Assembly: GCA_964601275.1 (NCBI GenBank) | Contig: CAZRMV010000001.1 | Location: 343,834 to 407,833 of the forward strand | Direction of reading: 5' to 3' | Source of the DNA: an uncultured bacterium | Lineage (GTDB): Bacteria > Krumholzibacteriota > Krumholzibacteriia > JAJRXK01 | DNA length: 64,000 nt | Shown: positions 1 to 64,000 of the stretch, in pieces | How the letters are laid out: the number at the start of each line of letters is the position of its first letter | Numbering within the stretch: the first letter of the stretch is position 1 | The notes under the pieces: model-generated | The model's database searches: none | Seen by the model: the letters and a program-made list of their open reading frames with translations, nothing else | Told to the model about the DNA's origin: nothing | Translations under genes and position numbers: made by a program

Positions 1-117
1 ACCGAACAACTGTGCGCGCAGGTGGTGTCCTTGCCGATCTCCGCGGACATCCGCCGGGGCGATCAGGATCGGGTGATCGCGGCCGCGCTGGACTGGTTCG
101 AAGCGGAGAACGGATGA
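1..117 (+). CDS. 3' end of an upstream gene (partial); C-terminus resembles DegT/DnrJ/EryC1-type sugar aminotransferases
   Basis: Frame 1 reads TEQLCAQVVSLPISADIRRGDQDRVIAAALDWFEAENG then TGA at 115-117; the pattern resembles DegT-family C-termini. Weak, since only 38 aa are visible. Confidence 0.35.
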   Translation, partial: TEQLCAQVVSLPISADIRRGDQDRVIAAALDWFEAENG

Positions 118-154
118 ATCGCAGCGGGGACCGGCGGGAACCAGAGGAGGACCC

Positions 155-2890
155 ATGACCTTCGTGCTGCTTCTGTGGACCATCCTGGCGACGGTCGGGC
201 CCGGGGCGGCCTCGGCGGAGTCGGCGGCCGCCGCGACGGCGACCCTGGAGCCGGCGGCCGGCGACGCGTCGGCTGCACTCCGGGGATCCGAGGTGGAAGC
301 CCCGTCCAGCGTCGAGACCATCGTGCGCGAGGCGCGCGCCCTGGCGGCCTCGAGCCCCCGGGTCACGGTGGAGGAGATGGGCCGCAGCGCCGAGGGGGAT
401 CCGCTGCTGCTGTTGGTGATCACCGCCGAGGGCAATCGCTCGCGCCTGGCGGACCGCTCGTCCAGGATGGCGCGGCTGGAGGATCCTTCCCTCGACCGCA
501 AGACGAAGGAGAGGATCGCCGAGGAATGCCTGGCCGGGGTCTGGGTCATCGGAAGCGTCCATGGGGACGAAGCCAGTGGAGCTGACGCGGCCCTCGAGTT
601 GGCCCGGCGGCTGGCCACCGGAGAAAGCGAAGAGACCCGTTCGATCCTGGACAACACCGTGGTGTTGATCAATCCATGCGCGAATCCCGATGGCCGACGT
701 CGTTTCCTGCAGCACCTCCGGACCGCCACCCGGCCCGGGGGCGGGGATCCCGACGAGGAGGCCGTCGAACACCGGCAGTTCTGGCCGGGAGGAAGGACCA
801 ATCACTGGTTCTTCGATCTCAACCGGGACTGGGCGCTGTTGACCCAACCGGAATCGCGGGCCCAGGTGGCGGCCTACCTGAGGTGGAGACCCCAGGTGGT
901 GATCGACCTGCACGAGATGGGATCCCGCTCGAGCTACTACTTTCCGCCCCCGGCCCAGCCGGTGAATCCACAGCTTCCGTCGGCTCTTCAGCGCTGGCTG
1001 AAGCTCTTCGGACGGGCCAACGCGGCCGCCTTCGATCGGGCGGGACTGGACTACTACGTGGGGGAGGACTTCGATCTGTTCTACCCCGGCTACGGCGATT
1101 CCTGGCCGAGCCTGACCGGTGCGGTTGGAATGACCTACGAGCAGGCGACCAGCCGCGGACTGCGCATCCGCACTCCCACCGGCGCCATCCGCGGCTACCC
1201 GGACGCGGTGCACGGTCACCTGACCGCGGCCTGGGCCACCTGCCGGACCGCGGCGGCCCATCGTCGCGATCTCCTGCTCTATCACGCCGCCTTCTTCGAG
1301 TCCGCGCTGCAACAGGCCGGCCGCGAGAAGGACCGGGAGCTGGTGATCGACGGGTCGGTCCACCCCGCCGAGGCGGGTCGGCTCGCCCGCGTGCTGGCGG
1401 CACAGGGCATCGAGGTGTGGAGGACCCTGGAGGCGGCCGACGCGAAACTCCGTCCCCTCGAGGGAGGCCCCGCCGAAGGCCGCCCGCTTCCAGAGGGCAG
1501 CTTCCGCATTCCCCTGCGTCAGCCCTCGTATCCCCTGTTGATGAGCCTCTTGGAACCCGAGTTGCCGCTGGACCCCGGCTTCCTGGAAGAAGAACGCCAA
1601 CGTCACCAGGAGGGATTGCGCGCGCGCTTCTACGACGTGACCTCCTGGAGCCTCGCTCTCTCGTACGGGGTCGCGGTCTTCCGCAGTCCGCGTTCCCTGG
1701 AGGTGGAGAGTGAACGGGTGACCCCCGGAGAGTTTGCGGCGTCCGGGTCGATGGAAGCGGTGCCGGCGACGGACCCGCGCGCGGGCCCGCCGCGTTCGCC
1801 CGGGTCCACGAGCCCGGGATCCTCGGCCGAGGCTTCGGCGGACTACGGCTACCTGGTTCCCTACCGGGACCACACCGCCGCCGCCGCACTCGCCGACCTG
1901 TGGAACCGCAAGGTGCGGGTCCACGCCACCCGCGATGCCTTCCGGCAAGGGGAGGTGGACTTTCCCGCTGGGAGCCTGGTGGTGAAACGCTCGGCGCAGC
2001 CGGAAGGAATCGATCTGGACGCGGTGATGACCGCGGTCGCAGCCCGCACCGGGGCACCGGTGATTCCCACCGGGACGGCGTGGACCCAACAGGGTCCGTC
2101 GCTGGGCAGCCATCGGGTGGGGTTGCTCCGTCCTCCGCGGGTGGCGGTGGTGGTGGGTCCGCCCACCCGAGCCACCAGCGCGGGTGCTCTGCTCTGGGTC
2201 TTCCAGGAGGAGATCGGCCTGAGCTGCACCGCGGTGCGCTTCGATCGCCTGGGGCAGATGCCCTTGCGGCGATGGGACGTGATCGTGCTGCCCGATCTCG
2301 AGGCGGACGCGGTCGAGGTGCCGGCGGCCCTGGAGGACTGGGTCGAGTTGGGCGGCACCCTGGTGGCCGAAGCCGGGGCGGTCGAGTTCCTGCTGCAACG
2401 GGAGAACTGGCTGAAGGCCAGGCTGGTGGAAGATCTCCAGACGCCGACCGAAGGAGCGGCCGAGGACAGCGTGGCCGCTTCCTCCGCGCCGGATTCCCCC
2501 GGATCGGCGGCCCGTCCCGGCCGCGCCGCGGGTTCCAAGCCGGAGAAGACCCCGGGAGCCATCCTGCGGCTCTCCCTGGCCCGGCATCATGTTCTCTGTT
2601 TCGGATCGAAGGAGCCGTCCCAGGCCCTGGTGCTCAGCGACCGCCTCCTGGAAGCGGGCGAAGGGGACCGGGTGGCTGCGACTTACGACGAAGTTTCGCC
2701 TCGGCGGGCCGGATTCGTCTGGCCGGAGATGGAAGAAGCCCTGGCCGGTCGGGTGTGGGCCCTCAGCGAGATCCACGGCAAGGGCAAGGTCATCCTGTTT
2801 GCCGAGGAACCCGCCTTCCGGGGCTCCTGGCCCGAGACCACCCGGATGCTGCTGAACGCGGTGATGTGGAGTCCCAGCCTCCTGCATTGA
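155..2890 (+). CDS. secreted M14-family zinc carboxypeptidase with a large C-terminal extension
   Basis: GGAGG ribosome-binding site before the ATG. N-terminal signal peptide MTFVLLLWTILATVGPGAASA. M14 zinc-ligand motifs GSVHGDEASG (HxxE) and INPCANPDGRRRF. 911 aa. Confidence 0.8.
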   Translation: MTFVLLLWTILATVGPGAASAESAAAATATLEPAAGDASAALRGSEVEAPSSVETIVREARALAASSPRVTVEEMGRSAEGDPLLLLVITAEGNRSRLADRSSRMARLEDPSLDRKTKERIAEECLAGVWVIGSVHGDEASGADAALELARRLATGESEETRSILDNTVVLINPCANPDGRRRFLQHLRTATRPGGGDPDEEAVEHRQFWPGGRTNHWFFDLNRDWALLTQPESRAQVAAYLRWRPQVVIDLHEMGSRSSYYFPPPAQPVNPQLPSALQRWLKLFGRANAAAFDRAGLDYYVGEDFDLFYPGYGDSWPSLTGAVGMTYEQATSRGLRIRTPTGAIRGYPDAVHGHLTAAWATCRTAAAHRRDLLLYHAAFFESALQQAGREKDRELVIDGSVHPAEAGRLARVLAAQGIEVWRTLEAADAKLRPLEGGPAEGRPLPEGSFRIPLRQPSYPLLMSLLEPELPLDPGFLEEERQRHQEGLRARFYDVTSWSLALSYGVAVFRSPRSLEVESERVTPGEFAASGSMEAVPATDPRAGPPRSPGSTSPGSSAEASADYGYLVPYRDHTAAAALADLWNRKVRVHATRDAFRQGEVDFPAGSLVVKRSAQPEGIDLDAVMTAVAARTGAPVIPTGTAWTQQGPSLGSHRVGLLRPPRVAVVVGPPTRATSAGALLWVFQEEIGLSCTAVRFDRLGQMPLRRWDVIVLPDLEADAVEVPAALEDWVELGGTLVAEAGAVEFLLQRENWLKARLVEDLQTPTEGAAEDSVAASSAPDSPGSAARPGRAAGSKPEKTPGAILRLSLARHHVLCFGSKEPSQALVLSDRLLEAGEGDRVAATYDEVSPRRAGFVWPEMEEALAGRVWALSEIHGKGKVILFAEEPAFRGSWPETTRMLLNAVMWSPSLLH

Positions 2891-3261
2891 GGGGCGATCG
2901 GAGGCCTTAGGTAGAATTATTCCATTCTCCGGAAGGCGTTGCATCCGGCGTGGGAATCGATTCTCTTGGTAACGGAGACGCCAGAGAACTCCCCGGGGAC
3001 TCCGCCCCCGGCCGCATCGCGGGAACCGCGGAACCAGTGACCACGACCACGTGCGGGTCGGACCGGTCACAGCGTCTGGGGATGTACGCCGACACACGGG
3101 CGCCGTCGGAACATCCCGAAGGATCCCTCGCAGGGCGTGGCGAGGATTCTGTTTCGCGCTGCGACGGCTGTGAGCGCCTCATGGGGTACTGGGACCAATC
3201 CCCATGGTCAAAGGTCTCAAAGCTCGGGTTCGGCCCGCACCTCCTTGCCTCTCTGCTCGGT

Positions 3262-4347
3262 TCATCCGGATACGGCTCCCTCCGGTAGCACAGCAGCAGC
3301 ATGGTCGGGTGGAGGGGCATCTTTTCCGAGAAGGAGATCGACGAGGCGGGCTTGGCTCGCCTCGTCGTTTTCGTAGAGCAGGGCATGGATTCCCGACACC
3401 CCTTCCGGGCGGTCCTGTCTCTGCTGGAGACGGGGAGTGGCGCTGCTTGCGAAGGGTTCGGCCTCCTGCGCCCGGTAGCGGGAGAAGAATTCCAGGTGGA
3501 AGAGCAGGAAGTCACGGACCCGCCGTTCGCCCCGTTCATCCTCGCCGAAATGTTCCCGCGCGAGCCGAACGTATCGCCGCAGCAACTGCAGCCGCGCTTC
3601 TTCATCCAGCAGGATGTCTCGACCCAGCTTGGCTTCGAGGAAGATCCACGGTTTGACCAGAGCGCCGCGTCCCACCATGACGCTTGCGCAACCGCTTTGT
3701 CTCCATCTCCCGGAGATCTCCTCGTGGGTGAGGAGATCTCCATTGCCGATCACCGGGATCTCCAGGCGACTCGCCAGATCGGCCACCACCTCCCAGTCGG
3801 CCGCGCGCCGGTATCTCTGTTTCCGGCTGCGGCCGTGCAGGGTGACGGCGGCGGCCCCGGCCTCCTGGGCCGCCAGCGCCACCTCGCGGTAGCGTGGACG
3901 CTGGTCGTCGTAGCCCATGCGCATCTTCACCGTCACCGGAATGGAGACCGCACGGACCATCGCCTCGACCAGGGCGCCGACCCGTCCCGGTTTCTTGAGG
4001 AGAGCGGCGCCGAGGCCGCGGCGGCAGAGCAGGTCGATGGGACATCCGAGATTCAGGTCGACGAAATCGGCGCCGGCGTCCTCGGCCATCCTCGCTGCGT
4101 CGGCCAGGACCTCTCCCTTGCGCCCGGCAATCTGCGCGCCGAAGATCTCCTCCTGCGGGGCCCGCCGCAACAGGGCGTGTTCGCTCCGGCTTCCCTTGAT
4201 GAGCTTGTGGGCGAGGGCCATCTCTCCCATGGTCACCTCGGCACCCAGCTCGACGCAGAGTTGCCGGAAGGGGAGATTGCCTCCCCGGGTCAACGGGGCG
4301 AGGATCACCTTGCCCGCGAAGAGTTCGGTTCGAGCTTCCTGGATCAT
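3262..4347 (-). CDS. tRNA-dihydrouridine synthase (Dus family)
   Basis: ORF 3262..4434; Dus-like N-terminus FAGKVILAPLTRGGNLPFRQLC; TIM-barrel motifs NLGCP and VTVKMRMG. Start chosen at MIQEAR (4347); MCFS at 4395 is an alternative. Confidence 0.8.
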   Translation of the reverse strand: MIQEARTELFAGKVILAPLTRGGNLPFRQLCVELGAEVTMGEMALAHKLIKGSRSEHALLRRAPQEEIFGAQIAGRKGEVLADAARMAEDAGADFVDLNLGCPIDLLCRRGLGAALLKKPGRVGALVEAMVRAVSIPVTVKMRMGYDDQRPRYREVALAAQEAGAAAVTLHGRSRKQRYRRAADWEVVADLASRLEIPVIGNGDLLTHEEISGRWRQSGCASVMVGRGALVKPWIFLEAKLGRDILLDEEARLQLLRRYVRLAREHFGEDERGERRVRDFLLFHLEFFSRYRAQEAEPFASSATPRLQQRQDRPEGVSGIHALLYENDEASQARLVDLLLGKDAPPPDHAAAVLPEGAVSG

Positions 4348-4594
4348 CCGGACGCACCAGCGAAGGAGAGTGGGTCGGGTCGGGGAGAAGCACATACTAG
4401 GGCCGAAGCAAGCCGCCGACAAACCCGCGATCACGGCCGCACCCGATTCTCCTTCGCGGAGGGAGACGCCTCGGTCCGCAGCGGAAGAGTTCTTTCTCGC
4501 TCCGGCGGCGGGGGCGGGCTATGCTGCCGGAGGAACGAAGGGTTTCGTCTCCTCGTTCCTTGCAGACCACCCCACTTCATCTCGGGAGCCGATC

Positions 4595-5074
4595 GTGGAA
4601 TTCGTGAGCATCGCCGATGACGTCGTCCTGGGCAAGGACGTGAAGATCCATCGTTTCGTGAATCTGTATGGTTGCACGATCGGGGATGAGACCCGCATCG
4701 GAACCTTCGTGGAGATCCAGAAGGGGGCGGTGATCGGCAAGCGATGCAAGATCAGCAGCCACACCTTCATCTGCGACGGGGTCCGGATCGGGGACGGTTG
4801 CTTCATCGGCCACGGTGTCATCTTCATCAACGACATGACCCCGCGCGCGGTGACTCCCGAGGGCGAACTCGAGAGCGAAGAGGACTGGGCCGGCCGCTTT
4901 GTCGCCACCCGGGTCGACGATCGGGTCTCCATCGGTTCGGGAGCGATCATCATGGGGGGAATCCACCTGGGAGAGGGGGCCCTCATCGGGGCGGGGGCGG
5001 TGGTCACGCGGGACGTGGCGGCCGGTGAGGTGGTGGCCGGGGTGCCGGCCCGGGTCCTTCGGCACCATTCTTGA
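4595..5074 (+). CDS. hexapeptide-repeat (left-handed beta-helix) acyl/acetyltransferase, sugar N/O-acetyltransferase type
   Basis: C-terminal part of ORF 3917..5074. Repeated [LIV]G hexapeptides (IGDETRIGTFVEIQKGAVIGKRCKISSHTFICDGVRIGDGCFIGHGV and GSGAIIMGGIHLGEGALIGAGAVV). GTG start at 4595 by in-frame residue counting. Confidence 0.75.
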   Translation: MEFVSIADDVVLGKDVKIHRFVNLYGCTIGDETRIGTFVEIQKGAVIGKRCKISSHTFICDGVRIGDGCFIGHGVIFINDMTPRAVTPEGELESEEDWAGRFVATRVDDRVSIGSGAIIMGGIHLGEGALIGAGAVVTRDVAAGEVVAGVPARVLRHHS

Positions 5075-5128
5075 AAGCGCTGCCGATGGAAGCGGTCCCG
5101 CCACCGGGGCGGGCGCCTTCCCGGGAGA

Positions 5129-6163
5129 ATGCGCGTCGGATTCATCGTCACCCATCGTGAACAGGCCGAACGCTTCGAAGCGGTCCTCCGGCGCACGCCC
5201 GGGGCGCGGTTCCTCGTGCCCGCCGGCCGCTGGCCCTCTTTCCATCACGACCCCCGCCAGGAAGTGTTGCAGTGGCTCGTGCGACACGGGCTTTTCCCGG
5301 TGATCCGGCCGAGCGCCGATTTCGACCTGGTGATCACGGCCGGGGAGATCCCCGAGGCGTCCACACGAAGCTGGTTGCGACCGCACGGCACGATCATCGG
5401 GTGGCGGGATCCCTCGGTGGTTCCCCTGCCCAGCCGACCTTCGCTGGTGCTCTGTTCCGGCCCCGCCTTGCGGCCCGCCGAAGGCAACCGGCCGTGGGCG
5501 GTGGTGGGCGATCCACTGCTCGACGCGGCCCGGGAGCCGGGCGCCCGCTTTCGCGCCCGCGCGGCCCTGGGCCTTCCCTCGCGCTCGGAGCGGCGAATGC
5601 TGCTCCTCCACTTCGAACGAGATCCCGCCGGACTCGGAGGCCTGGTGGAAGACCTGGCCCGGTGGCGCGGGGAGGTCGACCTGGTGGTCACCGCCTCGAC
5701 CCGGGTCCGCCTGGGTTCGCCCACGCCCCTGCCCCGATGCCTGAGTGGGCCGGGAGTCTACAGGCCAGGGGACAGCATTCCCCACGCGGACCTTCTTGCC
5801 GCGGCCGATCTCGTGCTGGCCGAGCCGGGGCCGCTCCTGGTGGAGGCGGCCGCCCTGGGATGTCCGGCATACGGGTTGGGGAGCTGGAATCGGCCGTCCC
5901 GCCGGAGCGGAGCGGTCGAGGATCCCCTCGATCGTATCCTGGGTGGCTGGCAGTGGATCGACGACGGGGAACAACTGCGGAAGGTGATCGCCGCCCATCC
6001 CCACCAGTGGCGGGAATGGAGCGAGGCCATCCGGCCCGTCGCCGAGACCCTCCTGGGGCCGGCCGACGGACGGTCGGTGCAGCGCATGGTCGAGTGCCTG
6101 CGGCTTCTCGGACCCCCCCAGGGAGCGGAGGCCGACCCGGCCGGAACTACTCTCCGGGAATGA
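5129..6163 (+). CDS. hypothetical protein, GT-B-fold glycosyltransferase-like (weakly LpxB/MurG-like)
   Basis: 344 aa. N-terminus MRVGFIVTHREQAERFEAVLRRTPGARF and C-terminal ADLLAAADLVLAEPGPLLVEAAALGCPAYGLG resemble GT-B nucleotide-sugar-binding segments. By-eye similarity only. Confidence 0.4.
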   Translation: MRVGFIVTHREQAERFEAVLRRTPGARFLVPAGRWPSFHHDPRQEVLQWLVRHGLFPVIRPSADFDLVITAGEIPEASTRSWLRPHGTIIGWRDPSVVPLPSRPSLVLCSGPALRPAEGNRPWAVVGDPLLDAAREPGARFRARAALGLPSRSERRMLLLHFERDPAGLGGLVEDLARWRGEVDLVVTASTRVRLGSPTPLPRCLSGPGVYRPGDSIPHADLLAAADLVLAEPGPLLVEAAALGCPAYGLGSWNRPSRRSGAVEDPLDRILGGWQWIDDGEQLRKVIAAHPHQWREWSEAIRPVAETLLGPADGRSVQRMVECLRLLGPPQGAEADPAGTTLRE

Positions 6164-6980
6164 GCACCGGGCCGGAAGGGACCAGGGGAGGGCCGCCCAG
6201 GCGGGCGGTCCCGCGTTCCTGCCGCGGGAAATCCTTCCAGGGAGCCAGGACCATCTCCAGGGTGTCCACGCAGAGCTGGGGGTGGGGCGATCGGGTGGTT
6301 TCCTCGGTGAGGACGAAGCCGGCGCACCCGTCGGCGGCGAATTCACTCAGCTCTTCCAGTTGCGAGAGTTCGGGCATCACCGAATCGATCATGGTGTCCA
6401 GCAGTCCACCCTGCAGAAGCAGGGGGCGTTTCCGGCCGGCGGCCAGGACCATGGCGCGCTCGACGTGGCGGCGGGTCATCTCCGGGCCGATCCGACGGAC
6501 CATCTCCCCGTAGGGGACGACCACCGCATCGGCGGCCGCGGCGAGCTGGGACAGCGTCGGGTCATCCATCTCTTCCAGGGCGCCGGGGGTGCAGGCGATG
6601 CGCGTCGTGGGTGCGAGGAGTTCACGGGCGCGCAGCAGTTCCTCTTCGCCGGTGACGCCCCGCAATCCCACCCAGGGAAATCCCTCCGCGGCGGCGAAGA
6701 TGAGGAATTCGCTGGTGGTCAACAGGCTGGTCCGGGTGGGGTCGCCCGGGCCGGGAAGGTCGAGCAGCGCGGGTTGCGTACAGCGCGCGCGGAGGCGGCA
6801 GATCTCCTGCAGGCTCCCCCGTGAGGCGTCCAGGCGGACCAGATCGATGCCGTGGAGCGAGGGAGTCTGCGCTTCGATGGTGGCGAGGATCCGGGGGCGG
6901 TCGCATCGGAGGGGCCGCGCGGGCCTCACCGGCGCCATGAGACAGGGGCCATCGGTGACGGCGGCGGGTCGACGAGTCAT
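6147..6980 (-). CDS. pyruvate-kinase-like TIM-barrel protein lacking the B (lid) and C-terminal domains
   Basis: Within ORF 6147..7181. Start ATG at 6978-6980 is preceded by GGAGGAAGGG. PRILATIEAQTPSLHGIDLVRLDASRG matches the PK N-terminus KIVCTIGP...NFSHG. LLDLPGPGDPTR matches ILLDTKGPEIRT. The segment AAADAVVVPYGEMV...QGGLLDTM matches the PK A-domain region SDGIMVARGDLGVE...ATQMLESM. Only 278 aa. Confidence 0.55.
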   Translation of the reverse strand: MTRRPAAVTDGPCLMAPVRPARPLRCDRPRILATIEAQTPSLHGIDLVRLDASRGSLQEICRLRARCTQPALLDLPGPGDPTRTSLLTTSEFLIFAAAEGFPWVGLRGVTGEEELLRARELLAPTTRIACTPGALEEMDDPTLSQLAAAADAVVVPYGEMVRRIGPEMTRRHVERAMVLAAGRKRPLLLQGGLLDTMIDSVMPELSQLEELSEFAADGCAGFVLTEETTRSPHPQLCVDTLEMVLAPWKDFPRQERGTARLGGPPLVPSGPVLIPGE

Positions 6981-7284
6981 GTCCCTTCCTCCCGACGGGG
7001 CGAGATGCGCCCGGGAGCGCCGACTCTCCGCGAGGCGGGAGACCGGCGTGCGGGTCCCGGGCAAAGGGACGATCAGCAAGGGTGGTGCCGTTGTTTCCGG
7101 AGAGGCGCCGGTGGAGACATCCCGGGGAGGATCCCGGAAAGAAGGGGGCGGTGCCGCCCGGGCCCGGGTGGAGGATCGCACGCCGCGATCGAGCGGGCCC
7201 GCCCGATCCTGCGCGCGCGGTGGTCACGCCCCGGCCACCGCATGGCCGGGATGGGTCCAGCCCCGGACCCGGCGGAGCCGGCCT

Positions 7285-8565
7285 TCAGGAGGAGTTCATC
7301 CAGGGGGTCCGCTGCGGTGTCCTCGGCGGCAAACGGTCCATTCCGTCGTCGTCGCGCTTCCGTCCGGCGGCCGCGTGGTCGAGCACGACCGCCAGGGCCG
7401 ATCCCAGGAGGAAATAGAGGACGAATTCCACCTCGTCGTCGGTCTGGTACACCTGGAAGAGACCCGCCACGGTGATGCCGAGCTGCGCCGCGACCGCGGT
7501 GACCGGGATCCACGCGAGGCGTCCCATGCCGCGCCGGGCGCGCCAGAAGAGGAACAAGGTCACCCCGAGCAGGGCCAGGGCGGCAGCCATTCCCAACAGG
7601 CCCGCGTTGACCCCGTGCATGAGCAGATCGTTGTGGGAATGGGCCAGGGTGTCGTAGGTGCCGGGAACCCGGTAGCGCTCCATCATCCGCTGGAAATTCC
7701 CCGGGCCGAAGCCCAGCCAGGGCCGCGCCGCGATGGCATGCACCGACGAGAGCCAGAGTCGTCTCCGCGTCTCCTCGCCCCCGGCGCCCAGCGCGGTGGT
7801 GAAACGGTGCAGCATGGAGGGAGAGGCCAGGGCCACCGAAAGGCCGGCGGCCAAGGTGGCCAGGGCCGCCCAACGCCGCCGGCCCGGCAGCGAGAGGGAA
7901 AGGAGAACGATCCCGACCGCCGCACCGATCTGCGCGCTGCGGGCGTAGGACCACAAGAGAGCCGCCCCCAGGGGGAGGACCGCGGCCCAGGGAATCGCTC
8001 GTTGCCACCGGGGCTCGCGGCGCAGCTCCCCCACCAGGGCCCAACCGAGGGCGACCAACACGAGCAACATCACCTGGCCGCCGTAGGTGAGGTGATGACC
8101 GAAGAAGCCGATGGACATCGGATGCCCATCGGCCAGGGGGGCGGGGCGGTGGCGGACGGGATCGAGCCCGCTGAAGTGTTGCCACACCGCGTAGAGCGCG
8201 ACCAGGGCTCCGGTGCCCACCAGGATCTTCAGGACGCGGTCCAGGTGCCGGGACCGTCCGTAGACCGCCAGGGGTACCGCCACCAGCAACAGTTTCAGCC
8301 AGTTCTCCCCGAGGAACTTGCGCCAGTTGGAGGGGTAGGGAGCGGCCAGGAGGGTGGCCAGGAGGTAGGCCGCCAGGTAGGCTCCCAGGGCGAGCCAGAT
8401 GCTCCGGGGGATGCGACGCAGCCGGCCGGGGTCGAGGACCGCCGCTCCCACCGCGATGAGGAGGATCATTCCCGACGCGATCGCGCCCGCCGCCTCCGAC
8501 CAGGTCGCGCCCAGGGCGAAGAGGTAGAAGGGAGCCACCAGCAGAGCGGTCTTCAGGCGGGACAT
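7285..8565 (-). CDS. O-antigen ligase / O-antigen polymerase family membrane protein (Wzy_C/WaaL-like)
   Basis: 426 aa polytopic membrane protein with the family hallmark HSHNDLLM in a periplasmic loop. Confidence 0.8.
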   Translation of the reverse strand: MSRLKTALLVAPFYLFALGATWSEAAGAIASGMILLIAVGAAVLDPGRLRRIPRSIWLALGAYLAAYLLATLLAAPYPSNWRKFLGENWLKLLLVAVPLAVYGRSRHLDRVLKILVGTGALVALYAVWQHFSGLDPVRHRPAPLADGHPMSIGFFGHHLTYGGQVMLLVLVALGWALVGELRREPRWQRAIPWAAVLPLGAALLWSYARSAQIGAAVGIVLLSLSLPGRRRWAALATLAAGLSVALASPSMLHRFTTALGAGGEETRRRLWLSSVHAIAARPWLGFGPGNFQRMMERYRVPGTYDTLAHSHNDLLMHGVNAGLLGMAAALALLGVTLFLFWRARRGMGRLAWIPVTAVAAQLGITVAGLFQVYQTDDEVEFVLYFLLGSALAVVLDHAAAGRKRDDDGMDRLPPRTPQRTPWMNSS

Positions 8566-8574
8566 GTCCCCTAC

Positions 8575-9171
8575 CTAGGCGGGATCGGCCAGTTCGTGCT
8601 CGAGCCAGGCGCAGAGGATGTGGCCGGCGAGGATGTGGCATTCCTGGATCCGGGCGGTATGACCGCTGGGAACCTTCAGAAGGTGGTCGCAGAGTTCTTC
8701 GCGTTCCATCCGTCCTCCGCCCCCGCCGGTCATGCCCAGGGTGACCAGGCCGAGACGGCGGGCGGTGCGCAAGGCCCGGACCACGTTCTCGCTGTCCCCG
8801 CTGGTGGAGATTCCGAGCGCGATGTCGTGGGGATGGGCTCTTCCCTCGAGCTGGCGGGCGAAGATCTCCTCGAAACCATAGTCGTTGCCGATCGCGGTCA
8901 GGGCGCTCGAGTTGACGGTGAGGGCTTCGGCGGCCAGAGCGGGGCGTTCCCGCTGGAAACGTCCGCTCAATTCCGCCGCGATGTGCTGCGCGTCGGCCGC
9001 GCTGCCCCCGTTGCCGAAGGCCAGGAGAGCTCCTCCGCCGCGCAGCGCCTCGGCCACCGCCCGGGCCATCGCCGCGATCACCGGCGCCTGCTCCAGGAGA
9101 GCCTGTTTCACCTCGATGCTCGACTGGATGCGACGGCGGACGAACTCGAGCTCGAGAGGGCGCTCGTTCAC
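8575..9171 (-). CDS. gmhA: D-sedoheptulose-7-phosphate isomerase (phosphoheptose isomerase, SIS domain)
   Basis: 198 aa; GmhA-type SIS motifs LAFGNGGSAADAQHIAAEL, ALTAIGNDYGFEEIFARQ and GISTSGDSENV. Confidence 0.85.
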   Translation of the reverse strand: MNERPLELEFVRRRIQSSIEVKQALLEQAPVIAAMARAVAEALRGGGALLAFGNGGSAADAQHIAAELSGRFQRERPALAAEALTVNSSALTAIGNDYGFEEIFARQLEGRAHPHDIALGISTSGDSENVVRALRTARRLGLVTLGMTGGGGGRMEREELCDHLLKVPSGHTARIQECHILAGHILCAWLEHELADPA

Positions 9172-9289
9172 GATCGGACCTCAAGGTTGGAGGAGATCCG
9201 ATGGTAGGCGCGGCGGCGAAGCGGGGCAAGCACTCCCCGCCCGCGGGGCCGCGCTTGCGATGGGCGGACTCCTGGGGGATGATCTTCCC

Positions 9290-10126
9290 ATGGCACGACG
9301 ACTGCGCGTGGAGGACTTCCCGGACTGGTCTTCCTACTATCGTGAATACCAGATCCGGCTGACCCGCGACCACTTGCTTCCCCTCCTTCGCCGATGGGGG
9401 TTGTGGAGCGGAAACCCGCGGGTCCTCGACGTCGGGTGCGGAGACGGGGGTGCGGCCCTGGCCCTCGACGCCGCCGGGGGACGGGTGGATGGCCTCGAGA
9501 TCGAGACCCGGCGTCTGGCCGAAGCGCAGGAGGAAGTGCGGCGCCGGGGGGTGGCGGTGCGTCTCGCGTTCGGGGACATCACCGATCCTGCGACCCTGGA
9601 CTCCTTCGCCGGGCCCTACGATCTCATCCTCTTCCGTGACGTCCTCGAACACATTCCCGACAAGGAAACGGCCTTGCGGCAAGCCCGCGCGCGGCTGGCC
9701 GAGGGCGGGAGCATCGTGGTGGTCTTCCCCCCGTATCTCTCCGCCTACGGAGGACACCAGCAGATCCTGCATCCCCGGCGTTTCGCCGGTCTTCCCCTGG
9801 CGCGCCTTCCCTGGACCCACTGTCTTCCCGTTCCGCTCTTCCGCTTCCTCGCCAGCTGTCCCGACGGACGCGAGGATCCGCAGTGGGCGGAGATCCGGAC
9901 CATCGCCGCCACCCGCCTGACCATGGCGGAGATCGCCCGGCTGGCCCGGGATCTCGACCTGGAGCCGGTCTGCAGGAAGAACTATCTCCTGCGTCCCAGT
10001 TTCCGCCTCCGCTACGGACTGCCGGTGGTGGACGCGGGTTGGCTGGGCCGGATTCCCGGGTTGAACGAGCTCCTGGTCAGCGCCAGCTACCAGGTGTTGC
10101 GCCCGCGCCGGGCTCAGCGCAGATAG
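9290..10126 (+). CDS. class I SAM-dependent methyltransferase
   Basis: ORF 8885..10126. SAM motif I VLDVGCGDGGAALAL, an acidic DGLE loop and FRDVLEHIPD. Start ATG at 9290 (MARRL); in-frame ATG at 9260 is an alternative. Divergent from gmhA. Confidence 0.75.
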   Translation: MARRLRVEDFPDWSSYYREYQIRLTRDHLLPLLRRWGLWSGNPRVLDVGCGDGGAALALDAAGGRVDGLEIETRRLAEAQEEVRRRGVAVRLAFGDITDPATLDSFAGPYDLILFRDVLEHIPDKETALRQARARLAEGGSIVVVFPPYLSAYGGHQQILHPRRFAGLPLARLPWTHCLPVPLFRFLASCPDGREDPQWAEIRTIAATRLTMAEIARLARDLDLEPVCRKNYLLRPSFRLRYGLPVVDAGWLGRIPGLNELLVSASYQVLRPRRAQRR

Positions 10127-12009
10127 CCCAGGCTGCGCAGTCGCGCCTTCGCGCTCTCGGAGAGTCGGGGGCGCGGCTGGCGCAGTCCTTCCAGGATCGA
10201 AGCAGCCCAGTTCTCCAGGATCGCCTCGTCTTCCTTCCAGAGCGGACCATCGGCGAAGCCCCGGGCCGAGGCGGGGCTACCGTGGGGCGCTCTTCGGCCG
10301 GGCAGGAGGTTCTCCTGTTCCTGCGGGTCGCGGGCAAGGTCGTAGGCCTCGTAGATCGACCTCCCGGAAGGGCAGCGGGCCAGGAGCAGCTTGCGGGTGG
10401 GACGGCGCAGGCAGAACCACAGGGTGTCGCCGGCCACGGTGGAATGGGAGAGCGAGAAGCCCGAAGGTCCGGGAAGCGTCGTGTCCACCGGGGCCAGGCC
10501 CAGACGCCGGCGCAGCGCCCGGCCCACTGCGTCCATACCCTGGGGCCTCGCCGCGAGCGAATCCAGCCAGGCGGTGTTCTCCGAACTGGAGGCGGGTTCT
10601 CTCCACCAGGCAGCCAGATGCAACTCATCCTCGAAGAGATAGGCGCCGTGATCGAAACGGTAACCGCGGCCGTGGGTCCCGAAACTCTCGCCGTGATCGG
10701 TGACCGCGACCAGTATGGTGGTGCTCCGGCGCGGGTCGCTCTGGAAGCGGCGCATCAGGCGGGTGAGGGCACGATCGACATCCTTGATCTCGCCAGCGTA
10801 GCGGGCGCGCTCGGTCCAGTAATCGTCGCCGTCGCGCGTCGGGGTCCCGTTCGTCGAGCCGCTCCCAGCGCCACCTCGCGCGGGCTCTCCCGCGACCGGG
10901 GGCAGGGTCTCCCATCCCGGCAGGGGGCCCAGCGGTTGGTAGGGACGGTGGGCGTCGTAGAAGTGCAGCCAGAGGAAGAAGGGTCGGTCGGGGTGGCGTC
11001 GCAGGAAGCGCAGCCCGAGGTCCACTGTCTCCTCGGCCCGGCGCTGATGGCTCAGACCGGTGGCCTCTCCGCGCAGGAGATCGAGCAGGCGCCGGCCCGC
11101 GGCGAGGAAGGCCAGGCGGCGACGGGGGGTGCCCGGGCGGAAGGAGTCGTCGTACTCGTCGAAGCCCTTCTCGAGGCCGCAGAGTTGCCGGTGCAGCACC
11201 GCGCTGGATACCACCGCCCCGGTGACATAGCCGCGCCCGGACAGGTCCTGGGCGAGGGTTCCCACCTCCGTGCCGATGGGCCAGCCGTTGTCCTGGGCGC
11301 CATGGAGCCGGGGGGGCAGGCCGGTGAGCAGGCTGGCGTGGGAGGGGCCGGTCAGGGGGATGGGTGCAGTGAGATGTTTCCACGCGATGGCTTCCCGCTG
11401 CAGGGTCTCCAGGAATCCGTCCGGGGGAAGGAACGATCCCCGGGGCGGCAGATGATCGCGTCGCATGGTGTCCAGGGTGATCAAGAGCAGAGACGGCGGG
11501 CGGTCCGGCCGCTCGGTGGATCCCCGGGGGGCGACCGGGGCGAGCAGGGCCCCGCTCACCGTTGCGGCCAGGGCCACCGCGCCGCCCAGTCCCAGGAGGA
11601 CGCGCCTTCGAAGGAGTCCGAAGGCGAAGACCGGCACCGCCAGGGCAAGGAGGGCAAGGCCGCTGGCCGCGGCCAGGGCGGGCAGGCGGCCCTGGGGGCC
11701 GAAACCGGGACGGAGGCTGAGGAAGGCCCTCAGCAGCACCGGCAACGCCAGGCTCAGGCCCACCGCCAGGCCGTGGACGGAGGGACGCGTCCCGCGGGCG
11801 GTGCGGGCAACGAAGGAGGACGCGAGAAGCCCCCATCCGGTGGTCAAGCCCACCGCGAGGATCCAGGTTCCCCACCACTCCGAAATGGAAAGCAGCGGGG
11901 GATGAACCGCCGGCAGGGCGCAGCGCGCTTCCACCGCGCCGGCGAACGCTCCGGCGAGCGCGCCCTCGACCAGGAGGAGTCTTCGGCTACCGGCCGGACT
12001 TGAGCTCAT
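10114..12009 (-). CDS. membrane-anchored sulfatase-family (alkaline-phosphatase superfamily) hydrolase/transferase, phosphoethanolamine-transferase/LTA-synthase-like
   Basis: 631 aa. Four to five N-terminal TM helices. Catalytic-domain motifs LLLITLDTMRRDHL, PLTGPSHASLLTG, FFLWLHFYDAHRPY and VAVTDHGESFG. The annotated start overlaps the bcp stop by 23 nt, so the real start may be an internal GTG/TTG. Confidence 0.75.
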   Translation of the reverse strand: MSSSPAGSRRLLLVEGALAGAFAGAVEARCALPAVHPPLLSISEWWGTWILAVGLTTGWGLLASSFVARTARGTRPSVHGLAVGLSLALPVLLRAFLSLRPGFGPQGRLPALAAASGLALLALAVPVFAFGLLRRRVLLGLGGAVALAATVSGALLAPVAPRGSTERPDRPPSLLLITLDTMRRDHLPPRGSFLPPDGFLETLQREAIAWKHLTAPIPLTGPSHASLLTGLPPRLHGAQDNGWPIGTEVGTLAQDLSGRGYVTGAVVSSAVLHRQLCGLEKGFDEYDDSFRPGTPRRRLAFLAAGRRLLDLLRGEATGLSHQRRAEETVDLGLRFLRRHPDRPFFLWLHFYDAHRPYQPLGPLPGWETLPPVAGEPARGGAGSGSTNGTPTRDGDDYWTERARYAGEIKDVDRALTRLMRRFQSDPRRSTTILVAVTDHGESFGTHGRGYRFDHGAYLFEDELHLAAWWREPASSSENTAWLDSLAARPQGMDAVGRALRRRLGLAPVDTTLPGPSGFSLSHSTVAGDTLWFCLRRPTRKLLLARCPSGRSIYEAYDLARDPQEQENLLPGRRAPHGSPASARGFADGPLWKEDEAILENWAASILEGLRQPRPRLSESAKARLRSLGYLR

Positions 12010-12469
12010 CGAGCTTCTCGAGGATCTGCTCGGCGTGCCGCTTCACGTCGGGGCGTTTCCAGATATGGAGGATGCGCCCCTTCTCATCCAGGAGGAAGGT
12101 GCTGCGTTTGATCCCGAAGGTCTTCTTGCCGTACATGTTCTTCTCTCCCCAGGCTCCGTATTTCTCGGCGACCTTGTGGTCGGGATCGCACAGGAGGGGG
12201 AAGGGAAGCTGGTACTTGTCGCGGAAGCGGGCGTGACTCTCCGGACCGTCGGGGGAGATCCCGTAGACCATGACCTTCCGCCGCCGCAGGGTGGCCCAGT
12301 GGTCGCGGAAGGAGCAGGCTTCCTTGGTGCAGCCCGAGGTGTTGTCGCGGGGATAGAAATAGATCACCGCCTTGCGGCCCACGATGTCGCGGTTGAGGGA
12401 GATCTTGTTCCCGTCGGTGTCCTGCAGGGTGAACGCGGGGGCTCTCTTCCCAACTTCCAGGTCGGCCAC
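11987..12469 (-). CDS. bcp: thiol peroxidase / peroxiredoxin Bcp
   Basis: 160 aa; AhpC/TSA fold with FYPRDNTSGCTKEAC (peroxidatic Cys) and full-length Bcp similarity. Confidence 0.9.
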   Translation of the reverse strand: MADLEVGKRAPAFTLQDTDGNKISLNRDIVGRKAVIYFYPRDNTSGCTKEACSFRDHWATLRRRKVMVYGISPDGPESHARFRDKYQLPFPLLCDPDHKVAEKYGAWGEKNMYGKKTFGIKRSTFLLDEKGRILHIWKRPDVKRHAEQILEKLDELKSGR

Positions 12470-12618
12470 GATCGTGTTCCTCCGTTCTGCCGGGGCAACC
12501 GGCTTGTGCCAGCGCGGGGGATTCCGCCGGGGATCATAGATCCAAGCCCCGGTTGTGGCAACGCGGCCCTCGAGCTCCCCCTTGCCGAAACCCTCGTGGA
12601 CCCCTAGGCTGTCCTCCC

Positions 12619-13005
12619 ATGGAAACCCCAGCCGATCCCCATTCGAACGAACCGGCCATCCGCGTCCTGATGATGCCGCGGGATACCAACGCCCATGGCA
12701 CCATCTTCGGCGGAATCATCCTCTCCTACATCGACCAGGCCGGGGCCATTGCCACCTACCACGCGGGGTGCCGCCAGGTGGTGACGGTGGCGATGGACAA
12801 GGTCGAGTTCCACGCGCCGGTCAACGTGGGCGACCTGGTCAGCTTCTACGCGGAGATCCTCAAGGTGGGCACGAGCTCGATCACCGTGCTGGTGCGCGTG
12901 CTGTCGCAGGGACGCAAGACGATGGAAGAGGTGCTGGTCACCGAGGCCCAGGTGACCTACGTCAACATCGACGATACCGGCCGGCCGGTGCCGATCGACG
13001 GTTGA
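12619..13005 (+). CDS. acyl-CoA thioesterase, hotdog fold (YciA-like)
   Basis: Within ORF 12553..13005, start at METPADP. LMMPRDTNAHGTIFGGIILSYIDQAGAIA is a typical YciA/4HBT motif. Confidence 0.8.
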   Translation: METPADPHSNEPAIRVLMMPRDTNAHGTIFGGIILSYIDQAGAIATYHAGCRQVVTVAMDKVEFHAPVNVGDLVSFYAEILKVGTSSITVLVRVLSQGRKTMEEVLVTEAQVTYVNIDDTGRPVPIDG

Positions 13006-13081
13006 AGCCGACCTCCTTGCCGGCTGCAATGCGGCCCCGGCGGGATGGACGAGGCGCCGTCCTCACCATCGAACTCCCGCT

Positions 13082-14527
13082 TCAGTCGAAGCCCGGGTCG
13101 GAGTTCTCGCGCACCCTCACCTTGCCGTAGGCACTGAGCGCCTCGCGCACCTCGCTCGCCACCCCGATGCAGGTGAAGGCGAGGTCGTCGGCGGGGAACC
13201 ACTTCGCGACGGCATCGCGGCAGTCGGCGAGGGTGACCGCGTCGATGCGGTCGAACAATCCGTCGATCGATCCACGGCCGAGACCATAGGCGGTGATGCG
13301 GCAGAGCGCGGTCGCGAGCGCGTCGCCGGTTTCGTAACGGTAGGGCAGTTGCCCTTTCAGGTAGGCCTTGGCCGACACGAGTTCCTCTTCGCTGATCCCC
13401 TCGCGATGCAGCCGTTCCAGGGTGGACAGGGCGAGGTCGATCGCCTCGGTGGTCGTGGCCTTGGCGGTGAAGGAACTGATGAAGGTCGATCCTGACCACC
13501 GGCGGCGCTGGACGGTGAAGCGCGCGCCGTAGCTCAGGCCGCTCTCGATCCGCAACTTCGTGTTCAGCCACGAGGTGAACCGTCCTCCGAAGATGGTACG
13601 GACCACCTCGATCGCTGCGTCGTTCCCCTCTCCCCATCGCGGGCCCAGGTTGCCGATCATGAACCAGGTCTGGGGAGTGTCCACCTTGTCCACCAGGAGG
13701 ACCTCGCGGCCGGAGAAGGGCGTCGGGGGCAGAAGATGCACCGCGGGGGCTTCAGCCCGCGGCATCTTCGCGAAGATCCGCTCCAGTTTTCCGGCGAGCA
13801 CTTCCGGGTCGATGTCTCCGACCACCGCCAGGTAGGCGCGGTCGGCTCCGACGTGTTCCCGGTAGAAGCGGCGCACCTGTTCGGGGGTGATGGACAGCAG
13901 ACTTTCCTCGGTGCCGGCGACCGGCCGTCCGTAGGGATGATCGCCGAAGACATGGGCGTCATGATACCGGCCCAGGACGAAGCGGGGATTCTCCTTGGCC
14001 TGGCGTACGTTCTCGGCCATCTGCCGGGCGAGCTTCTCGATCTCCCCGTCGTCGAAAGCGGGAGAGAGCACCGCGTCACCGAACAGGGAGAGAGCCTCGT
14101 CGAGGTCCTTGCTGAGGCATTGCATCGCGATGCGGATGCGATCGTGATCGGCCGAGGCGGAGAACCCGGCGCCGAGGAAATCGACCGCTTCGGAGAACTC
14201 GGCCGCACTGCGGCCTCCCGCACCCTTGCGCAGGCTGCGCGCGGTCAGGAGCGCCAAGCCTTCCATGCCCTGCGGATCCGCCGAGGATCCGTCGAGGATC
14301 CACATCTCCAGGTTCACCATGGGAACCGTTCCATGCGGCATCAGCAGCAGGGTGAGGCCGTTGTCCAGGATCCGGGTCGAATAGGGAGGCAGCTCGAGGC
14401 GGGGCGCGGGGTCCTCGGCGGCCAGGGAGGATTCTGCCCGAGGGGCCAACACCAGCGCCATCAGCAGACCAACCCATACCGGATGGCGCGGCCTCGGCCG
14501 TCCGAAGATCCTACCGGGATTCATCAT
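13082..14527 (-). CDS. M16-family peptidase, non-catalytic (no HxxEH) subunit, secreted
   Basis: 481 aa with signal peptide and the M16 two-domain architecture, but no HxxEH zinc motif. Start overlaps the upstream M16 gene's stop by 17 nt. Confidence 0.8.
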   Translation of the reverse strand: MMNPGRIFGRPRPRHPVWVGLLMALVLAPRAESSLAAEDPAPRLELPPYSTRILDNGLTLLLMPHGTVPMVNLEMWILDGSSADPQGMEGLALLTARSLRKGAGGRSAAEFSEAVDFLGAGFSASADHDRIRIAMQCLSKDLDEALSLFGDAVLSPAFDDGEIEKLARQMAENVRQAKENPRFVLGRYHDAHVFGDHPYGRPVAGTEESLLSITPEQVRRFYREHVGADRAYLAVVGDIDPEVLAGKLERIFAKMPRAEAPAVHLLPPTPFSGREVLLVDKVDTPQTWFMIGNLGPRWGEGNDAAIEVVRTIFGGRFTSWLNTKLRIESGLSYGARFTVQRRRWSGSTFISSFTAKATTTEAIDLALSTLERLHREGISEEELVSAKAYLKGQLPYRYETGDALATALCRITAYGLGRGSIDGLFDRIDAVTLADCRDAVAKWFPADDLAFTCIGVASEVREALSAYGKVRVRENSDPGFD

Positions 14528-15860
14528 CGCCTCCAGGACTCGGGATCAGGGTCACCACCGTGCGCCGGTCGCGGACCAGGTAGGTCGCGGCCACCCGCTG
14601 GATGTCCTGGGTGGTGACCTTGGAGGTTTCGCTCTCGGTGGAGAAGAGCCGGCGCCATCCGCCGTGGAAGAGTTCGTACTCTCCCAGCGACTCCGCCTTT
14701 CCGTTCAGGCTCGAAAGATTGCGGTAGAAGTCGGCGAGGAGGATGTTCTTCGCCTTGCGCAATTCGCGCTTGGTGACCCCCTCCTCGACGATGTTCGCCA
14801 ATTCCTCGTAGAGAGCGGCCTCGGCTCGATGGCTGTCCACTCCCTCGCGCAGTTGCAGGAAGAGGATGTACAGGGAAGGGTCGAAGGCCAGGTCGAGACT
14901 TCCCCACAGGCTCAGGACCGATTGGTCGTGATCGACCAGCCGGCGGTAGAGACGCGAACTCTCCCCCTCGGTGAGGATGAGATCGAGCAGCTGGAGGGCC
15001 GGGATGTCCGCATGGCTGGTGGGGGGTACATGCCATCCCACGGCGACGGCGGGCAGGTTGGCCTCCTTCCGCAGTTCGATGCGATGTTCCCCCTGTTGCG
15101 GGGGTTCGACGGTGACCACGTCCCGCCCGACCTCCCGCGGGGGAATGGTTCCGAGCTTCTCCTGCAGGTGTGGAAGGAGGCGCTCGGGGTCGAAAGCGCC
15201 CACGATGACCATGGTGGCGTTGTTGGGAGTGTAGAAGTGCTCGTGGAAGGCTTCGACGTCGACCTGCCGCCAATTCTCGATGTCGCTGCGCCAGCCGATC
15301 ACCGGCCACTGGTACGGATGCGCGATGAACGCGCCGGCCCAGAGCTGGATGAGCATGAGGCGGGTGTTGGAATCCTCCACGCTGCGCCGCCGCTCGCTCA
15401 TCACCACGCCTCTCTCGCTGCTGACGATCTCGGGGTCGACCGAGAGCCAGCCAATGCGATCGCGCTCGAGATCGAGGGTGGTTTCAAGGGCGCTGGCGGG
15501 AATCCAGTCTTCGTACACCGTCACGTTGCGATTGGTGTAGGCGTTGTTCGACCCTCCAGCGGCTTCCATCGTGCGGTCGAAGGCGCCCGGCGGATAGTGC
15601 TTCGACCCGTTGAACATCATGTGCTCGAAGAAATGCGCCAGTCCGGTGGTTCCCGGGGCCTCGTTGCGGCTGCCCACGTGCCAGAAGGTGTAGACGGAGA
15701 CGTTGGGGATTCCCTCGACCGGCCACAGCAGGACGCGCATGCCGTTGTCCAGCACGTGCTCCTGGATCCTTGGGGGGATCTCCGCCGCGGCGGCGGCCGA
15801 CAGGGTCAAGGAGACCACGAGGATCGCGGCCAGGAGAATGGGGCCCTTCTTCCCTCTCAT
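14511..15860 (-). CDS. M16-family zinc metallopeptidase (pitrilysin-like, HxxEH active site), secreted
   Basis: 449 aa with signal peptide and HFFEHMMFNG (inverted zincin HxxEH); second ligand E in RRRSVEDSNTR. Confidence 0.85.
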   Translation of the reverse strand: MRGKKGPILLAAILVVSLTLSAAAAAEIPPRIQEHVLDNGMRVLLWPVEGIPNVSVYTFWHVGSRNEAPGTTGLAHFFEHMMFNGSKHYPPGAFDRTMEAAGGSNNAYTNRNVTVYEDWIPASALETTLDLERDRIGWLSVDPEIVSSERGVVMSERRRSVEDSNTRLMLIQLWAGAFIAHPYQWPVIGWRSDIENWRQVDVEAFHEHFYTPNNATMVIVGAFDPERLLPHLQEKLGTIPPREVGRDVVTVEPPQQGEHRIELRKEANLPAVAVGWHVPPTSHADIPALQLLDLILTEGESSRLYRRLVDHDQSVLSLWGSLDLAFDPSLYILFLQLREGVDSHRAEAALYEELANIVEEGVTKRELRKAKNILLADFYRNLSSLNGKAESLGEYELFHGGWRRLFSTESETSKVTTQDIQRVAATYLVRDRRTVVTLIPSPGGDDESR

Positions 15861-15861
15861 C

Positions 15862-16287
15862 TCAGACCGTGATGTCGTTCAGCCACACGTCGTGCAGATT
15901 GCACATGCTCAGGGCGTACAGGGTGCCTTCGTAGCTCTCCATGGTGAAGGTCGACTCGGGCTTCTCGTCGACGACCGGATCGAAGAGGTGCTCGTCGAGG
16001 AACTTGAACTCGTGGTCGAGAAGCACGTGCTTGACGATGTAGTGCTTGTACCCGCTCATCTTGTGGTTGGTGATCACGTGCACCCTCACTCCGTCGGGGC
16101 CGGTTTCCACCTCGATCTGGGGTAGGTGTCCATCCACCTTCTTGGCCCATCGTCCCGGAGCCTCCCGGGTGTAGTAGACGCCTCCGGCCATGGGGCTTGC
16201 CGGGACCTTCGCAAAGCTGGGGCGCGGCACCACGAGGATCCCACTGGCGCCGATGAGACCGGCTTGGATGAACTGACGACGATCCAT
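15862..16287 (-). CDS. superoxide reductase (desulfoferrodoxin/neelaredoxin family) with a twin-arginine (Tat) signal peptide
   Basis: MDRRQFIQAGLIGASGILVVPRPSFA is a Tat signal. GTLYALSMCNLHDVWLNDITV closely matches neelaredoxin GKLYALSYCNIHGLWENEVTLE. The iron ligands (H in DGHLPQIE, H..H in NHKMSGYKHY, C and H in CNLH) are all present. Confidence 0.8.
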   Translation of the reverse strand: MDRRQFIQAGLIGASGILVVPRPSFAKVPASPMAGGVYYTREAPGRWAKKVDGHLPQIEVETGPDGVRVHVITNHKMSGYKHYIVKHVLLDHEFKFLDEHLFDPVVDEKPESTFTMESYEGTLYALSMCNLHDVWLNDITV

Positions 16288-16441
16288 GATCTGCTCCTCG
16301 AGCTTGGATGGGGCTGGACTCTGCGGCCGGGCGGCGGAGAAAGACCGGGCCGGGCAAGGGTCATGCGGGAAGGAGACAGCCTAGATCCATTTCCCTTCCG
16401 GCGTCAACGCCGACCGGCCCCGGCGTTGCGGCGGATCCGGG

Positions 16442-17488
16442 TCAACCCGGCGCCAGCTCGATCCCCAAACGACCCAGGGCCGTCTGGAACTCCGCCGGAA
16501 GGGGCGCTTCCACCGCGAAGCCCCGCGCGGGGTCGCTGAGAGAGAGTTTCGCCGCGTGGAGGAGTTGATGGTCGAGCACGGCGAAAAGGCCGGCTGAGGC
16601 ATCCCGCCGGGGATCGCCGTAGCGGGGATCCCCCACGACCGGCAGGTCCAGCGCCCGAAGGTGGGCGCGGATCTGGTGGGTTCGCCCGGTGATCGGCTCG
16701 GCCTCGAGCAGGCTGGCCTCCGTTCCGCGCGCGAGGAGTCGGAAGCGGGTGTGGGCGCCCACCCCTTCGGGCCCATCGGCCACCGGCACCATCTTCGGAC
16801 GGTCACGGGGAGCGTGGGCGAGCCGTCCGAGGGGGATCCTCGTCTCCAGCTCGGCCCGGGGGGGATGCCCCCAGACCACCACCAGGTAGGACTTGTGGAC
16901 GCGCCCTTCCTGCTGGGCCTGCCGGAAGGCGTCCTGGGCGGACGCGGTCAGGGTCACCGTGACCGCCCCGGTGGTGCCCTCGTCCAGGCGGTGGGGAGCG
17001 GCCGGCCGGGCGTCGCCGCGGGCGACCGCTTCGGCATAGCGGAGCTGGGCCCAGTGGAGGAGACCGGGCCATCCACCTTCTCCGTGATCGCAGGCAACGT
17101 GGGCTGGCTTGTCGACCACCACGAGTTCGGTTCCCTCGTGCAGGATCCGCGGGCTGGGTCCGCGATAGGATGGGAGCGGGCGGTCGTCTCCCGCGGGTCC
17201 CTTCCCGGGCGGGGCCGGCGCGCCGGGTCGCGCGGGCCCTTTCCCCGGAGGAACCGACGGGTCCTTCCGCACCGGGTTCTTCCGGTGGTGGGCCACCACC
17301 AGGTCGCCCGGTTCCAAGCGTATCGATCCTCGACCCCGGAGGCCGTTCACCTTCACGTCGCCTTTGCGAAGCATCCGTTGGATCCGGGAGGAGGGCAGGC
17401 CTCCCAGCTCTTCACCCAGCCGGGACTGGAGAAAGCGATCGAGCCGCCGTCCCGCGTCTGCCGCGCCCACTGTCCATTCGAACCGCAT
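16442..17488 (-). CDS. RluA-family 23S rRNA pseudouridine synthase (RluC/RluD-like) with S4 RNA-binding domain
   Basis: Within ORF 16442..17551, start at MRFEW. S4 motif RLDRFLQ; catalytic-core motifs HRLDEGTTGA and TGRTHQIRAHLRALDLPVVGD. Confidence 0.85.
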   Translation of the reverse strand: MRFEWTVGAADAGRRLDRFLQSRLGEELGGLPSSRIQRMLRKGDVKVNGLRGRGSIRLEPGDLVVAHHRKNPVRKDPSVPPGKGPARPGAPAPPGKGPAGDDRPLPSYRGPSPRILHEGTELVVVDKPAHVACDHGEGGWPGLLHWAQLRYAEAVARGDARPAAPHRLDEGTTGAVTVTLTASAQDAFRQAQQEGRVHKSYLVVVWGHPPRAELETRIPLGRLAHAPRDRPKMVPVADGPEGVGAHTRFRLLARGTEASLLEAEPITGRTHQIRAHLRALDLPVVGDPRYGDPRRDASAGLFAVLDHQLLHAAKLSLSDPARGFAVEAPLPAEFQTALGRLGIELAPG

Positions 17489-17577
17489 GATCCTCCCTGA
17501 AGCCGCGGGAACGCGCCGCCTTCCTTGACCCATGGGCCCTCGAGTCTCCATAATGGACCAAAGACCCGCCGCCCGCG

Positions 17578-18915
17578 ATGGGCCAGTGCCGATGCGGCTG
17601 TTTCCCTGCCCCCTCTCGCCCGCCCCTCTCCCTGGAGGCTCCCGTGCGTCTGGATCCGAAGACGAACCCCTCGTACCTCAAGCTGGACCTCTACTGCAAA
17701 GGGGCGCGGATCGACGAGAGTTGTTTCGTGGAAGAGTCCGGCGGGCGGCCGATCCTCCGCACGCGCGCCGGGCTGGGCAGTGGCCTCGAGCTGATCCTCC
17801 CCGCCGGGATGTGGACCAATGTTCCGGTCACCGAGGACTTCACCCGCCGCTCGCCCTATCTCATCCGGATGGAGAAGGGCTCCTTGATCCTGGAACGTGA
17901 CGGGGAGTTCATCTGCCGTCCCAAGCTCTCGCCCAAACCGCAGTGGTACGAACGCGAGACCACCACCGGCCGGAAGATGCGCCAGGTGGGCAGTCTCCAG
18001 GGAACCTATCTCGGTATCTATCCCGGGAAGGTCTGCGAGTACTGGACCCGCGACACCAAGGTGAACTGCCATTTCTGCAGCGTGGGACTGAACCTCGGGC
18101 ACGATGATGCCGACGAGAAGAACGTCGGAGAGGTGATGCAGGTGGTCCGCGCCGCGGTCCTGGAGAGTGGCGTCACCTACGTCGACTTCAACACCGGCCA
18201 CTACGAAGGCGAAACCTACCTCGATCTGCTCGAGCCCTACATCGAAGCCATCAAGAAGGAGACGGGGCTCTTGATCGGCATCCAGACCCCGCCCCATTCC
18301 GACCTGAGCCGGTATGACCGGTTGAAGAAGCTGGGGGTCAACCGGGTCAGCTTCTGTTTCGAACTCTTCAATCGCGAGCGCTTCATCGAGGTGTGCCCGG
18401 GAAAGCATTCCCAGTACGGCCTCGACCGCTACCTCGAGGCCATCCGGTATTGCGCCGGGTTGGGACGCGAGGAGAGCTCCTTGCTCGATCCCTGGGTGAC
18501 CAACGGGGAGATCATCGCCGGCCTGGAGGATCCGAAGGACAGCATCGCCGCCATCGACTGGATCACCGAACAGGGGGCCATTCCCACCGTCTGCGTCTTC
18601 CGTCCGCTGGCCGGTACCGACTACGCCGGGGTGGACGTGCCCGACACCGAGGAGATGGTCCCGGTCTTCGCCCGCCTCTACGACCGCTGCATGGAGAAGG
18701 GACTGCCCATCGGGGTGGCGCCCAACATCCACGTGAGCCTGGTGATGTTGCCCGAAGAGTGCGAAGGACTGAGCCAGCGTCCGAAGGCCCATTTCGGCCA
18801 TCGCATGAAACTGAAGGCGATGCACTCGGTCTTCTCCGCCGCCTACTATGCCCGCCTGGAACGGGCCAAGCGCGAACTGCGCCGAAGGGTCGAGGCGGGG
18901 GAGGTGGTGGCCTAG
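17578..18915 (+). CDS. radical-SAM-like Fe-S enzyme with noncanonical Cys spacing (Cx10CxxC) and an ~130 aa N-terminal domain
   Basis: 445 aa. Cys cluster VCEYWTRDTKVNCHFCSVG, then ~45 aa later a GGE-like HYEGE and a TIM-barrel-like periodicity. No canonical CX3CX2C. An internal GTG start is possible. Confidence 0.45.
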   Translation: MGQCRCGCFPAPSRPPLSLEAPVRLDPKTNPSYLKLDLYCKGARIDESCFVEESGGRPILRTRAGLGSGLELILPAGMWTNVPVTEDFTRRSPYLIRMEKGSLILERDGEFICRPKLSPKPQWYERETTTGRKMRQVGSLQGTYLGIYPGKVCEYWTRDTKVNCHFCSVGLNLGHDDADEKNVGEVMQVVRAAVLESGVTYVDFNTGHYEGETYLDLLEPYIEAIKKETGLLIGIQTPPHSDLSRYDRLKKLGVNRVSFCFELFNRERFIEVCPGKHSQYGLDRYLEAIRYCAGLGREESSLLDPWVTNGEIIAGLEDPKDSIAAIDWITEQGAIPTVCVFRPLAGTDYAGVDVPDTEEMVPVFARLYDRCMEKGLPIGVAPNIHVSLVMLPEECEGLSQRPKAHFGHRMKLKAMHSVFSAAYYARLERAKRELRRRVEAGEVVA

Positions 18916-19112
18916 TCTCGCCTTGGCGGGGGGTCTTCCCGGTAGAGACGCCGCAATTCCGCCGCCGGCAGCGCGGCGTGTTCCGGTTCCACCTCCAGGA
19001 GGACGATTCCATCCCCACCGCACTGCGGGCAGTCCGGCTGTGGCCGATCGTCGTCGGGACACCGGAGGCAGGGGAGGGAGACGCTCACCCGGCGGGTCGC
19101 GTCAGCGCTCAA
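18912..19112 (-). CDS. possible small zinc-ribbon protein (Cx2C-x9-Cx2C)
   Basis: In-frame TTG at 19110-19112 is preceded by AAGGAAG. Product LSADATRRVSVSLPCLRCPDDDRPQPDCPQCGGDGIVLLEVEPEHAALPAAELRRLYREDPPPRRD (66 aa). The ORF-track version begins with an ATG inside the ALDH gene. Lies immediately downstream of ALDH on the same strand. Confidence 0.25.
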   Translation of the reverse strand: MSADATRRVSVSLPCLRCPDDDRPQPDCPQCGGDGIVLLEVEPEHAALPAAELRRLYREDPPPRRD

Positions 19113-19141
19113 TGCAGCTTCCTTTCCGCCGAGGGGCGCGA

Positions 19142-20659
19142 TCAGTCGATCTCGAACTTCACTCCCTGGGCCAGCGGCAGATCGTGACTGTAGTTGATCG
19201 TACAGGTCTGGCGCCGCATGTAGTTCTTCCACGCGTCGCTTCCCGCCTCGCGTCCGCCCCCGGTGTCCTTCTCGCCGCCGAAGGCGCCGCCGATCTCGGC
19301 TCCGCTGGTGCCGATGTTGATGTTGGCGATGCCGCAGTCAGAGCCGGCGGGACTGAGGAAGGTCTCGGCGGAGTGGAGGTTCGTGGTGAACATGGCCGAC
19401 GACAGGCCCTGGTCCACATCGTTCTGCATGTGGATGGCTTCTTCGAGGGTCTCGAACTCGAAGACGTAGAGGATCGGGGCGAAGGTCTCCTCCCGGGTGA
19501 TCTTCATCCCGTGACGGGCCTTGACGATGGTGGGTTCCACGAAGAAACCCTTTCGATCGATCCGTTTTCCCCCGGTGAGGATCTCCGCTCCCTCGGCCTT
19601 GGCTTCCTCGAGCGCGGCCATCATGTCCTCGACCGCACCTTCGTCGATCAAAGGGCCCATGAGGGTGTCGGGATCGAGGGGATCGCCGATGCTGATCGAC
19701 TCGTAGGCCTTGACGAGCCGGCGGGTGAATTCTTCCGAGATGCTCTTGTGGAGGAAGATCCGCCGGGTCGAGGTGCAGCGCTGCCCCGCGGTGCCCACCG
19801 CGCCGAAGGCGATGGCGCGCAGGGCCATGTCCAGGTCGGCGTCCTCGGTGACGATGATCGCGTTGTTGCCCCCCAGTTCGAGCAGGCTGCGGCCGAGACG
19901 CTGGGCCACCACCGAACCGATGCGGCGTCCCATGCGGCAGCTCCCGGTCGCGCTGATCAAGGGAACCCTCCGGTCGTTGATGAGCCGCTCACCGACCTCT
20001 GAACCCCGGCCGACCACCAGGTTGAACACCCCCTGCACGTCGTTGGCCTTCATCACCCGGTCGCAGATGTGCTGGACCGTGATGGCGCACAGGGGAGTCT
20101 TCGAGGAGGGCTTCCAGATCATCGTGTCGCCGCAGACGGCCGCGATCATGGCGTTCCAGGCCCATACCGCGACGGGGAAGTTGAAGGCGGTGACGATTCC
20201 CACCGGACCCAGGGGGTGCCACTGCTCGTACATGCGGTGCAAGGGGCGCTCGCTGTGCATGCTCAGGCCATAGAGCTGGCGCGACAACCCCACCGCGAAA
20301 TCGGCGATGTCGATGGCCTCCTGGACCTCGCCTTCTCCCTCGCTGAGGATCTTGCCCATCTCGAAGGAGATGAGTTGCCCCAAGGGCCTCTTGTACTTGC
20401 GGAGTTCCTCTCCCAACTGCCGCACGATCTCGCCGCGCTTGGGAGCCGGCACCATGCGCCAACTCGCGAAGCGCTGCTGGGCGGCCTGCACGACCGTTTC
20501 GTAATCGTTCTCGTCTGCCTGCAGCACCTTGCCCACCGGCTTCTCCTCGGTGGGGGAGATGCTGGTGAGTTCCCCGCCGCCGGGGTGTTCGATCCAACCG
20601 TTGCCGTAGGCTCCGGAGTTCACGCCGGAGAGACCGAGTTCCTTGAGAAAGTCGCGCAT
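19142..20659 (-). CDS. alpha-aminoadipic semialdehyde / piperideine-6-carboxylate dehydrogenase (ALDH7 'antiquitin' family)
   Basis: Start at MRDFLKELGL within ORF 19142..20755. Near-colinear with ALDH7A1: PAPKRGEIVRQ, FEMGKILSEGEGEVQE, ITAFNFPVAVWAWN, LELGGNNAIIV, VGTAGQRCT, EIGGAFGGEKDTGGGREAGSDAWKNYMRRQTCTINYS. Confidence 0.9.
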   Translation of the reverse strand: MRDFLKELGLSGVNSGAYGNGWIEHPGGGELTSISPTEEKPVGKVLQADENDYETVVQAAQQRFASWRMVPAPKRGEIVRQLGEELRKYKRPLGQLISFEMGKILSEGEGEVQEAIDIADFAVGLSRQLYGLSMHSERPLHRMYEQWHPLGPVGIVTAFNFPVAVWAWNAMIAAVCGDTMIWKPSSKTPLCAITVQHICDRVMKANDVQGVFNLVVGRGSEVGERLINDRRVPLISATGSCRMGRRIGSVVAQRLGRSLLELGGNNAIIVTEDADLDMALRAIAFGAVGTAGQRCTSTRRIFLHKSISEEFTRRLVKAYESISIGDPLDPDTLMGPLIDEGAVEDMMAALEEAKAEGAEILTGGKRIDRKGFFVEPTIVKARHGMKITREETFAPILYVFEFETLEEAIHMQNDVDQGLSSAMFTTNLHSAETFLSPAGSDCGIANINIGTSGAEIGGAFGGEKDTGGGREAGSDAWKNYMRRQTCTINYSHDLPLAQGVKFEID

Positions 20660-20849
20660 CGAAGGGTTCTCCTCGAATCGAAGACCAGGTGGGAGAAGAA
20701 GAAAAGCGGGGGAAGGCCTCCGGGTGGGAGCCTGCCGGTGCCCAAGATAGCACACCGGACCGCCGGGAAAAAGCGGAGGGCGAAATGAAGAAGGGCTTCC
20801 CGGCCGGTCCGCGCCTCTTCGCCCGGTGGGGGGAGGGGGGGAACGAGGT

Positions 20850-20881
20850 GCGGCCCGACTCCGGGAGGAGAGTCGGGCCGC
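20850..20881. other. strong 12-bp palindromic hairpin (GCGGCCCGACTC N8 GAGTCGGGCCGC) preceded by a G-tract, inside a 600-bp divergent intergenic region
   Basis: Read directly; a G-run GGTGGGGGGAGGGGGGGAA at 20826-20844 lies immediately upstream. No CDS is supported in 20756-21360. Confidence 0.4.
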
Positions 20882-21360
20882 GGCGGCAGCACTCGCGTGT
20901 CACGGCAGCACGCGAATGCCCGGGGAAGAAAGACTCGGGGCCCCCGGTTCGACGGCGGCGAAGGCGCGTGGAGCGTCGCCCCCGTTGGGTCTGAGGAGGT
21001 ACCAGCCGAGTCTCACCCCGGGAATCCGGGTGCGAAGCTCAGGCCGTTCGCCGAAACCTCCGGATCGAGGGCCCCGCACTCCACCCGTCGCAACGGGGGG
21101 AGTGGAAGCGGAGGAACCGCCCCCGGCGCAGGCGCTTTCGTTCCTCTGACCGGGAAGGCAGCAAGCCCCGTGCACAGTTTCCGGACCGAGTCCGCACGAG
21201 GGGTCCGATGACCCCAGCGCGGGGCAGCTTGGCTGGCCGCTCTCCCACCGGCCGGGTCGGGGGCCGGGCTTTCCCGCCGCGGCCCAGCTTTCCCCGGGGG
21301 GGAGCGGCGGAATCGCGGGGGTCTCAGTATCTTGGCCCGATCCACTCCCCGGGAAACCAC

Positions 21361-23559
<2,199 letters not shown>

Positions 23560-23609
23560 GCTGCACCGGTCCGTGGAATCGTCCTTTCCTGAAGGTCTTC
23601 GAGGTGTCG

Positions 23610-24776
23610 ATGCCGATGTTTGTTCTTTCCCCCGTTCTCTTGCACCGGGCCGGTTCGCGGCCGGCGGTCACCACCTTTCTTCTCTCCCTGGTCGTCCTGA
23701 TGGTGATCGCGTCATGGCCGGTCTCCACCCGCGCCGGCGATGGGCGGCCGCGCTTCGACCCCTCGATCCGCAACGCGCGGTTGTTGACCCAGAATCCCGA
23801 TACCATCTTTCCCTGGGACAACGCCGAGGCGTACTTCTCGCCGGACGGCAAGAGCCTGATCTTCCAGTCGAGCCGTGACGGGCGTCCTTGTGACGCGATC
23901 TACCGGATGGACCTGTCGGGCCAGAACCTCGAGATGATCTCCAGCGGAGAGGGACGCTGCACCTGTTCCTACTATTCCCCCGATGGAAAGTGGATCGTCT
24001 ACGCGAGCACGCATCTTTCCGGCGACGAGTGTCCCGCCCGGCCCTCCATGAAGGAGGGATACACCTGGCCGATCTACGACAGCTACGAGATCTTCAAGGT
24101 TCCGGTGGGAGGGGGCCCTCTGGTGCAGCTCACCCACCAGCCGGGGTACGACGCCGAGGCGGTGTATCGCCCCGACGGCAAGAAGATCCTCTTCACCAGC
24201 ACCCGCGACGGCGATCTGGAACTCTACGACATGAACCCCGACGGAAGCGGGGTGCGGCGACTCACCCACGCTCCCGGATACGACGGCGGGGCCTTCTACA
24301 CCCAGGACAGCCGCTGGATCGTGTTCCGGGCCCGCCATCCCCAGGGCGAGGAACTGGCCGACTATCGGCGTCTGTTGGCGAAGGGACTGGTGCGTCCGAA
24401 TCGTCTCGACCTGTACATCATGGACCGGGACGGCGGAAACCTGCGGCGCATCACGAGCAGCGGGGACCAGGGGGTCACCAATTGGGCCCCCTACCCCCAC
24501 CCGGATGGGAAACGGATCGTCTTCGCGAGCAATCGGGACGATTTCGACCAGACCGTTCCGGGCCAGTATGGTTACAATTTCGAGCTCTACCTCATCGGTA
24601 TCGATGGTCGAGGTCTGCGCCGGCTGACCTTCCACCGGGGTTTCGACGGCTTTCCCATGTTCTCGCCCGACGGAAAGCGCTTGGTGTGGTGCGGAAACTA
24701 CGCGCCCCGCCGCCCCCACGATACCGATGTGATCCTCGCCGACTGGGTGGAAACGGGCGCATCAGGGGGAAAATGA
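23610..24776 (+). CDS. periplasmic WD40-like beta-propeller (PD40 / TolB-like) repeat protein
   Basis: Signal peptide MPMFVLSPVLL...STRAG. Repeated PD40-type blades (FSPDGKSLIF, YSPDGKWIVY, YRPDGKKILFTSTRDG, NPDGSGVRRLT, HPDGKRIVFASNRDD, FSPDGKRLVW). Confidence 0.7.
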   Translation: MPMFVLSPVLLHRAGSRPAVTTFLLSLVVLMVIASWPVSTRAGDGRPRFDPSIRNARLLTQNPDTIFPWDNAEAYFSPDGKSLIFQSSRDGRPCDAIYRMDLSGQNLEMISSGEGRCTCSYYSPDGKWIVYASTHLSGDECPARPSMKEGYTWPIYDSYEIFKVPVGGGPLVQLTHQPGYDAEAVYRPDGKKILFTSTRDGDLELYDMNPDGSGVRRLTHAPGYDGGAFYTQDSRWIVFRARHPQGEELADYRRLLAKGLVRPNRLDLYIMDRDGGNLRRITSSGDQGVTNWAPYPHPDGKRIVFASNRDDFDQTVPGQYGYNFELYLIGIDGRGLRRLTFHRGFDGFPMFSPDGKRLVWCGNYAPRRPHDTDVILADWVETGASGGK

Positions 24777-24974
24777 GCCCTTCCGGTCGACGATTCCGGC
24801 ACAAGGATTGCCTTGGATCGAGGGGGGCGGCCCCTTGACGACCCTGTCGTCAGGATCTCCCGAGGGACCCCCGGTGCGACAGGCCCCACTTCCGGAGTAT
24901 CCATGATGACTCCCCACGAGGAGATTCCCAGCGTGACCTCCCCGGCCTCTCCGGGACGTCAACGCTTGCGTACC

Positions 24975-26003
24975 ATGCAGGCGATGGTCCTGGACCCGCA
25001 ACCTCGACTGGCCGCGGTCCGGCGTCCCCACCCGGACGAGGGCGAGGCGCTGGTGAAGGTGCGCCTGTGCGCGATCGCCCGGAGTGATCTCGATCTCGCG
25101 CGGGGTCATCGGCCGGTAGCGCATCATCCCTACATCATGGGTCATGAATTCGTGGGCGAGGTGGTGGAGGCCACCACCGAAGCCGGGGCGAGCTGGGTGG
25201 CAAAACGGGTGATCGCCTACCTCAATCCGCCGTGTCACCGATGCCTTTCCTGCCAGAACGGTCGGACCTGGCTCTGTGAAACGGGAATGACCCGCGCCCT
25301 GGGCATGGGGGTGGTGGACGGCGCCCTGGCCGAGTGGGTCGTCGTTCCGGAAAGCTCGTTGGTGGAGGTTCCCGAGCAGGTGGACGACCAGGAAGCGGTC
25401 TTCGCCCACCCGCTCGCCAGTGCCCTGGAGGCCGCCGGCTGGGTCAATGGTCCGCCTCCCCAGCGCGTGCTGATCGTCGGAGACGGGAAACTGGGTCTGC
25501 TCACCACCCTGGTGTTCCACGCTGCCGGGCACACCGTGAGTGTGTTGGGGCGTCACCCCTCACGTCGCGAACTCCTGTGGCGCAGTGGAATCTCCTTCAG
25601 CGGCGTCCGCCGGGCGGGCGAAGAGGGCGAGGGTCTTTCCGGGGCCAAGGTGGTGAAGGAATCGCACAGCCTGGTCATCGATTGCTCGGGCCATCCCTCG
25701 GGACTGGAATTGGCCGTCGATGCGGTGCGACCCCGGGGAAGGATCGTGTTGATGAGCCGCTATTCCGAAGAGGAAGGCTTCGACCTCCGTTTTGTCACCG
25801 AGAAGGAGATCGACCTGGTGGGAGTTCGGGGAGGGCGCCTCGACCGCAGCCTCGAGTATCTCCTGCGCAAGCGGATCGACATCCTCCCGCTGGGTGCCGC
25901 GACCTATCCGCTCCTGGATGGGATGGCCGCCTTCGACCAGGCCTCCACCCGGGGGGCGCTCAAGGTCTTCGTCCGACCGTCTCCGGGGGGTGGGTCGTCG
26001 TGA
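24975..26003 (+). CDS. zinc-containing alcohol dehydrogenase (MDR superfamily)
   Basis: Start MQAMVLDP within ORF 24813..26003. Catalytic Zn motif GHEFVGEV; structural Zn Cys CHRCLSCQNGRTWLC; Rossmann GDGKLG. Confidence 0.8.
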   Translation: MQAMVLDPQPRLAAVRRPHPDEGEALVKVRLCAIARSDLDLARGHRPVAHHPYIMGHEFVGEVVEATTEAGASWVAKRVIAYLNPPCHRCLSCQNGRTWLCETGMTRALGMGVVDGALAEWVVVPESSLVEVPEQVDDQEAVFAHPLASALEAAGWVNGPPPQRVLIVGDGKLGLLTTLVFHAAGHTVSVLGRHPSRRELLWRSGISFSGVRRAGEEGEGLSGAKVVKESHSLVIDCSGHPSGLELAVDAVRPRGRIVLMSRYSEEEGFDLRFVTEKEIDLVGVRGGRLDRSLEYLLRKRIDILPLGAATYPLLDGMAAFDQASTRGALKVFVRPSPGGGSS

Positions 26004-27010
26004 AGGCCCTGATGATGGATCGTACGCTGCAGGTGGTGGAGATCCCCACCCCGGGATCGGCGGAGGGGTACCTGCGGGTCCGCGTCCTGGTGGGACTGAT
26101 CAGTGGTCTCGATGTCGACATCGAAGCGGGCCGCCGCCCCTATTCCGGCATTCCCGGAACCTCCTTCGTGGGAGTGGTCGAGGATGCCCGTGACCCGGAG
26201 GATCGGCGCCTGTTGGGAAAGCGAGTGGTGGTCCGGGCGATCTACGGCTGCGGAATCTGCGACGCGTGCCGGACCGGCTTCGAGGATCGTTGCCGCGACC
26301 GGATCCGGCCGGGGCTGTACGGTGCGGGCGGAGGACACGTCGAGTATGTCAGCCTGCCGTCCCGGGCGGTGGTGGTGGTCCCCGATGCGGTCAGCGACGA
26401 AGCCGCGGTCCTGGCTCCGTCGGTGGCCGCGATCTACGAAGCGATCAGCCGGGGAAACCTGCCCCACTGGACCAATGTCCTGGTGATCGGCGACGGGGGA
26501 ATGGGGATGCTCACCGCGCTCTCCCTTGCGTCGGCCGGCTACACCGTGACCCTGCGGGGCAAGCACGGAGATCGCTTCGACATCCTCCGGCGGCATGGCA
26601 TCCATTTCAACCTGGCGACCGAAGAAGACGAACTGATCGGAGCGAGACCCGGGCGTTTCGGCCCGGCACTGGCCAGCTATCCCTTCGTCTTCGAGGCGAC
26701 CGGGAAGGCCAGCGGGTGGGACGCCGCCCTGCGCCTGGTGAGTCCGGGAGGGACGGTCTATGAGCTGAGTTCCTTCCAGGACCGGGTTCCCCGCCGCCTG
26801 ACCGCGGTCTTCGATCGGAACATCCGGGTGCTGGGCCTGCGCCAGGGGCCTCTCGAACCTGTCCTGAGCATCTTCGCTGCCGGGCTCTTCGACCCCACGG
26901 AGGTGGTGGGGCCGAGCTATTTGCTGGACGAAGGGCCTCAGGCCTACGCCAACGTGCGCACCCACCGGGACCGCCTGGCCCTGCTGCGGGTCTCCCACCT
27001 GGAGGATTGA
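26000..27010 (+). CDS. second MDR-family dehydrogenase/reductase (zinc ADH-like paralog)
   Basis: GTG at 26000 overlaps the upstream stop (GTGA); an in-frame ATG at 26012 (MMDRT) is an alternative. Structural-Zn motif GCGICDACRTGFEDRC; Rossmann VIGDGGMG. Confidence 0.75.
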   Translation: MKALMMDRTLQVVEIPTPGSAEGYLRVRVLVGLISGLDVDIEAGRRPYSGIPGTSFVGVVEDARDPEDRRLLGKRVVVRAIYGCGICDACRTGFEDRCRDRIRPGLYGAGGGHVEYVSLPSRAVVVVPDAVSDEAAVLAPSVAAIYEAISRGNLPHWTNVLVIGDGGMGMLTALSLASAGYTVTLRGKHGDRFDILRRHGIHFNLATEEDELIGARPGRFGPALASYPFVFEATGKASGWDAALRLVSPGGTVYELSSFQDRVPRRLTAVFDRNIRVLGLRQGPLEPVLSIFAAGLFDPTEVVGPSYLLDEGPQAYANVRTHRDRLALLRVSHLED

Positions 27011-27054
27011 GGCCGGCCCTGCGACCGGGCCGGTGATCTCCTTCGCCGCTTCGT

Positions 27055-28365
27055 TCAGCGCACGGTGATCGAGCCGCTTCCGGTGCTCAACGAGACCCGC
27101 GCTTCGCCCGCCCCCACCCGCGCGATCAAGCGGTCGTCCTCCTTCGATTCGACGTGGGCGTCCTCCCGTTCCAGATGGATGCCGCCGCTGGACCACGAGG
27201 CGTCGATCCGCGCCGACGCCTCCCGGGGCAATCCGAGTTCGATGTCCCCGCTGCCGGTCTCCAGCTCGAACTGTCCTTCTTCGAGCCGTTCGAAGACCAC
27301 CCGGAGATCACCGCTGCCGGTCTCCATCTGCGCCCTCAGGGCGCGGAGCCCCCGGGCCGAGATCCCGCCGCTTCCCGTATCGACGGACAGTTCCCGGCAG
27401 CGAAGGCCCTCGAGCCGGATCGCCCCGATCCCGGTGTCCACGGAGACCCGCTGGGCCTCGGTGTCCTCCAACCGCACTGCGCTGCTGCCGGTGTCGATCG
27501 TGAGCTTGCCCCCTCGGCTCGAACGGACCACCACCGCGCCGCTGCCGGTGTCGATGCTCAGACTTCCCTGGATTCCGGTCGCCTCGACCTCTCCACTACC
27601 GGTGTCCGCGGTCGTCTTCCCCTCGATCGACTCCAGCCGGACCGCGCCACTTCCCGTGTCGACTTCCACCTTCCCCTGGATCCGCGCCAGGCGCACATCA
27701 CCGCTGCCGGTGTCGGCGGAGACGTCGCCTACCACCTCTTCGGCGGTGACCGTTCCCTGCACCGCGATCAGTTCGAGTTCTCCGCGGACCTCCTTCGCGG
27801 AGATCTCCCCGCAGCCCAGATAGACCGTACACTCCCGGCCGCGGGGGACATGGATCGTCAGGTCCACCCAGAGCTCCATCCCGTCGCCTCCCCCGGAGAC
27901 CACGACCCTCCGCTTGCGGTCGCCCAGCAGGCGGCGCAGCAGGCTGCCCTCTCCGTGACGGGCGGGGTCGTAGTCGAACTCGGAGCGCGATCGGCGGCCC
28001 AGAAGAGGGTAGACGTACTCGTGATGCTCTTCGGTCGGGTACCGCAGGATCAGTTGGCTGTGGGACGAACCCTCCTTCAGGTCGAAGGTGATCGCGTCCT
28101 CGGTGGCGTCCTTTCCCCGGACGCGGGCCTCCACGCGGAAGACCTCGCCCTCGGCCGCGGTCAGTTCCACCGTTCCGGCCAGGTCGCCGACCAGGAGCCG
28201 GTTGCCCTCCAGTTCGAATTCGCGGAGGATCTCCCCCCGTCCCGGGGAGGCGAAAGCGAGCAGCGCCAGCAGCAAGGGAAGCAGAAACGGCCAGGGCGGA
28301 ACGGGTCCGGCGTGCCTATTCTTCCGCCCCGGGTGGGGGTGGGTGGATGGGATCGAGGAGCGCAC
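27055..28365 (-). CDS. DUF4097-type beta-strand repeat protein (putative adhesin-like, DTGSG repeats), secreted
   Basis: 436 aa. N-terminal hydrophobic signal; the C-terminal half has about 11 tandem ~16-aa units of x[DE]TGSGx[IV]x[LV] (DTGSGDVRL, DTGSGAVRL, DTGSGEVEA, DTGSGAVVV, DTGSSAVRL, DTGIGAIRL, DTGSGGISA, ETGSGDLRV, ETGSGDIEL, STGSGSITV). Confidence 0.7.
   Translation of the reverse strand: MRSSIPSTHPHPGRKNRHAGPVPPWPFLLPLLLALLAFASPGRGEILREFELEGNRLLVGDLAGTVELTAAEGEVFRVEARVRGKDATEDAITFDLKEGSSHSQLILRYPTEEHHEYVYPLLGRRSRSEFDYDPARHGEGSLLRRLLGDRKRRVVVSGGGDGMELWVDLTIHVPRGRECTVYLGCGEISAKEVRGELELIAVQGTVTAEEVVGDVSADTGSGDVRLARIQGKVEVDTGSGAVRLESIEGKTTADTGSGEVEATGIQGSLSIDTGSGAVVVRSSRGGKLTIDTGSSAVRLEDTEAQRVSVDTGIGAIRLEGLRCRELSVDTGSGGISARGLRALRAQMETGSGDLRVVFERLEEGQFELETGSGDIELGLPREASARIDASWSSGGIHLEREDAHVESKEDDRLIARVGAGEARVSLSTGSGSITVR
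27130..27770. repeat. tandem ~48-nt coding repeats (DTGSG units of the DUF4097 gene)
   Basis: On the + strand the unit ccgctgccggtgtc (reverse complement of GACACCGGCAGCGG, encoding DTGSG) recurs about 10 times at ~48-nt spacing. Confidence 0.6.
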
Positions 28366-28492
28366 GGTGGACCTCCCGGAAGAAGACGGCCGGAGCGTCC
28401 GTCGTGGACCTCCGACGGCAGGATGGTGGACATGTTCTTCCTATGGACGTACCAACCGGGCCGAGGGTTGCAGACCGTTCGGGAGTGGTCTC

Positions 28493-29260
28493 TTGGGTGA
28501 AGAGCGATTGAGACGGGAAGACGCGGGATCACTCCAACGGTGGCGCCTGGTGAGGGCGCGGGGCAACGCCTTGGACGAGGAGACCCTTCAGCTTCTGGCC
28601 GACGCCTTCCAGGACGCCCGCAGCGATCCGCGCCCGGTGGTGCTCTGCGGGCGGGGCCACACCTTCTGCACCGGGTTGGACCTTTCCCGGGCGGTCCTCG
28701 CCGATCGCGAGACCATGGCCCGGTGGATGGAAGGCTTCCACCGGGCGCTCACCGCATGCTTCCTTCACCCGGCGCCGGTGGTGGCGGCGCTGGGGGGCCA
28801 CGCCCTGGCCGGGGGGGCGCTGTTGGCCCTCGCTTGCGACCGCCGGCTGATGGCCAAGGACAGCTCCGGCCGCTTCGGAGTCCATGGGATCCGACTGGGG
28901 GTGTCCTATCCCCAGGTGGCGATCGAGATCCTGCGCGCCCAGTTTCCCCGGGCGGTCGTGGAAGAGCTTCTCTATTCTGGCCGGGTGTTCACGCCGGAGC
29001 AGGCGTGCGAGGCCGGTCTGGTCGACCGGGTGCTTCCGGCGGAAGAACTGGAGAACGAGGCGGAGAAGGACGCGATCGCCTTGCTTGCTGGGGGAAGGGG
29101 AAGCTTCGCCGACCTCAAGGAGGCAATCCGGCGGCCGGCGCGGCTCCGCCTGCAGGAGTACGATCCGGCGGGAGCGGCCGCTTGGCTCGACCAGTGGTTT
29201 CTCGAGGAAACCCAGGGCCGGCTCCGGGAAGCCTTGAACGCGCTGGGGAGGAAGAAATGA
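28493..29260 (+). CDS. enoyl-CoA hydratase/isomerase (crotonase) family protein
   Basis: Within ORF 28088..29260; TTG at 28493 follows GGGAG (TTG at 28508 is an alternative). Crotonase signatures LVRARGNAL, FCTGLDL and GHALAGGALLALACDRRLMA. Confidence 0.75.
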   Translation: MGEERLRREDAGSLQRWRLVRARGNALDEETLQLLADAFQDARSDPRPVVLCGRGHTFCTGLDLSRAVLADRETMARWMEGFHRALTACFLHPAPVVAALGGHALAGGALLALACDRRLMAKDSSGRFGVHGIRLGVSYPQVAIEILRAQFPRAVVEELLYSGRVFTPEQACEAGLVDRVLPAEELENEAEKDAIALLAGGRGSFADLKEAIRRPARLRLQEYDPAGAAAWLDQWFLEETQGRLREALNALGRKK

Positions 29261-30015
29261 TCCGACGCGAAGACCACGATGAGATCCGGGTTCTTCACCT
29301 GGAGCGGGGAGCGGCGAACGCGCTCTCCCCCGACTTCCTCCAGGAACTGGGCCGGGTGATCGCCGAGGAACGCAGGAAACCGCCCCGTGGACTGGTGCTC
29401 ACCGGACACGGCGAGTTCTTCTGCGGCGGACTGGACCTGCCGGCATTGGCCGAACTCGACCTGCCTCGGATCCGTCGGGTCCTCCACCAGCTCTACGGGA
29501 TGTGTCGCGACCTCTTCGCCTTCCCCCGGCCGGTGATCGCGGCCATCAACGGGCACGCGATCGCCGGTGGAGCGCTGCTCGCCCTGGCCTGTGATCAACG
29601 CCTGATGGCGCAGGGCGAGGGCAAGTTCGGCTTGAACGAGAGCCAGCTCGGCCTGTCGGTTCCCCCCAGCCTGGTGGAGATGTGCCGTTATACCCTCAGT
29701 CGTCCGCTGCTGGAAAAGCTCATGTACGGGGGACAGGTCTACCCGGCGTTCAAGGCCTATGACATGGGGGTCCTCGATGAGCTGGTGGAAACCGACCGGC
29801 TGCTGCAGGACAGCGCCGAGGCGGTGCGACGGTGGACGACCTCGGTGACCGCCTTCGCCGAGATCAAGTCGCGCCTGAAGGCTCCCACTCTCGACGCCAT
29901 GGCCGCCGCCCACCTCGAAGACGAATCATGGGTGAAGTGTTGGTTCCGTCCGGATGCCCAGCGCCGCATCCGGGACGTGGTCGATCGCCTCGGTGGCGAA
30001 GGAGGCGATGCGTGA
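29257..30015 (+). CDS. enoyl-CoA hydratase/isomerase (crotonase) family protein, second paralog
   Basis: ATG overlaps the upstream stop (ATGA) and is preceded by GGGGAGGAAG. FCGGLDL and GHAIAGGALLALACDQRLMA. Confidence 0.75.
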   Translation: MIRREDHDEIRVLHLERGAANALSPDFLQELGRVIAEERRKPPRGLVLTGHGEFFCGGLDLPALAELDLPRIRRVLHQLYGMCRDLFAFPRPVIAAINGHAIAGGALLALACDQRLMAQGEGKFGLNESQLGLSVPPSLVEMCRYTLSRPLLEKLMYGGQVYPAFKAYDMGVLDELVETDRLLQDSAEAVRRWTTSVTAFAEIKSRLKAPTLDAMAAAHLEDESWVKCWFRPDAQRRIRDVVDRLGGEGGDA

Positions 30016-30016
30016 A

Positions 30017-31102
30017 ATGAGCGATCACCCCCGTCTCTTCCTGCCCGGTCCGGTGGAGATCGCCGAGGAGGTGGCCCGGGCCGGCGCCACCCCGATGATC
30101 GGCCATCGCGGCCCGGAGATCACCGAATTGCTGCGAGCCACCATGGAATGGACCGCCCGGATGCTGCACACCCGGTGCTTGGTGTTCCCATTGCCCTGTT
30201 CGGCGACCGGGGCGATGGAAGGCGCGATCCGCAACCTGCCGGAAGGACCTGTCCTCCACCTGGTGTGCGGTGCCTTCTCGAAGCGGTGGTCGCAGATCCG
30301 GGCCGCCAGTGGAATGGAGGGCGAGGAACTGGAGTTCCCCTGGGGACAGGCGGTCGACCCGGACGCGGTGCGCGATGCCCTGCGCCGGCAGCGCTACGAG
30401 GCGGTGACCCTGGTGCACAACGAGACCTCGACCGGGGTGATCAATCCTCTGGGGGAGATCGCCGCGGTGGTGCGCGAAGAGAGCGACGCTCTGCTGTTGG
30501 TCGACACCGTCTCCTCGATGGCCGCGGTCGAACTGCACCTGGACGAGTGGGGGATCGACCTGTGCCTGGCGGGTTCGCAGAAGGCCTGGGCACTCCCTCC
30601 CGGTCTCAGCCTGGTGAGCGTCTCGTCCCGCGCGCTCGAGCGCAGCGCCCGAGCCCGCAGCCGGGGATTCTACTTCGACTGGACCCGCCACGCGGCGGCG
30701 ATGGAGAAGGGACAGACCCCGACCACTCCCCCCATCTCCCTGCTCTTCCAGTTGCAGCGGCAGCAGGAGCGCATGGACGAAGAGGGTCTTTCCCGGCGCT
30801 ACGCGCGGCACCGCGCCCTGCGGGACCGGGTCCTCCAGTGGGCGGAGGGCCGCTTTTCTCCCTTCGCCGCCGAGGGATACCGCTCGCCCACCCTCAGCGC
30901 GCTCCACGCCGGCCCGGTCGACGTGTCCCGCTGGCTCGAAGCGGTGAAGCGGAGGGGCTTCGTGGTGGGCGCGGGCTACGGTCCCACCCGGGGCGAACTC
31001 TTCCGCATCGGACACATGGGCGAGACCACCCTGGAGCAGTTGGAGCAGTGCCTGTCCGTCCTGGACGAGGAACACCGCAAGCTGGAGGGAGGAGGGGCAT
31101 GA
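30017..31102 (+). CDS. class V (AGXT/SGAT-type) pyridoxal-phosphate aminotransferase
   Basis: MSDHPRLFLPGPVEI start with GGAGG ~12 nt upstream; an ATG at 30008 overlapping the upstream stop is an alternative. GPVLHLVCGAFSKRW, TLVHNETSTGVINPL and SQKAWALPPGLS are AGXT-family motifs. Confidence 0.8.
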   Translation: MSDHPRLFLPGPVEIAEEVARAGATPMIGHRGPEITELLRATMEWTARMLHTRCLVFPLPCSATGAMEGAIRNLPEGPVLHLVCGAFSKRWSQIRAASGMEGEELEFPWGQAVDPDAVRDALRRQRYEAVTLVHNETSTGVINPLGEIAAVVREESDALLLVDTVSSMAAVELHLDEWGIDLCLAGSQKAWALPPGLSLVSVSSRALERSARARSRGFYFDWTRHAAAMEKGQTPTTPPISLLFQLQRQQERMDEEGLSRRYARHRALRDRVLQWAEGRFSPFAAEGYRSPTLSALHAGPVDVSRWLEAVKRRGFVVGAGYGPTRGELFRIGHMGETTLEQLEQCLSVLDEEHRKLEGGGA

Positions 31103-32103
31103 GCGATTCCTCCCGTCGCTTCGCCGGAGAACGCGTGGTGATCCTCGAACCCATCGATGCCGCCGCGCGCACCCTGATGGAAGACGCCGGCCTGGAGGTG
31201 GTCGATCTCTCCGCGCGGCACGAGGCTGCCGATGCGACGCGGCCGAAGGACGGGCCCGCAGCAGCCGGTCCACCGCGCGCCGAACTCCTGGAGAAGGCCA
31301 CCGCGGTGATCGTCCGCAGCGGCACCCGGGTCGATCGCGCCTTCCTCGACCGCACCCCCCGCTTGAAGGTGGTGGCGCGGGCGGGCAGCGGACTGGACAA
31401 CGTCGACCTGGAGGAGACCGATCGCCGGGGCATCGCGGTGGTGAACGCGGCGGGCAGCAACGCCCTGGCCGCGGCCGAGCATACCTTCGCTCTCCTTCTG
31501 GCGCTCTTGCGGCACATCGTGCCCGCCCATCGGCATCTCGAAGAGGGAGGGTGGGAGCGATCCCGCTTCGTGGGAACCGAGCTGGCGGGCAAGACCCTCG
31601 GTCTGATCGGCGTCGGTCGCATCGGACGCCTGGTGGCGGCGCGGGCCCTGGCCTTCGACATGCGGGTGCTCGCCAGTGATCCGCTGCTCGAGGAAGCGAC
31701 CGCGCGCGAACTCGGGGTGACGCGGTGCGAACTCGACGCACTCCTGGAGAACGCCGACGTGGTGAGCCTGCATCTGCCGCTCACTCCCCAGACCCGCCGA
31801 TTCCTGGCCGAAGAAGAGTTGGGCCGCCTGCGACCGACTGCGGTGCTGGTCAACGCGGCCCGCGGGGGCCTGGTCGACGAAGCGGCCCTGGCCCGCGCCC
31901 TCGAGGAGGGGCGGTTGGCCGGAGCGGCGCTGGACGCCTTCGAAGAGGAGCCGCCCCCGCCGGATCACCCGCTGTTGCACCGCGACGACGTGGTGCACAC
32001 CCCGCACCTGGGGGCCTCCACCGTCGAGGCGGCCCAAAGGGTCGGCGCCCAGACGGTGCGGGCCCTGCTGCGCGCCCTGGAGGACTGGGCGGAAAGGTCC
32101 TAG
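31099..32103 (+). CDS. D-isomer-specific 2-hydroxyacid dehydrogenase (hydroxypyruvate/glycerate/phosphoglycerate dehydrogenase-like)
   Basis: ATG overlaps the upstream stop (ATGA). NAD-binding GKTLGLIGVGRIGRLVA; catalytic region LVNAARGGLVDEAAL; HLGAST. Confidence 0.85.
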   Translation: MSDSSRRFAGERVVILEPIDAAARTLMEDAGLEVVDLSARHEAADATRPKDGPAAAGPPRAELLEKATAVIVRSGTRVDRAFLDRTPRLKVVARAGSGLDNVDLEETDRRGIAVVNAAGSNALAAAEHTFALLLALLRHIVPAHRHLEEGGWERSRFVGTELAGKTLGLIGVGRIGRLVAARALAFDMRVLASDPLLEEATARELGVTRCELDALLENADVVSLHLPLTPQTRRFLAEEELGRLRPTAVLVNAARGGLVDEAALARALEEGRLAGAALDAFEEEPPPPDHPLLHRDDVVHTPHLGASTVEAAQRVGAQTVRALLRALEDWAERS

Positions 32104-32115
32104 ACCTGGGAGTTC

Positions 32116-34179
32116 CTACCAGCTCAGGAAGTACAGGTCGGCGTCGACCGGCTCCATCTCGAGGAGGGCGGTGCCCTCTGGGTAGAAGTCGACGGGGACG
32201 TCGCTCAGGCCGTGACGGTGCCACAGCAGGCGCAGGTCGTAGGGGAGGTCCTCCCGCGCCTCGAAGGTGATGGCCACCCGGCGGTGGGCCGAGTCCTTCA
32301 CCGGGGGGAAGCGGAAGTAGCTGCGGTGCAGGTCACCGGGAATCTTCGTGTCCACGTCGTAGCGGGCGGCCAGGTTGCTCCAGCGATCGCCCTGCTGCAT
32401 CCAGATGCGCAGGCGCAGGGGCACGGTCACATTCTTCGCCTTCGTGCGCCAGCGCACCGCGAATCCCTCCAGGTCGCGGTCGCCGACGAGCAGGGTCTGG
32501 CCGATCTCGAAATCGTGGCGCAGGGCCGGGCTTTCCCCGTTGGCCACGGTCTGCTCGACGTCGGGCAGGCGCGCAGGCAAGGGAAGCTCGTCGAGTTTCT
32601 CCCGCGGGCCGAGGCGCTCCAGGATCCGCAGCTTGACCGGCGCCTGGACCAAGTTGCCCCGCACCCGGTAGTGTTCGCGCAGGTGGTCCCAGCAACCGGG
32701 GGCGAGCTGGCCGATGCGCCGTCCGGGAAAGTCCCAGGACAGGCCCAGCAGCACCACTTCGGGAGCGGCCTGCTCCAGTTGCCGGGCGAGGGCGTTGGGA
32801 TGCCGGATGCGCTCGGGCAGCAAGAGGGTCTGGGGCAGTGCGGGCGGAGCCTGCAGGAGGAAGTTGAGCCCCGGCGACGCGGGCCAGGCCAGAAGGGGTT
32901 CTCCCCGGGTCGTCACCGCCTCGGGCAGGGCCTTGTGCAGCCGGTGCAGGGCGTTGAGGGTTCCCGTGGAGAGCGCCACCCCCGCCGTGGGTCCCTTCCA
33001 CCACCGCAGGCCCGGGCGGTGGGGATGGGTGAGCAGCCAGCCGTTCTCGGCGAGGGAAGGGCCCCACAGGAGGACCACCGCCAGGCCCGCCCAGGCCAGG
33101 CGTCCTCCCGGGCCCGGTGCCTCCTTCTTCGGCTCCCTCCGCCCGGTGGGGAACGATCCCCGGCCCAGCAGCAGCGGCAGGAAGACGAGCGCGCCCAGCC
33201 AGGCGGTGTCCACGAAACGGGCGTCGCCGCGCAGGATGATTCCCACCCAGGGGGCGAGGGCCACGATCAGCAGGGGTCGCGCGGACGGCCCCCAGCGCGC
33301 GCGGCGGCGCCAGGCCCATCCGCCGATCCCCGCCAGCAGGAAAAGACGCAGGCGCCAACTCCAGGTGCGCAGGCTCGCCGCGGCGGGCAGGATGGGCGGA
33401 AGCTCTTCGCCGGTCTTCAGGAGGGTGAAGGGCGAGGGCGCGTTCTCGGCGGTGACGAAGGTGTGCAGCAGGCGGGTGGGGGGAACGCGCTCGATCTGGT
33501 CGCCGAGGCGGGCGGCCCAGCCTCCGCCCACCTGGTCGAGCGCGGCGGGCAGGGTGCCGCTTCCCAGGCCCGCGGCCAGGGTCGCCAGCAGGGGTAGGGT
33601 GGCGGCGGTGCGGAAGAGCCGGGGCCGGCGGGTCGGGGGGGCGAAGATGGCCAGCAGCAGCACCAGCCCGAGGGCGTCCATGCCGCCGAGGGCGGCCAGG
33701 GCGGCCAGCAACCCGGCCAGGACGATCGCGCCCCGACGCGCGGCGCCGGCGAGGAGCACCGCGGCCCAGAGTGCCAGGGTGAAGCGGGGAGGGAAGGGTC
33801 CCAGGGCCAGCACGCCCACCGGCGCGAGCCCGGCCCAGCGCCCGGCGCCCAGGCGGCGCGCGCCGACCAGGAGCGCTCCGGCGGCGAGCCCATCGAAGGC
33901 GGCTTCCAGAAGAGCCAGGCTGGCCACCCGGGTGCCCGCCATCGCGAAGACGAGCCACAGCAGGTGGGCGTCCAGGGGACCCTGGCGGGTGAAGATCTCC
34001 CGGTAGAGATGACCGCCCTGCTCCAGCACCCAGGCGCAGAGCAGCCACTGTCCCTCCTCGAGCAGGTCGAGGCCCTGGCGGCGCAGGCCCAGGGAGAGGG
34101 CGAAGACCGCCAGGGCGGCCGCCGCGGCGAGGAGACCCTCGCGCCCCGAGGACGATGTTCTCGCCGGAGAAGGTTTCAT
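32116..34179 (-). CDS. polytopic integral membrane protein with C-terminal soluble domain; possible GT-C-fold glycosyltransferase
   Basis: The 960-aa ORF 32116..34998 has a low-complexity, R/G/P-rich N-terminal 273 aa that overlaps the GT4 gene. A plausible start is MKPSPARTSS at 34177-34179, whose ATG overlaps the GT4 stop (ATGA). About 9-10 TM helices, then a ~330-aa soluble domain. No family assigned. Confidence 0.5.
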   Translation of the reverse strand: MKPSPARTSSSGREGLLAAAAALAVFALSLGLRRQGLDLLEEGQWLLCAWVLEQGGHLYREIFTRQGPLDAHLLWLVFAMAGTRVASLALLEAAFDGLAAGALLVGARRLGAGRWAGLAPVGVLALGPFPPRFTLALWAAVLLAGAARRGAIVLAGLLAALAALGGMDALGLVLLLAIFAPPTRRPRLFRTAATLPLLATLAAGLGSGTLPAALDQVGGGWAARLGDQIERVPPTRLLHTFVTAENAPSPFTLLKTGEELPPILPAAASLRTWSWRLRLFLLAGIGGWAWRRRARWGPSARPLLIVALAPWVGIILRGDARFVDTAWLGALVFLPLLLGRGSFPTGRREPKKEAPGPGGRLAWAGLAVVLLWGPSLAENGWLLTHPHRPGLRWWKGPTAGVALSTGTLNALHRLHKALPEAVTTRGEPLLAWPASPGLNFLLQAPPALPQTLLLPERIRHPNALARQLEQAAPEVVLLGLSWDFPGRRIGQLAPGCWDHLREHYRVRGNLVQAPVKLRILERLGPREKLDELPLPARLPDVEQTVANGESPALRHDFEIGQTLLVGDRDLEGFAVRWRTKAKNVTVPLRLRIWMQQGDRWSNLAARYDVDTKIPGDLHRSYFRFPPVKDSAHRRVAITFEAREDLPYDLRLLWHRHGLSDVPVDFYPEGTALLEMEPVDADLYFLSW

Positions 34180-35294
34180 GGCCGGGCGGACTCTCCGTCG
34201 ATCTCCCGGTACACTTGGAGGGTGCGTTCGATGGTTCTTCGCACGTCGAAGTGCTCGCGCACCCGGCGGCGCCCTGCTTCCCCGAAGTTCCGGCGTCGTG
34301 CCGGATCGCGCAACAGCGAGGCCATCGCCTGGGCCAAGCCCTCGACGTCGCCGACCGGCACGAGCAGGCCGGTCTCCTCGTGCACCACCGCGTCGGGGAT
34401 GCCCCCGGCGCGGGTGGCCACCACCGCCAGGCCCAGGGCCATCGCGTCGAGGATGGCCGTGCCCAAACCTTCCAGTTTGGAAGAGAGCACGAAGAGATCG
34501 AAGCAGAGCATCTTCTCCAGGATGTGCCGGCTGAACCCGGGCAGGGACACCCGCTCGTCGAGTCCCAGCTCGCTGCGCAAGGCCTCCAGGCGGGGCCGCT
34601 CGCTGCCTTCGCCCAGGATCACCAGGTGGGCGTCCACTCCCATACGCCGCAGCCGGGCGAAGGAGCGCAGCAGGGCCACCTGGTCCTTGTGGTCGGCCAG
34701 GGCGGCCACGCTGCCCACCAGGGCGCGGCCCTCGGGCAGGCCCAGCCTGGCGCGCCATTCCTCGTCGGCTGACAGGCCCTCGAAGCGCCGCAGGTCGACC
34801 CCGCTGGGAACGCGCCGGATGCGCGCGGCGGGCACTCCGGCCTCGCGCAGTACCGTCTCCACCTGCGAGCTGATGGCCAGGTAGCAGTCGACGCGCCGGC
34901 TGAGGTACTTGCGTTGTCCCGCCGCGTCCTTGCCCACCGCGAAGTCCACCCGGCGGGAGACGACCAGGGGGAAGCGGCCGCGCAGGTGCGAGGCCCACAG
35001 GGCCAGCGAATGCGCGTGCGAGGTGTGGGCGTGCACGATGGCCCCCTCCCGGCGAGCGCGCCCGCCCAGCCTCCAGGCCGCCACCGGATCGAAGCCTCCG
35101 CGCTGGGGCAGGGCCCAGAAGGGGAGCGAGTGTTCACGCAGTCGCTCGGCGAAGGCACTGTCGGGAGGGCACACCACCAGCGAGTCCACTCCCTGCTCGA
35201 GCAGGCCCTCGTGCAGGTAGAGCACCTGCTGCTCGCCGCCCCGCCAGCTGCGGGCGTCGTCGAGGTGGAGGATCTTCTGGCCTTCGGTGCTCAT
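34176..35294 (-). CDS. GT4-family glycosyltransferase
   Basis: 372 aa. N-terminal domain with acceptor-binding-like HLDDARSWRGGEQQV. C-terminal donor-binding GT4 signature FVLSSKLEGLGTAILDAMALGLAVVATRAGGIPDAVVHEETGLLV (EX7E-type). Confidence 0.85.
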   Translation of the reverse strand: MSTEGQKILHLDDARSWRGGEQQVLYLHEGLLEQGVDSLVVCPPDSAFAERLREHSLPFWALPQRGGFDPVAAWRLGGRARREGAIVHAHTSHAHSLALWASHLRGRFPLVVSRRVDFAVGKDAAGQRKYLSRRVDCYLAISSQVETVLREAGVPAARIRRVPSGVDLRRFEGLSADEEWRARLGLPEGRALVGSVAALADHKDQVALLRSFARLRRMGVDAHLVILGEGSERPRLEALRSELGLDERVSLPGFSRHILEKMLCFDLFVLSSKLEGLGTAILDAMALGLAVVATRAGGIPDAVVHEETGLLVPVGDVEGLAQAMASLLRDPARRRNFGEAGRRRVREHFDVRRTIERTLQVYREIDGESARP

Positions 35295-35483
35295 CGGTGC
35301 GGGTGTCCTCGACCGGATGGGTGGTTGGGGAATCCAGAGTGGAGAATCAAACGCGGGGATTCTACCTCCGATTCCATCGGGGGTCAGGTGGCGTCTTCAG
35401 CACCCGGGCACTTGCGGTGGGGCTTTGCCTGCTCTGCGGCATTGGGTACACTGGGGGCACACGATTTCGAGGGAAGACGCCCC

Positions 35484-36425
35484 ATGGAGAGCCCGTTGCC
35501 CGCGCCAGCGCCCACCATCATCTTCAACCCCGCCGCGGGTTCGTCGGTGCGACGGATCGAGGCCGCTCGGCTGCGCCGTGTGCTGCGTGAAGAAGGTCTG
35601 CCCATGCACTGGCTGCAGACCGAGACGGACCGCGACGCCGATACGTTGCTCCGGGAAGACCGGGGGGAAGGCCCGGTGGTGGTGATCGGAGGCGACGGAA
35701 CCGTGCAACGGGCGGCCAAGGTGCTGGCGGGAAGCGAGCGGCCGTTGGTGATCGTTCCCTCGGGCACCGGCAACGTGATGGCCCTGCGCCTGGGCATTCC
35801 CATGGGCCTGCGCCGCGCCCTGCGCCTGGTGCGCGACGGGGTCCCCCGCCGGGTCGACGTGGGCCGTAGCGGGGGCGAGCCCTTCCTGCTCGCCATCGGG
35901 GGAGGCTTCGACGGACACCTCATCCGCGAGGCCGGGCGGGAACTCAAAAAGGTCCTGGGCAAATCGGCCTACGTGCTGGGCGCCGCCAAGCACCTGCCGA
36001 TCAACCACCACCACTTCCACATCACCGTCGACGGCGAGGAGATGGAGACCGAGGCGGCCTCGGTGATGGTGGCCAACTTCGGCACCCAGATGGGGGCGTG
36101 GATCTTCCCCCCGGAGGCCCAGGGCCGGGACGGGCTGCTCGATGTGGCGATCATCCGGGCGAGGACCTTCGAGCAGGTGGTGGGCCTGGTGGCATCTTCC
36201 CTGGGCGCGCCGCCGCGCCCGGAGGGTGGGCTCAGCCTGTTGCAGGGACGACGGGTCACGGTGCGCTGCGACCAGCCGATCCCGGTCCAGCTCGATGGGG
36301 ACGACCAGGGAGACCGGGAGTCCTTCGAGGCCCGGATCGAGCCGGCGGCGCTGCGGGTGCTCGTGCCCCGCCGGCCCCGGCCCAGCACCACCCTCGCCTG
36401 GCCTCCGCGCCTGGATTGGCCCTAG
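35484..36425 (+). CDS. diacylglycerol-kinase catalytic-domain lipid kinase (DagK/YegS family)
   Basis: Start MESPLPAP within ORF 34914..36425. DAGK_cat motifs IIFNPAAGS, VVVIGGDGTVQRAAKVL and VIVPSGTGNVMAL. Confidence 0.8.
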   Translation: MESPLPAPAPTIIFNPAAGSSVRRIEAARLRRVLREEGLPMHWLQTETDRDADTLLREDRGEGPVVVIGGDGTVQRAAKVLAGSERPLVIVPSGTGNVMALRLGIPMGLRRALRLVRDGVPRRVDVGRSGGEPFLLAIGGGFDGHLIREAGRELKKVLGKSAYVLGAAKHLPINHHHFHITVDGEEMETEAASVMVANFGTQMGAWIFPPEAQGRDGLLDVAIIRARTFEQVVGLVASSLGAPPRPEGGLSLLQGRRVTVRCDQPIPVQLDGDDQGDRESFEARIEPAALRVLVPRRPRPSTTLAWPPRLDWP

Positions 36426-38224
36426 TCGCCGGTTGCTTCCAGCGCCAGGGGACGTCCCCGCACCGCGTGGTAGAGCTGCTGGAAGAGCAGGACCAGGCGT
36501 TGCGCGGTCGGGGGACGTTCCTCGTGTTCGAGGATGTAGTGGAGGAAGGCCTGGGCGTTCTCGTCGAGCGATTCGGGGGGAATGGGCAGGAGATCGGGGT
36601 CGTACACGAATTCCCGTCGGGTTCCCGATCCGCCCACCACCCACAGGTCGTGCAGGGCCCGCTGGAATTGCCCGGCCGCGACAGCGACCAGGGCGGAATA
36701 GAAGCGCGCGTTGGCCAGGTCGCCCCAGAAGCGCAGGCGCGGTCCGCCGTCGTCGAAGAGGACCAGGCTGTCTCCCCGCAGACCGTCGAGATGGCTGTCC
36801 CATCGCACCGCGACCCCTGAAGGTGCCATGACCGATAGGCCCACCGGCCCGTCGATGGCGGCGTAGACCTGCGAGTTGAGGCGCTGGGCCTGGGCCGCGG
36901 GGATCTGGCGGGGCCAGTTGGTGTAGGTGGCGGCCAACACGGCCAGGGTCTGCCCCTCCTGCAGGGGCAGGCTGCGCACCAGGTGGTGCACCTCGTAGGC
37001 GATGGCGCTGCGCCGGGCAAGGGGATCGCGCAGAAGACCTCCCGCGTCGCGGGCGGTGAGCTTCTGCTGGGTGGTGGAAAAGCCCAGCAGGGCCACCACC
37101 ACTGCCGCCGTTCCCAGCGCCCATCGGCCTCGCCGCCCCCCTCCCTGCGCCGAGGGCCACAGCAGTTCCACCGCCCTGCCCACCGTCCAGCCCCAACCAG
37201 CCACCGCGGCCAGGAGATAGTAGGGCTGCAGGTGCCGCAGCAGGGGCAGCACCGCGGCCAGGCTGAGCAGCGACCAACCCCACCACCACAGGGCCACCCG
37301 CTCCCCCTTTCGCCATCTCCAGGCGGCGAAGGCCAGCCAGGCGACCCACAGCCCCAGGCCCAGGGTGGGCAGAGCCGGGGTGCTCACCGGAGCGAAGCCG
37401 GTGACCGAAGCCAGCCAGGCGCCCAGGACCCCGAGGTTCATCGCAATCAATCGGACGCCGCCCAGGGCGTAGGGATCGTAGGAGGTGCTAGGCCCCATGG
37501 CCCGCCAGACGAGGGTGCCCGCGGCGATCGAGCCCAGGGCGATCACCGCGAGGGCTCCGGCGGCCAGGCGGGGATTCCGGGCCTTCCGCGGCGCGCGGGT
37601 TCCCGGCGCCGGGGTCCCTTCCGGCGAGCCCGAAGCCGCCGGCCGGAGGGGATCCACCCCGGTCCACAGCGCCAGCATCACCGGCAGGGCCACCAGGGCG
37701 CTCTCCTTGGTGAAGACCGAGAGCAGGGCCAGCGCCACCGCGGCTGCGGCCGATCCGGCCCGGGGGGACATCCACCGCTCCAGGGCGGCCAGGGAGAACA
37801 GGGTGGCGAAGATCTCCGCCGAGGCGCTGGCCCAGAACACCGGGATCGTCACCGCCGGGGTCGCCGCCGCGACCAGCCCGGCCACCCCGGCGCCCAGGGG
37901 GCCGAGTCCGGTGCGGCGGGCCAGGCGGTAGACCAGCATACTGGCCGCTGCCCAGGCCACCAGGGCCGCGGCGTGCCAGGCCGCCGCCTGCAGATCGAGG
38001 AGGAGATGGCCCAACCCGAAGCCCAGGATCCTCGAGACCGGCCGGGCCAGGTCGCTCCCCAGGGCGAGGCGACCGGTCGCCCGCGCCAGGTGGGGCCAAT
38101 CGTCCTGGAGGAAGTAGCCCCGCAGGGCGGGAAGGTGCGAGACCACCGCGCTCAAGGCGATCAGTGCCCCGAACCCGGGCCCTCCCCGGGTGGTCTCAGA
38201 ACGAACTGCAGAGGGGTTGGTCAT
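36422..38224 (-). CDS. polytopic membrane protein, GT-C-fold (GT39/GT83 ArnT/PMT-like) glycosyltransferase candidate
   Basis: Start at MTNPSAV within ORF 36422..38257. Many TM helices; first-loop acidic motif YFLQDDWPHLARA and FTKESALVALP resemble PMT/ArnT family loops; C-terminal soluble domain. Confidence 0.5.
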   Translation of the reverse strand: MTNPSAVRSETTRGGPGFGALIALSAVVSHLPALRGYFLQDDWPHLARATGRLALGSDLARPVSRILGFGLGHLLLDLQAAAWHAAALVAWAAASMLVYRLARRTGLGPLGAGVAGLVAAATPAVTIPVFWASASAEIFATLFSLAALERWMSPRAGSAAAAVALALLSVFTKESALVALPVMLALWTGVDPLRPAASGSPEGTPAPGTRAPRKARNPRLAAGALAVIALGSIAAGTLVWRAMGPSTSYDPYALGGVRLIAMNLGVLGAWLASVTGFAPVSTPALPTLGLGLWVAWLAFAAWRWRKGERVALWWWGWSLLSLAAVLPLLRHLQPYYLLAAVAGWGWTVGRAVELLWPSAQGGGRRGRWALGTAAVVVALLGFSTTQQKLTARDAGGLLRDPLARRSAIAYEVHHLVRSLPLQEGQTLAVLAATYTNWPRQIPAAQAQRLNSQVYAAIDGPVGLSVMAPSGVAVRWDSHLDGLRGDSLVLFDDGGPRLRFWGDLANARFYSALVAVAAGQFQRALHDLWVVGGSGTRREFVYDPDLLPIPPESLDENAQAFLHYILEHEERPPTAQRLVLLFQQLYHAVRGRPLALEATGD

Positions 38225-38462
38225 GGTTTCTTCCGGGGTTTTCGGCCCGATCCGCATCGACCTTCCGGCCGTGGCCTCCGGCGGTGGGGCGGGCCGATGG
38301 TAGTCGCAAACCCCGGGGTCCGACAGGCCGAATTGGTCCGGAGGGCCCTACCACCGATTGACAAGCGGCCGGGGTCGGGGGCATCTTCTGCCGGTCGATT
38401 CCCCACGGAACGTGACGGCAAACAGGCCAATCGACCCTTCCTTCCTGATTCCAGGAGTCACC

Positions 38463-40709
38463 GTGTACGATCGTCACCACGATGCGGGGCCCGCATCTCC
38501 GGCCCCCCGTTTCCACCGTCCTTCGCTCCTTCCTCTTCGGTGGCTCCTCGGCCTGTGTGCCCTGATGGTGCTGGCCGCGCCGCTGTGGGCTTCGGCCGCC
38601 TCCTCGCCGGCGGCTTCGCCCTCTTCCTCGGCGGTGGCGACCTCCGGAAGCCTCCACATTCCACAGGCCCCGACCGGTGACGTGGTCGACGACTACTTCG
38701 GGGTGGAGGTGCCCGATCCCTACCGGTGGATGGAAAATCCGGACGATCCCCGCTTGGCGCCCTGGATCGAGGCGGAGAACGCGTTGACCCAGGACTGGCT
38801 GGCCAACGTCGGCGTGCGCGCCGCACTCCGGGAGCGGCTCACCCGCTTGTGGAACTACCCCCGCACCTCCGCGCCGTTCCGCCGGGGCGATCGGATCTTC
38901 TACTTCCACAACGACGGACTGCAGAACCAGTCGGTGCTCTTCGTCCAGGATGGGGGAAGCGAGGAGCCGCGCGTGCTGCTCGACCCCAACACCCTGTCGG
39001 AGGACGGTACCGTCGCGCTGGGTGGACTGGGTCTGAGCGAGGACGGACGCTACCTCGCCTGGTCGACCAGCGATGGGGGTTCGGACTGGCGGACCTGGCG
39101 GATCCGCGACGTCACGACGGGGAAGGACTTCGACGACCTGATCCAATGGAGCAAGTTCAGCGGCGCGTCGTGGACCCACGACGACGCGGGCTTCTACTAC
39201 TCGCGTTACGACGAACCCGCCGAGGGGGAGGAACTCGAGCAGGCCAACTACCACCAGAAGCTCTACTACCACCGCCTGGGCACCCCGCAGAGCGAGGACC
39301 GCCTCATCTACCAGCGGCCGGATCACAAGGACTGGGGCATCAGCGGCTCGGTGACCGAGGACGGCCGCTTCCTGATCCTCGACATCTGGAAGGGCACCGA
39401 CCGCAAGAACGCGGTGTTCTACCAGGATCTGCAGGAGAACGGACCGGTGGTCGAGCTGCTGAAGGACTTCGACGCCAGCTACGGGTTTGTGGGCAATGAC
39501 GGGGAGGTCTTCTACTTCCAGACCGACCTGGACGCCCCGAGGGGCCGGATCATCGCCATCGACATCGGCCATCCCCAGCGGGAGAACTGGAAGGAACTGG
39601 TTCCCGAGCAGGACGACACCCTGGATGGCGTCTCCCTGGTCGGGGACATCTTCTTCGGCCAGTACATGCACGACGCCCAGGACATCGTGCGCCGCTTCTC
39701 CCTGGAGGGGGAGGAGCTCGCGCCGGTCGAGTTGCCCGGCATCGGCAGCATCGGGGGCTTCGGCGGCCGCCGCCAGGACAAGGACTTCTACTACACCTTC
39801 ACCAGCTTCACCGAGCCATCGACCATCTACCACTACGACGTCGCCGGCAACCGGAGCACCTTGTATCGCCGCAGCGAGATCGATTTCGATGCGAGCCCCT
39901 ATGAGACCGTCCAGGTGTTCTGCCGGTCGAAGGACGGCACCCGGGTTCCGATCTTCATCACCGCCCGCAAGGGGGTGAAGCTGGATGGATCCAATCCCTG
40001 CTATCTCTACGGCTACGGGGGCTTCAACATCCCGATGAAACCGCGTTTCTCCACCTCCCGGGCGGTGTGGCTGGAGATGGGGGGTATCTATGCCCAGGCC
40101 GTCCTGCGGGGAGGCGGAGAATACGGCGAGCAATGGCACCAGGCGGGAAGCCTCCTGCAGAAGCAGCACACCTTCGACGACTTCATCGCCGCCGCCGAGT
40201 ACCTGATCGAGAAGGGTTGGACCTCCACCCCGAAGCTGGCCATCGCCGGCGGTTCCAACGGTGGGCTCCTGGTGGGGGCGTGCGAGGTGCAGCGGCCCGA
40301 GCTGTTCGGGGCCTGCCTCCCCGCGGTCGGGGTGCTCGACATGCTGCGCTTCCACCGGTGGACCATCGGCTGGGCCTGGAAGAGCGACTACGGCTCGTCG
40401 GAGGATCCCGAGCAGTTCCAGGTGCTCTACGGGTATTCCCCCTACCACAACATCCATCCGGGAACCCACTACCCGGCGACCTTCATCACCACCGCCGACC
40501 ACGATGACCGGGTCTTTCCCGCCCACAGTTTCAAGTTCGCGGCTCGCCTGCAGGCGGCCCAGGGAGGGGACGCCCCCATTCTCATCCGCATCCAGACCCG
40601 GGCGGGCCACGGGGCGGGAAAGCCTACCACGATGCTCATCGAGGAGGAGGCCGACCGCTGGGCCTTCCTGGTCAAGGCGTTGCAGATCGACACGAAAGGG
40701 GTGTTCTGA
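38463..40709 (+). CDS. prolyl oligopeptidase (S9A family prolyl endopeptidase), secreted
   Basis: GTG at 38463 is preceded by AGGAG with a 5-nt spacer. Signal peptide LLGLCALMVLAAPLWASA. N-terminal propeller domain PYRWMEN; catalytic triad context GGSNGGLLVG (Ser), TADHDDRVFPAHSFKF (Asp) and GHGAGKP (His). Confidence 0.9.
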   Translation: MYDRHHDAGPASPAPRFHRPSLLPLRWLLGLCALMVLAAPLWASAASSPAASPSSSAVATSGSLHIPQAPTGDVVDDYFGVEVPDPYRWMENPDDPRLAPWIEAENALTQDWLANVGVRAALRERLTRLWNYPRTSAPFRRGDRIFYFHNDGLQNQSVLFVQDGGSEEPRVLLDPNTLSEDGTVALGGLGLSEDGRYLAWSTSDGGSDWRTWRIRDVTTGKDFDDLIQWSKFSGASWTHDDAGFYYSRYDEPAEGEELEQANYHQKLYYHRLGTPQSEDRLIYQRPDHKDWGISGSVTEDGRFLILDIWKGTDRKNAVFYQDLQENGPVVELLKDFDASYGFVGNDGEVFYFQTDLDAPRGRIIAIDIGHPQRENWKELVPEQDDTLDGVSLVGDIFFGQYMHDAQDIVRRFSLEGEELAPVELPGIGSIGGFGGRRQDKDFYYTFTSFTEPSTIYHYDVAGNRSTLYRRSEIDFDASPYETVQVFCRSKDGTRVPIFITARKGVKLDGSNPCYLYGYGGFNIPMKPRFSTSRAVWLEMGGIYAQAVLRGGGEYGEQWHQAGSLLQKQHTFDDFIAAAEYLIEKGWTSTPKLAIAGGSNGGLLVGACEVQRPELFGACLPAVGVLDMLRFHRWTIGWAWKSDYGSSEDPEQFQVLYGYSPYHNIHPGTHYPATFITTADHDDRVFPAHSFKFAARLQAAQGGDAPILIRIQTRAGHGAGKPTTMLIEEEADRWAFLVKALQIDTKGVF

Positions 40710-40928
40710 GACCGTACCGACAGCGACCGTTCTCCCCACCGACCCCGGGGCCGAAGCAGCGTGCGGACCCGGCGTGTCGGCCGGGGATCGTGCCAATCCC
40801 CGCGGGAACGGATGCGGAAGCGGAGAAAGTGACTAAGCTGTCCGCATCTATTCCCCCACCGATGGATCGAACCCGGCGCCGTCCGGCCCCGTCGACGGCC
40901 TCCGGCTCCGGCGTCTTCAGGAGGAACC

Positions 40929-41351
40929 TTGCTCTTCTCCAGTTCTTGTGAATACGGAATCCGAGCCCTGACCCACCTCGCAATGCACCGGGAGGATGGC
41001 CCCTGCCTGGTTCGTGAGATCGCCGAGGAAGAGGCGATTCCGCGACATTATCTGGCCAAGATCCTCCAGCAACTGGCGGGACACGGGCTGGTGCGCTCGA
41101 CCAAGGGTCCCGGAGGCGGCTTCGCGCTGGCAAGGGATCCCGAGACGCTCATGGTGAGCGAGATCGTGGATATCCTCGAACCCGGGCGCAATCCCGAGCG
41201 TTGCGTGCTCGGCCTGGACGAATGCAGCGATGAGGCTCCCTGTCCCCTGCATGAGACCTGGAGCTCGTTGCGGGACAATTTCTTCGACCATCTGAGCCGC
41301 ACCACCCTGATCGAGATGGCCAAGGTGCTGCAGGAGAAGCGCTCGCTCTAG
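40929..41351 (+). CDS. Rrf2-family transcriptional regulator with Fe-S-ligand Cys cluster (IscR/NsrR-like)
   Basis: TTG start preceded by AGGAGG. wHTH N-terminus YGIRALTHLA...REIAEEEAIPRHYLAKILQQLAGHGLVRSTKGPGGGFALAR. Cys/His cluster CVLGLDECSDEAPCPLH. Confidence 0.8.
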   Translation: MLFSSSCEYGIRALTHLAMHREDGPCLVREIAEEEAIPRHYLAKILQQLAGHGLVRSTKGPGGGFALARDPETLMVSEIVDILEPGRNPERCVLGLDECSDEAPCPLHETWSSLRDNFFDHLSRTTLIEMAKVLQEKRSL

Positions 41352-41404
41352 GCGACCGGGCCTGCGGTCGGTTTCCGGTCCGGTCGCGGGATCGCCCGGT
41401 GGCG

Positions 41405-42034
41405 TCAAGGGACCGCCAGGAGGCGTCGAGCTCCCCGGTAGTGCTGCCGGAACCACGGTTGATCCAGCGTATCCCGCCGCACCTTCCGGTGGCGGGTGCT
41501 GGCGTGGATGAATCGTCCCTTCCCTTCGTAGATGCCCACGTGGGAGGGAGGGGCGTCCGGCGGGCCGAAGAAGACCAGGTCTCCCGGGGCCAGTTGTCGG
41601 CGGGGGATCGCCGTGCCCTCACCGTACTGGGCGGCACAGGAACGGGGAAGGCGGATGCCGGCCGCGGCGTAGACCTTCAGGACGAGACCGGAACAATCGA
41701 TGCCGGCGCGGTCCTCCCCTCCGTAGCGATAGGGGGTTCCCAGGTACGCGCGGGTGGCCTCCAGGACGGTCGCGCGACGGGATCCGGGAGAAGCCTCCGG
41801 TGGCGGGATCTCGGGGGCGGGATGCGTGGTGGGGGGAGGGGAAGAAACCTCCTTCTCCGCTTTCCCCGCGAAGACCGAGGGACGCGGCGGGGCCGAGCAG
41901 CCCGATCCAGCCATCCATCCCACCCACAGTCCCAGCACGCAGAGGAGCGGGATCGACCGGTCGAAGGCCGATCGCGGTGGTCTCCTTCTCCCGCGTCGTC
42001 TCGGCCGCGGTCGGGTCCGTCGCCGGCGGTGCAT
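41405..42034 (-). CDS. NlpC/P60 (C40) cell-wall peptidase, lipoprotein-like
   Basis: C-terminal 209 aa of ORF 41405..43099; the rest of that ORF is low-complexity antisense of the next gene. GGAGG lies 11 nt upstream of the ATG at 42034. Signal LLCVLGLWVGWMAGSGC. Catalytic Cys in GIDCSGLV; His in PSHVGIYEGKGRFIHAS. Confidence 0.75.
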   Translation of the reverse strand: MHRRRRTRPRPRRRGRRRPPRSAFDRSIPLLCVLGLWVGWMAGSGCSAPPRPSVFAGKAEKEVSSPPPTTHPAPEIPPPEASPGSRRATVLEATRAYLGTPYRYGGEDRAGIDCSGLVLKVYAAAGIRLPRSCAAQYGEGTAIPRRQLAPGDLVFFGPPDAPPSHVGIYEGKGRFIHASTRHRKVRRDTLDQPWFRQHYRGARRLLAVP

Positions 42035-42340
42035 GCTCCGGGAATCCTCCATCGTCCGTTGCTCCCTCGTCGGATCCGGGGGCGTTGCGGCCTTGCCCGT
42101 CCATGGCGGGCTTGCACTTCGCATACCATCGCCGCCGCGTCCGGCCCCGGAGCGGGGGAACCCATCCCGAGCTTGACCTCCGCGGGAAGGGGGAGGAAGA
42201 TGCGGCCCAGCAGGGGAACCCTCGGGCCCCCGGCCGCCCGGCCGGAGATGGTCCCGATCGGGATTTTCTCCCCGGTCCTCGCGCCGCCGTGCTACAATCA
42301 AGGCCCTGGTCCCCCTTGCCTCGACGCGCCGGAGGTTCTC

Positions 42341-43081
42341 GTGCGGCTCCCTTGGTCTTTCTTCCTGCCCGCTTTCGCCGTCCTTGCGCTGGGTGCGCTC
42401 GTCCCGGCGGCGCCGGCCCACGCGGACATGCAGAAGCTGGCCCAGGGGGACTACCAGATGAGCGCGCTTCCCGACGAGGAGACCCCGCCCTGGACCCGTC
42501 TGGGGCACGGCATGGCCATGCTGCTGCCCGACGAGGGCAGCCTGTTCCTCAATGACAACCGGGTGGACGACCGCATCGGGTACCAGGCCCTGCTCGGGCA
42601 GATCGAGGCGGAGAACCGGGTCCGCCTGAGCGCGCGGCTGAAGGTCCTGAGCAACTTCGACGGACGGGGTACGGTGATGGAGATCGCCCGGCCGGGATTG
42701 CAGGTGGCCCTGCACCTCTATCCCACCCGGGTGGAACTGGTCGAACGCGGCGCGGATGGACGATGGCGCTGGCTGGCCGCGGTCTCCTGCGATCTCTTCG
42801 GCTCGTACCACGAGGTCACCCTGGAGAAGGATTCGAGCGAGGCTATCGAGGGGGAGATGATCCGCCTCTGGGTCGATGGAGTCCTGATCGCCGAACGTCA
42901 TCCGCACGCGGACAGCAGCCTGGAGGTCGGACGCTTGCTGATCGGGTCGATGTCCCGTCCTTCCATGGGAGCCAGCATCTGGGACTGGGTCCGCTTCGAC
43001 CTGGACGGCCTGGTCAAGGCCCTGCCCAGCTCGAGCATCAGCCTCGGAACCCTCAAGGCGAAGTTCAGCTCTCGCCCCTGA
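42341..43081 (+). CDS. secreted hypothetical protein (possible concanavalin/LamG-like jelly-roll)
   Basis: GTG at 42341 with GGAGG and a 5-nt spacer upstream. Signal VRLPWSFFLPAFAVLALGALVPAAPAHA. 246 aa. IRLWVDGVLIAERHP resembles LamG-type strands. Weak functional call. Confidence 0.5.
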   Translation: MRLPWSFFLPAFAVLALGALVPAAPAHADMQKLAQGDYQMSALPDEETPPWTRLGHGMAMLLPDEGSLFLNDNRVDDRIGYQALLGQIEAENRVRLSARLKVLSNFDGRGTVMEIARPGLQVALHLYPTRVELVERGADGRWRWLAAVSCDLFGSYHEVTLEKDSSEAIEGEMIRLWVDGVLIAERHPHADSSLEVGRLLIGSMSRPSMGASIWDWVRFDLDGLVKALPSSSISLGTLKAKFSSRP

Positions 43082-45056
43082 TCTTTCCACCGCCCGCATT
43101 CCCAGAGGACGAGGGCCCCGGCGGCGACGTGGGCGTCAACCGGTCTTCGTCCTGCTGGATCCGGCGCTGCAGGCGGCGCCGCTGCTCGGGGGACAGATCG
43201 GACCGGCGCTGCAGGATCCGCAATGCCCGCACCGTCCGACGCCACTGCCCCGCCTCTTCTGCCCGGTAGGCCTGGTTTTCCAGGAAGGAGAAGAACTGGG
43301 GGGCGTGGAGCCGGTCGAGGAACCGCCGGTACTCGTCTTCGGGCAGCTCGCCCCGTTCCTCCAGCAGCCGCGCCTTTCCCTCCGGCGGCAGGGCGTAGAA
43401 GCGGATTTCCGGCCCGGGATGCTCGGCGCTCGGGGAGAAGGTGCGGATCCTTCGCCCGTAGCGCTCCAGGTCGGCGTAGAAGCGGATCTGGCGGGGAAAA
43501 CGGTCGGGTTCGGCCTCGTAGCGTCCGCGCACCGAAGACGAGGTCACCACGTAGTCGTAGGGCAGGTACTGGCGCAGATCGTAGTAGTAGTCGATCAGTT
43601 CCACCCGGACCGCGTTCATCGGGATGGGATCGGCCCGGAAGCGGGGACGGTCCATGAGTTTCGCGCGCTGGGAGGCGGAGAGACGGGCGAAGAAGGGCTG
43701 CTCGCGGGCCAGCTCCTGGCGGTCGGTGGGAACCTGCGGGGTGTAGGCCTCCATGGCCAAGGCGGGGTCGTCCGGGAGGAGTTCATCGAACATCCAGGCC
43801 CGGGCCTGGTTCAGGGTGTCGATCTTCCCCGCGTTGCGGTGGGTGCGCAGCGCTCCCTCGACCGCGGGCAGGAGGACCACCAGGCCCACGAGGGCCAGGG
43901 CCAGAGACGCCAACGGTCGTCCGAGCCGCCCGCCGGTCGCCGTCAGCCTCTCGCGCAGCAACGCGGGCCAGGCGGCCAGCCCCAGGGCCAGCGGCAGGAG
44001 CAGGGGAAGGGCGTAGCGGGGAAAACGGGTGCTCAGCAGCGAGATGCCCACGAGGAAGGGCAGGATGCACGCCACCAGGGCGATCCACGGTCCCCGCAGC
44101 CTCCACGCAGCGAGGACGGCGCCCGCTCCGGCGAGGACCAGGGCGGGCCAGCCCAGGCCCGGTCCCAGGACCTCCCCCAGGTAGTAGCCCAGCCCGACAG
44201 GGGGGCCGGTCTGGCCGAAATGTCCCCGGGTCATGTGCAGGAGCTGGTAGGAGAGGTCGCGCCGGAGCACGCCGAGGTGGACCAGGGTGTAGGGGCTGGC
44301 CACCACGAAGGCCGCCACCATCGCCGCGGTGGCCACCCCGAGGCGCCGGTCGTCCAGACCACCCCAACGCAGGGAACGCCCCTCGCGCCGCCGCCGTTGC
44401 AGATGGACCAGGTAGAGGCTCGGCCAGAAGAGGATCGGGGTGTACTTGCACGCGGTGCCCAGACCGATCGCCATGCCGGCGAGCAGATCGTCGCGCCGGC
44501 GCCCCCGCTGGGAGACGGAAAGGATCGCGACCACCGCCAGGGCCGCCAGCCATGCCATGAGGATGTCGGGAGTCACCCTCTGGGCCTGCCGGATCAGAAG
44601 CGGGGAGACCACCAGGATCGCCCCGCTGAGGAAGCCTCCGGTCAAGGTGTGGCTGAGACGCCCGCCCCAGATCGTGGCCAGCAGGACCACCCCGGCCGAG
44701 GCCAGCACTCCCAGCATCCTCGCCCACAGGAGAATCGGGCGGGGATCGACCGAGTTGTCCACGAGGAAATCGTAGCGGTCGTGGTAGATCCCCTGCAGTC
44801 GACCCACACCGTATTGCAGGTGTTGCCATCCCAGGTGCAGGTAGAAGGACAACGCCGGCCAGCCCGCGGTCTTCGGGTCGAGCTGCAGGTGTCCTTCGTT
44901 CCAGCCCCACAGGTCCAGGGCCTTCTTCATCGGCAGGGCTTCCTCTTCGACCTGCGGAAGACCCCAGTCGAGATGGGGCAGGCGCACGGCCACGGCGGCA
45001 AGGGCCAGCAGGAGACCCAACAGGAGCAGACGGCGGGAGGTGGAAGGAACGATCAT
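43065..45056 (-). CDS. GT-C-fold glycosyltransferase of the PMT_2/ArnT (GT39/GT83-like) family
   Basis: Start MIVPSTSRRLLLLGLL within ORF 43065..45185. First-loop motif EEEALPMKKALDLWGWNEGHLQLDPKTAGWP; ~10 TM helices; C-terminal soluble domain. Confidence 0.7.
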   Translation of the reverse strand: MIVPSTSRRLLLLGLLLALAAVAVRLPHLDWGLPQVEEEALPMKKALDLWGWNEGHLQLDPKTAGWPALSFYLHLGWQHLQYGVGRLQGIYHDRYDFLVDNSVDPRPILLWARMLGVLASAGVVLLATIWGGRLSHTLTGGFLSGAILVVSPLLIRQAQRVTPDILMAWLAALAVVAILSVSQRGRRRDDLLAGMAIGLGTACKYTPILFWPSLYLVHLQRRRREGRSLRWGGLDDRRLGVATAAMVAAFVVASPYTLVHLGVLRRDLSYQLLHMTRGHFGQTGPPVGLGYYLGEVLGPGLGWPALVLAGAGAVLAAWRLRGPWIALVACILPFLVGISLLSTRFPRYALPLLLPLALGLAAWPALLRERLTATGGRLGRPLASLALALVGLVVLLPAVEGALRTHRNAGKIDTLNQARAWMFDELLPDDPALAMEAYTPQVPTDRQELAREQPFFARLSASQRAKLMDRPRFRADPIPMNAVRVELIDYYYDLRQYLPYDYVVTSSSVRGRYEAEPDRFPRQIRFYADLERYGRRIRTFSPSAEHPGPEIRFYALPPEGKARLLEERGELPEDEYRRFLDRLHAPQFFSFLENQAYRAEEAGQWRRTVRALRILQRRSDLSPEQRRRLQRRIQQDEDRLTPTSPPGPSSSGNAGGGKIRGES

Positions 45057-45280
45057 CGCAAGGTCATGGGGTTGGAGAGTTCCCCGTCGTCGGAGGGAAG
45101 GTCCTGGTCGCACCCCGGAGACGGCGGTGCGATCGCCCGGGACTGCTCGACAGCAGCCTCCGGGCGCCTCGACTGTAGCCCGCATCCTCGATGGAGACCA
45201 GGGGTCGACGGGCCCCGATGCGGCCCGGAACAGGTGGTCGAAAACTGGTCAGTCTGTTTGCGGGGAGGTGCACTTTTCCG

Positions 45281-45309
45281 TTGACACCTTCTGCGGCTGC
45301 GTTATGAGT
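45281..45309 (+). promoter_or_regulatory. sigma70-like promoter upstream of the outer-membrane protein gene (-35 TTGACA, 17-nt spacer, -10 TATGAG)
   Basis: Perfect TTGACA at 45281-45286 and TATGAG at 45304-45309 in an otherwise GC-rich region, ~160 nt upstream of the ATG at 45467, which follows a GAGGAG ribosome-binding site. Confidence 0.4.
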
Positions 45310-45380
45310 AGCGCGATCGGTCGGACAGCTTGCCGAGCGCCCGCACGCGCCGGCGGGGAGGCTGTCCTCTAACAAGCGGA

Positions 45381-45419
45381 GTCGAGTCATCATCCGCGTA
45401 GCACAACCGGTGACTCGAC
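45381..45419 (+). promoter_or_regulatory. perfect 9-bp inverted repeat (GTCGAGTCA N21 TGACTCGAC) in the 5' leader of the OMP gene
   Basis: Read directly from the sequence; lies between the predicted promoter and the RBS. Could be an RNA hairpin or a protein operator. Confidence 0.4.
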
Positions 45420-45466
45420 CTACGTGGAAGCGTGTCAACGGCACGTAAACGAGGAGTCAAGCTGAT

Positions 45467-46663
45467 ATGAAGTCTCCTGTCTGGCGCGCACTTGCGCTGT
45501 TTACCCTGGCCATGGTCGTGATGGGGGTGGCGACGAACGCGAACGCCGCTCGTCGATCGGCCCTGGCCGGCAACTACTTCATCGACGACGCGGACGACAT
45601 GTTCGCGTTCCCGCAGCTCTATGGCCAGTACCAGAACATGGCGATCCTGGACTTGGCTCCGAGCAACTTCAGTACGAACATGCAGGGCAACGCCACCCTG
45701 GTCTGGGGCGGAGAGAACCACACCTTCCGCTTCAGCACCGGACGGCAGGACGCCACGGCCCGGACCACCCTGTTCACCTGGGGCGGATTCGACCGCTTCC
45801 CGACCTACGGGACCTTGAGCGGAGGCCTGTTCGCCTCCGCTCCCCAGGCCCGCAACTTCCAGTGGTGGGATCTGGGCTGGGCGACCCGCCTGGGCGACAT
45901 GCCCTTCGGCTTCGCCTTCTCCTGGGTGGCTGACGCGAACAGCTTCGACGATGGGACGAATCCCAAGGATCCGGACAACACCTTCAACAACTACAACTTC
46001 CAGTTGGGTCTGAGCCCCAGCGAGAATCTCGAGCTGGCGGCCGAGATCGGCTTCGGAAGCTTCAGCGACAATGCTGCGGTCGCTCCGGCGAACAACGACT
46101 TCAGCACCGTCAACTTCGATTTCACCGGCCGGGGGCGTGTCGACGACCTCTGGGGGGTCAACTGGCGCTACCTGGCGGGCTTCGCCTACGCGAAGTACAG
46201 CCCGGATGATGCCACCATGGACGATCTCAAGGAGCTGGCCTTCCGGGGCAGCTTTGGACCGGTCTTCGGGAATCCCGGACAGTGGGAGGTCGCGGGATAC
46301 CTGACCTTCGACTACGGCAAGTTCGACGACAACGGGGACGCTGGGGACCCCACCGACGACGTGTCGACGAAGGAGACCACGCTGCCCGGCTACAACCTGG
46401 CGGGGGAGTACTACTTCAACGACTGGTTCGTGGTGCGGACCGGAGTGGTTTCCTCCTACGTCTATCACCAGTTCGAGAACGGAGCGACCACCGACAAGTC
46501 GCGGGAATTCCGGTACACCTGGACCGCCGGCTTCGGAATCGACAAGGACACCTTCGGGGTGGACTTCGCGTTGAACGAGGCGGCGCTGCACTCCGGATAC
46601 TTCCTCAATGGCAGCATCGACAGCGATGCCTTCGCCTATCTCTCGGCCTGGTTCAACTGGTAG
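45467..46663 (+). CDS. outer-membrane beta-barrel protein (porin-like)
   Basis: Signal peptide MKSPVWRALALFTLAMVVMGVATNANA. Alternating aromatic/polar beta-strand pattern, rich in G/N/D/F/Y/W. C-terminal SAWFNW ends in an aromatic residue as in OMP C-terminal signatures. Strong RBS GAGGAG. Confidence 0.6.
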   Translation: MKSPVWRALALFTLAMVVMGVATNANAARRSALAGNYFIDDADDMFAFPQLYGQYQNMAILDLAPSNFSTNMQGNATLVWGGENHTFRFSTGRQDATARTTLFTWGGFDRFPTYGTLSGGLFASAPQARNFQWWDLGWATRLGDMPFGFAFSWVADANSFDDGTNPKDPDNTFNNYNFQLGLSPSENLELAAEIGFGSFSDNAAVAPANNDFSTVNFDFTGRGRVDDLWGVNWRYLAGFAYAKYSPDDATMDDLKELAFRGSFGPVFGNPGQWEVAGYLTFDYGKFDDNGDAGDPTDDVSTKETTLPGYNLAGEYYFNDWFVVRTGVVSSYVYHQFENGATTDKSREFRYTWTAGFGIDKDTFGVDFALNEAALHSGYFLNGSIDSDAFAYLSAWFNW

Positions 46664-46792
46664 CCAGGGCGATCGACTCCTTCCCACCGGGGTTCCCGGG
46701 GGAAGATGAACCGGGAGGGGGAGCCTTGGCTCCCCCTTCTCGATCCAGGGGGTAGGGGTCGGTTGCGCGCCGGCTTTGTCGAGCCCCTCCTG

Positions 46793-47188
46793 ATGCGGCC
46801 TTGGACGGGAGACCCACCGGTGCCGACGAAACCATCGAAACAGCTGGAAACCTTTCCCAATCCCCGTCCCTCCCGGCGCTACGAGATCCGTTTCGAGGCG
46901 CCCGAGTTCACCTGCCTGTGCCCGTTGACCGGCCAGCCTGATTTCGCCACCATCCGCATCCGCTACGTCCCCGACGCCCTCTGCGTCGAACTCAAGTCGC
47001 TCAAGCTCTACTTGTGGAGCTACCGGGACGAAGGAGCGTTCCACGAGGATGTGACCAATCGCATCCTGGATGACCTGGTCCGGGTCCTCGATCCCTGGGA
47101 ACTCACCGTCGAGGGCGATTTCATGGTCCGGGGCGGGATCCATACCGTGGTCGAGGTGCGCCACCACAAGTCCCCGCCCGAGGCCTGA
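46793..47188 (+). CDS. queF: NADPH-dependent 7-cyano-7-deazaguanine reductase (QueF, unimodular type)
   Basis: Start MRPWTG within ORF 46706..47188. QueF motifs [20 protein letters not shown] (catalytic Cys) and the substrate-pocket motif [17 protein letters not shown]. Confidence 0.9.
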
Positions 47189-47364
47189 GAGGATTCCCGC
47201 GGTCGGTGAGGGCATATTTCCCCTGTATTCGCCGGTTTCGGCGATCTGGTCCCCCCTTGCGGACCTTCCCTGGACTTTCCTCCCGGGCCGCGGAGTTGCC
47301 GCTTGCGGCGAACTCTTCCCCGGTTTAGGCTGGATACGGACGATCCTCTGAGAGGAGGAAAACT

Positions 47365-47850
47365 ATGACAGCCCTGGATCGGCCGGGTCTCGCCCGCCGG
47401 GTCCTTCTGGACGCGGTGCGGGTGAGCAATCTCTTCGACCGACGATGGGGCGCCGTCACCCAGCGCGCGGACATCACCTCTGCCCAGTGGCTTACGCTCG
47501 GTCTGCTGGTGCGGGAGGGGGGCGAGGTGGGATTCTCTCCCACCGAACTCTGCCGTCGGCTCTGCGTCAGCAAGCAGAACATGACGGGGATGATCGGGCG
47601 CCTGGAAGCAAAAGGTCTCATCGAACGCCGCCCGGACTCCCACGATCGACGCTCGTTTCGGGTACTCACCACCGAAGCGGGAACCACCGCGGTTTCGACC
47701 CTGGCGCCCTTTGAGGATGAATTCTTTCTCCGGCACGTCGATGGCCTCGACGAGGAGCAGTTGAGGGAGACCCTTCGGTGTCTCCGGACGGTGCTCGAAC
47801 ATCTCGAGGCTGAAGAGAAGCGGGCCAAGAAGGCCGCGGCCGCTTCCTGA
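47365..47850 (+). CDS. MarR-family transcriptional regulator
   Basis: RBS GAGGAGG before the ATG. wHTH region ITSAQWLTLGLLVREGGEVGFSPTELCRRLCVSKQNMTGMIGRLEAKGLIERRPDSHDRRSFRVLTTEAG. Confidence 0.85.
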   Translation: MTALDRPGLARRVLLDAVRVSNLFDRRWGAVTQRADITSAQWLTLGLLVREGGEVGFSPTELCRRLCVSKQNMTGMIGRLEAKGLIERRPDSHDRRSFRVLTTEAGTTAVSTLAPFEDEFFLRHVDGLDEEQLRETLRCLRTVLEHLEAEEKRAKKAAAAS

Positions 47851-47898
47851 TCCGGGGAGCGGCCCGAGGCCACCGACAACCTTTGCCGCCCACCGCGG

Positions 47899-49032
47899 TC
47901 AGGCGGAGGGCGGCGTGGTTCCGGTCACCGCGGCCGCGAAATGGGACCACGAGAACCGCGGTCTCGCGCGCACGACCGCGTCCTCCATGGGTACCTGGAG
48001 CTTCTCCGCGAAGAACCGGATCACCGCCGCGGCAAGGGCGGCCGAATCGCCGGGGGGCACGAGCAGGCCGGTCACCCCGTTCTCGACCACTTCTCCCAGG
48101 CCTCCCACCTCCGTGGAGACCACCGCGCGCCCCATGTGGTAGGCGACGGGGATGATTCCGCTCTGGGTGGCGTGACGGTAGGGAAGGACCACCACGTCGG
48201 CGGCGGAGAACCAGGGGGCGACCTGGTCGTTGGGGATGTAGTCGGCCACGAACCGCACCGCGTCCTCCACTCCCTCCCGCCGGACCAGCTCGCGGTAGCG
48301 TGTCTCGTCCTCGTAGAACTCCCCGACCACGAGCAGGCGTGCCCGCGGGCGCGCGTTCCGGATGGCGGGCAGGGCGGAGAGGAGGAGATCGAGTCCCTTG
48401 TAACGGCGGATGAATCCGAAGAAGAGAAGGATCTCATCCTGCGGATCCAGCTCGAGCCGAGCCCGCGCCGCGGCGCGATCCATCGCGTCGCCGAACTGGC
48501 CGTAGAGCGGATGCGGCGTGACCGCGACCCGGGCGGAGGGACAACAGTGGAGCAGGTCCTCCTTCACCGCCTGGGTCATCACCACGAAACGGTCGGCCCG
48601 GGAGAGGAACCACCGGGTGAGCAAGGCGTCCATCGGACGGCGTTCGTGGGGGACCACGTTGTCGGCCACCACCACGGTCTCCGGGCGTCCCCGGCGGACG
48701 CTGCCCCGCAGGATACTCCCGAAGCAGGGCGCGAAGAACGGCATCCAGTAGCGGAACACGAGCAGGTCGGGATCGAGCCGGCGGATTCTCCGGGCGGTCT
48801 TCCACCAACTCCAGGGTTGGATCGAGTCGATCCATGGTTCGGCGCCGACGTCGAGCGCGGCCTCTCCCGGGTGGGTCTGGGACTTCCCGGGGAAGAGCAG
48901 CGCCGGGTACTGCCGGGAGAAGGTGAGGACGTGCACCTGGTGATGCCGCTTCAGTTCACGGGCCAACAGATCGTTGAAGTGGGCGATGCCACCCCGCCAG
49001 GGGCTGGCCGGTCCCAACAGTACGATGCGCAT
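47899..49032 (-). CDS. GT4-family glycosyltransferase
   Basis: Start MRIVLLGPASPWRGGIAHF within ORF 47899..49416 (the N-terminal 128 aa of that ORF are low-complexity). Donor-binding GT4 signature VVLPYRHATQSGIIPVAYHMGRAVVSTEVGGLGEVVENGVTGLLVPP. Confidence 0.85.
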   Translation of the reverse strand: MRIVLLGPASPWRGGIAHFNDLLARELKRHHQVHVLTFSRQYPALLFPGKSQTHPGEAALDVGAEPWIDSIQPWSWWKTARRIRRLDPDLLVFRYWMPFFAPCFGSILRGSVRRGRPETVVVADNVVPHERRPMDALLTRWFLSRADRFVVMTQAVKEDLLHCCPSARVAVTPHPLYGQFGDAMDRAAARARLELDPQDEILLFFGFIRRYKGLDLLLSALPAIRNARPRARLLVVGEFYEDETRYRELVRREGVEDAVRFVADYIPNDQVAPWFSAADVVVLPYRHATQSGIIPVAYHMGRAVVSTEVGGLGEVVENGVTGLLVPPGDSAALAAAVIRFFAEKLQVPMEDAVVRARPRFSWSHFAAAVTGTTPPSA

Positions 49033-49184
49033 CGTCGTCTCCCTGCCGGCTCGACGCGTCGAGTCCTTGCGCTCCACCGCCCGCGATTTCCGGGGACGCC
49101 GCCCGGCGGTTGTGGTGACGCCGCGCGACCGCGTCCCGGCGATTCGGGCTCGGTGGCCGGGGATTCTCTGGTATACTGGCCAGG

Positions 49185-51203
49185 ATGGACCGGGCAGATC
49201 TGATTCTGGGCTCTCTCTTGGCCTACTCCCTGGCCTGTGCCCTCCACCTGGGGCTCGCGGCGATGATCTTCGCACGTCGCCCCCGCCACAGCGAAGTGAA
49301 GATCTTCGCCGGGGCGAATCTCGCGCTCTCCGCCTGGCATTTCCTGCAACTGGTCGAGTATGGCATGGCGCTGCGGACGGGCGGCATCGATCCCTGGTGG
49401 GCGGTGCAGCTGGCACGGGCCCAGGTGATGCTCGAGCTGCTGGTCCTGGTCGTCTTCCTGCAGCTCTTCGCGACCTTCCAGCGGCTGTACCGTCGACCGC
49501 CGCCGAGTCTCCGCGCCGCCATCGTCACCCACGTGCAGCGTCACCGTCGGGTCTACATCGGATTCGCGTGGTGGGGATTGCTCATGGCCCTCTTGCTCTA
49601 CGCCACCGGCGGCGAGCGCTTCCAGGCGCAGGTAGGGCAGTGGCGTTCGCTTCTCGGACCTCTGTCCGCGTATCTCTTCGCCGGGGTCCTCATCTTCCTC
49701 ACCCTGATCCTCTTTCCCGCGCGGCCCGGTCAGGAAGAGGTGGGGGTGGCGGTCGTGGGCCGCGGTCTGCTCCTGTTCATTCTCTCCTTGTGCGCGGTGC
49801 TCGTGGCCTTCTGGCACGATGCGCACCCCACCCGGGTTCGTCTGGCGGTGCTTCCGCTCCTCCATCTGCAGAGCGTTTCCTTCGTCATCTTCTTCAGCCT
49901 GGTCCGATACGAGTTCTCCTTCATGGACCGGTACATCCGCGACGGGCTCCGGTTGCTCTTGTGGTCGGCTCTCGCACTGGTCGTCTACTTCACCTCCAAC
50001 CGGATCGAGTTCGTGGGAGAAAGCTGGGGGCGCTACGCAACGAGCTTGGCCCGGGTGGGACTCATCTTCCTGGCGGTCGCCATCGGACCGGCGTTGGACC
50101 GGGCGAGCCGGCCGTGGCTGGATCGGGTCTTGTTCGACCGCGATGTCAACCTGTACCGGGCGGTGCACCGTTTCGCCGAACGGTTGAGCCGCTCCCGTTC
50201 GCTCACCGAACTGGAGAAGGGAGCCCTGCAGGACATCCAGGCTGCGGTGCACCCGAAGACCTTGCGGTTGTTGGTGGGAGACACGCCGCGCCATCGGAGG
50301 ATCGCCGAGACCCTCGACGACGGGGAGGTCCGTTATCGCTTGAGGATTCCCCTCTTGGCGGCGGGAAGGGCGATGGGCTGGTTGCTTCTGGGGGAACGGC
50401 GCAACTGCTACCCCTGGTTCGACGCCGAACGCCGCTACCTGCGGCTGGTGGGCGAACTGTTGGGAAGCGCCCTGGACGCCATGGGGGCCGGCATGCTCGA
50501 AGTCCGCAGCGGGGCGGCCCAACGCGGCCGCCGGGAGGATCTCGAGAACGAGATCGAGACCCTTCGCCAGGAGCTGCATGCGACGCGCCGCGAGTGCGAG
50601 GCGGCGCGCCGCGAACTGGCGGAGATGAAGGAGAGGCTCGATCCGCAGCTCATCGACGCGGTGCTGGAGATCGCGGTGGAGGTCGCCGAACGCGACGCGG
50701 ACGAGGCCCTGCAGATCCTGAGCACCCTGCGGTGGACCTACGCGTACATCCTCGAAGGGGGCAATCCCCTGGTGACCCTTCGTGTGGAGATGGCCTTCGC
50801 CCGCGATCTGTTGGCCCTGGAGAAACTGCGCCTGCGCAATCAGCTCGAGGTCAGCCTGGCCCTCGACCCCGTCCTCGAGCGGCAGCTCGTTCCCCGGAGG
50901 ATGCTGCAGCCGCTGATCGAGAATGCCCTCAGGCACGGTCTCTCCCGCGAGTTGCGGACGGGCAGGATCCACGTGGGCGCAAGAGCGGTCTCCGGCCGGT
51001 GCGAGATCACGGTGGAAGACAACGGGCGGGGCTTCCTGGGCGATCTGCACCAGGACGCCCTGCGGGGCGACGGAGGATTGGCCCGGGTCCTGCGCGCGCT
51101 CCGCCGGGCCTTCGGGGACGAGGTTTCCTTGCGGCTGCAATCGCCGCGGGAACCGGGCACCCGCATCTGCCTCGAGTTCCCCATCCGTCTCGAGGGCGAA
51201 TGA
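49185..51203 (+). CDS. LytS/YehU-type membrane sensor (His_kinase PF06580-like + HATPase), phospho-acceptor His apparently replaced by Gln
   Basis: About 6 N-terminal TM helices and a linker. A LytS-type dimerisation/H-box region ERLDPQLIDAVLEIAVEVAERDADEALQILSTLRWTY aligns to the consensus QINPHFLFNTLNSI...LSDLLRYSL with Q at the His position. N-box MLQPLIENALRHGL; G-boxes TVEDNGRGF and GTRICLEFP. Confidence 0.7.
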   Translation: MDRADLILGSLLAYSLACALHLGLAAMIFARRPRHSEVKIFAGANLALSAWHFLQLVEYGMALRTGGIDPWWAVQLARAQVMLELLVLVVFLQLFATFQRLYRRPPPSLRAAIVTHVQRHRRVYIGFAWWGLLMALLLYATGGERFQAQVGQWRSLLGPLSAYLFAGVLIFLTLILFPARPGQEEVGVAVVGRGLLLFILSLCAVLVAFWHDAHPTRVRLAVLPLLHLQSVSFVIFFSLVRYEFSFMDRYIRDGLRLLLWSALALVVYFTSNRIEFVGESWGRYATSLARVGLIFLAVAIGPALDRASRPWLDRVLFDRDVNLYRAVHRFAERLSRSRSLTELEKGALQDIQAAVHPKTLRLLVGDTPRHRRIAETLDDGEVRYRLRIPLLAAGRAMGWLLLGERRNCYPWFDAERRYLRLVGELLGSALDAMGAGMLEVRSGAAQRGRREDLENEIETLRQELHATRRECEAARRELAEMKERLDPQLIDAVLEIAVEVAERDADEALQILSTLRWTYAYILEGGNPLVTLRVEMAFARDLLALEKLRLRNQLEVSLALDPVLERQLVPRRMLQPLIENALRHGLSRELRTGRIHVGARAVSGRCEITVEDNGRGFLGDLHQDALRGDGGLARVLRALRRAFGDEVSLRLQSPREPGTRICLEFPIRLEGE

Positions 51204-51288
51204 GCTTCTGCGGCGGATGGCGGAGACGAGGCCGGTGCGGAGGGCGAGGGAAGTGCGCCGGATCCTCGATGCGGCCGCCATGTCACAC

Positions 51289-51963
51289 TCACGGGTGCAG
51301 GTACTTGTAACCCTTCTCCCCTGCCCGGACGGCGGCCTTCAGGCGGTTGCGTTCGGGGGTGATCGGGCAGGACCATGCGCCGCCGTAGGCGCAGTAGGGA
51401 TTGTAGGCCCGGTTGAGATCGAGACGGTACCGGCCGTGGCCCAAGGGAACGGGATCGAGGTAACGACCGGCGGGGTAGGTCTCCACCTCGGTGGTGGCGT
51501 CCAGGAAGGGCAGGAAGAGTTCTCCGTCATCGAGCATGCGGTAGACCGGAAGTCTTTCCATGCCGGCTCCCAGGTCCAGGAGGAAATATCCGATCTCCTC
51601 GGCCTTGCGATCCTCGCCCCCGGTGTCGGGAATGGTGGTGGGACGCGGATGCGCCAGCGGGATCAAGGGGCCCTCCAGGACCCAGCGGGGATCGGGCGGG
51701 TAGAACTGGAGCCCTTTCCAGTGGGGCAGGTCTTCCTTGGGGATCGGTGATTGGCCGGGGTCGCGCCAGGCCCGCTCCCGCGCGGCGCGCTCGGCGCGGA
51801 TCGCGTCCAGGTAGGATGCGGGATCGTCCAGCCGGGCCGGACGGCAGAGTTCGTCGGAACCGCCCCACCCGCAGCCGGCCAGCCAGAGTGCGGCGAGCAG
51901 CAGGAACCCTCCAGTGTACCAGGGCCTCGATCGTGGTCTGATGTCTTGCCTGGATCGCGCCAT
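51289..51963 (-). CDS. DUF1684-family lipoprotein
   Basis: Lipoprotein signal LLLAALWLAGC. DUF1684 signatures FYPPDPRWV, YPAGRYLDPVPLGHGRYRLDLNRAYNPYCAYGGAWSCPITPERNRLKAAVRAGEKGY. Confidence 0.75.
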   Translation of the reverse strand: MARSRQDIRPRSRPWYTGGFLLLAALWLAGCGWGGSDELCRPARLDDPASYLDAIRAERAARERAWRDPGQSPIPKEDLPHWKGLQFYPPDPRWVLEGPLIPLAHPRPTTIPDTGGEDRKAEEIGYFLLDLGAGMERLPVYRMLDDGELFLPFLDATTEVETYPAGRYLDPVPLGHGRYRLDLNRAYNPYCAYGGAWSCPITPERNRLKAAVRAGEKGYKYLHP

Positions 51964-52013
51964 GTCCCTAGCCTAGCAAAGCGACCGATTTCGTCCAATG
52001 CGAGAGGTGACCG

Positions 52014-54479
52014 TTGCCATCGGCCAAGACCGTCATCGTCGTTCTCAACTGGAACGGCAAGCAGGACACCCTCGAGTGTCTCAAGAGCCTGCAGAACGTC
52101 ACCGGCCCCGAGCACGAGATCCTCGTGGTGGACAACGGGAGCGAGGACGGGAGCGAGGAAGCGATCCGGGCCGCCCATCCCGGGATTCCCGTCCTTCAGA
52201 CCGGCTCGAACCTGGGATTCGCCGGAGGGAACAACCGGGGCATCGAGTGGGCCCTGGAGCACGGTGCCGACTTCGTCCTCCTGCTGAACAACGATACCGT
52301 GGTGGCCCCGGATTTCCTCGAGGCCATGGTCGCGGTGGCGCGGGAGGACCCCCAGGTCGGCGTGGTGGGCGCCAGCATCGCCTACGAGGAGCGCCCCGAC
52401 CGACTGTGGGCCTTCGGGGGCGGGCGTTTCGACATCGCCACCGGCTGGGTGCGTCATCTGCAGGAACCGGTGGAAGGCGAGAGACTTCTCCCGCAGGGAA
52501 ACCGGCATTTCTACGTCACCGGTTGCGCGATGCTTCTTCGCCGCGAACTGCTGGAGGAGGTCGGCCTTCTGGACACCTCCTACTTCCATTTCTGCGAGGA
52601 CGTCGATCTGTGCCTTCGCGCGGAGAAAGCGGGGTACGCCGTCGCGGTGGCAGACCGGGCGCGGATCCTACACAAGGTGTCGGCCACCACCCGCGTCTCC
52701 TCCCCGCTCTTTCTCTACTACAACCTGCGCTCGCGCTTGAGCCTCGTGCGCCGTCACGGTCCCGAAGGCGCACCCTCGGCACGGGCGGTGGCGCTTCTCT
52801 GGCTGCGGCTGTGGCGCCCCGCCCTCCTCAGCGGAATGGCGTGGTCCGGATGGAGCGCCTTGCGGCAGGCCTACCGCGACTGGAAGGAAGGACGCCAGGG
52901 GCCGGCTCCGGCCGGCCTGGGATCGTCCGGAAGGAAGCGGGGCCTGCTCGCGGTGGCGGTCTTCCTGCTGTTGGTGGGGGGATGGTGGGCCGGGGGGCAG
53001 CGCTGGCGTTCGGAATCCCGGAACTCTTCGGCCGGCGCGGCGTCTTCGCCGAGCGTCCAGGACCGCCAGCTTCGGTTCGGGGCCGATGCCCGCAGCGAGG
53101 AGGAGATCCTGCGTGCGCTCTGGAAGGATGAAGAGGGGGATCCGCCCCAGGATCTCGCCCACGCTCTCTACGCCATGGCGGCCGACTCCAGCCTGGCCCG
53201 CCGGGTCCGGCAGAGGGCCGACCGGCGCTCCCGGCGGCTCACCCACCGGCTCCTCACCCTGCTCGATCTGAGCGACCGTCAGGCCCGGGAGAGGATCGAC
53301 GGGCTCTACGAGGTGCACGATTTCGGGGCCCAGCCCGGTCACCGTCCTCCCACATGGAGCGACCTGCGCCGCCAGGGAGTCGAGCTGTTGCAGGCCATCG
53401 CGCTCGATCCGGAAAACGGCCGCGACGCCCGCCTCCTGCGGGAGATCGCCGGGGACGAACTCTCCCACACCCGCGGGTACGCGCGCGCCAGCCTGGTGGC
53501 GGCCCGGGTGGAACTGTGGAAGGCCTGGTGGATCGATCGGGGAATGGATCCCCGCCTGTGGTTGGACCCGGCCCGCCGGCCCGACCCCGGGCCCTGGCTC
53601 AGGGCCCTGCGTTCGCCCCCCGGACGGGGCGGCCGCACCCTCCTCGACCTGCTCGAGGAGATCCTGGATCATCCGCTGGCCCGGAGGGTCCTGCTGGACT
53701 CCCTCGATCGACGGGTGGACGAGGAGCTGGTCAGCGAGTGCGTCCAGGTGGCGATGATGTACCAGGTCGATTTCTCCGCCGCCGGTTTTTCCCGGCGGCA
53801 TTGGGATGCGCAACGGGGGCGCATGGTGGGACACAACGCCTCGGAGCTCCGCGACGTGGCCCTGGAGATGTTGCCCCGGGTGTGTTCCTTTCTCCCCAGC
53901 GGGGCCACCGAGGACGAGGTGATCAAGAGCATCGCGTTCTGGTGGAAGGGGGCGCGCTTCCAGGCGCAGTACTATCGCGATCCGGATGCCGCTCCCACCC
54001 TCGAGCCCTGGCTGGCCGGTCTGGACCGGCCGGCCGATGAGGGCGGGATGCCCATGCCCCGCATCTTGCGCCAGTGGTACGTCGCCGATGGGTTCCAGGG
54101 CATCCTCCTGGACCAGTTGGACCGGGTGGGTCAGGGCCTGGTTGCCGAACTCATCGAGTGGCTCGGCTACGATCAAGAGCAGGCGCGCGCGCGGGGATTC
54201 GTCTTCGCCTACCGCCGGATGCCCCTGCGACCGGTGCCCGGCGATCAGGGTCGGATGTGGGCCATCCCGTGGAGCGGGGTCCAGGCTCTCATCCGAGAGA
54301 TGCTACGGCGGATCACCGGCGACGCGGGACTTCCCGAGCAGGGGATGGAAGAAGACCTGCGCAACGGGTTCTGGATCGATTGGTGGAGGGCCCACGCCCA
54401 CGAGGCGCGCTGGTATCGCAACGGGCGGCCCCAACCCGCTCCTCCGCGCTTCGAGATGGAACGCGCGGGAGGAGACTGA
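52014..54479 (+). CDS. GT2-family glycosyltransferase (WbbL/rhamnosyltransferase-like 'NWN' subfamily) fused via a TM helix to a ~480-aa C-terminal domain of unknown function
   Basis: N-terminal ~290 aa with VIVVLNWNGKQDTLECL, ILVVDNGSEDGS, NLGFAGGNNRGI and DxD-like FCEDVDLC. One predicted TM segment (LLAVAVFLLLVGGWWAGG). The helical, W/R-rich C-terminal domain matches nothing I recognise. Confidence 0.75.
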   Translation: MPSAKTVIVVLNWNGKQDTLECLKSLQNVTGPEHEILVVDNGSEDGSEEAIRAAHPGIPVLQTGSNLGFAGGNNRGIEWALEHGADFVLLLNNDTVVAPDFLEAMVAVAREDPQVGVVGASIAYEERPDRLWAFGGGRFDIATGWVRHLQEPVEGERLLPQGNRHFYVTGCAMLLRRELLEEVGLLDTSYFHFCEDVDLCLRAEKAGYAVAVADRARILHKVSATTRVSSPLFLYYNLRSRLSLVRRHGPEGAPSARAVALLWLRLWRPALLSGMAWSGWSALRQAYRDWKEGRQGPAPAGLGSSGRKRGLLAVAVFLLLVGGWWAGGQRWRSESRNSSAGAASSPSVQDRQLRFGADARSEEEILRALWKDEEGDPPQDLAHALYAMAADSSLARRVRQRADRRSRRLTHRLLTLLDLSDRQARERIDGLYEVHDFGAQPGHRPPTWSDLRRQGVELLQAIALDPENGRDARLLREIAGDELSHTRGYARASLVAARVELWKAWWIDRGMDPRLWLDPARRPDPGPWLRALRSPPGRGGRTLLDLLEEILDHPLARRVLLDSLDRRVDEELVSECVQVAMMYQVDFSAAGFSRRHWDAQRGRMVGHNASELRDVALEMLPRVCSFLPSGATEDEVIKSIAFWWKGARFQAQYYRDPDAAPTLEPWLAGLDRPADEGGMPMPRILRQWYVADGFQGILLDQLDRVGQGLVAELIEWLGYDQEQARARGFVFAYRRMPLRPVPGDQGRMWAIPWSGVQALIREMLRRITGDAGLPEQGMEEDLRNGFWIDWWRAHAHEARWYRNGRPQPAPPRFEMERAGGD

Positions 54480-54493
54480 AGGACGGACCCAGG

Positions 54494-56629
54494 ATGCGAC
54501 CTTCCCTTTTCTTCCCGCGATCCCCTCGTCCCCCCGGGGCGTTCGTGCTCTTCGGCCTCTGGGTCCTTCTGATCGTGGGGGGCGCACTCGGGTGCGGTGG
54601 CTCGGTCCCCCTGCGCCGGACCGGCGCCCTGAACCGTCCGGAACTCATGGATCACCCGGCGATCGAGAACGCCGCCATCACCTTGCTCGAGGCGGCCCGG
54701 GCCGCCCTGCGCGACGGGGTGGCGCCCGACGCCCCCCAGCGCTGGATGCTCAGCCCCCTGGTCACCGGGGACGGCGATTGGGAGGCCTCGGTGCTGTGCT
54801 GGGACCTGGCCAGCCGGATCGGCCGGCTGCGCCCGGTGGACGCCGGGGACCGGCTCGAGTCGGTGCCGGCGATCCAGGCCTGGCTGCGCCGGGTGGGTTC
54901 GGAGGCGGTGGTCTGGGTGGTCACCAGCCGGGGGAGGTATCGACCGAGTCTGGGGCTCACCATCTGCTCGGGAACCCGGAGCTGGTCCAGCGCGCCGGTG
55001 GAGGTGGGGATTCCCCGCGACGAGATCTGGGCCTGGCCCTTCGATCCGCAGGAGAACCCTCCTCTGGCCCGGCTCGATCTGGACGGCGGCGAGGCCTTCT
55101 TCGAATGGGAAGGGAAGGTCTACGTGGAGGATCGCCGGGGCGCCCGGGAACTGAGCTGGCACCGGGGCAAGAGGGAACTGGTGGCCGGCAAGCTGCGCCC
55201 CTGGAAGGACTTCGGCCGCACCTGGATCACCCGGCACCAGGGGCTGCCCGAAGATCCCAGTCCCGCCTTGAGCCTGTTGCGCCGGGATCTGCGCCTCGTC
55301 CTGCGGGATCTGGATCTTCCCCGCGGGGAAGGGGAGATCATGCGATGGTGGTTGAGCCGGGGAGGGGGCGCCATCGAGCTGCCCCTGCGCCGTGCCACCG
55401 CCGAGCAGGTGCGGGGAATCCAGGCGGCTCCCCGGGGTTGGGACGAACGGGGTACCTGGCTGGTCCTTCGCGAAGCCCCCGGCCACAACCCCTGGGTCGA
55501 ACTCTATGCCGCGTCGTTGCGCAAGCTGCCCCGACCCAGGGAACGGAAGGAGAACCCCAGGGAGACCATCCGGGTGCTCTGTGATGTGGACCATCCGTTC
55601 ACCCTCCCGGGACCCGCGTGGGCCCTGAAGGAGACCCATGAACTCGAGATCGCGCGGACGCCGCCGGGAGTGGACTGGGCCTTGACCGCGCGTTGGAATC
55701 CCCTGTTTCCCTGGCTCAGTCCCCTGGAATTCTGGCAGCGGGGGGTGGTGGGTCTCGATGCGGTGCGTCGGGGAGAGATCGATCCTTCGATGCACGTGGT
55801 GCGGATGTGCGCCCTCGAAGACGAGTTTCCCCGCTGGGTGGCCCGATCCGCGAGGGGACCGTTGGCGCTGGGGGACCGCGCGTTCTGGCGTCGATTCCCC
55901 GCCATTCCGCTCTACGGCGTGGCACGGGTCGATCCACGGCTGCCCCGCCGGGTGCGCCGGACCCTGGCCGGATGGTTGGCCCAGTTGGGGCCCTTCGAAC
56001 TCTTCGGCCTGGACCGCGAGGATCTCCGGCCGCGGATGCCCCTCACCGGCGATCTGCGTCCTCCCCGGGAAGACGCCGGGCCCGCGCCTTCGCAGTGGCC
56101 CTTGGCGGTGGTGGATTCGCTCCGGGAGCGGGGAGGGTTGCGTCTCAGTTTCTGCGGATCTCCCGGTCTGCTGGATCCCTCTCCCTACACCTGGCGGCGG
56201 GAACTGGAACGACGGCTGCGATTCCTCCTGGAGCAGGCGGGGGTCCCGCTGGCCCCGAGGTCGCAAGGCGCGGCGGGACCGGAGTGTCCGCCGGAGACCC
56301 GGTATGCCACTCCTCTGCCCAGCGGTGTCGACCTGGCGCGGCTGATCCTTCCGTTCGCCGAACCCCGCGCGCGGATGGACGCGCTGCTGACCGGCCTGGG
56401 ACTGCGGGAGAGGTGGCGGCGGGATCACCCGGAGAGCGACCCGTCCGAGGTGGAAGAATGGCTTCTGGACGAGGGCTACCTGGTGCCCTTGTGGACCGAA
56501 CCGGGAGCGGTCTTCATCGACCGGCGCCTGGCGGCGTGTGTCCATGATTCGATGATGGTCCTACCCGACCTGCGGGAGGCGGTCCTGGTTCCCGAGGAAG
56601 AACTCGCACCCTTCGACCGGCAACGATGA
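54494..56629 (+). CDS. secreted/lipoprotein-like hypothetical protein (711 aa), W-rich periplasmic domain of unknown function
   Basis: Start MRPSLFFPRSP within ORF 54074..56629, 14 nt after the GT2-fusion stop. Signal region FVLFGLWVLLIVGGALGCGGS. Its stop overlaps the next gene's ATG (ATGA). No family recognised. Confidence 0.5.
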   Translation: MRPSLFFPRSPRPPGAFVLFGLWVLLIVGGALGCGGSVPLRRTGALNRPELMDHPAIENAAITLLEAARAALRDGVAPDAPQRWMLSPLVTGDGDWEASVLCWDLASRIGRLRPVDAGDRLESVPAIQAWLRRVGSEAVVWVVTSRGRYRPSLGLTICSGTRSWSSAPVEVGIPRDEIWAWPFDPQENPPLARLDLDGGEAFFEWEGKVYVEDRRGARELSWHRGKRELVAGKLRPWKDFGRTWITRHQGLPEDPSPALSLLRRDLRLVLRDLDLPRGEGEIMRWWLSRGGGAIELPLRRATAEQVRGIQAAPRGWDERGTWLVLREAPGHNPWVELYAASLRKLPRPRERKENPRETIRVLCDVDHPFTLPGPAWALKETHELEIARTPPGVDWALTARWNPLFPWLSPLEFWQRGVVGLDAVRRGEIDPSMHVVRMCALEDEFPRWVARSARGPLALGDRAFWRRFPAIPLYGVARVDPRLPRRVRRTLAGWLAQLGPFELFGLDREDLRPRMPLTGDLRPPREDAGPAPSQWPLAVVDSLRERGGLRLSFCGSPGLLDPSPYTWRRELERRLRFLLEQAGVPLAPRSQGAAGPECPPETRYATPLPSGVDLARLILPFAEPRARMDALLTGLGLRERWRRDHPESDPSEVEEWLLDEGYLVPLWTEPGAVFIDRRLAACVHDSMMVLPDLREAVLVPEEELAPFDRQR

Positions 56630-58356
56630 GTCTGCGGCTTCGATGGACCCTGGTCCTCTCGGCGGGTGCACTCCTGCTGTTGGGGGTGACCGGCGGGTTC
56701 ATCCTGCACCAGGCGCAACAGATCGAGCGGGAAAGCGACACAGCCTGGAGGAACGAGCGCGCCGGCGCGTTGCAGGAGGGACTTCGGCAATGGTCCCGGG
56801 TCACGGCGGCCGCCCTGGACGACCTGGTCGGATCTCCGCGCTTCGGCGCGTTCCTGCGGCAAGCGGTCCCACAGGAAGACGAAGGGCGGCGTGAGGTGGT
56901 GCTCTGGGCCGAGCGTTTCGCTCCCCGTTTCGGACTCGAGCTGTTGATCGTTCTGGACGAGGACGGAAGGATCCTCAGCCAGGTGCCCGGCCCCGAGGCC
57001 CACGGGATCGTCCATCCCCATTTTCCGTGGTTCACCCGGGCGGCCCCCGGCGGCCCGGAGAGCGGGGTCGCCGTCTGGCCCGGCTGGGTTCGAAGAACGG
57101 ATTCTGCGCCCACGCTTGAACGGCCGTGGTGGGTGGGGACGATCCGCCGGGTTCGACCGGCCGGCGAACGCTCGATCTGGGTCGTGGGGGCCCGGGAACT
57201 CTCCCGGTCGGTGCAAGTCGATCTGGCCGCCCGCGCCGGCCTGGAACGGCTGGAGATGGGACTGGAGGTGGGTGGGCTCCAAGTGGCGCCTCTACCCCCG
57301 GACTGGCGCGCGATGGAGCCTCTTCCCCTGGTCTTCGATCCCGGCCCGTCCCCGGCGGCCGGGGTCCTGCGAGATCTGCGGGCGCGCCTGTCGCGGCGAC
57401 TTGCGCTGGGAGCGGTCCTCGTGCTCCTCTTGACTCCCTGGGTGGCGGCCGGATTGACCCGGCCGGTGCGTCGGCTGCAGGACGCGGTGAGCCGGATGCG
57501 GGCGGGAGAGCGTCGACTCGAGTTGAAGACCCGGGGCCCCCGTGAACTGCGGGAGCTGAGCGAGGCCCTGGTCCAGCTCTCCCAGGAGCTCGACGCGATC
57601 CAGGCCCGGGCGGAAGCCCAGCAGCGGCAAGCGGCGTGGGGTGGAATGGCGCGGCGAGTGGCCCACGAGCTCAAGAACGCGCTCAGTCCCCTCACCCTCG
57701 CCCTCGACAACGTGGAAACCGCGGCCCTTTCGGAACCGACCGAAGAGATGCGGGAGGATCTTCGCAAGAGCCTCGGGACCGCCCGCGAACAACTGGCGAG
57801 TCTCGACCGGCTGGTCCGTGGCTTCCGGGATTTCGCCCGCATGCCCCCCCTCGCGGTGGAGGAGGTCGACGCGCGGGCGCTGGCCGCTGCCGCGGTCGCC
57901 GCGGTCGAGACCGCCTTCGACCGCCACCGTTTCGTGGTGGAAGAGCGCTCCACCGTCGGAGCCATCGAGGCGGACGGAGAGCAGTTGCGCCGGGTGATGC
58001 AGAATCTCCTGCAGAACGCGGCCGAGGCGAGCCTGGAGGGAGTGGTGGAATTGACCCTGGGGGCCGGACCGGGACCGGGGCAATGGTGGTTCGCGGTCGG
58101 CGATCGTGGACCGGGTCTGCCCGAGGAGATCCGCCGCCATTGGGGCGAAGCGTACCGGACCACCAAGGCGGAAGGGACCGGCCTGGGCCTGGCGATCGCC
58201 CGGCAGGTGATCGAAGCGCATGGGGGACGTCTGGATGTACAGGACCGTCCTCGCGGAGGGCTCCTGGTGCGCGCCACCTTGCCGCGCAAGCAGCAAGCGA
58301 CAACCGTGTCCCGGCCGGCCTCGCCGCGGGACCCGCGAAGGGAGGATCGCCGATGA
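56626..58356 (+). CDS. sensor histidine kinase (TM, HAMP, HisKA of NtrB/AtoS type, HATPase_c)
   Basis: Two TM segments (N-terminal; second in [19 protein letters not shown]). H-box [14 protein letters not shown]; N-box [13 protein letters not shown]; G-boxes GDRGPGLP and [18 protein letters not shown]. Confidence 0.8.
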
Positions 58357-59702
58357 GCCCCCGGATCCTGGTGGTCGATGACGAGAGAAACATCCGCGTC
58401 ATGCTGGAGCAGATGCTGCGGCTGGCCCACTACGAGGTGGAGTGCGTAGGGACCGCCGAAGAAGCGCTGGAGCGCTGCCGGCAGGGGGGAGTGGACGCCC
58501 TGTTGCTGGACGTGCGTCTTCCCGGGATGGATGGGCTCGGTCTGTTGAAGGCCCTGTTGGCCGAGGATCCCCGCCTGGCCGTGGTGATGATGAGTGGACA
58601 CGGCACCATCGAGACCGCGGTGGAGGCGGTGCGCGCGGGCGCCCTCGATTTCCTGGAGAAACCGCTCACCCGGGACAAGACCCTCCTGACCCTTGAGAGC
58701 GCGTTGCGCCGGGGAGAACTCGAACGGGAGAACCGGCGCCTCAAGGAAAAGGGTTTCCGGCACGAGTTGCTCGGTGATTCGAAGGTGATGGCCGCGCTCC
58801 GGGAACAGATCGCCAAGGTTGCGCCGACCACCGCGCGGGTTCTCATCGAAGGGGAGAGCGGAACCGGCAAGGAGCTCGTCGCGCGGGCGATCCATCAGCA
58901 GAGCCCGCGCGCCAAACGCCCCTTCCTCGCGGTGAACTGCGCGGCCATCCCGGGTGAACTCATCGAGAGCGAACTCTTCGGCCACGTACGGGGCGCGTTC
59001 ACCGGGGCGACGACCGCGCGAAGCGGGGTCTTCGAGGAAGCCGACGGCGGCACGCTCTTCCTCGACGAGATCGGGGACATGCCCTTGCCGATGCAGGCGA
59101 AGCTGCTGCGGGTTCTCGAGTCCTCCCGCTTCGCCCGGGTCGGGAGCACCCGGGAGCTGACCGTCGACGTGCGGGTGATCGCCGCGACCCACCACGACCT
59201 GCCCGGGGAGGTCCGCAAGGGAAACTTCCGCGAGGATCTCTACCATCGTCTCAAGGTGGTGCCCCTGCGCGTTCCGCCCCTGCGGGAGCGGGAAGGAGAT
59301 ATCGTGCAGTTGGCGCGGCACTTCCTGCGCCTGGAATGCGCGCGCCAGAAGAGTCCTCCCCGCAGCTTCACCCCCGCAGCGCTCCGCGCCCTGCAGGCCT
59401 ACCGGTGGCCGGGGAACGTCCGGGAACTCCGCAATCTCATCGAGCGCCTGGTCATCCTGGGCTCCCACGAAGACATCGGGCGGGACGAGGTGGGTGCCGC
59501 CCTGGCCGGCGCGGGGGAGAGCGAGGTGGTAGCGGACCTGAAGAGCGCGGTCGAGAAGGCCGAGCGGGAAGCGATCGGGGCGGCCCTGCGGGCCAGCGGG
59601 GGCAACGTGAGCAAGGCCGCCCGACGTCTGGGACTCGAACGCAGTCACCTCTACAAGAAGGCCCGGGCGCTGGGCATCCCCCTGCGCGAGGACGAAGCCT
59701 GA
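58353..59702 (+). CDS. sigma-54-dependent response regulator (NtrC family: REC, AAA+ sigma54-activator, Fis-type HTH)
   Basis: Start [11 protein letters not shown] overlaps the HK stop (ATGA). REC D in [12 protein letters not shown]. Walker A GESGTGKE; GAFTGA motif in VRGAFTGA; ESELFGH; C-terminal [29 protein letters not shown]. Confidence 0.9.
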
Positions 59703-59760
59703 GGGCGCATTGGCTGCCGGCCACGGCCGGCGCGAAGAGAAGCTCGGCTCCTCGGGAGCG

Positions 59761-59788
59761 GAAACTGTGTCCGCAGGGACACGGTTTC
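59761..59788 (+). terminator. GC-rich hairpin (12-bp stem, GCAG loop) 59 nt after the response-regulator gene; candidate terminator or operator
   Basis: GAAACTGTGTCC-GCAG-GGACACGGTTTC, one G-U wobble; no U-tract follows. Confidence 0.35.
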
Positions 59789-59924
59789 GAGGGCGCCGGT
59801 TTTCTCGCAATTCGTGGAACCTTCCAGATCACAATGGGTTGCCGGATTCCTTCCGCCTGGAACGCCGCGTGCGGTGGGACGGGGCATCGAAGCCATCCCC
59901 GTTCCCTTGCGAAAGGATCCGATC

Positions 59925-60902
59925 ATGAAGTGGTCTGTCGTCGCAATCTTGACCCTCGCCCTCTTCGTCTACGGTCTGTTGCTGGCCATCCATGCTTCCC
60001 GGGAGCCCGCTTCCGGGCCGGTTTCCGGTGCTGGACCTTCCGGGCCGATTTCCAGTGTCGCTTCCTCCGATTCCGGGTTCCATTCGGTCGCCGCCACCGA
60101 GGATTCCTCCGGCGCCGCGGGATCCGGCGGAACCGCACCTTTCCCGGTGGTCGTGGAGTCTTCCCGACAGCCCTGGGCCGACGGGTGCCGGCTCTACGAG
60201 GAGGGGCGCTTCGACGAAGCCCTCGAGTCCCTGCGGAACGCGGTGCGCCAGGCGCCGGAGCGAGCGGGACGACATGAGCTTCTCGGGCGCTGCGCCCTGC
60301 GGACGGGCGACCCGCAGCTCGCCGTCGATGAGCTGGAACGCGCCGTGGAACTCGATCCCACCCGCCGCCGCGCCTGGTCCGGGCTGGGACGCGCCTACCT
60401 GGCCCTCAAGGACCTGGAGGCGGCCCGGGAGGCGGTGGACATGGCCCTGGAGATCGATCTCGGCTTCGCCGACGCCTGGGAGGTGCTCGGTCTCCTCGAG
60501 ACGGACGCGGGCAAGCTGGAGGCGGCCACGGCGGCCTTTTCCCGGGCGGTCCAGCTGGATCCGCGGTTTGCGTGGGCCTGGAACAACCTGGGATATGTCC
60601 AGATCCTGAGGGGCCGGTTCGCCGAGGCGGTGCGGCCCCTGAGCGAGGCGGCCGGCCTGCGGCCCGCCGAAGCCGTCTTCCAGAACAACCTGGGGGTCGC
60701 CCTCGAGCGGACCGGGGAGTTGGTCGAAGCGGAGCGGGCCTATGCCCGGGCCGCCGAGGCGGGACACCCCACCGCTCCGGCCAGCGCCCAGCGGGTGGAG
60801 GAGAGGATCCTGGCCCACGGGGGTCCAGCGCACCGGGATTCCCTGGCGGCGGTGCTTCCCCATCCGACCCAGGTGGCGGTGTCGGACAGTACCCGCTGGT
60901 GA
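59925..60902 (+). CDS. tetratricopeptide-repeat (TPR) protein with N-terminal membrane anchor/signal
   Basis: Start MKWSVVAILTLALFVYGLLLAIHA within ORF 59814..60902. A low-complexity S/G linker, then at least five TPR units (A/L/Y periodicity, e.g. AWSGLGRAYLALKDLEAAREAVDMALEID, AWEVLGLLETDAGKLEAATAAFSRAVQLDP, AWNNLGYVQILRGRFAEA). Confidence 0.7.
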   Translation: MKWSVVAILTLALFVYGLLLAIHASREPASGPVSGAGPSGPISSVASSDSGFHSVAATEDSSGAAGSGGTAPFPVVVESSRQPWADGCRLYEEGRFDEALESLRNAVRQAPERAGRHELLGRCALRTGDPQLAVDELERAVELDPTRRRAWSGLGRAYLALKDLEAAREAVDMALEIDLGFADAWEVLGLLETDAGKLEAATAAFSRAVQLDPRFAWAWNNLGYVQILRGRFAEAVRPLSEAAGLRPAEAVFQNNLGVALERTGELVEAERAYARAAEAGHPTAPASAQRVEERILAHGGPAHRDSLAAVLPHPTQVAVSDSTRW

Positions 60903-60933
60903 GCCGCCTCCGGTCGGTGGCCTCTCTCGATGG

Positions 60934-60977
60934 CCCGTTCCCTCATTCCCACCGGATGAAGTCCATGAGGGAACGGG
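60934..60977 (+). terminator. intrinsic-terminator-like hairpin after the TPR gene (13-bp perfect stem)
   Basis: CCCGTTCCCTCAT N18 ATGAGGGAACGGG followed by TCTTGCACATTCTCTCC; begins ~30 nt after the stop codon. Confidence 0.5.
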
Positions 60978-61091
60978 TCTTGCACATTCTCTCCCCGGTG
61001 CGCCGGAACGGGGGGAAACCGGCGCCGAAATGGCTCCTCAACGACCACCTTTTCCCGGCATGGCGGCCAGAAACCGCTCGGCTCCACAACC

Positions 61092-61844
61092 ATGATGCTG
61101 CTCCTGGAATCTCTCGATCCTTCCCAACGTTCCGCGTCGTTCCGTGCGGTTTCCGGCAGCTCGCTGGAGGTGCGGGAGGAATTCGCCCGGATCGCCGAAG
61201 TCGCCGCGGGTCTGGGCTACCGGGACCTCCTGCTTCATTTCGCGACCTCATCGAGCGGGATCACCCAACTCCAGGCCTACGTGGGCCCCGAGCGCCGGTC
61301 GCATCGCCGGGGATGTCTGGGGGAATCGACCCTTCCGCTCGACGGCGGCCCCCTCGCGGTCGCCACCCTGCCGCGCATCGTCCTGGCCAGCCAACTGGAG
61401 GAGAGTCATCCCCGCTACCAGTTGGATCTGGAAGCGTCCACGGAGAGCACGACGCTGCTGGACGAGGCACTCCGCCTGCTCCTGGCGACCTGGGGAGACG
61501 AGAGCGAGGCTCTGCTGCAGTTGCGGACCGCGCTGTTCGAGATCGGATCCCACCTGCTCGATCATGCGGAGAGTCTGAAGTCGCGCGCCGGGGCGGCCGT
61601 CGCCGACACCCTCCAACTGGTCGTGCGCTTCAGCGACGAAGGGATCCAGGGCTGGTTCCATGACGACGGACCTCCCTTCGACCCCTCGTCGGAAAACGGG
61701 GTGCACCTGCACGACGAGATCATCGCCCGGCGCTTCCATGCCGGGGACGCACCGGGTTGGTTCTGCGGACTTCTCGACGAGTACGAACACGCCCTCGAGC
61801 CTGACGGCAACCGGATCGGGTTCCACAAGAAGGTGGGACGATGA
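61092..61844 (+). CDS. hypothetical protein with C-terminal GHKL/HATPase_c_2-like (RsbW/SpoIIAB-type anti-sigma kinase-like) domain
   Basis: 250 aa. The C-terminal half (LRTALFEIGSHLLDHAESLKSRAGAAVADTLQLVVRFSDEGIQGWFHDDGPPFDPS) fits the HATPase_c_2 pattern. The N-terminal half is unassigned. Its stop overlaps the next gene's ATG. Confidence 0.4.
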   Translation: MMLLLESLDPSQRSASFRAVSGSSLEVREEFARIAEVAAGLGYRDLLLHFATSSSGITQLQAYVGPERRSHRRGCLGESTLPLDGGPLAVATLPRIVLASQLEESHPRYQLDLEASTESTTLLDEALRLLLATWGDESEALLQLRTALFEIGSHLLDHAESLKSRAGAAVADTLQLVVRFSDEGIQGWFHDDGPPFDPSSENGVHLHDEIIARRFHAGDAPGWFCGLLDEYEHALEPDGNRIGFHKKVGR

Positions 61845-63235
61845 GCCGACTGTTGACCGGACACGATATGGAAGTCCGCCTCCAATTGCAGAGCCGGGCC
61901 TTCGAAGGGATCTTCGATCTCCTCCGATCGCTGGGCAGTACCCTCGAACTCGACAAGGTGGCCAAGCTGTCCCTCCTGACCGTGGTGGGGCAACTTCGGG
62001 TGGAGCGGGTCGCCCTGTACCTGCCCTCCGGAGGAAGATCCCGGTTTCGGCTGCTCAAGTCGGTCGGGGTGGAGGGAGTCGATCTGCCCGGATCGATCGA
62101 GAACACCGAGGCGATGGAGGCGGTCCTGAGCGCACAGGCGGGAACCGTGGACATCGATCCCTGGTGGGACATGCCCGAGGAGATCCGGCGTCAATTCGAA
62201 TACGCGGCCTATTTGCGCGACTCGAAGCGACCGGTGGCGCTTCTGCTCCTGGGGGGAAGGATTCCCGGGAATCGCTTGGACGAAAGCGAGGAAAGCCTGC
62301 TGTCGGCCATGGGTATGGTGATCGGGACGATGGTCCAACGCTCGCTCACCTACGAGCACATGCTGCGCGCGAAGTTGAAGATGGAGGAAGCCAACCAACT
62401 GCGCAAAGTCATCCTCGACCACGTCAGCCACGAGTTCAACACGCCCTTGATGGTCGCCAAGAGCGTCGTGGAACTGGCGCGGGACGCCGATCCGGAAAAA
62501 CAGAAGGAACTCTTCGACATGCACCAGGAAGCGGTGGACCGTCTCTCCGAGCTGGTGCAGTCGTTGCTCCGGGTCGCCGACGAGAGTGAAGACCCGGAGA
62601 ACCAGATCCCGGTGGAGCTTCTCTCCATGTCCCAACCGGTGTTCGTGGCCGATGTCATCAGCCCGCAACTCTACAAGCAGGACCTCAGCGGGTTCCACGT
62701 CGTCGAGGGCCATCTGCTCGAGCCGTCCACCTACGTGAAGATCGACCCGGCCAAGGTCAAGGCGGTGTTGGACGGGCTGTTGCTCAACGCCCGCCGCTTC
62801 GCCCGCGACGAGTATTCCTGGGCCGCGGTGCATTGTTACGCGACGTCGTATCAGTGGTGGACGGAGCGGCCGCAGATCGATCGTCTTCCCCTGTACCGGG
62901 AGATCCTCCACGGGAGCTCGGATCGCCAGATGTTGCCGCTCTTCCTCCCCGGGGAGAGCCCGCCTCCCGGCCCGCATCCTCCGCGGGACATGTGTGTGGT
63001 GGTCGAGGTCATCGACTCGGGGATCGGCATTCCCGAACCCGATCTGGAATCCATCTTCCAGCCCTTCGCGCAAGGCAGCAATTCGCCCCTGAAGGGAGTC
63101 CGGGGCGCTGGGATGGGGCTGGCGAGTTGCCGGAGGATGGTCAAGGAGATCCGCGGAGAGCTGGTGGTCAAGAGCAAGGAAGACGAAGGCAGCATCTTCG
63201 CCCTCCTGCTTCCCGCGTACTGGGAGAGCCCCTAG
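61841..63235 (+). CDS. GAF-domain sensor histidine kinase (GAF, HisKA, HATPase_c), cytoplasmic
   Basis: No TM segments. N-terminal GAF-like region (LELDKVAKLSLLTVVGQLRVERVALYL). H-box VILDHVSHEFNTPLMVAKS. HATPase motifs VEVIDSGIGIPEPDLESIFQPF and GAGMGLASCRRMV. Confidence 0.8.
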   Translation: MSRLLTGHDMEVRLQLQSRAFEGIFDLLRSLGSTLELDKVAKLSLLTVVGQLRVERVALYLPSGGRSRFRLLKSVGVEGVDLPGSIENTEAMEAVLSAQAGTVDIDPWWDMPEEIRRQFEYAAYLRDSKRPVALLLLGGRIPGNRLDESEESLLSAMGMVIGTMVQRSLTYEHMLRAKLKMEEANQLRKVILDHVSHEFNTPLMVAKSVVELARDADPEKQKELFDMHQEAVDRLSELVQSLLRVADESEDPENQIPVELLSMSQPVFVADVISPQLYKQDLSGFHVVEGHLLEPSTYVKIDPAKVKAVLDGLLLNARRFARDEYSWAAVHCYATSYQWWTERPQIDRLPLYREILHGSSDRQMLPLFLPGESPPPGPHPPRDMCVVVEVIDSGIGIPEPDLESIFQPFAQGSNSPLKGVRGAGMGLASCRRMVKEIRGELVVKSKEDEGSIFALLLPAYWESP

Positions 63236-63361
63236 GCTCTTCGTCGTTCCGGCCCCGGCCCTGGGGATCGGATGGATCTCCGCACTTCCGGCCCCTGAAG
63301 CCGGCTCGAACCCGGACCATTCCTTGTCAACCACCCCCGGGGCGGGCATCATGGCCGGGCC

Positions 63362-64000
63362 ATGACCGACGCCTCTTCACCTTGGTACCGCAAGCTGCAC
63401 AACCAGGTGCTGCTGTCCATGCTTGCCGGCGTGATCCTCGCGGTTCTCTTCGGGGAGGGCGCAATGCGCTGGACCGGCTGGATGGGCACCATCTTCATCC
63501 GCCTGTTGAAGATGGTGATCGTTCCGTTGATCCTGACCAGCATCGTTTCCGGGGTCGCGTCGGTGGGCGGGGGCAAGAGCCTGGGCCGCCTGGGATTGAA
63601 GACCCTCGTCTACTACCTGGTCACCAGCATGATCGCGGTCCTGACCGGCCTGGTCCTGGTGAACCTGTTCAAACCCGGGGTTGGGGCGAATCTGGCGGGG
63701 GCGGTCCAGGGGGAGCTACCGTCGTTGAGCACTCCGAACAGTCTCGCCGAGATCTTCCTGAGGATGATTCCCGAGAACCCCATCGCCGCGATGGCCCAGG
63801 GGGACATGCTGGCGGTCATCTTCTTCGCCATCGTCTGCGGTGTCGCCCTGGTACACCTGCCGAACGCCCGGCGCGAACCCCTGACCCGGCTGGTCGACGC
63901 CGGATTCGAATGGATGATGTCGATCACCTCCGGGGTCATCCGCCTGGCTCCACTGGGGGTCTTGGGACTCATCACCACCGCGGTGGCCACGTCCGGGCTC
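63362..64000 (+). CDS. dicarboxylate/amino-acid:cation symporter (DAACS; GltP/DctA/SstT-like), 5' part only (runs off the window)
   Basis: ATG at 63362 opens an uninterrupted frame to the window end; it is absent from the ORF track because it has no stop. MTDASSPWYRKLHNQVLLSMLAGVILAVLFGE..., IFIRLLKMVIVPLILTSIVSGVASVG and LKTLVYYLVTSMIAVLTGLVLVNLFKPG are typical of DAACS TM1-3. Confidence 0.8.
   Translation, partial: MTDASSPWYRKLHNQVLLSMLAGVILAVLFGEGAMRWTGWMGTIFIRLLKMVIVPLILTSIVSGVASVGGGKSLGRLGLKTLVYYLVTSMIAVLTGLVLVNLFKPGVGANLAGAVQGELPSLSTPNSLAEIFLRMIPENPIAAMAQGDMLAVIFFAIVCGVALVHLPNARREPLTRLVDAGFEWMMSITSGVIRLAPLGVLGLITTAVATSGL

Follow-up and report, generated by a model that had tools for sequence, protein, structure and literature searches.

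Canonical superoxide reductases (SORs) are cytoplasmic enzymes of anaerobes. The locus described here, part of a 64,000-nt stretch of DNA that was analysed as a whole (the window), places a gene for an SOR-like protein with an apparent twin-arginine signal directly ahead of two genes for M16 peptidases, which raises the question of whether the three products work together in the periplasm and whether the first of them is a superoxide reductase at all. The first-pass annotation had answered with a periplasmic oxidative-stress and proteolysis module. We favor a different reading, to which we give a probability of about 0.7: two independent units, an exported protein of the TAT-SOR class and an M16B heterodimer, have been fused in one transcript here.

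All three genes lie on the minus strand and are tightly packed, as had been described. The SOR-like gene (15862..16287, 141 aa) is followed by the gene for the active subunit of an M16B peptidase (M16A, 14511..15860, 449 aa) and then by that for the inactive subunit (the M16B gene, 13082..14527, 481 aa). The stop codon of the SOR-like gene is separated from the ATG of M16A by 1 nt (TGAgATG), and M16A overlaps the M16B gene by 17 nt. A GAGGAG Shine-Dalgarno sequence precedes the SOR-like ATG, while GGAGG is found 4 nt 5' of the M16B ATG, inside the end of M16A. The GC content at codon position 3 is alike in the three genes (0.84-0.85), and scanning positions 12400-17700 for sigma-70 promoters and terminators gave no sites between them. 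Given the short gap, the overlap and the lack of promoter-like or terminator-like sites at the junctions, the three genes are almost certainly transcribed together in the window genome. The proposed co-transcription with the M16 pair is supported by the gene layout, but not as the mark of a functional module.

A promoter-like element, TTGACG and TAGGCT spaced by 18 nt, is located 5' of the SOR-like gene (16378..16407, minus strand). It is the sole match within the window, where shuffling gives an expectation of 0, and an intergenic alignment of six Krumholzibacteriota lineages shows conserved TTGACG and -10-like TAGRCT/TAAACT blocks. We consider it a putative promoter of the SOR-like gene. The element had been missed by the sigma-70 scan and was revealed by the intergenic alignment. 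Scans of the window for tRNAs and Rfam families returned no matches.

The SOR-like protein matches PF01880, the desulfoferrodoxin ferrous-iron domain, over residues 49-136 (score 34.9 bits, the curated cutoff being 22.2; E 2.4e-8), and its sequence matches in the PDB are SORs. The iron ligands H54, H75, H82, C129, and H132 align with the ligand motifs of SORs in the PDB and are invariant, along with R3, R4, and K50, across 112 relatives. Both the complete set of iron ligands and the C-terminal match to SORs (CNLHD) noticed on first reading were confirmed. An AF2 model of the protein has a pLDDT of 84.9, with residues 8-27 disordered, and the top 11 Foldseek matches to it are all SORs (E down to 2e-8, TM up to 0.74), the best being those of Ignicoccus hospitalis and Pyrococcus. 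An identity as SoxY/SoxZ, raised by Foldseek fold matches, was rejected on the strength of the His4Cys ligands and of the Pfam match, both of which indicate an SOR. The "class III" label originally attached to the protein was wrong; the protein has one SOR domain, of the class II/neelaredoxin type, and a signal peptide.

The protein belongs to an exported clade that spans several phyla and comprises at least 200 clusters when grouped at 90% identity, or 165 representatives when the threshold is 50% identity with E<=1e-10, so that describing Tat-signal SORs as rare was an overstatement. That they have been catalogued is correct: SORGOdb established a TAT-SOR class in 2011 with seven examples from Desulfovibrio, Desulfuromonas, and Geobacter (Lucchetti-Miganeh et al. 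2011, PMC3116461), and for Sulfurimonas pluma a published account already reads the "TAT-1Fe-SOR" as periplasmic (PMC10066037). The window protein is a member of the TAT-SOR class as judged from its sequence features, the match being to the description of the class and not to the SORGOdb sequences. A literature search for characterised periplasmic or Tat SORs found no biochemical study or assay of any clade member, in agreement with their earlier description as functionally uncharacterised, and a search on oxidative-stress genes of Krumholzibacteriota likewise found no biochemical study.

Superoxide reductase activity of the clade is an extrapolation, because the window protein scores far under the NCBIfam cutoffs (18.4 against 61.9 bits for TIGR00332, neela_ferrous, and 17.2 against 146.9 bits for TIGR00320, dfx_rbo) and because the canonical catalytic Glu-Lys pair before the first His ligand is missing, the sequence there being D52-G53-H54. 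The same holds across the clade, in which EKHxP occurs in 0 of 97 full-length representatives and K-x3-H-x-P in 81. The clade also has invariant residues of its own, K86, H87, E99, and D133, that fall outside the canonical SOR signature. It is present in aerobes (e.g., Marinobacter, Ferrimonas, and methanotrophs), and it includes tandem forms of 3-7 domains, some of them Tat-lipoproteins, an architecture unusual for a diffusion-limited scavenger. Together with the silence of the biochemical literature, these features could mean that the clade is a periplasmic non-haem iron protein in which the SOR fold and the His4Cys site are reused for electron transfer, for some other small-molecule redox reaction, or for iron handling. 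The invariance of all five ligands and the SOR fold argue against this, as does the alignment of K50 with K21 of the I. hospitalis enzyme. That enzyme, on which Pinho and colleagues are said to have reported in 2012, is reportedly still efficient without the Lys, and a PDB entry exists for its T24K variant. The SOR of N. equitans is, going by the title of the paper on it, a natural SOR that lacks the Glu and is still efficient. We consider a role other than superoxide reduction unlikely, while giving it some weight. A stronger version, in which the exported clade forms a functionally distinct family of periplasmic non-haem iron enzymes and not a relocated superoxide reductase, and to which a lineage-specific link with the M16 pair might be added, appears quite doubtful; if it is true, the chemistry would differ, or the electron partners, or both.

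The second unit of our preferred reading is the M16 pair. Both proteins contain PF00675 and PF05193, an M16 N-terminal domain with an M16_C domain, and the active/inactive assignment made at first sight proved correct. M16A carries H76-F-F-E79-H80 and E156, and neither the HxxEH motif nor a distal Glu was found in the M16B protein. The best PDB match of M16A is 3amj_C, "zinc peptidase active subunit" (3e-66), and that of the M16B protein is 3amj_B, "zinc peptidase inactive subunit" (1e-34). In SPH2681 the catalytic residues are tabulated as 51-HALEH-55...E131 (PMC12731061), and the spacing from HxxEH to Glu, 76 residues, is the same in M16A. Both window proteins have N-terminal signals, a Sec-type one in M16A (MRGKKGPILLAAILVVSLTLSAAAAA) and a hydrophobic signal-like segment in the M16B protein (VWVGLLMALVLAP...SLA/AE). 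The two are homologous to chains C and B of 3AMJ, from which we infer that they form a heterodimeric M16B peptidase.

To see whether the SOR-like gene and the M16 pair belong together, we compared the locus across genomes. Its closest relatives are Candidatus Krumholzibacteriota, in which a syntenic block can be recognized: ALDH, radical SAM, RluA, SOR, in some lineages three polysaccharide genes, M16A, M16B, thioesterase, and Bcp. The SOR-like and M16 genes adjoin in 2 of about 6 lineages of the phylum, the only other case being the P0002 lineage, with a relative at 69% identity and a gap of 71 nt. At least four lineages show an interruption, either by polysaccharide genes, as in L001-L003, where a flippase gene and two GT2 genes, all on the opposite strand, intervene, or by a single opposite-strand gene directly after the SOR-like gene, as in L031/L032. 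Among 19 loci from other phyla, none had an M16 gene within reach of the SOR-like gene, and their contexts were unrelated. RluA and SOR stay next to each other more consistently within the phylum than SOR and M16 do, which points to plain synteny, and the M16 genes remain paired and hold their place even without the SOR-like gene. All-against-all clustering of open reading frames in 17 genome loci, together with Pfam contexts in further metagenome loci, revealed no conserved neighbour of the SOR-like gene beyond genus- or phylum-level synteny; nor was a cytochrome or another evident electron donor adjacent to it in these loci. Because the SOR-M16 adjacency is interrupted within the phylum and absent from all 19 outside loci, we take it to be local synteny.

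These comparisons bear directly on the module proposed in the first-pass annotation, in which the SOR and the M16 heterodimer would be dedicated to a common periplasmic task, for example with superoxide removed by the SOR and periplasmic peptides damaged by oxidation cleared by the peptidase. Such a module would account for the tight coupling of the three genes, for the export signals on all three products, and for the adjacency retained in the P0002 relative; a Bcp/PrxQ peroxiredoxin gene is, in addition, located 600 bp downstream. However, Bcp lacks a signal peptide and its gene is separated from the three genes by a convergent thioesterase gene, and neither the broken adjacency nor the independence of the M16 pair is what a dedicated module would lead one to expect. 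The neighbourhood data already largely refute this reading, and we regard it as very unlikely. The adjacency is not conserved, and the SOR-plus-M16 module, the specific new claim made for the locus, does not hold. As the TGAgATG coupling is so close and the adjacency is kept at 69% identity, a functional link confined to this lineage might nevertheless exist.

The N-terminus of the SOR-like protein reads MDRRQFIQ, followed by an uncharged h-region and then PRPSFA, with signal cleavage predicted after SFA26. The twin-arginine signal (RRQFIQ) recognized earlier turned out to be family-wide: RRxF[IML] and an AxA-like site are each found in 112/112 relatives, and 111/112 have 13 or more uncharged residues in a row. 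From the motif rules and this conservation we infer that the protein is exported. The mature protein is predicted to be a single SOR domain of ~115 aa after a signal of roughly residues 1-26. A chance RR motif in a protein that is cytoplasmic, like canonical SORs, is highly improbable, given that R3, R4, and F6 vary little or not at all among the relatives, that the N-terminal region is disordered in the AF2 model, unlike the domain, and that most of the members without the Tat motif among the 97 full-length clade representatives have Sec or lipoprotein signals instead.

In the reading that we prefer, that of two independent units in one transcript, the SOR-like protein would fold and bind mononuclear iron at its His4Cys site in the cytoplasm and would be exported in the folded state via Tat, with signal peptidase I probably cleaving after Ala26. 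In the periplasm it would most likely convert superoxide to H2O2 with electrons from a periplasmic donor, and the invariant K50, four residues before the first His ligand, probably replaces the missing canonical Lys, as has been proposed for the I. hospitalis enzyme. M16A and the M16B protein would constitute a Sec-exported, clam-shell zinc oligopeptidase of the SPH2681/SPH2682 type, whose catalytic subunit would need the non-catalytic partner. The 1-nt spacing between the SOR-like gene and M16A would reflect a lineage-specific rearrangement within the syntenic block and not a shared function.

The existence of an exported clade, also in aerobes, poses the questions of how periplasmic superoxide is handled and which donor re-reduces the iron site. 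These questions belong to the TAT-SOR clade as a whole, catalogued since 2011, and not to the window locus, which adds only another member and a record for a Krumholzibacteriota-like phylum. The clade signature, a Lys at position His-4 with no Glu-Lys pair, and the tandem-domain forms may serve as leads for the characterisation of TAT-SORs.

Several known systems can be compared with the two units. The SORGOdb TAT-SORs and the S. pluma protein share with the window protein a single SOR (centre II) domain after a twin-arginine signal, a predicted periplasmic location, and a variable genomic context; the window protein differs from the SORGOdb examples in coming from a Krumholzibacteriota-like genome. 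Canonical 1Fe-SORs (Pyrococcus furiosus, 1DO6; P. horikoshii, 2HVB; Archaeoglobus fulgidus) have the same Ig-like sandwich fold and His4Cys site, and the C-terminal CN(L/I)H-x-W motif is common to 1Fe-SORs, neelaredoxins, and the window protein. Canonical SORs, however, have E-K-H-x-P, H-x5-H, and CNxHG and no signal peptide, whereas the window protein has K-x3-H-x-P, H-x6-H, CNLHD, and a Tat signal. The best structural match is the neelaredoxin of I. hospitalis (PDB 4BK8; 4BRJ, T24K; 4BRV, E23A), with TM values of 0.71-0.74. It too carries a Lys at His-4 and none next to the first His ligand, with K21-A-E-T-H25 corresponding to K50-V-D-G-H54 in the window protein. On the other hand, the I. 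hospitalis enzyme is cytoplasmic, has no signal peptide, and is only ~27% identical, and at the position of Asp52 in the window protein, which varies across the clade, it keeps a Glu (E23). The M16 pair resembles SPH2681/SPH2682 of Sphingomonas sp. A1 (PDB 3AMJ) in its adjacent genes, its subunits of ~50 kDa, and the occurrence of HxxEH...E in one subunit only, and differs from it in that both window subunits bear N-terminal signal-like sequences. The same two-subunit arrangement, with HxxEH...E in one subunit, is found in TTHA1264/1265 and in mitochondrial MPP beta/alpha.

The locus was recovered exactly as the first-pass annotation had drawn it: three minus-strand genes encode a superoxide reductase (SOR)-like protein of 141 residues (15862-16287; PF01880, 34.9 bits against a Pfam cutoff of 22.2) and two M16 peptidase subunits, M16A (14511-15860; 449 residues) and M16B (13082-14527; 481 residues), both with Pfam domains PF00675 and PF05193. 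A single base separates the SOR stop codon from the M16A ATG (TGAgATG), and the M16A and M16B genes overlap by 17 nt. The Shine-Dalgarno sequence GAGGAG lies upstream of the SOR ATG, and GGAGG lies 4 nt upstream of that of M16B. Third-codon-position GC is 0.84-0.85 in all three genes. Because GC content is 64-74% throughout the 64 kb, long shadow ORFs are plentiful on both strands, and the long plus-strand ORFs across 13082-16287 were rejected as such. Neither tRNA genes (tRNA scan) nor Rfam families at the gathering threshold were found in the whole window.

A PDB sequence search with the SOR-like protein returned only superoxide reductases (Pyrococcus horikoshii, Ignicoccus hospitalis, Treponema pallidum, and P. 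furiosus). An AlphaFold model computed from an alignment of 112 relatives (mean pLDDT 84.9, confident outside the presumed signal peptide at residues 8-27) had as its top Foldseek match the I. hospitalis neelaredoxin (TM up to 0.74), followed by other SORs. The iron ligands His54, His75, His82, Cys129, and His132 are invariant in the 112-sequence alignment, as are Lys50, Lys86, His87, Glu99, and Asp133. The proposed SOR-like identity is supported by the PF01880 match, the five ligands, and the fold. The model (m6dcb54942565) also matches SoxY/SoxZ of Paracoccus, a small periplasmic Ig-like sandwich, with a TM of about 0.7. SoxY is Tat-exported; we take the match to be a fold-level similarity only.

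While in canonical SORs the first His is preceded by a catalytic Glu-Lys pair, the window protein lacks it (Asp52-Gly53-His54), and its His75-His82 spacing is x6 instead of x5. It scores far under the cutoffs of the NCBIfam SOR models. The I. hospitalis enzyme also naturally lacks the adjacent Lys, as implied by PDB entries of its T24K and E23A mutants, and its Lys21 (K21-A-E23-T24-H25) aligns with Lys50 of the window protein, four residues ahead of His54. That enzyme, studied by Pinho et al. in 2012, is reportedly an efficient SOR nonetheless. According to citing papers, Lombard et al. 2001 dealt with the roles of Glu47 and Lys48, and the Nanoarchaeum equitans SOR, which lacks the Glu, is active according to the title of Rodrigues et al. 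2008 as cited elsewhere. A family profile searched against 1.84 billion representatives gave only 400 matches at E<=1e-3, of which 165 reach E<=1e-10; the exported family is a small clade, well set apart, rather than the main body of SORs. EKHxP occurs in 0 of the 97 listed representatives of at least 125 residues, and K-x3-H-x-P in 81. A function other than superoxide reduction for this clade, which the missing Glu-Lys pair might suggest, seems unlikely beside the invariant iron site and the I. hospitalis precedent.

The nearest relatives come from Krumholzibacteriota MAGs. An identical protein on JGI contigs lies in unchanged gene order, and a 69%-identity relative (P0002) has the order RluA, SOR, M16A, M16B, thioesterase, Bcp; these are the two lineages that retain SOR-M16 adjacency. 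The SOR-M16A gap of P0002 is 71 nt, compared with 1 nt in the window, and holds after the SOR stop a small hairpin, GGCGG-cttct-CCGCC (locus L018, 6428-6442), whose intergenic region has no counterpart in the window. At three loci of 64-66% identity (L001, L002, L003), ALDH, radical SAM, RluA, and SOR are kept and M16A and M16B lie farther along, beyond about 3.9 kb of opposite-strand genes for a Wzx-like flippase and two GT2 glycosyltransferases, a three-gene polysaccharide cassette that either some lineages may have gained or the rest may have lost. In another relative (P0005, 64% identity) an opposite-strand gene directly follows SOR. At the 19 loci outside the phylum, whose contexts are unrelated to one another, no M16 gene was found near the SOR-like gene (within flanks of 5-6 kb, or as far as the contig extends, even at E<=1e-3). 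RluA-SOR adjacency is better kept, in 6/6 Krumholzibacteriota lineages, and immediately before SOR all six conserve a promoter-like element (16378-16407, minus strand; TTGACG, 18 nt, TAGGCT in the window), missed by a simple sigma-70 scan; its -10-like block reads TAGACT or TAAACT in L018, L001-L003, and L031. A true SOR-M16 functional module, as the first-pass annotation had proposed on the strength of presumed co-transcription, is therefore very improbable, close as the genes stand in the window; adjacency that is not conserved was what the annotation itself had named as refuting it. In the simplest reading, SOR would have its own promoter and the M16 pair would be an independent unit, a lineage-specific rearrangement having made them contiguous, and probably co-transcribed, in the window genome.

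Other features of these neighborhoods were recorded. The MAG MFD05684.bin.2.283 holds, on large contigs 65837 (L001) and 65836 (L003), two syntenic copies of the whole block (ALDH, radical SAM, RluA, SOR, polysaccharide genes, M16A, M16B), which may reflect either the binning of two strains into one MAG or a large duplication. A "variant radical SAM" gene (NF045502, 189 bits; 17578-18915, plus strand) is divergent to that of an RluA-family pseudouridine synthase (16442-17551, minus strand), and every Krumholzibacteriota locus examined conserves the pair. The gene of a cytoplasmic Bcp/PrxQ peroxiredoxin (11987-12469, minus strand) shares 23 nt with the start of a 631-residue sulfatase-family gene with a hydrophobic-looking N-terminus (10114-12009, minus strand). 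The overlap suggests an odd co-transcribed pair, whose order the closest relative keeps.

Arg3 and Arg4 of the signal are invariant, and the Tat-like pattern RRxF[IML] and an AxA-like site are present in 112/112 relatives, and in 111 of them at least 13 uncharged residues follow the RR motif; the nearly invariant Ala26 is likely the -1 residue of the cleavage site. From this motif and its conservation we infer Tat export, as previously proposed, and a cytoplasmic location is extremely improbable. A Tat-like motif is found in 74 of the 97 listed representatives and many others carry Sec or lipoprotein signals, so the clade as a whole is extracytoplasmic. Its hosts include Ferrimonas, Marinobacter, Methylococcales, Desulfomonilaceae, Hyphomicrobiales, and Candidatus Krumholzibacteriota. 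Some members (P0121, P0122, P0132, P0143, P0169, P0174) are tandem proteins of 3 to about 7 SOR-like domains, among them P0121 (509 residues, Tat signal), P0122 (379 residues, Tat signal and lipobox-like Cys), and P0174 (1163 residues); the three sequences inspected (P0121, P0122, P0132) keep K-x3-H-x-P, H-x5-H, and CNLH in most repeats. To our knowledge, multi-domain SORs of this type have not been described before. The TAT-SOR class was defined by SORGOdb in 2011, then with seven predicted members (PMC3116461), and a Sulfurimonas pluma TAT-1Fe-SOR with high transcription was read in 2023 as a periplasmic superoxide scavenger (PMC10066037); our literature search found no biochemical characterization of a Tat or periplasmic SOR.

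The composite reading, a Tat-exported periplasmic SOR and a separate M16B oligopeptidase pair, has in our estimate a probability of about 0.7. The Ig-like domain would most likely acquire iron and fold in the cytoplasm, be exported folded by Tat, and be cleaved after Ala26; once in the periplasm it would reduce superoxide at its solvent-exposed His4Cys ferrous site, with Lys50 supplying the positive charge or proton relay, and some periplasmic carrier would re-reduce the iron. All steps beyond the sequence features are inferred. M16A and M16B most likely form, likewise in the periplasm, a clam-shell zinc oligopeptidase. By inspection, the M16A N-terminus is a Sec signal of classical type (MRGKKG, then a hydrophobic core and AAA/AE), and that of M16B has positive charge, a hydrophobic segment, and SLA/AE.

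The closest solved relatives of the two subunits are two chains of one complex, SPH2681/SPH2682 of Sphingomonas sp. A1: M16A best matches the "active subunit" (3amj_C, 3e-66) and M16B the "inactive subunit" (3amj_B, 1e-34). M16A has H76-F-F-E-H80 and Glu156, and the 76-residue HxxEH-to-Glu spacing is identical to that of SPH2681 (51-HALEH-55...E131; tabulated in a 2025 review, PMC12731061), while M16B has no HxxEH. Of the first-pass interpretation, the active/inactive pair thus stands with the Tat-SOR-like identity, and the functional module does not. The pair appears to be an ordinary bacterial M16B heterodimer arrangement, and the SOR-like protein beside this common peptidase pair a further member, of predicted function, of the catalogued TAT-SOR class.

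Follow-up and report, generated by a model that had tools for sequence, protein, structure and literature searches.

In sensor kinases of the BtsS (YehU)/LytS type, a multi-pass sensor in the membrane is joined to a GAF-like domain, a DHp of the PF06580 type and a HATPase_c domain whose N box is unusual and whose ATP lid is short, and kinases of the LytS/LytTR type have a LytTR partner. GanS of Geobacillus stearothermophilus lies in the YesM-like branch, paired with AraC-type regulators. AlgZ/FimS of Pseudomonas aeruginosa is a LytS-family protein with a degenerate kinase core, which is reported to retain the His and to be without the ATP-binding motifs. The 5TMR_LYT domain (PF07694) has been described as the hallmark shared by all kinases of the LytS type (PMC10653868). 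DivL of Caulobacter crescentus has a Tyr at the acceptor position and is repurposed for protein binding, not phosphotransfer (PMC4211667, PMC5361649).

Here we describe a sensor gene in the 64-kb stretch of DNA that was analysed (the window) whose product shares the general build of the BtsS/LytS-type kinases, including these N-box and ATP-lid features of HATPase_c, and has Gln in place of the phospho-acceptor His. The family to which this sensor belongs is rare and was found in Candidatus Krumholzibacteriota only. Our comparisons suggest, with a probability of roughly 0.7 to 0.85, that the sensor originated in a LytS/LytTR-type system and has been maintained as a pseudo-histidine kinase.

Domain layout of the sensor and its His-bearing relatives

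The sensor gene (49185..51203, + strand), delineated from the ORF list and Pfam domains, encodes a His-less LytS-like protein of 672 amino acids, a putative pseudo-histidine kinase. Its start codon is confirmed by the sequence MDRADL, which opens every orthologue. Residues 1-317 (49185..50135, +) form a polytopic membrane domain of about nine predicted TM helices, as compared to seven in BtsS, with the N-terminus outside and the C-terminus inside. This domain is without any Pfam match, and its confident structure model (pLDDT 81, pTM 0.77) is a bundle that resembles 7-TM receptors. The best-conserved motif of the family, VRYEFSFMDRY (residues 240-250; 49902..49934, +), sits in the turn that links TM7 to TM8 on the cytoplasmic side, and within it R241, Y242, E243, F244, F246 and D248 are invariant. 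The GAF-like cytoplasmic domain (residues 323-432; 50151..50480, +) has an alpha/beta fold in the predicted structure and a weak GAF_3 match in Pfam that falls below the gathering score (E 0.0084, 17 bits vs a cut-off of 27). The structure model continues with a long, poorly conserved linker helix (residues 450-482; 50532..50630, +; mean pairwise identity 0.21). The PF06580 (His_kinase) DHp (residues 477-554; 50613..50846, +) is degenerate and scores 25.6 bits in Pfam against a cut-off of 25.2. The HATPase_c (CA) domain (PF02518, 38.3 bits in Pfam; residues 570-667; 50892..51185, +) contains the boxes that an earlier note on this DNA had claimed: the N box LQPLIENALRHGL (50904-50942, +), the G1 box VEDNGRGF (51012-51035, +) and the G2 box GDGGLAR (51066-51086, +).

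The sensor aligns with BtsS by BLASTP at an E value of 1e-24 over residues 378-671, an alignment that starts inside the GAF-like segment. With hhalign, the family matches BtsS at a probability of 99.3%, residues 477-666 alone being aligned. The best solved-structure match to the sensor DHp-CA is GanS (6swj/6swk; phmmer E 7.7e-10, Foldseek E 1e-7, target TM-score 0.71), which carries a canonical NPH motif that the sensor does not, and fold searches with the DHp-CA matched DivL (4q20), HK853 and RetS in addition to GanS. DivL resembles the sensor in having a histidine-kinase fold without the acceptor His, but differs in its HisKA-type DHp, its PAS domains and its known partners DivK~P and CckA, whereas the sensor is of the PF06580 type with a large membrane sensor.

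The earlier note had assigned the protein to the LytS/YehU architecture. This assignment holds in a loose sense only, as the sensor gave no Pfam match to 5TMR_LYT at E values up to 1. With 5TMR_LYT undetected, the sensor is not a strict LytS/YehU-type kinase. It is a member of an unnamed family that combines PF06580 with a GAF-like domain and about nine TM helices. A search of NCBIfam with the sensor returned no meaningful family. The PEP-CTERM kinase PrsK (TIGR02916) was considered for its length and its polytopic-plus-GAF layout and was rejected, the sensor having no match to it in NCBIfam.

The nearest His-bearing relatives are an unnamed, metagenomic family of polytopic GAF-PF06580 kinases (e.g. 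P0035, P0041, P0050 and P0024). The profile of the sensor family aligns with these relatives over 612 columns (7-668 vs 9-641) at an hhalign probability of 100% and an E value of 1.9e-60, so that homology extends along the entire protein. They share with the sensor the membrane domain and the motifs RF.FFD, LDR..GR and G.R.N..PYF, and retain RF.FFD.FVKRG in alignment with VRYEFSFMDRY. Unlike the sensor, they have an invariant PHFLFN, and their PF06580 scores are 77-102 bits as compared to 25.6 bits. A Response_reg-LytTR gene lies directly downstream in 4/4 of the relatives checked.

Neighbouring genes and response regulators

Receiver and LytTR domains were searched for in filter-free six-frame ORFs with phmmer and hmmsearch, with a reach of 64 kb plus 20-kb flanks. 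Neither the 64-kb window nor any of 9 orthologous loci yielded a LytTR gene, for which a five-seed LytTR profile was used, or an orphan receiver gene. Within this reach, the sensor is without the LytTR partner that LytS/LytTR-type kinases have. The sole receiver domain of the window belongs to an NtrC-type sigma54-dependent response regulator encoded 7.1 kb downstream of the sensor gene (58353..59702, +), and the earlier statement that no response regulator is adjacent to the sensor gene stands. A gene for a canonical HAMP-HisKA-HATPase_c histidine kinase (56626..58356, +) is conserved in orthologous loci and likely encodes the cognate kinase of this regulator. A weak 'receiver' match at 24777-26000 (E 0.007) turned out to be a Zn-dependent dehydrogenase. 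A PEP-CTERM system was not supported, in that the kinase, regulator and TPR proteins encoded downstream match the PrsK, PrsR and PrsT models far below the cut-offs only.

The immediate neighbours are the two genes that the earlier note had named. A GT4 glycosyltransferase gene (47899..49032, - strand), identified by Pfam and locus comparison, is divergent from the sensor gene, and a DUF1684 lipoprotein gene (51289..51963, -; Pfam E 8e-40, LAGC lipobox) is convergent with it and syntenic in every orthologous locus. The GT4 gene is limited to the clade at at least 69% identity, where it separates, on the opposite strand, the sensor gene from a MarR-family regulator gene identified by Pfam (47365..47850, +). 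The MarR gene is present in 10/10 loci compared, and in distant orthologues it lies directly upstream of the sensor gene and co-oriented with it, at a gap of 23-79 nt (L015, L016, L017) or 212 nt (L004). The MarR protein may be an output partner of the sensor. Synteny around the sensor gene holds down to 34% identity and the syntenic block is the whole 20 kb, unrelated genes such as QueF included, so the adjacency of MarR argues only weakly for a partnership. Genes of cell-envelope glycosylation (PMT_2, GT4 and GT2) are found around the sensor gene.

The phospho-acceptor position and the ATP site

Gln488, encoded by CAG (50646..50648, +) where orthologues have GAA or GAG (Glu), was placed in the column of the phospho-acceptor His by all four methods, phmmer, BLASTP, hhalign and hmmsearch. 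In the phmmer alignment with the GanS kinase domain (6swj), D486-P487-Q488 stands opposite N-P-H. BLASTP sets Q488 opposite H382 of NPHFLFNA in E. coli BtsS, hhalign of the family profile with BtsS sets Gln488 at H382 as well, and hhalign with 24 His-bearing relatives returned the same register, with Gln488 at the His column. In the hmmsearch alignment, this column is His in 126/138 PF06580 proteins outside the family. The Gln in place of the His had been proposed from an alignment by eye, and that register was reproduced by the four methods; the conserved Pro487 and blocks further downstream anchor it. In BtsS, the identical change at the corresponding residue, H382Q, gives a protein that is not phosphorylated and is kinase-dead in experiment (PMC10653868). 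The identical sensor protein with the same codon 488 occurs in three independent metagenome assemblies, and Gln488 is therefore no sequencing error.

Where BtsS has H382, the sensor has Gln and most of the family Glu, and the rest of NPHFLFN is gone. Among the 25 alignable members of the family, the acceptor column is never His (0/25; E17, D4, R2, Q1, A1), so the loss is family-wide. Gln occurs in the window sequence alone, Glu is usual and Glu or Asp is found in 21/25; from this distribution, the relevant event is an old loss of the His, as opposed to a recent change from His to Gln. Elsewhere in the family, His is invariant or nearly so at H21 and H211, which both belong to the membrane domain, and at H584 of the N box. 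As judged by alignment, the family has a DHp-CA fold without a phosphorylatable acceptor His. With the acceptor His, the H box and the LytTR regulator lost, the best explanation is that the sensor would be unable to run a His-to-Asp phosphorelay. The core of the earlier proposal, a sensor that resembles a kinase but is unable to use the canonical His and is without a LytTR partner, is supported and further strengthened by this family-wide loss, by purifying selection on the gene and by the LytTR coupling of its relatives.

The sensor gene is under purifying selection. Against the closest orthologue, dN/dS is about 0.16 overall, 0.16 for the TM region, 0.14 for CA and 0.44 for DHp, values that are relied on for the closest pairs only, as dS is saturated or undefined for distant pairs. 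The Mg-coordinating Asn of the N box, the adenine-binding Asp of G1 and the glycine-rich lid of G2 are all present in the sensor. Within the family, N580 is conserved in 24/25, D612 in 24/25, G614 in 25/25, G616 in 24/25 and G630-L632 in 23-24/25; in the canonical G2 'GxGL', conservation does not extend to the first Gly. One member, P0021, is truncated and has lost the N box too. The loss of the His together with a kept ATP site stands out, because in other His-less PF06580 proteins the N and G boxes are mostly gone as well (10/12), and it is the reverse of the pattern reported for AlgZ/FimS. On the strength of these motifs, ATP binding by the CA domain has probably been retained.

The sensor might then still be an enzyme, with an intact GHKL domain that phosphorylates a non-canonical target (e.g. 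Ser, Thr or Tyr, in the sensor itself or in a partner such as MarR). For this there is precedent in the GHKL-type Ser kinases SpoIIAB and RsbW, in the mitochondrial kinases PDK and BCKDK, and in those ethylene receptors and phytochromes of plants that are His-less. Alternatively, the domain might be a conformational switch gated by ATP. The ATP-site residues persist in 23-25 of 25 members beside a fully eroded H box, the dN/dS of CA is the lowest of the cytoplasmic output domains, and the N and G boxes were not lost as they were in most other His-less PF06580 proteins, all of which speaks for such an activity. However, no conserved acceptor Ser, Thr or Tyr was found in the DHp of the family, the column of Tyr520 being split between Tyr and His, each in half of the members. 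Pseudo-kinases such as DivL moreover keep the CA fold without a need for catalysis (PMC4211667), and we consider an enzymatic role unlikely.

The phosphatase function raised in the earlier note is disfavoured. The sensor would in this case serve some response regulator, encoded at another locus, as its dedicated phosphatase or phosphate sink, a role compatible with the retained DHp-CA fold (structure model, fold search) and with the phosphatase activity that some histidine kinases without the His keep. Against this, the whole H box is eroded, and the canonical Asn four residues past the acceptor position is found in 0/25 members of the family as compared to 127/138 other PF06580 proteins. In HisKA kinases, the Thr/Asn that determines phosphatase activity sits at this position, four past the His (preprint 10.64898/2026.02.27.708494). 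A cognate regulator is missing, in that neither the window nor the 9 orthologous loci contain a LytTR or orphan receiver and the nearby NtrC-type regulator has its own HisKA kinase. We regard a phosphatase as very unlikely.

It is extremely unlikely that the sensor is a true histidine kinase with another His as acceptor, or that the register is wrong. His465 lies on the linker helix of the window protein, 23 residues before Gln488, but is not conserved even in the 81%-identical orthologue. At the Tyr520 column in DHp helix 2, a His is found in the more distant half of the family; this His is confined to one subclade and stands opposite the canonical Tyr of LRYsL. No His is conserved family-wide within residues 440-560 of the family alignment, DHp included, and the register is the same from four independent alignment methods. 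A decaying relic or assembly artefact with no function, to which the marginal PF06580 score in Pfam, the lack of a recorded kinase domain in most of the more distant members and the truncated P0021 might point, is scarcely tenable against intact full-length ORFs with invariant motifs, which persist throughout the phylum at identities between 100% and about 35%, the low overall dN/dS and an identical protein in three independent metagenomes.

Possible signal output and uses of the family

A maintained pseudo-histidine kinase would descend from a LytS/LytTR-type sensor in which a multi-pass membrane bundle for ligand sensing was joined to a GAF-like domain, a DHp of the PF06580 type and a GHKL domain for ATP binding, and the Krumholzibacteriota lineage would have lost the acceptor His, the remaining H box and the cognate LytTR regulator. 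The membrane domain may still sense a ligand or the state of the envelope, the CA domain may still bind nucleotide, as its motifs suggest, and the signal would exit by protein-protein contacts instead of phosphotransfer from His. Signalling via protein-protein interaction is plausible. The most plausible partners would be the MarR-type regulator upstream, which would be the ancestral layout, or the HisKA kinase and NtrC regulator of the syntenic pair, each of them doubtful as the specific partner, and the likely target would be the surrounding genes of cell-envelope glycosylation. A pure scaffold has no obvious need of a conserved ATP site, which leaves room for an ATP-dependent activity.

More speculatively, a sensor that resembles a 7-TM receptor and has a GHKL ATP domain, but neither a phospho-His nor a response regulator, might control MarR by phosphorylation on Ser, Thr or Tyr or by ATP-gated sequestration, with the acidic residue at the His site as a permanent mimic of phospho-His that locks the DHp-CA interface. 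We hold this to be quite unlikely; if true, it would be a previously undescribed signalling design.

Histidine kinases are usually annotated and censused by domain matches only. For the annotation of Krumholzibacteriota MAGs, the family is a caution against counting the sensor gene as a working two-component kinase. Throughout a whole lineage, selection has long retained a LytS-like sensor without the His, the phosphatase-type residue or a response regulator, and with the ATP pocket preserved. The family may thus be viewed as a natural experiment on uses of the DHp-CA module beyond phosphorelay, and it provides a testable set of proteins that could be expressed in a heterologous host.

The acceptor position of the sensor and its relatives

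The sensor gene (49185-51203, plus strand) encodes a 672-aa protein, and four independent alignments place Q488 at its H-box position. A phmmer search against PDB sequences pairs D486-P487-Q488 with the N-P-H of 6swj, the kinase domain of GanS from Geobacillus stearothermophilus, which a fold search also returned as the top structural match to the part comprising the DHp (H-box) and CA (ATP-binding) domains. BLASTP aligns RLDPQLIDA of the sensor with QVNPHFLFNA of the E. coli LytS-type kinase BtsS (sequence taken from NC_000913.3), so that Q488 corresponds to H382, and the register is unchanged in hhalign comparisons of the family profile with BtsS and with 24 His-bearing relatives. An alignment built with hmmsearch from the 150 best representatives and earlier matches puts Q488 in the acceptor column, where 126 of 138 non-family PF06580 proteins carry His. 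These alignments bear out the earlier note, which had read a Gln in place of the phospho-acceptor His. BtsS is phosphorylated at His382, and its H382Q variant cannot be phosphorylated (PMC10653868); the window protein thus has a textbook kinase-dead substitution by nature. The Gln488 codon, CAG (50646-50648, plus strand), is identical in three independent metagenome assemblies and is thus not a sequencing error.

A search of 5.8 billion proteins recovered only 22 relatives of the sensor, full-length or partial, with 100% to ~35% identity, together with two distant canonical kinases. Only ~14 representatives reached family-level scores (238 bits or more) in an exhaustive profile search of 1.84 billion; the generic PF06580 kinases ranking below them score no more than 205 bits. 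All genome matches to the family are Candidatus Krumholzibacteriota MAGs, except one unclassified MAG. The orthologues do not retain the His: in the 25 alignable family sequences the acceptor column contains 17 E, 4 D, 2 R, 1 Q and 1 A, the Gln being that of the window protein only. The canonical Asn four residues past the His is present in 0/25 family sequences, as compared to 127/138 other PF06580 proteins. Residues 440-560 contain no other His that the family conserves; full or nearly full conservation of a His is seen at H21 and H211 (membrane domain) and at H584 (N box). The orthologues have GAA or GAG at the acceptor position, so the CAG of the window is one step from Glu and does not represent a recent change from His. 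The family alignment indicates that the absence of the His is a trait of the whole family and not a private mutation.

Domain architecture, ATP site and origin

Pfam matches in the sensor are a narrow pass for PF06580 (residues 477-554, 25.6 bits against a threshold of 25.2), HATPase_c (570-667, 38.3 bits) and a GAF_3 match below threshold (365-431). The 5TMR_LYT domain is not matched, residues 1 to ~360 have no Pfam match of any kind, and NCBIfam holds no meaningful family for the protein. AlphaFold models of the whole sensor (pLDDT 78) and of residues 1-320 (pLDDT 81, pTM 0.77) both predict about nine N-terminal transmembrane helices. Next in the modelled chain come a GAF-like domain of alpha/beta structure (323-432), a long helix with poor conservation (450-482), the DHp with its two helices (487-549) and finally CA. 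By the positive-inside rule, the charges of the loops agree with an N-out, C-in topology. The membrane domain is rich in invariant polar residues (H21, E37, N45, R154, S161, Y163, W210) and has the cytoplasmic turn motif VRYEFSFMDRY. One family member, P0008 (836 aa), has a C-terminal extension of ~160 aa (alignment columns 800-956) that resembles the downstream DUF1684 gene translated in antisense (compare window ORF 50923-51750, plus strand); rather than a real domain, this is probably the product of stop-codon loss or a gene-calling artefact.

The nucleotide-binding signature is kept. N580, H584, G585, D612 and G616 are each conserved in 24/25 family sequences, G614 in 25/25, and G630, G631 and L632 in 23-24/25, the sole exception to the signature being P0021, which is also truncated. 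Among the top non-family matches, 10 of the 12 His-less proteins have also lost the N and G boxes, which makes a lost His with a kept ATP pocket unusual. Relative to the closest orthologue (81% identity; dS is saturated in more distant pairs, which were left out) dN/dS is 0.16 overall, and 0.16 for the transmembrane, 0.09 for the GAF-like, 0.14 for the CA and 0.44 for the DHp domain. These ratios indicate that the gene is maintained, with DHp as its most relaxed folded domain.

After the family, the exhaustive search ranks proteins of 620-680 aa, with alignments that start at about residue 150-245; they score 94-102 bits for PF06580 and have an N-terminal region likewise blank in Pfam. Profile-profile alignment of the family with 24 of these His-bearing relatives spans 612 columns (7-668 against 9-641; probability 100%, E 1.9e-60), covering the membrane domain and the juxtamembrane motifs. 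P-H-F-x-F-N is invariant in these relatives, and a Response_reg-LytTR gene immediately follows the kinase in all four examined (P0024, P0035, P0041, P0050), with a receiver-SpoIIE gene intervening in two. The Krumholzibacteriota proteins thus derive from a genuine LytTR-coupled kinase family, with loss of the His as well as of the regulator.

Around His-bearing relatives, the loci L018 (253-8032), L023 (6-6681) and L022 (3304-7495) share a cluster of an ABC ATPase, a MacB/FtsX permease, a TP_0789-like protein, a ~410-aa unknown protein, the kinase, an optional receiver-SpoIIE phosphatase and a receiver-LytTR regulator; there may be a link between this uncharacterised LytTR system and an export or efflux module. 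Many next-best matches, of 730-840 aa (P0032, P0033, P0034, P0036 and others), align with the profile's kinase part as two stretches; PF06580 is likewise matched in two stretches by P0032 and by P0037, and HATPase_c by P0032, while P0044, P0056, P0069 and P0081 are examples without His and ATP motifs at the column examined. The two-stretch proteins may pair active and degenerate modules.

Gene neighbourhood of the sensor

Ten loci, with sensors down to 34% identity, share one gene order: PMT_2 (minus strand), a ~400-aa protein without family match, QueF, MarR, a minus-strand GT4 only in the clade at ≥69% identity (window included), the sensor, DUF1684 (minus strand), GT2, one or two unknown proteins, a HAMP-HisKA kinase, an NtrC-type sigma54 regulator and a TPR protein. 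As noted earlier, no regulator adjoins the sensor. The nearest receiver, and the only one in the 64-kb window, is that of the NtrC-type regulator (58353-59702), 7.1 kb downstream and directly behind its own HisKA kinase; neither protein reaches an NCBIfam equivalog cut-off. A five-seed LytTR profile had no match in the window or in nine orthologous loci.

In distant orthologues MarR precedes the sensor gene on its strand with a gap of 23-79 nt, suggesting an ancestral MarR-sensor operon, a lead only, because the entire block is syntenic. The GT4 gene (47899-49032, minus strand) lies between MarR and sensor in L007, L009, L011 and L012, as compared to L004, L015, L016, L017 and L013; MarR abuts the sensor in the more distant loci, and GT4 looks like a lineage-specific insertion splitting a probable MarR-sensor operon. 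The GT2 protein has 821-833 aa in the window clade and L004 (window ORF 52014-54479, plus strand), and ~310 aa in distant orthologues (L015 12701-15117, L016 12730-15140, L017 8090-10461), where an unannotated ORF of 480-492 aa comes next on its own; this suggests gene fusion or fission. No tblastn match to the 660-aa unknown protein of the window (54647-56629, plus strand) occurs in the distant loci. A 398-aa protein (45467-46663, plus strand) without Pfam or NCBIfam match is syntenic in closer orthologues, with similar-size proteins at the same position in distant loci; its signal-peptide-like N-terminus, Gly-, Asn-, Phe- and Tyr-rich composition and Phe-Asn-Trp C-terminal end hint at an outer-membrane beta-barrel. 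L007 and L009, large contigs 65837 and 65836 of MAG MFD05684.bin.2.283, each carry the entire block with sensors ~69% identical to that of the window, reflecting either co-binned strain heterogeneity or a large duplication. In L004 (48% identity) class I fumarase subunit genes (5109-6649, minus strand) and a glutaredoxin-like gene (8802-9071, plus strand) are inserted into the otherwise conserved block; unrelated genes can thus enter it, and adjacency should be used with caution as a guide to function.

Class and mode of action

The sensor works like LytS/LytTR-type kinases and descends from them, but lacks three features that define them: the 5TMR_LYT domain, the acceptor His and a LytTR partner. 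It should therefore not be classed among LytS-type histidine kinases; it belongs to an unnamed polytopic GAF-PF06580 family and, within it, to a His-less clade confined to one phylum.

The sequence, as far as its evidence goes, excludes a canonical His-to-Asp phosphorelay. The reading with most support is a pseudo-histidine kinase of the DivL kind; DivL has a kinase fold repurposed for protein binding (PMC4211667). Such a protein would couple a membrane sensor to an output by way of protein contacts, with MarR or the neighbouring HisKA/NtrC pair as candidate partners and, judging from the surrounding genes, cell-envelope glycosylation as the putative regulated process. The conserved ATP pocket keeps alive a second, rather improbable reading, that the GHKL domain continues to use ATP, in the role of a non-His protein kinase or of an ATP-gated switch. 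The dedicated phosphatase role once proposed is unlikely, because the partner regulator is absent and the erosion of the H box goes further than the His and takes in the +4 position, where HisKA kinases have their phosphatase-determining Thr/Asn (10.64898/2026.02.27.708494).

The finding, from an uncultured organism, is solid and sharper than first reported. Pseudo-histidine kinases such as DivL are already known (PMC4211667); to our knowledge and in the literature searched, no PF06580 proteins have been described with the pattern seen here, in which a whole family has lost the regulator and the His, with acidic replacement of the latter, and has retained the ATP site.

Follow-up and report, generated by a model that had tools for sequence, protein, structure and literature searches.

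A tentative lineage-restricted envelope module in Krumholzibacteriota combining known building blocks with two orphan proteins

In a 64,000-nt stretch of DNA from an uncultured Krumholzibacteriota bacterium (hereafter, the window), four consecutive genes (g1–g4) encode a GT2 glycosyltransferase tethered to a domain without recognizable family (X), an orphan lipoprotein, a periplasm-sensing kinase and an NtrC-type regulator. We tentatively read this locus as a cell-envelope module specific to Krumholzibacteriota, in which two halves are linked, GT2-X with the lipoprotein and a kinase–regulator–TPR circuit, an interpretation that we regard as plausible rather than probable. Such a lineage-restricted module would combine known building blocks with two orphan proteins. 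The gene structure and topology, the orphan status of X and g2, the fused and split forms of GT2 and X, and the conserved enhancer/promoter architecture are direct observations. Coordinates below are positions in the window.

51289-51963, minus strand: DUF1684 gene, divergent from g1 and 50 bp away
51946..51974, plus strand: candidate sigma-70-like promoter, TTGCCT-N17-TAGCCT, both hexamers invariant in five loci; putative function
52002..52016, plus strand: Shine-Dalgarno sequence GAGAGGTG and TTG start of g1; Shine-Dalgarno invariant in five loci
52014..54479, plus strand: g1, 821 aa, GT2, transmembrane (TM) helix, linker and X (Pfam, hydrophobicity)
52014-52919, plus strand: g1 residues 1-~302, cytoplasmic GT2 (GT-A) domain (Pfam GT2)
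52941-52997, plus strand: g1 residues 310-328, TM helix, the sole hydrophobic segment
53109-54476, plus strand: g1 residues 366-821, periplasmic orphan domain X, after a variable linker
54494..56629, plus strand: g2, 711 aa, orphan lipoprotein with signal peptide and lipobox (ALGC, Cys34)
56626..58356, plus strand: g3, 576 aa, sensor histidine kinase (Pfam HAMP, HisKA, HATPase_c)
58353..59702, plus strand: g4, 449 aa, NtrC-family sigma-54 response regulator with REC, AAA+ and Fis-type HTH (Pfam)
59767..59782, no strand: palindrome GTGTC-N6-GACAC, probable enhancer (UAS) for g4; arms invariant, spacer variable
59858..59873, plus strand: sigma-54-type -24/-12 element TGGAACGCCGCGTGCG, GG-N10-GC conserved in six loci
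59925..60902, plus strand: TPR protein gene, 325 aa, with N-terminal membrane anchor, Ser/Gly/Pro-rich linker and TPR repeats

A sequence-only reading of this DNA had described g1–g4 as a tightly coupled, same-strand block, and all of its elements were confirmed: the four plus-strand open reading frames (ORFs) have the coordinates it gave, a 14-nt gap separates the g1 stop codon (54477-54479) from the g2 ATG at 54494, and ATGA overlaps join g2 to g3 (56626-56629) and g3 to g4 (58353-58356). Gaps of 14 nt or smaller, or ATGA overlaps, join the genes in the related loci L001, L003, L011 and L013 as well. The coding signature typical of high GC (GC3 0.81-0.86, GC2 0.45-0.54) was present in g1–g4 and absent from the long antisense ORFs opposite them. 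Terminator-like sites were looked for between the four genes and none was found; Rfam returned no RNA family match in 47000-64000. The earlier GT2, TM, HAMP/HisKA and bEBP calls were also right, as judged from Pfam, hydrophobicity and the GAFTGA motif.

PF00535 (GT2) matched g1 residues 8-183 at 82.2 bits (cut-off 23.3), which places the protein in the family, and the catalytic acidic motifs were invariant over six full-length homologues. The best NCBIfam matches, to rhamnosyltransferase, MftF, EpsD and GlfT1-type models (77, 71, 58 and 51 bits, all below equivalog cut-offs), are to non-processive enzymes, and the GT2 of g1 is of the non-processive, single-TM type. A basic stretch precedes the TM segment. 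Stand-alone X proteins found elsewhere bear a signal peptide or lipobox; on these features, together with the position of the single TM segment in g1, X is predicted to be periplasmic or extracytoplasmic.

The sequence-only reading could assign the C-terminal domain of g1 to no family, and our searches agree: g1 residues ~340-821 had no match in Pfam, NCBIfam or PDB sequences. The 456-aa, all-alpha X gave a confident AF2 model (pLDDT 91, pTM 0.83) that matched no PDB fold, making X a confidently predicted fold without a solved relative. Relatives of X amounted to only 21 among 1.84 billion representative proteins (clusters), all in Candidatus Krumholzibacteriota or on unassigned metagenome contigs. 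With word-indexed searches, no more than 7 relatives were recovered for X and 5 for g2, a third search with a profile built from distant X members gained just 2 proteins, and a metagenome scan returned 3 loci. We ruled out X and g2 as paralogues (BLASTP E 0.9).

The g2 product is predicted to be a lipoprotein from its LIVGGALGC motif, the cysteine of which is invariant in 5/5 homologues. It too had been called unassignable, and this held for Pfam, NCBIfam, PDB sequences and PDB folds except for a possible N-terminal resemblance to LpoB/PelC/TolB-N-type domains (14% identity over ~15% of g2, the rest of the model being unreliable), too slight for any conclusion about function. The structure model as a whole is poor (pLDDT 46), and whole-protein inference from it is unsound.

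The region 5' of g1 looks sigma-70-like. The promoter candidate sits inside the 50-bp divergent region common to g1 and the DUF1684 gene; the latter had been placed upstream of the operon and does adjoin g1, but on the minus strand and pointing away from it. In five loci the conserved GAGAGGTG Shine-Dalgarno has TTG or GTG at equal distance after it, which lends support to the unusual TTG start of g1. We found no GG-N10-GC element with correct spacing upstream of g1, and a candidate sigma-54 element there was rejected, its spacing in the window being off by one and its GG missing in relatives. The sequence-only reading, too, had seen no sigma-54 promoter before the operon; a predicted one lies downstream of g4.

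In g3, TM1 (residues 9-27) and TM2 (259-277) flank a ~230-aa periplasmic sensor domain without known family, and HAMP, HisKA (H347) and HATPase_c follow. The kinase is 33% identical to its L011 ortholog across the full length, sensor domain included. The domains of g4 are REC, Sigma54_activat, AAA_lid_14 and HTH_8, with GAFTGA at residues 214-219; matches to PF00072 (95.5 bits), PF00158 (245.4 bits) and PF02954 (44 bits) place it among NtrC-family bEBPs, with equivalog scores under cut-off for NtrC (TIGR01818, 462 versus 558.6), NtrX (443.5 versus 600) and AtoC (426.6 versus 714). No rpoN gene was found in the 64-kb window.

Downstream of g4, GTGTC-N6-GACAC has its single occurrence in the window, and in 8 related loci it was present in 1-2 copies in the bEBP–TPR spacer only. 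Most relatives have two copies and the window has one. The GG-N10-GC element is placed at +75/+76 nt, counted from the end of the palindrome, and ~50 nt ahead of the start codon, and this spacing is fixed in six loci (the window, L001, L003, L007, L010 and L011), in all of which YGG-N10-TGC follows the invariant palindrome. This agrees with the layout expected of a sigma-54 promoter with its UAS (GG and GC 10 nt apart, a conserved palindromic site ~100 nt upstream, intergenic location). The promoter was detected only by aligning orthologous spacers; a scan of the window with TGGCAC-N5-TTGCW gave 20 matches versus 16.6 expected, that is, no enrichment. GTGCG, the -12 element in the window, agrees only weakly with TTGCW.

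Judged from this conserved layout, the palindrome is probably an enhancer bound by g4, and the TPR gene, not the operon itself, is probably the sigma-54-dependent target of the g3/g4 system. The proposal that sigma-54 regulates the operon is not borne out, as the only conserved enhancer and sigma-54 promoter lie after the bEBP gene and before the TPR gene. The TPR gene follows the bEBP gene in L001, L003, L007, L010 and L011, and its product is 39% identical to the L010 ortholog. In L004, a close relative, GT2-X and the lipoprotein are kept and the kinase, bEBP and TPR genes have been lost as a single block, a co-loss that fits the TPR gene belonging to the regulator.

Conservation of the neighbourhood, which the sequence-only reading had proposed to test, was found in part. 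In the distant clade (L010, L011), GT2 and X are separate, adjacent or overlapping genes, and the orthologous kinase, bEBP and TPR genes come after X; the GT2–X–kinase–bEBP order is thus retained even where X is down to 32% identity, but the lipoprotein is missing there. The L004 locus, conversely, keeps the first half of the arrangement and not the second. The stand-alone GT2 of the split clade is 306 aa long and stops before the TM segment; that of L010 is 69% identical to the GT2 part of g1, whereas X and the kinase are 32-33% identical to their distant-clade orthologues. The fusion could be a neutral stop-codon loss that turned the signal peptide of X into a TM anchor. An 857-aa ORF upstream in L010 was considered as a g2 relative and rejected as a probably spurious antisense ORF. 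All relatives keep ~8 genes collinear (LytS-like kinase, DUF1684, GT2, X, kinase, bEBP, TPR, SDF), and synteny by itself is therefore no proof of functional coupling; moreover, because all relatives come from one phylum or from unassigned contigs, adjacency may simply be inherited.

In the two-halved module that we tentatively favour, g1 and g2 would form the first half of an operon that is probably sigma-70-driven, and the HAMP kinase and NtrC-type regulator, on the same transcript, would form the second. At the inner face of the membrane, GT2, joined to X by one TM helix, would transfer a sugar to an acceptor that is lipid-linked or membrane-proximal; on the periplasmic side, X, plus the lipoprotein where present, would bind the product or handle it. 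The kinase would read the periplasmic state, possibly via X, whose gene immediately precedes the kinase gene in loci that lack the lipoprotein. The regulator would then bind GTGTC-N6-GACAC 3' of its own gene and switch on the sigma-54 promoter of the membrane-anchored periplasmic TPR protein, adjusting production of this scaffold. We infer the substrate, any X–kinase contact and every biochemical step of this scheme. A stronger version, in which X is a new periplasmic fold and forms with the lipoprotein the outer half of an envelope-glycan pathway not described before, whose state the co-transcribed kinase reads, directly or through X, to set sigma-54-dependent TPR output, seems unlikely to us; if true, it would constitute a glycosylation circuit that monitors itself and is confined to one uncultured phylum.

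A doubtful but serious possibility is that GT2-X (with or without the lipoprotein) is an envelope unit and kinase–bEBP–TPR a separate regulatory one that senses something unrelated, with genome compaction rather than a common function behind their tight spacing. The clean loss of the second unit from L004, the absence of g2 from L010 and L011, synteny reaching well past the four genes in all relatives, and the lack of a bEBP palindrome or sigma-54 promoter upstream of g1 are what such independence would predict. It fits poorly with the tight junctions shared by the window, L001, L003, L011 and L013, with the lack of terminators between genes, and with X staying directly upstream of the kinase despite its divergence. 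In another reading, X mainly assists the kinase in sensing from the periplasm, as in the LuxP/LuxQ and TorT/TorS pairs; GT2 would be linked only through the upstream position of its gene, and its fusion to X would be an evolutionary accident. In the split clade X is secreted as a protein of its own, encoded right beside the kinase gene, and X and the kinase have diverged to a similar degree (32-33% identity), GT2 less so (69%); however, L004 has the GT2-X fusion and no kinase, and X does not resemble periplasmic binding-protein folds. We consider a mainly co-sensing role rather improbable.

We consider it very unlikely that g3, g4 and the TPR protein form a divergent regulatory trio of the PEP-CTERM/exosortase-associated PrsK/PrsR/PrsT type, controlling exopolysaccharide-linked proteins. 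The gene trio, its location near glycosyltransferases and the enhancer with -24/-12 motif are the same (PMC1569441), and all three NCBIfam models (TIGR02916, TIGR02915, TIGR02917) gave sub-threshold matches, but these were far below the curated cut-offs (76.7 versus 300, 408.6 versus 502.6 and 73.8 versus 312.2), and NtrC, NtrX, AtoC, AtoS and PilW models scored as well or better. No window ORF has a PEP-CTERM-like tail, and the motif precedes the TPR gene rather than PEP-CTERM genes. Least credible is the exopolysaccharide synthase suggested by the sequence-only reading, in which GT2-X would polymerize and translocate a glycan as BcsA/BcsB or PgaC/PgaD do: one TM helix provides no translocation channel, the best matches are non-processive GT2s, with processive models far below cut-off (PgaC_IcaA 40.9 versus 422.3, CelA 15.5 versus 699.1), the split-clade GT2 ends before the TM segment, and X is without similarity to BcsB.

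If the parts of the module do cooperate, the locus would be a compact case in which a glycosyltransferase of the envelope is connected both to a periplasmic sensor of its own and to a sigma-54 output, and two orphan families would gain a first functional context in a phylum without cultured members. Because the families are extremely rare, the impact would be lineage-specific. The locus now offers a comparatively validated enhancer/promoter pair and a testable regulator–target assignment (bEBP to TPR gene).

Among described systems, the GT2 part of g1 has the GT-A fold, the DxD and ED motifs and the C-terminal amphipathic membrane-association helices in common with non-processive GT2s such as WbbL/rhamnosyltransferase, MftF, EpsD and GlfT1; we know of no member of this group in which a TM helix joins the enzyme to a periplasmic domain of 456 aa. 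With BcsA/BcsB and PgaC/PgaD the locus shares a GT2 gene beside a periplasmic partner, but g1 lacks their multi-TM channel and a family-level score, and the analogy fails because its GT2 is non-processive and single-TM. The two-component pair resembles NtrB/NtrC, NtrY/NtrX and AtoS/AtoC in having a bEBP with REC, AAA+ (GAFTGA) and Fis-type HTH and a kinase with HisKA and HATPase_c, although g3 is a periplasm-sensing HAMP kinase and NtrB is cytoplasmic. In Prs systems, a histidine kinase, a sigma-54 response regulator and a TPR protein are encoded in tandem near glycosyltransferases, and a conserved upstream activator site accompanies a -24/-12 promoter (Haft et al. 2006, PMC1569441). The present locus likewise has a TM histidine kinase, a sigma-54 regulator, a TPR protein and a conserved UAS with -24/-12 promoter. 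It differs in that its kinase combines HAMP with 2 TM helices and a periplasmic domain, its TPR protein is a 325-aa, TM-anchored protein rather than a ~900-aa lipoprotein, and its promoter is predicted to drive the TPR gene itself instead of PEP-CTERM genes.

The four genes of the locus lie on one strand and are joined by a 14-nt gap and then two ATGA overlaps, exactly as the sequence-only reading had described them:

52014-54479, +, GT2-TM-X protein (g1), 821 aa
54494-56629, +, orphan lipoprotein (g2), 711 aa
56626-58356, +, HAMP histidine kinase (HK, g3), 576 aa
58353-59702, +, NtrC-type sigma-54 enhancer-binding regulator (bEBP, g4), 449 aa

No terminator-like hairpins were found between these genes, and their codon-position GC (GC3 0.81-0.86, GC2 0.45-0.54) has the pattern of genuine genes at ~68% GC; g1-g4 form a coupled operon. 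By the same measure, antisense ORFs of up to 1098 aa (56514-59810, 54245-56545 and 52668-54176, all -) are high-GC artefacts. It is credible that g1 begins at a TTG: in five orthologous loci the Shine-Dalgarno sequence GAGAGGTG before this gene is invariant, with TTG or GTG at an equal distance from it. The DUF1684 gene noted directly upstream is indeed adjacent, but lies on the opposite strand (51289-51963, -), 50 bp away.

The C-terminal domain of g1 (X, residues 366-821) had no match in Pfam, NCBIfam or PDB sequences, and g2 had no family match in family-model and sequence searches; the earlier view that both are unassignable holds after sequence and structure searches. When 1.84 billion representatives were searched exhaustively with an HMMER profile, only 21 relatives of X emerged, and 5.8 billion clustered proteins included 7 relatives of X and 5 of g2. 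Of the 21, ten stand alone as 460-499-aa proteins that all start with a signal peptide or, in one relative (P0019), a lipobox. This makes X an independent secreted module, which in g1 must face the periplasm; its fold is an orphan. Its conserved residues, mostly Trp, Gly and Arg with two Asp (motifs GRDxR, WWxDRG, ARFQARYxRD and DWW), do not justify a catalytic assignment. The signal peptide of g2 has the lipobox ALGC, with the Cys invariant in 5/5 homologues. Within the species-representative genome collection we found four loci in three MAGs, all Candidatus Krumholzibacteriota or Krumholzibacteriia; the two orphan families are confined to one candidate phylum, and no source examined names their proteins.

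The GT2 domain of g1 (PF00535, 82 bits, residues 8-183; Pfam) is followed by one hydrophobic segment (residues 310-328) with a basic stretch before it. The best NCBIfam matches, every one below cut-off, were the non-processive enzymes MftF, rhamnosyltransferase, EpsD and GlfT1, and g1 scored far under cut-off for PgaC and CelA. The suggested analogy to BcsA/BcsB or PgaC/D synthases is not supported: g1 differs from these in its single TM helix and non-processive GT2 type, and where GT2 is encoded separately it ends before the TM segment. The GT-A enzyme is cytoplasmic, and a periplasmic orphan domain is attached to it in g1 or, in the split clade, encoded beside it. The domain calls for the two-component system agreed with those made earlier. 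The kinase g3 has two TM segments flanking a ~230-aa periplasmic domain without a recognised family, then HAMP, HisKA (H347) and HATPase_c; g4 is a REC-AAA+-HTH protein with an intact GAFTGA (residues 214-219), below the NCBIfam equivalog cut-offs of NtrC, NtrX and AtoC. Together they are a periplasm-sensing kinase and its paired bEBP.

Close relatives (X 58-67% identical) keep the fusion, g2, kinase and bEBP with the same overlaps, and share a wider neighbourhood of GT4, LytS-like HK and DUF1684 upstream, then the TPR gene, a 250-aa unknown, GAF-HK and SDF. A more distant clade (loci L010/L009 and L011; X 32-33% identical) encodes GT2 as a separate 306-aa protein, ending at the g1 linker start, followed by a secreted X (4-nt overlap in L011, ~31-nt gap in L010), an orthologous kinase (33% identity, sensor domain included), bEBP and TPR gene (39%). 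There g2 is absent, and LytS-like HK (36%) and DUF1684 (49%) remain upstream and SDF downstream. A third arrangement, L004 (JAOZPE01), keeps LytS-HK, DUF1684, GT2-X and g2, and lacks the HAMP kinase, bEBP and TPR gene as a single block (L004:11368-17189, JAOZPE010000016.1); the gene immediately after g2 is that of the 250-aa unknown (74% identity with window 61092-61844), and GAF-HK and SDF come next. The four genes are not an obligatory set. By these comparisons, GT2 and X make up a fusion/split pair, g2 is a clade-specific addition, and HK, bEBP and TPR go together as a unit.

Between clades, GT2 is 69% identical (window 52014-52919 versus L010:8905-9822) and X, kinase and TPR protein 32-39%, so that constraint is much stronger on the cytoplasmic enzyme than on the periplasmic parts. 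Synteny with the operon extends, even in the L010 clade, to the LytS-type (PF06580) multi-TM kinase (49185-51203, +), which lacks an adjacent LytTR regulator, and to the DUF1684 lipoprotein; both may share a functional neighbourhood with it. Downstream (61092-63235, +), an ATGA overlap joins the 250-aa protein, which has no family match, to a cytoplasmic GAF-HisKA-HATPase kinase; in L010, without this pair, the SDF transporter gene directly follows the TPR gene. One MAG bin (MFD05684.bin.2.283) holds two full neighbourhood copies on two ~0.5-Mb contigs (L005 and L007; CAVSGG010000008.1 and CAVSGG010000009.1; X 62% and 64% identical to the window), which may be two mixed strains or a large duplication.

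A plain sigma-54 consensus scan of the window was uninformative; alignment of the bEBP-TPR spacers from five loci did reveal a candidate promoter, placed before the TPR gene:

59767-59782, palindrome GTGTC-N6-GACAC, candidate enhancer, sole occurrence in the 64-kb window
59858-59873, candidate -24/-12 element TGGAACGCCGCGTGCG (YGG-N10-TGC), ~50 nt before the TPR start codon
59925-60902, +, TPR gene

The palindrome is invariant; its arms are conserved and its spacer varies, a pattern that suits a site bound by protein better than an RNA hairpin. Eight related loci carry one or two copies, in the bEBP-TPR spacer only. In six loci (the window, L001, L003, L007, L010 and L011) YGG-N10-TGC lies exactly 75 or 76 nt past the proximal copy. 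An enhancer with a -24/-12 element is the classical layout, and on this basis the TPR gene is the probable target of g4; the conserved candidate enhancer and sigma-54 promoter precede the gene of a membrane-anchored periplasmic TPR protein. Most relatives have two palindromes 66-68 bp apart (L001:17580-17662, L003:17571-17654, L007:16499-16581, L011:5091-5172), and in them the proximal one is separated from the promoter by an AT-rich stretch that may be a bending or IHF-like site; in the window and L010 only the proximal palindrome is present. Upstream of g1 we found neither palindrome nor sigma-54-type element. The strongly conserved spacer there holds TTGCCT-N17-TAGCCT, a putative sigma-70-type promoter. 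Rather than being sigma-54-regulated, as had been suggested, the operon specifies the probable activator of the TPR gene next to it.

We propose that GT2 would modify a lipid-linked or membrane-proximal acceptor, and that X, with g2 where present, would bind or act on the product in the periplasm. The kinase would monitor the periplasm, perhaps via X, and then adjust the level of TPR protein. The main alternative is that the GT2-X(+g2) and HK-bEBP-TPR units are neighbours without a functional link. L004 supports it, as does collinearity across the whole region, which makes synteny alone weak evidence of function; we regard such independence as less likely than not, and only slightly less likely than the proposed coupling. 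A PMT_2/GT87-type GT-C transferase (43065-45185, -) and a GT4 enzyme (47899-49416, -) lie a few kb upstream of the operon, and in the TPR protein the membrane anchor is followed by a Ser/Gly/Pro-rich linker. Such segments are often O-glycosylated; a connection with GT2 is pure speculation.

The original observation was correct, and its interpretation changes on synthase type, sigma-54 control of the operon and the four genes as an obligatory set. The locus belongs with envelope glycosyltransferase loci having a sigma-54 two-component regulator, to which it adds two orphan families. Among described layouts, PrsK/PrsR/PrsT of PEP-CTERM systems comes closest: a trio of HK, sigma-54 regulator and TPR protein near glycosyltransferases, with an upstream motif and a -24/-12 element (PMC1569441). 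All three proteins here score far under the NCBIfam cut-offs for that trio and no PEP-CTERM tails were found in the window; the likeness is one of resemblance, not membership.
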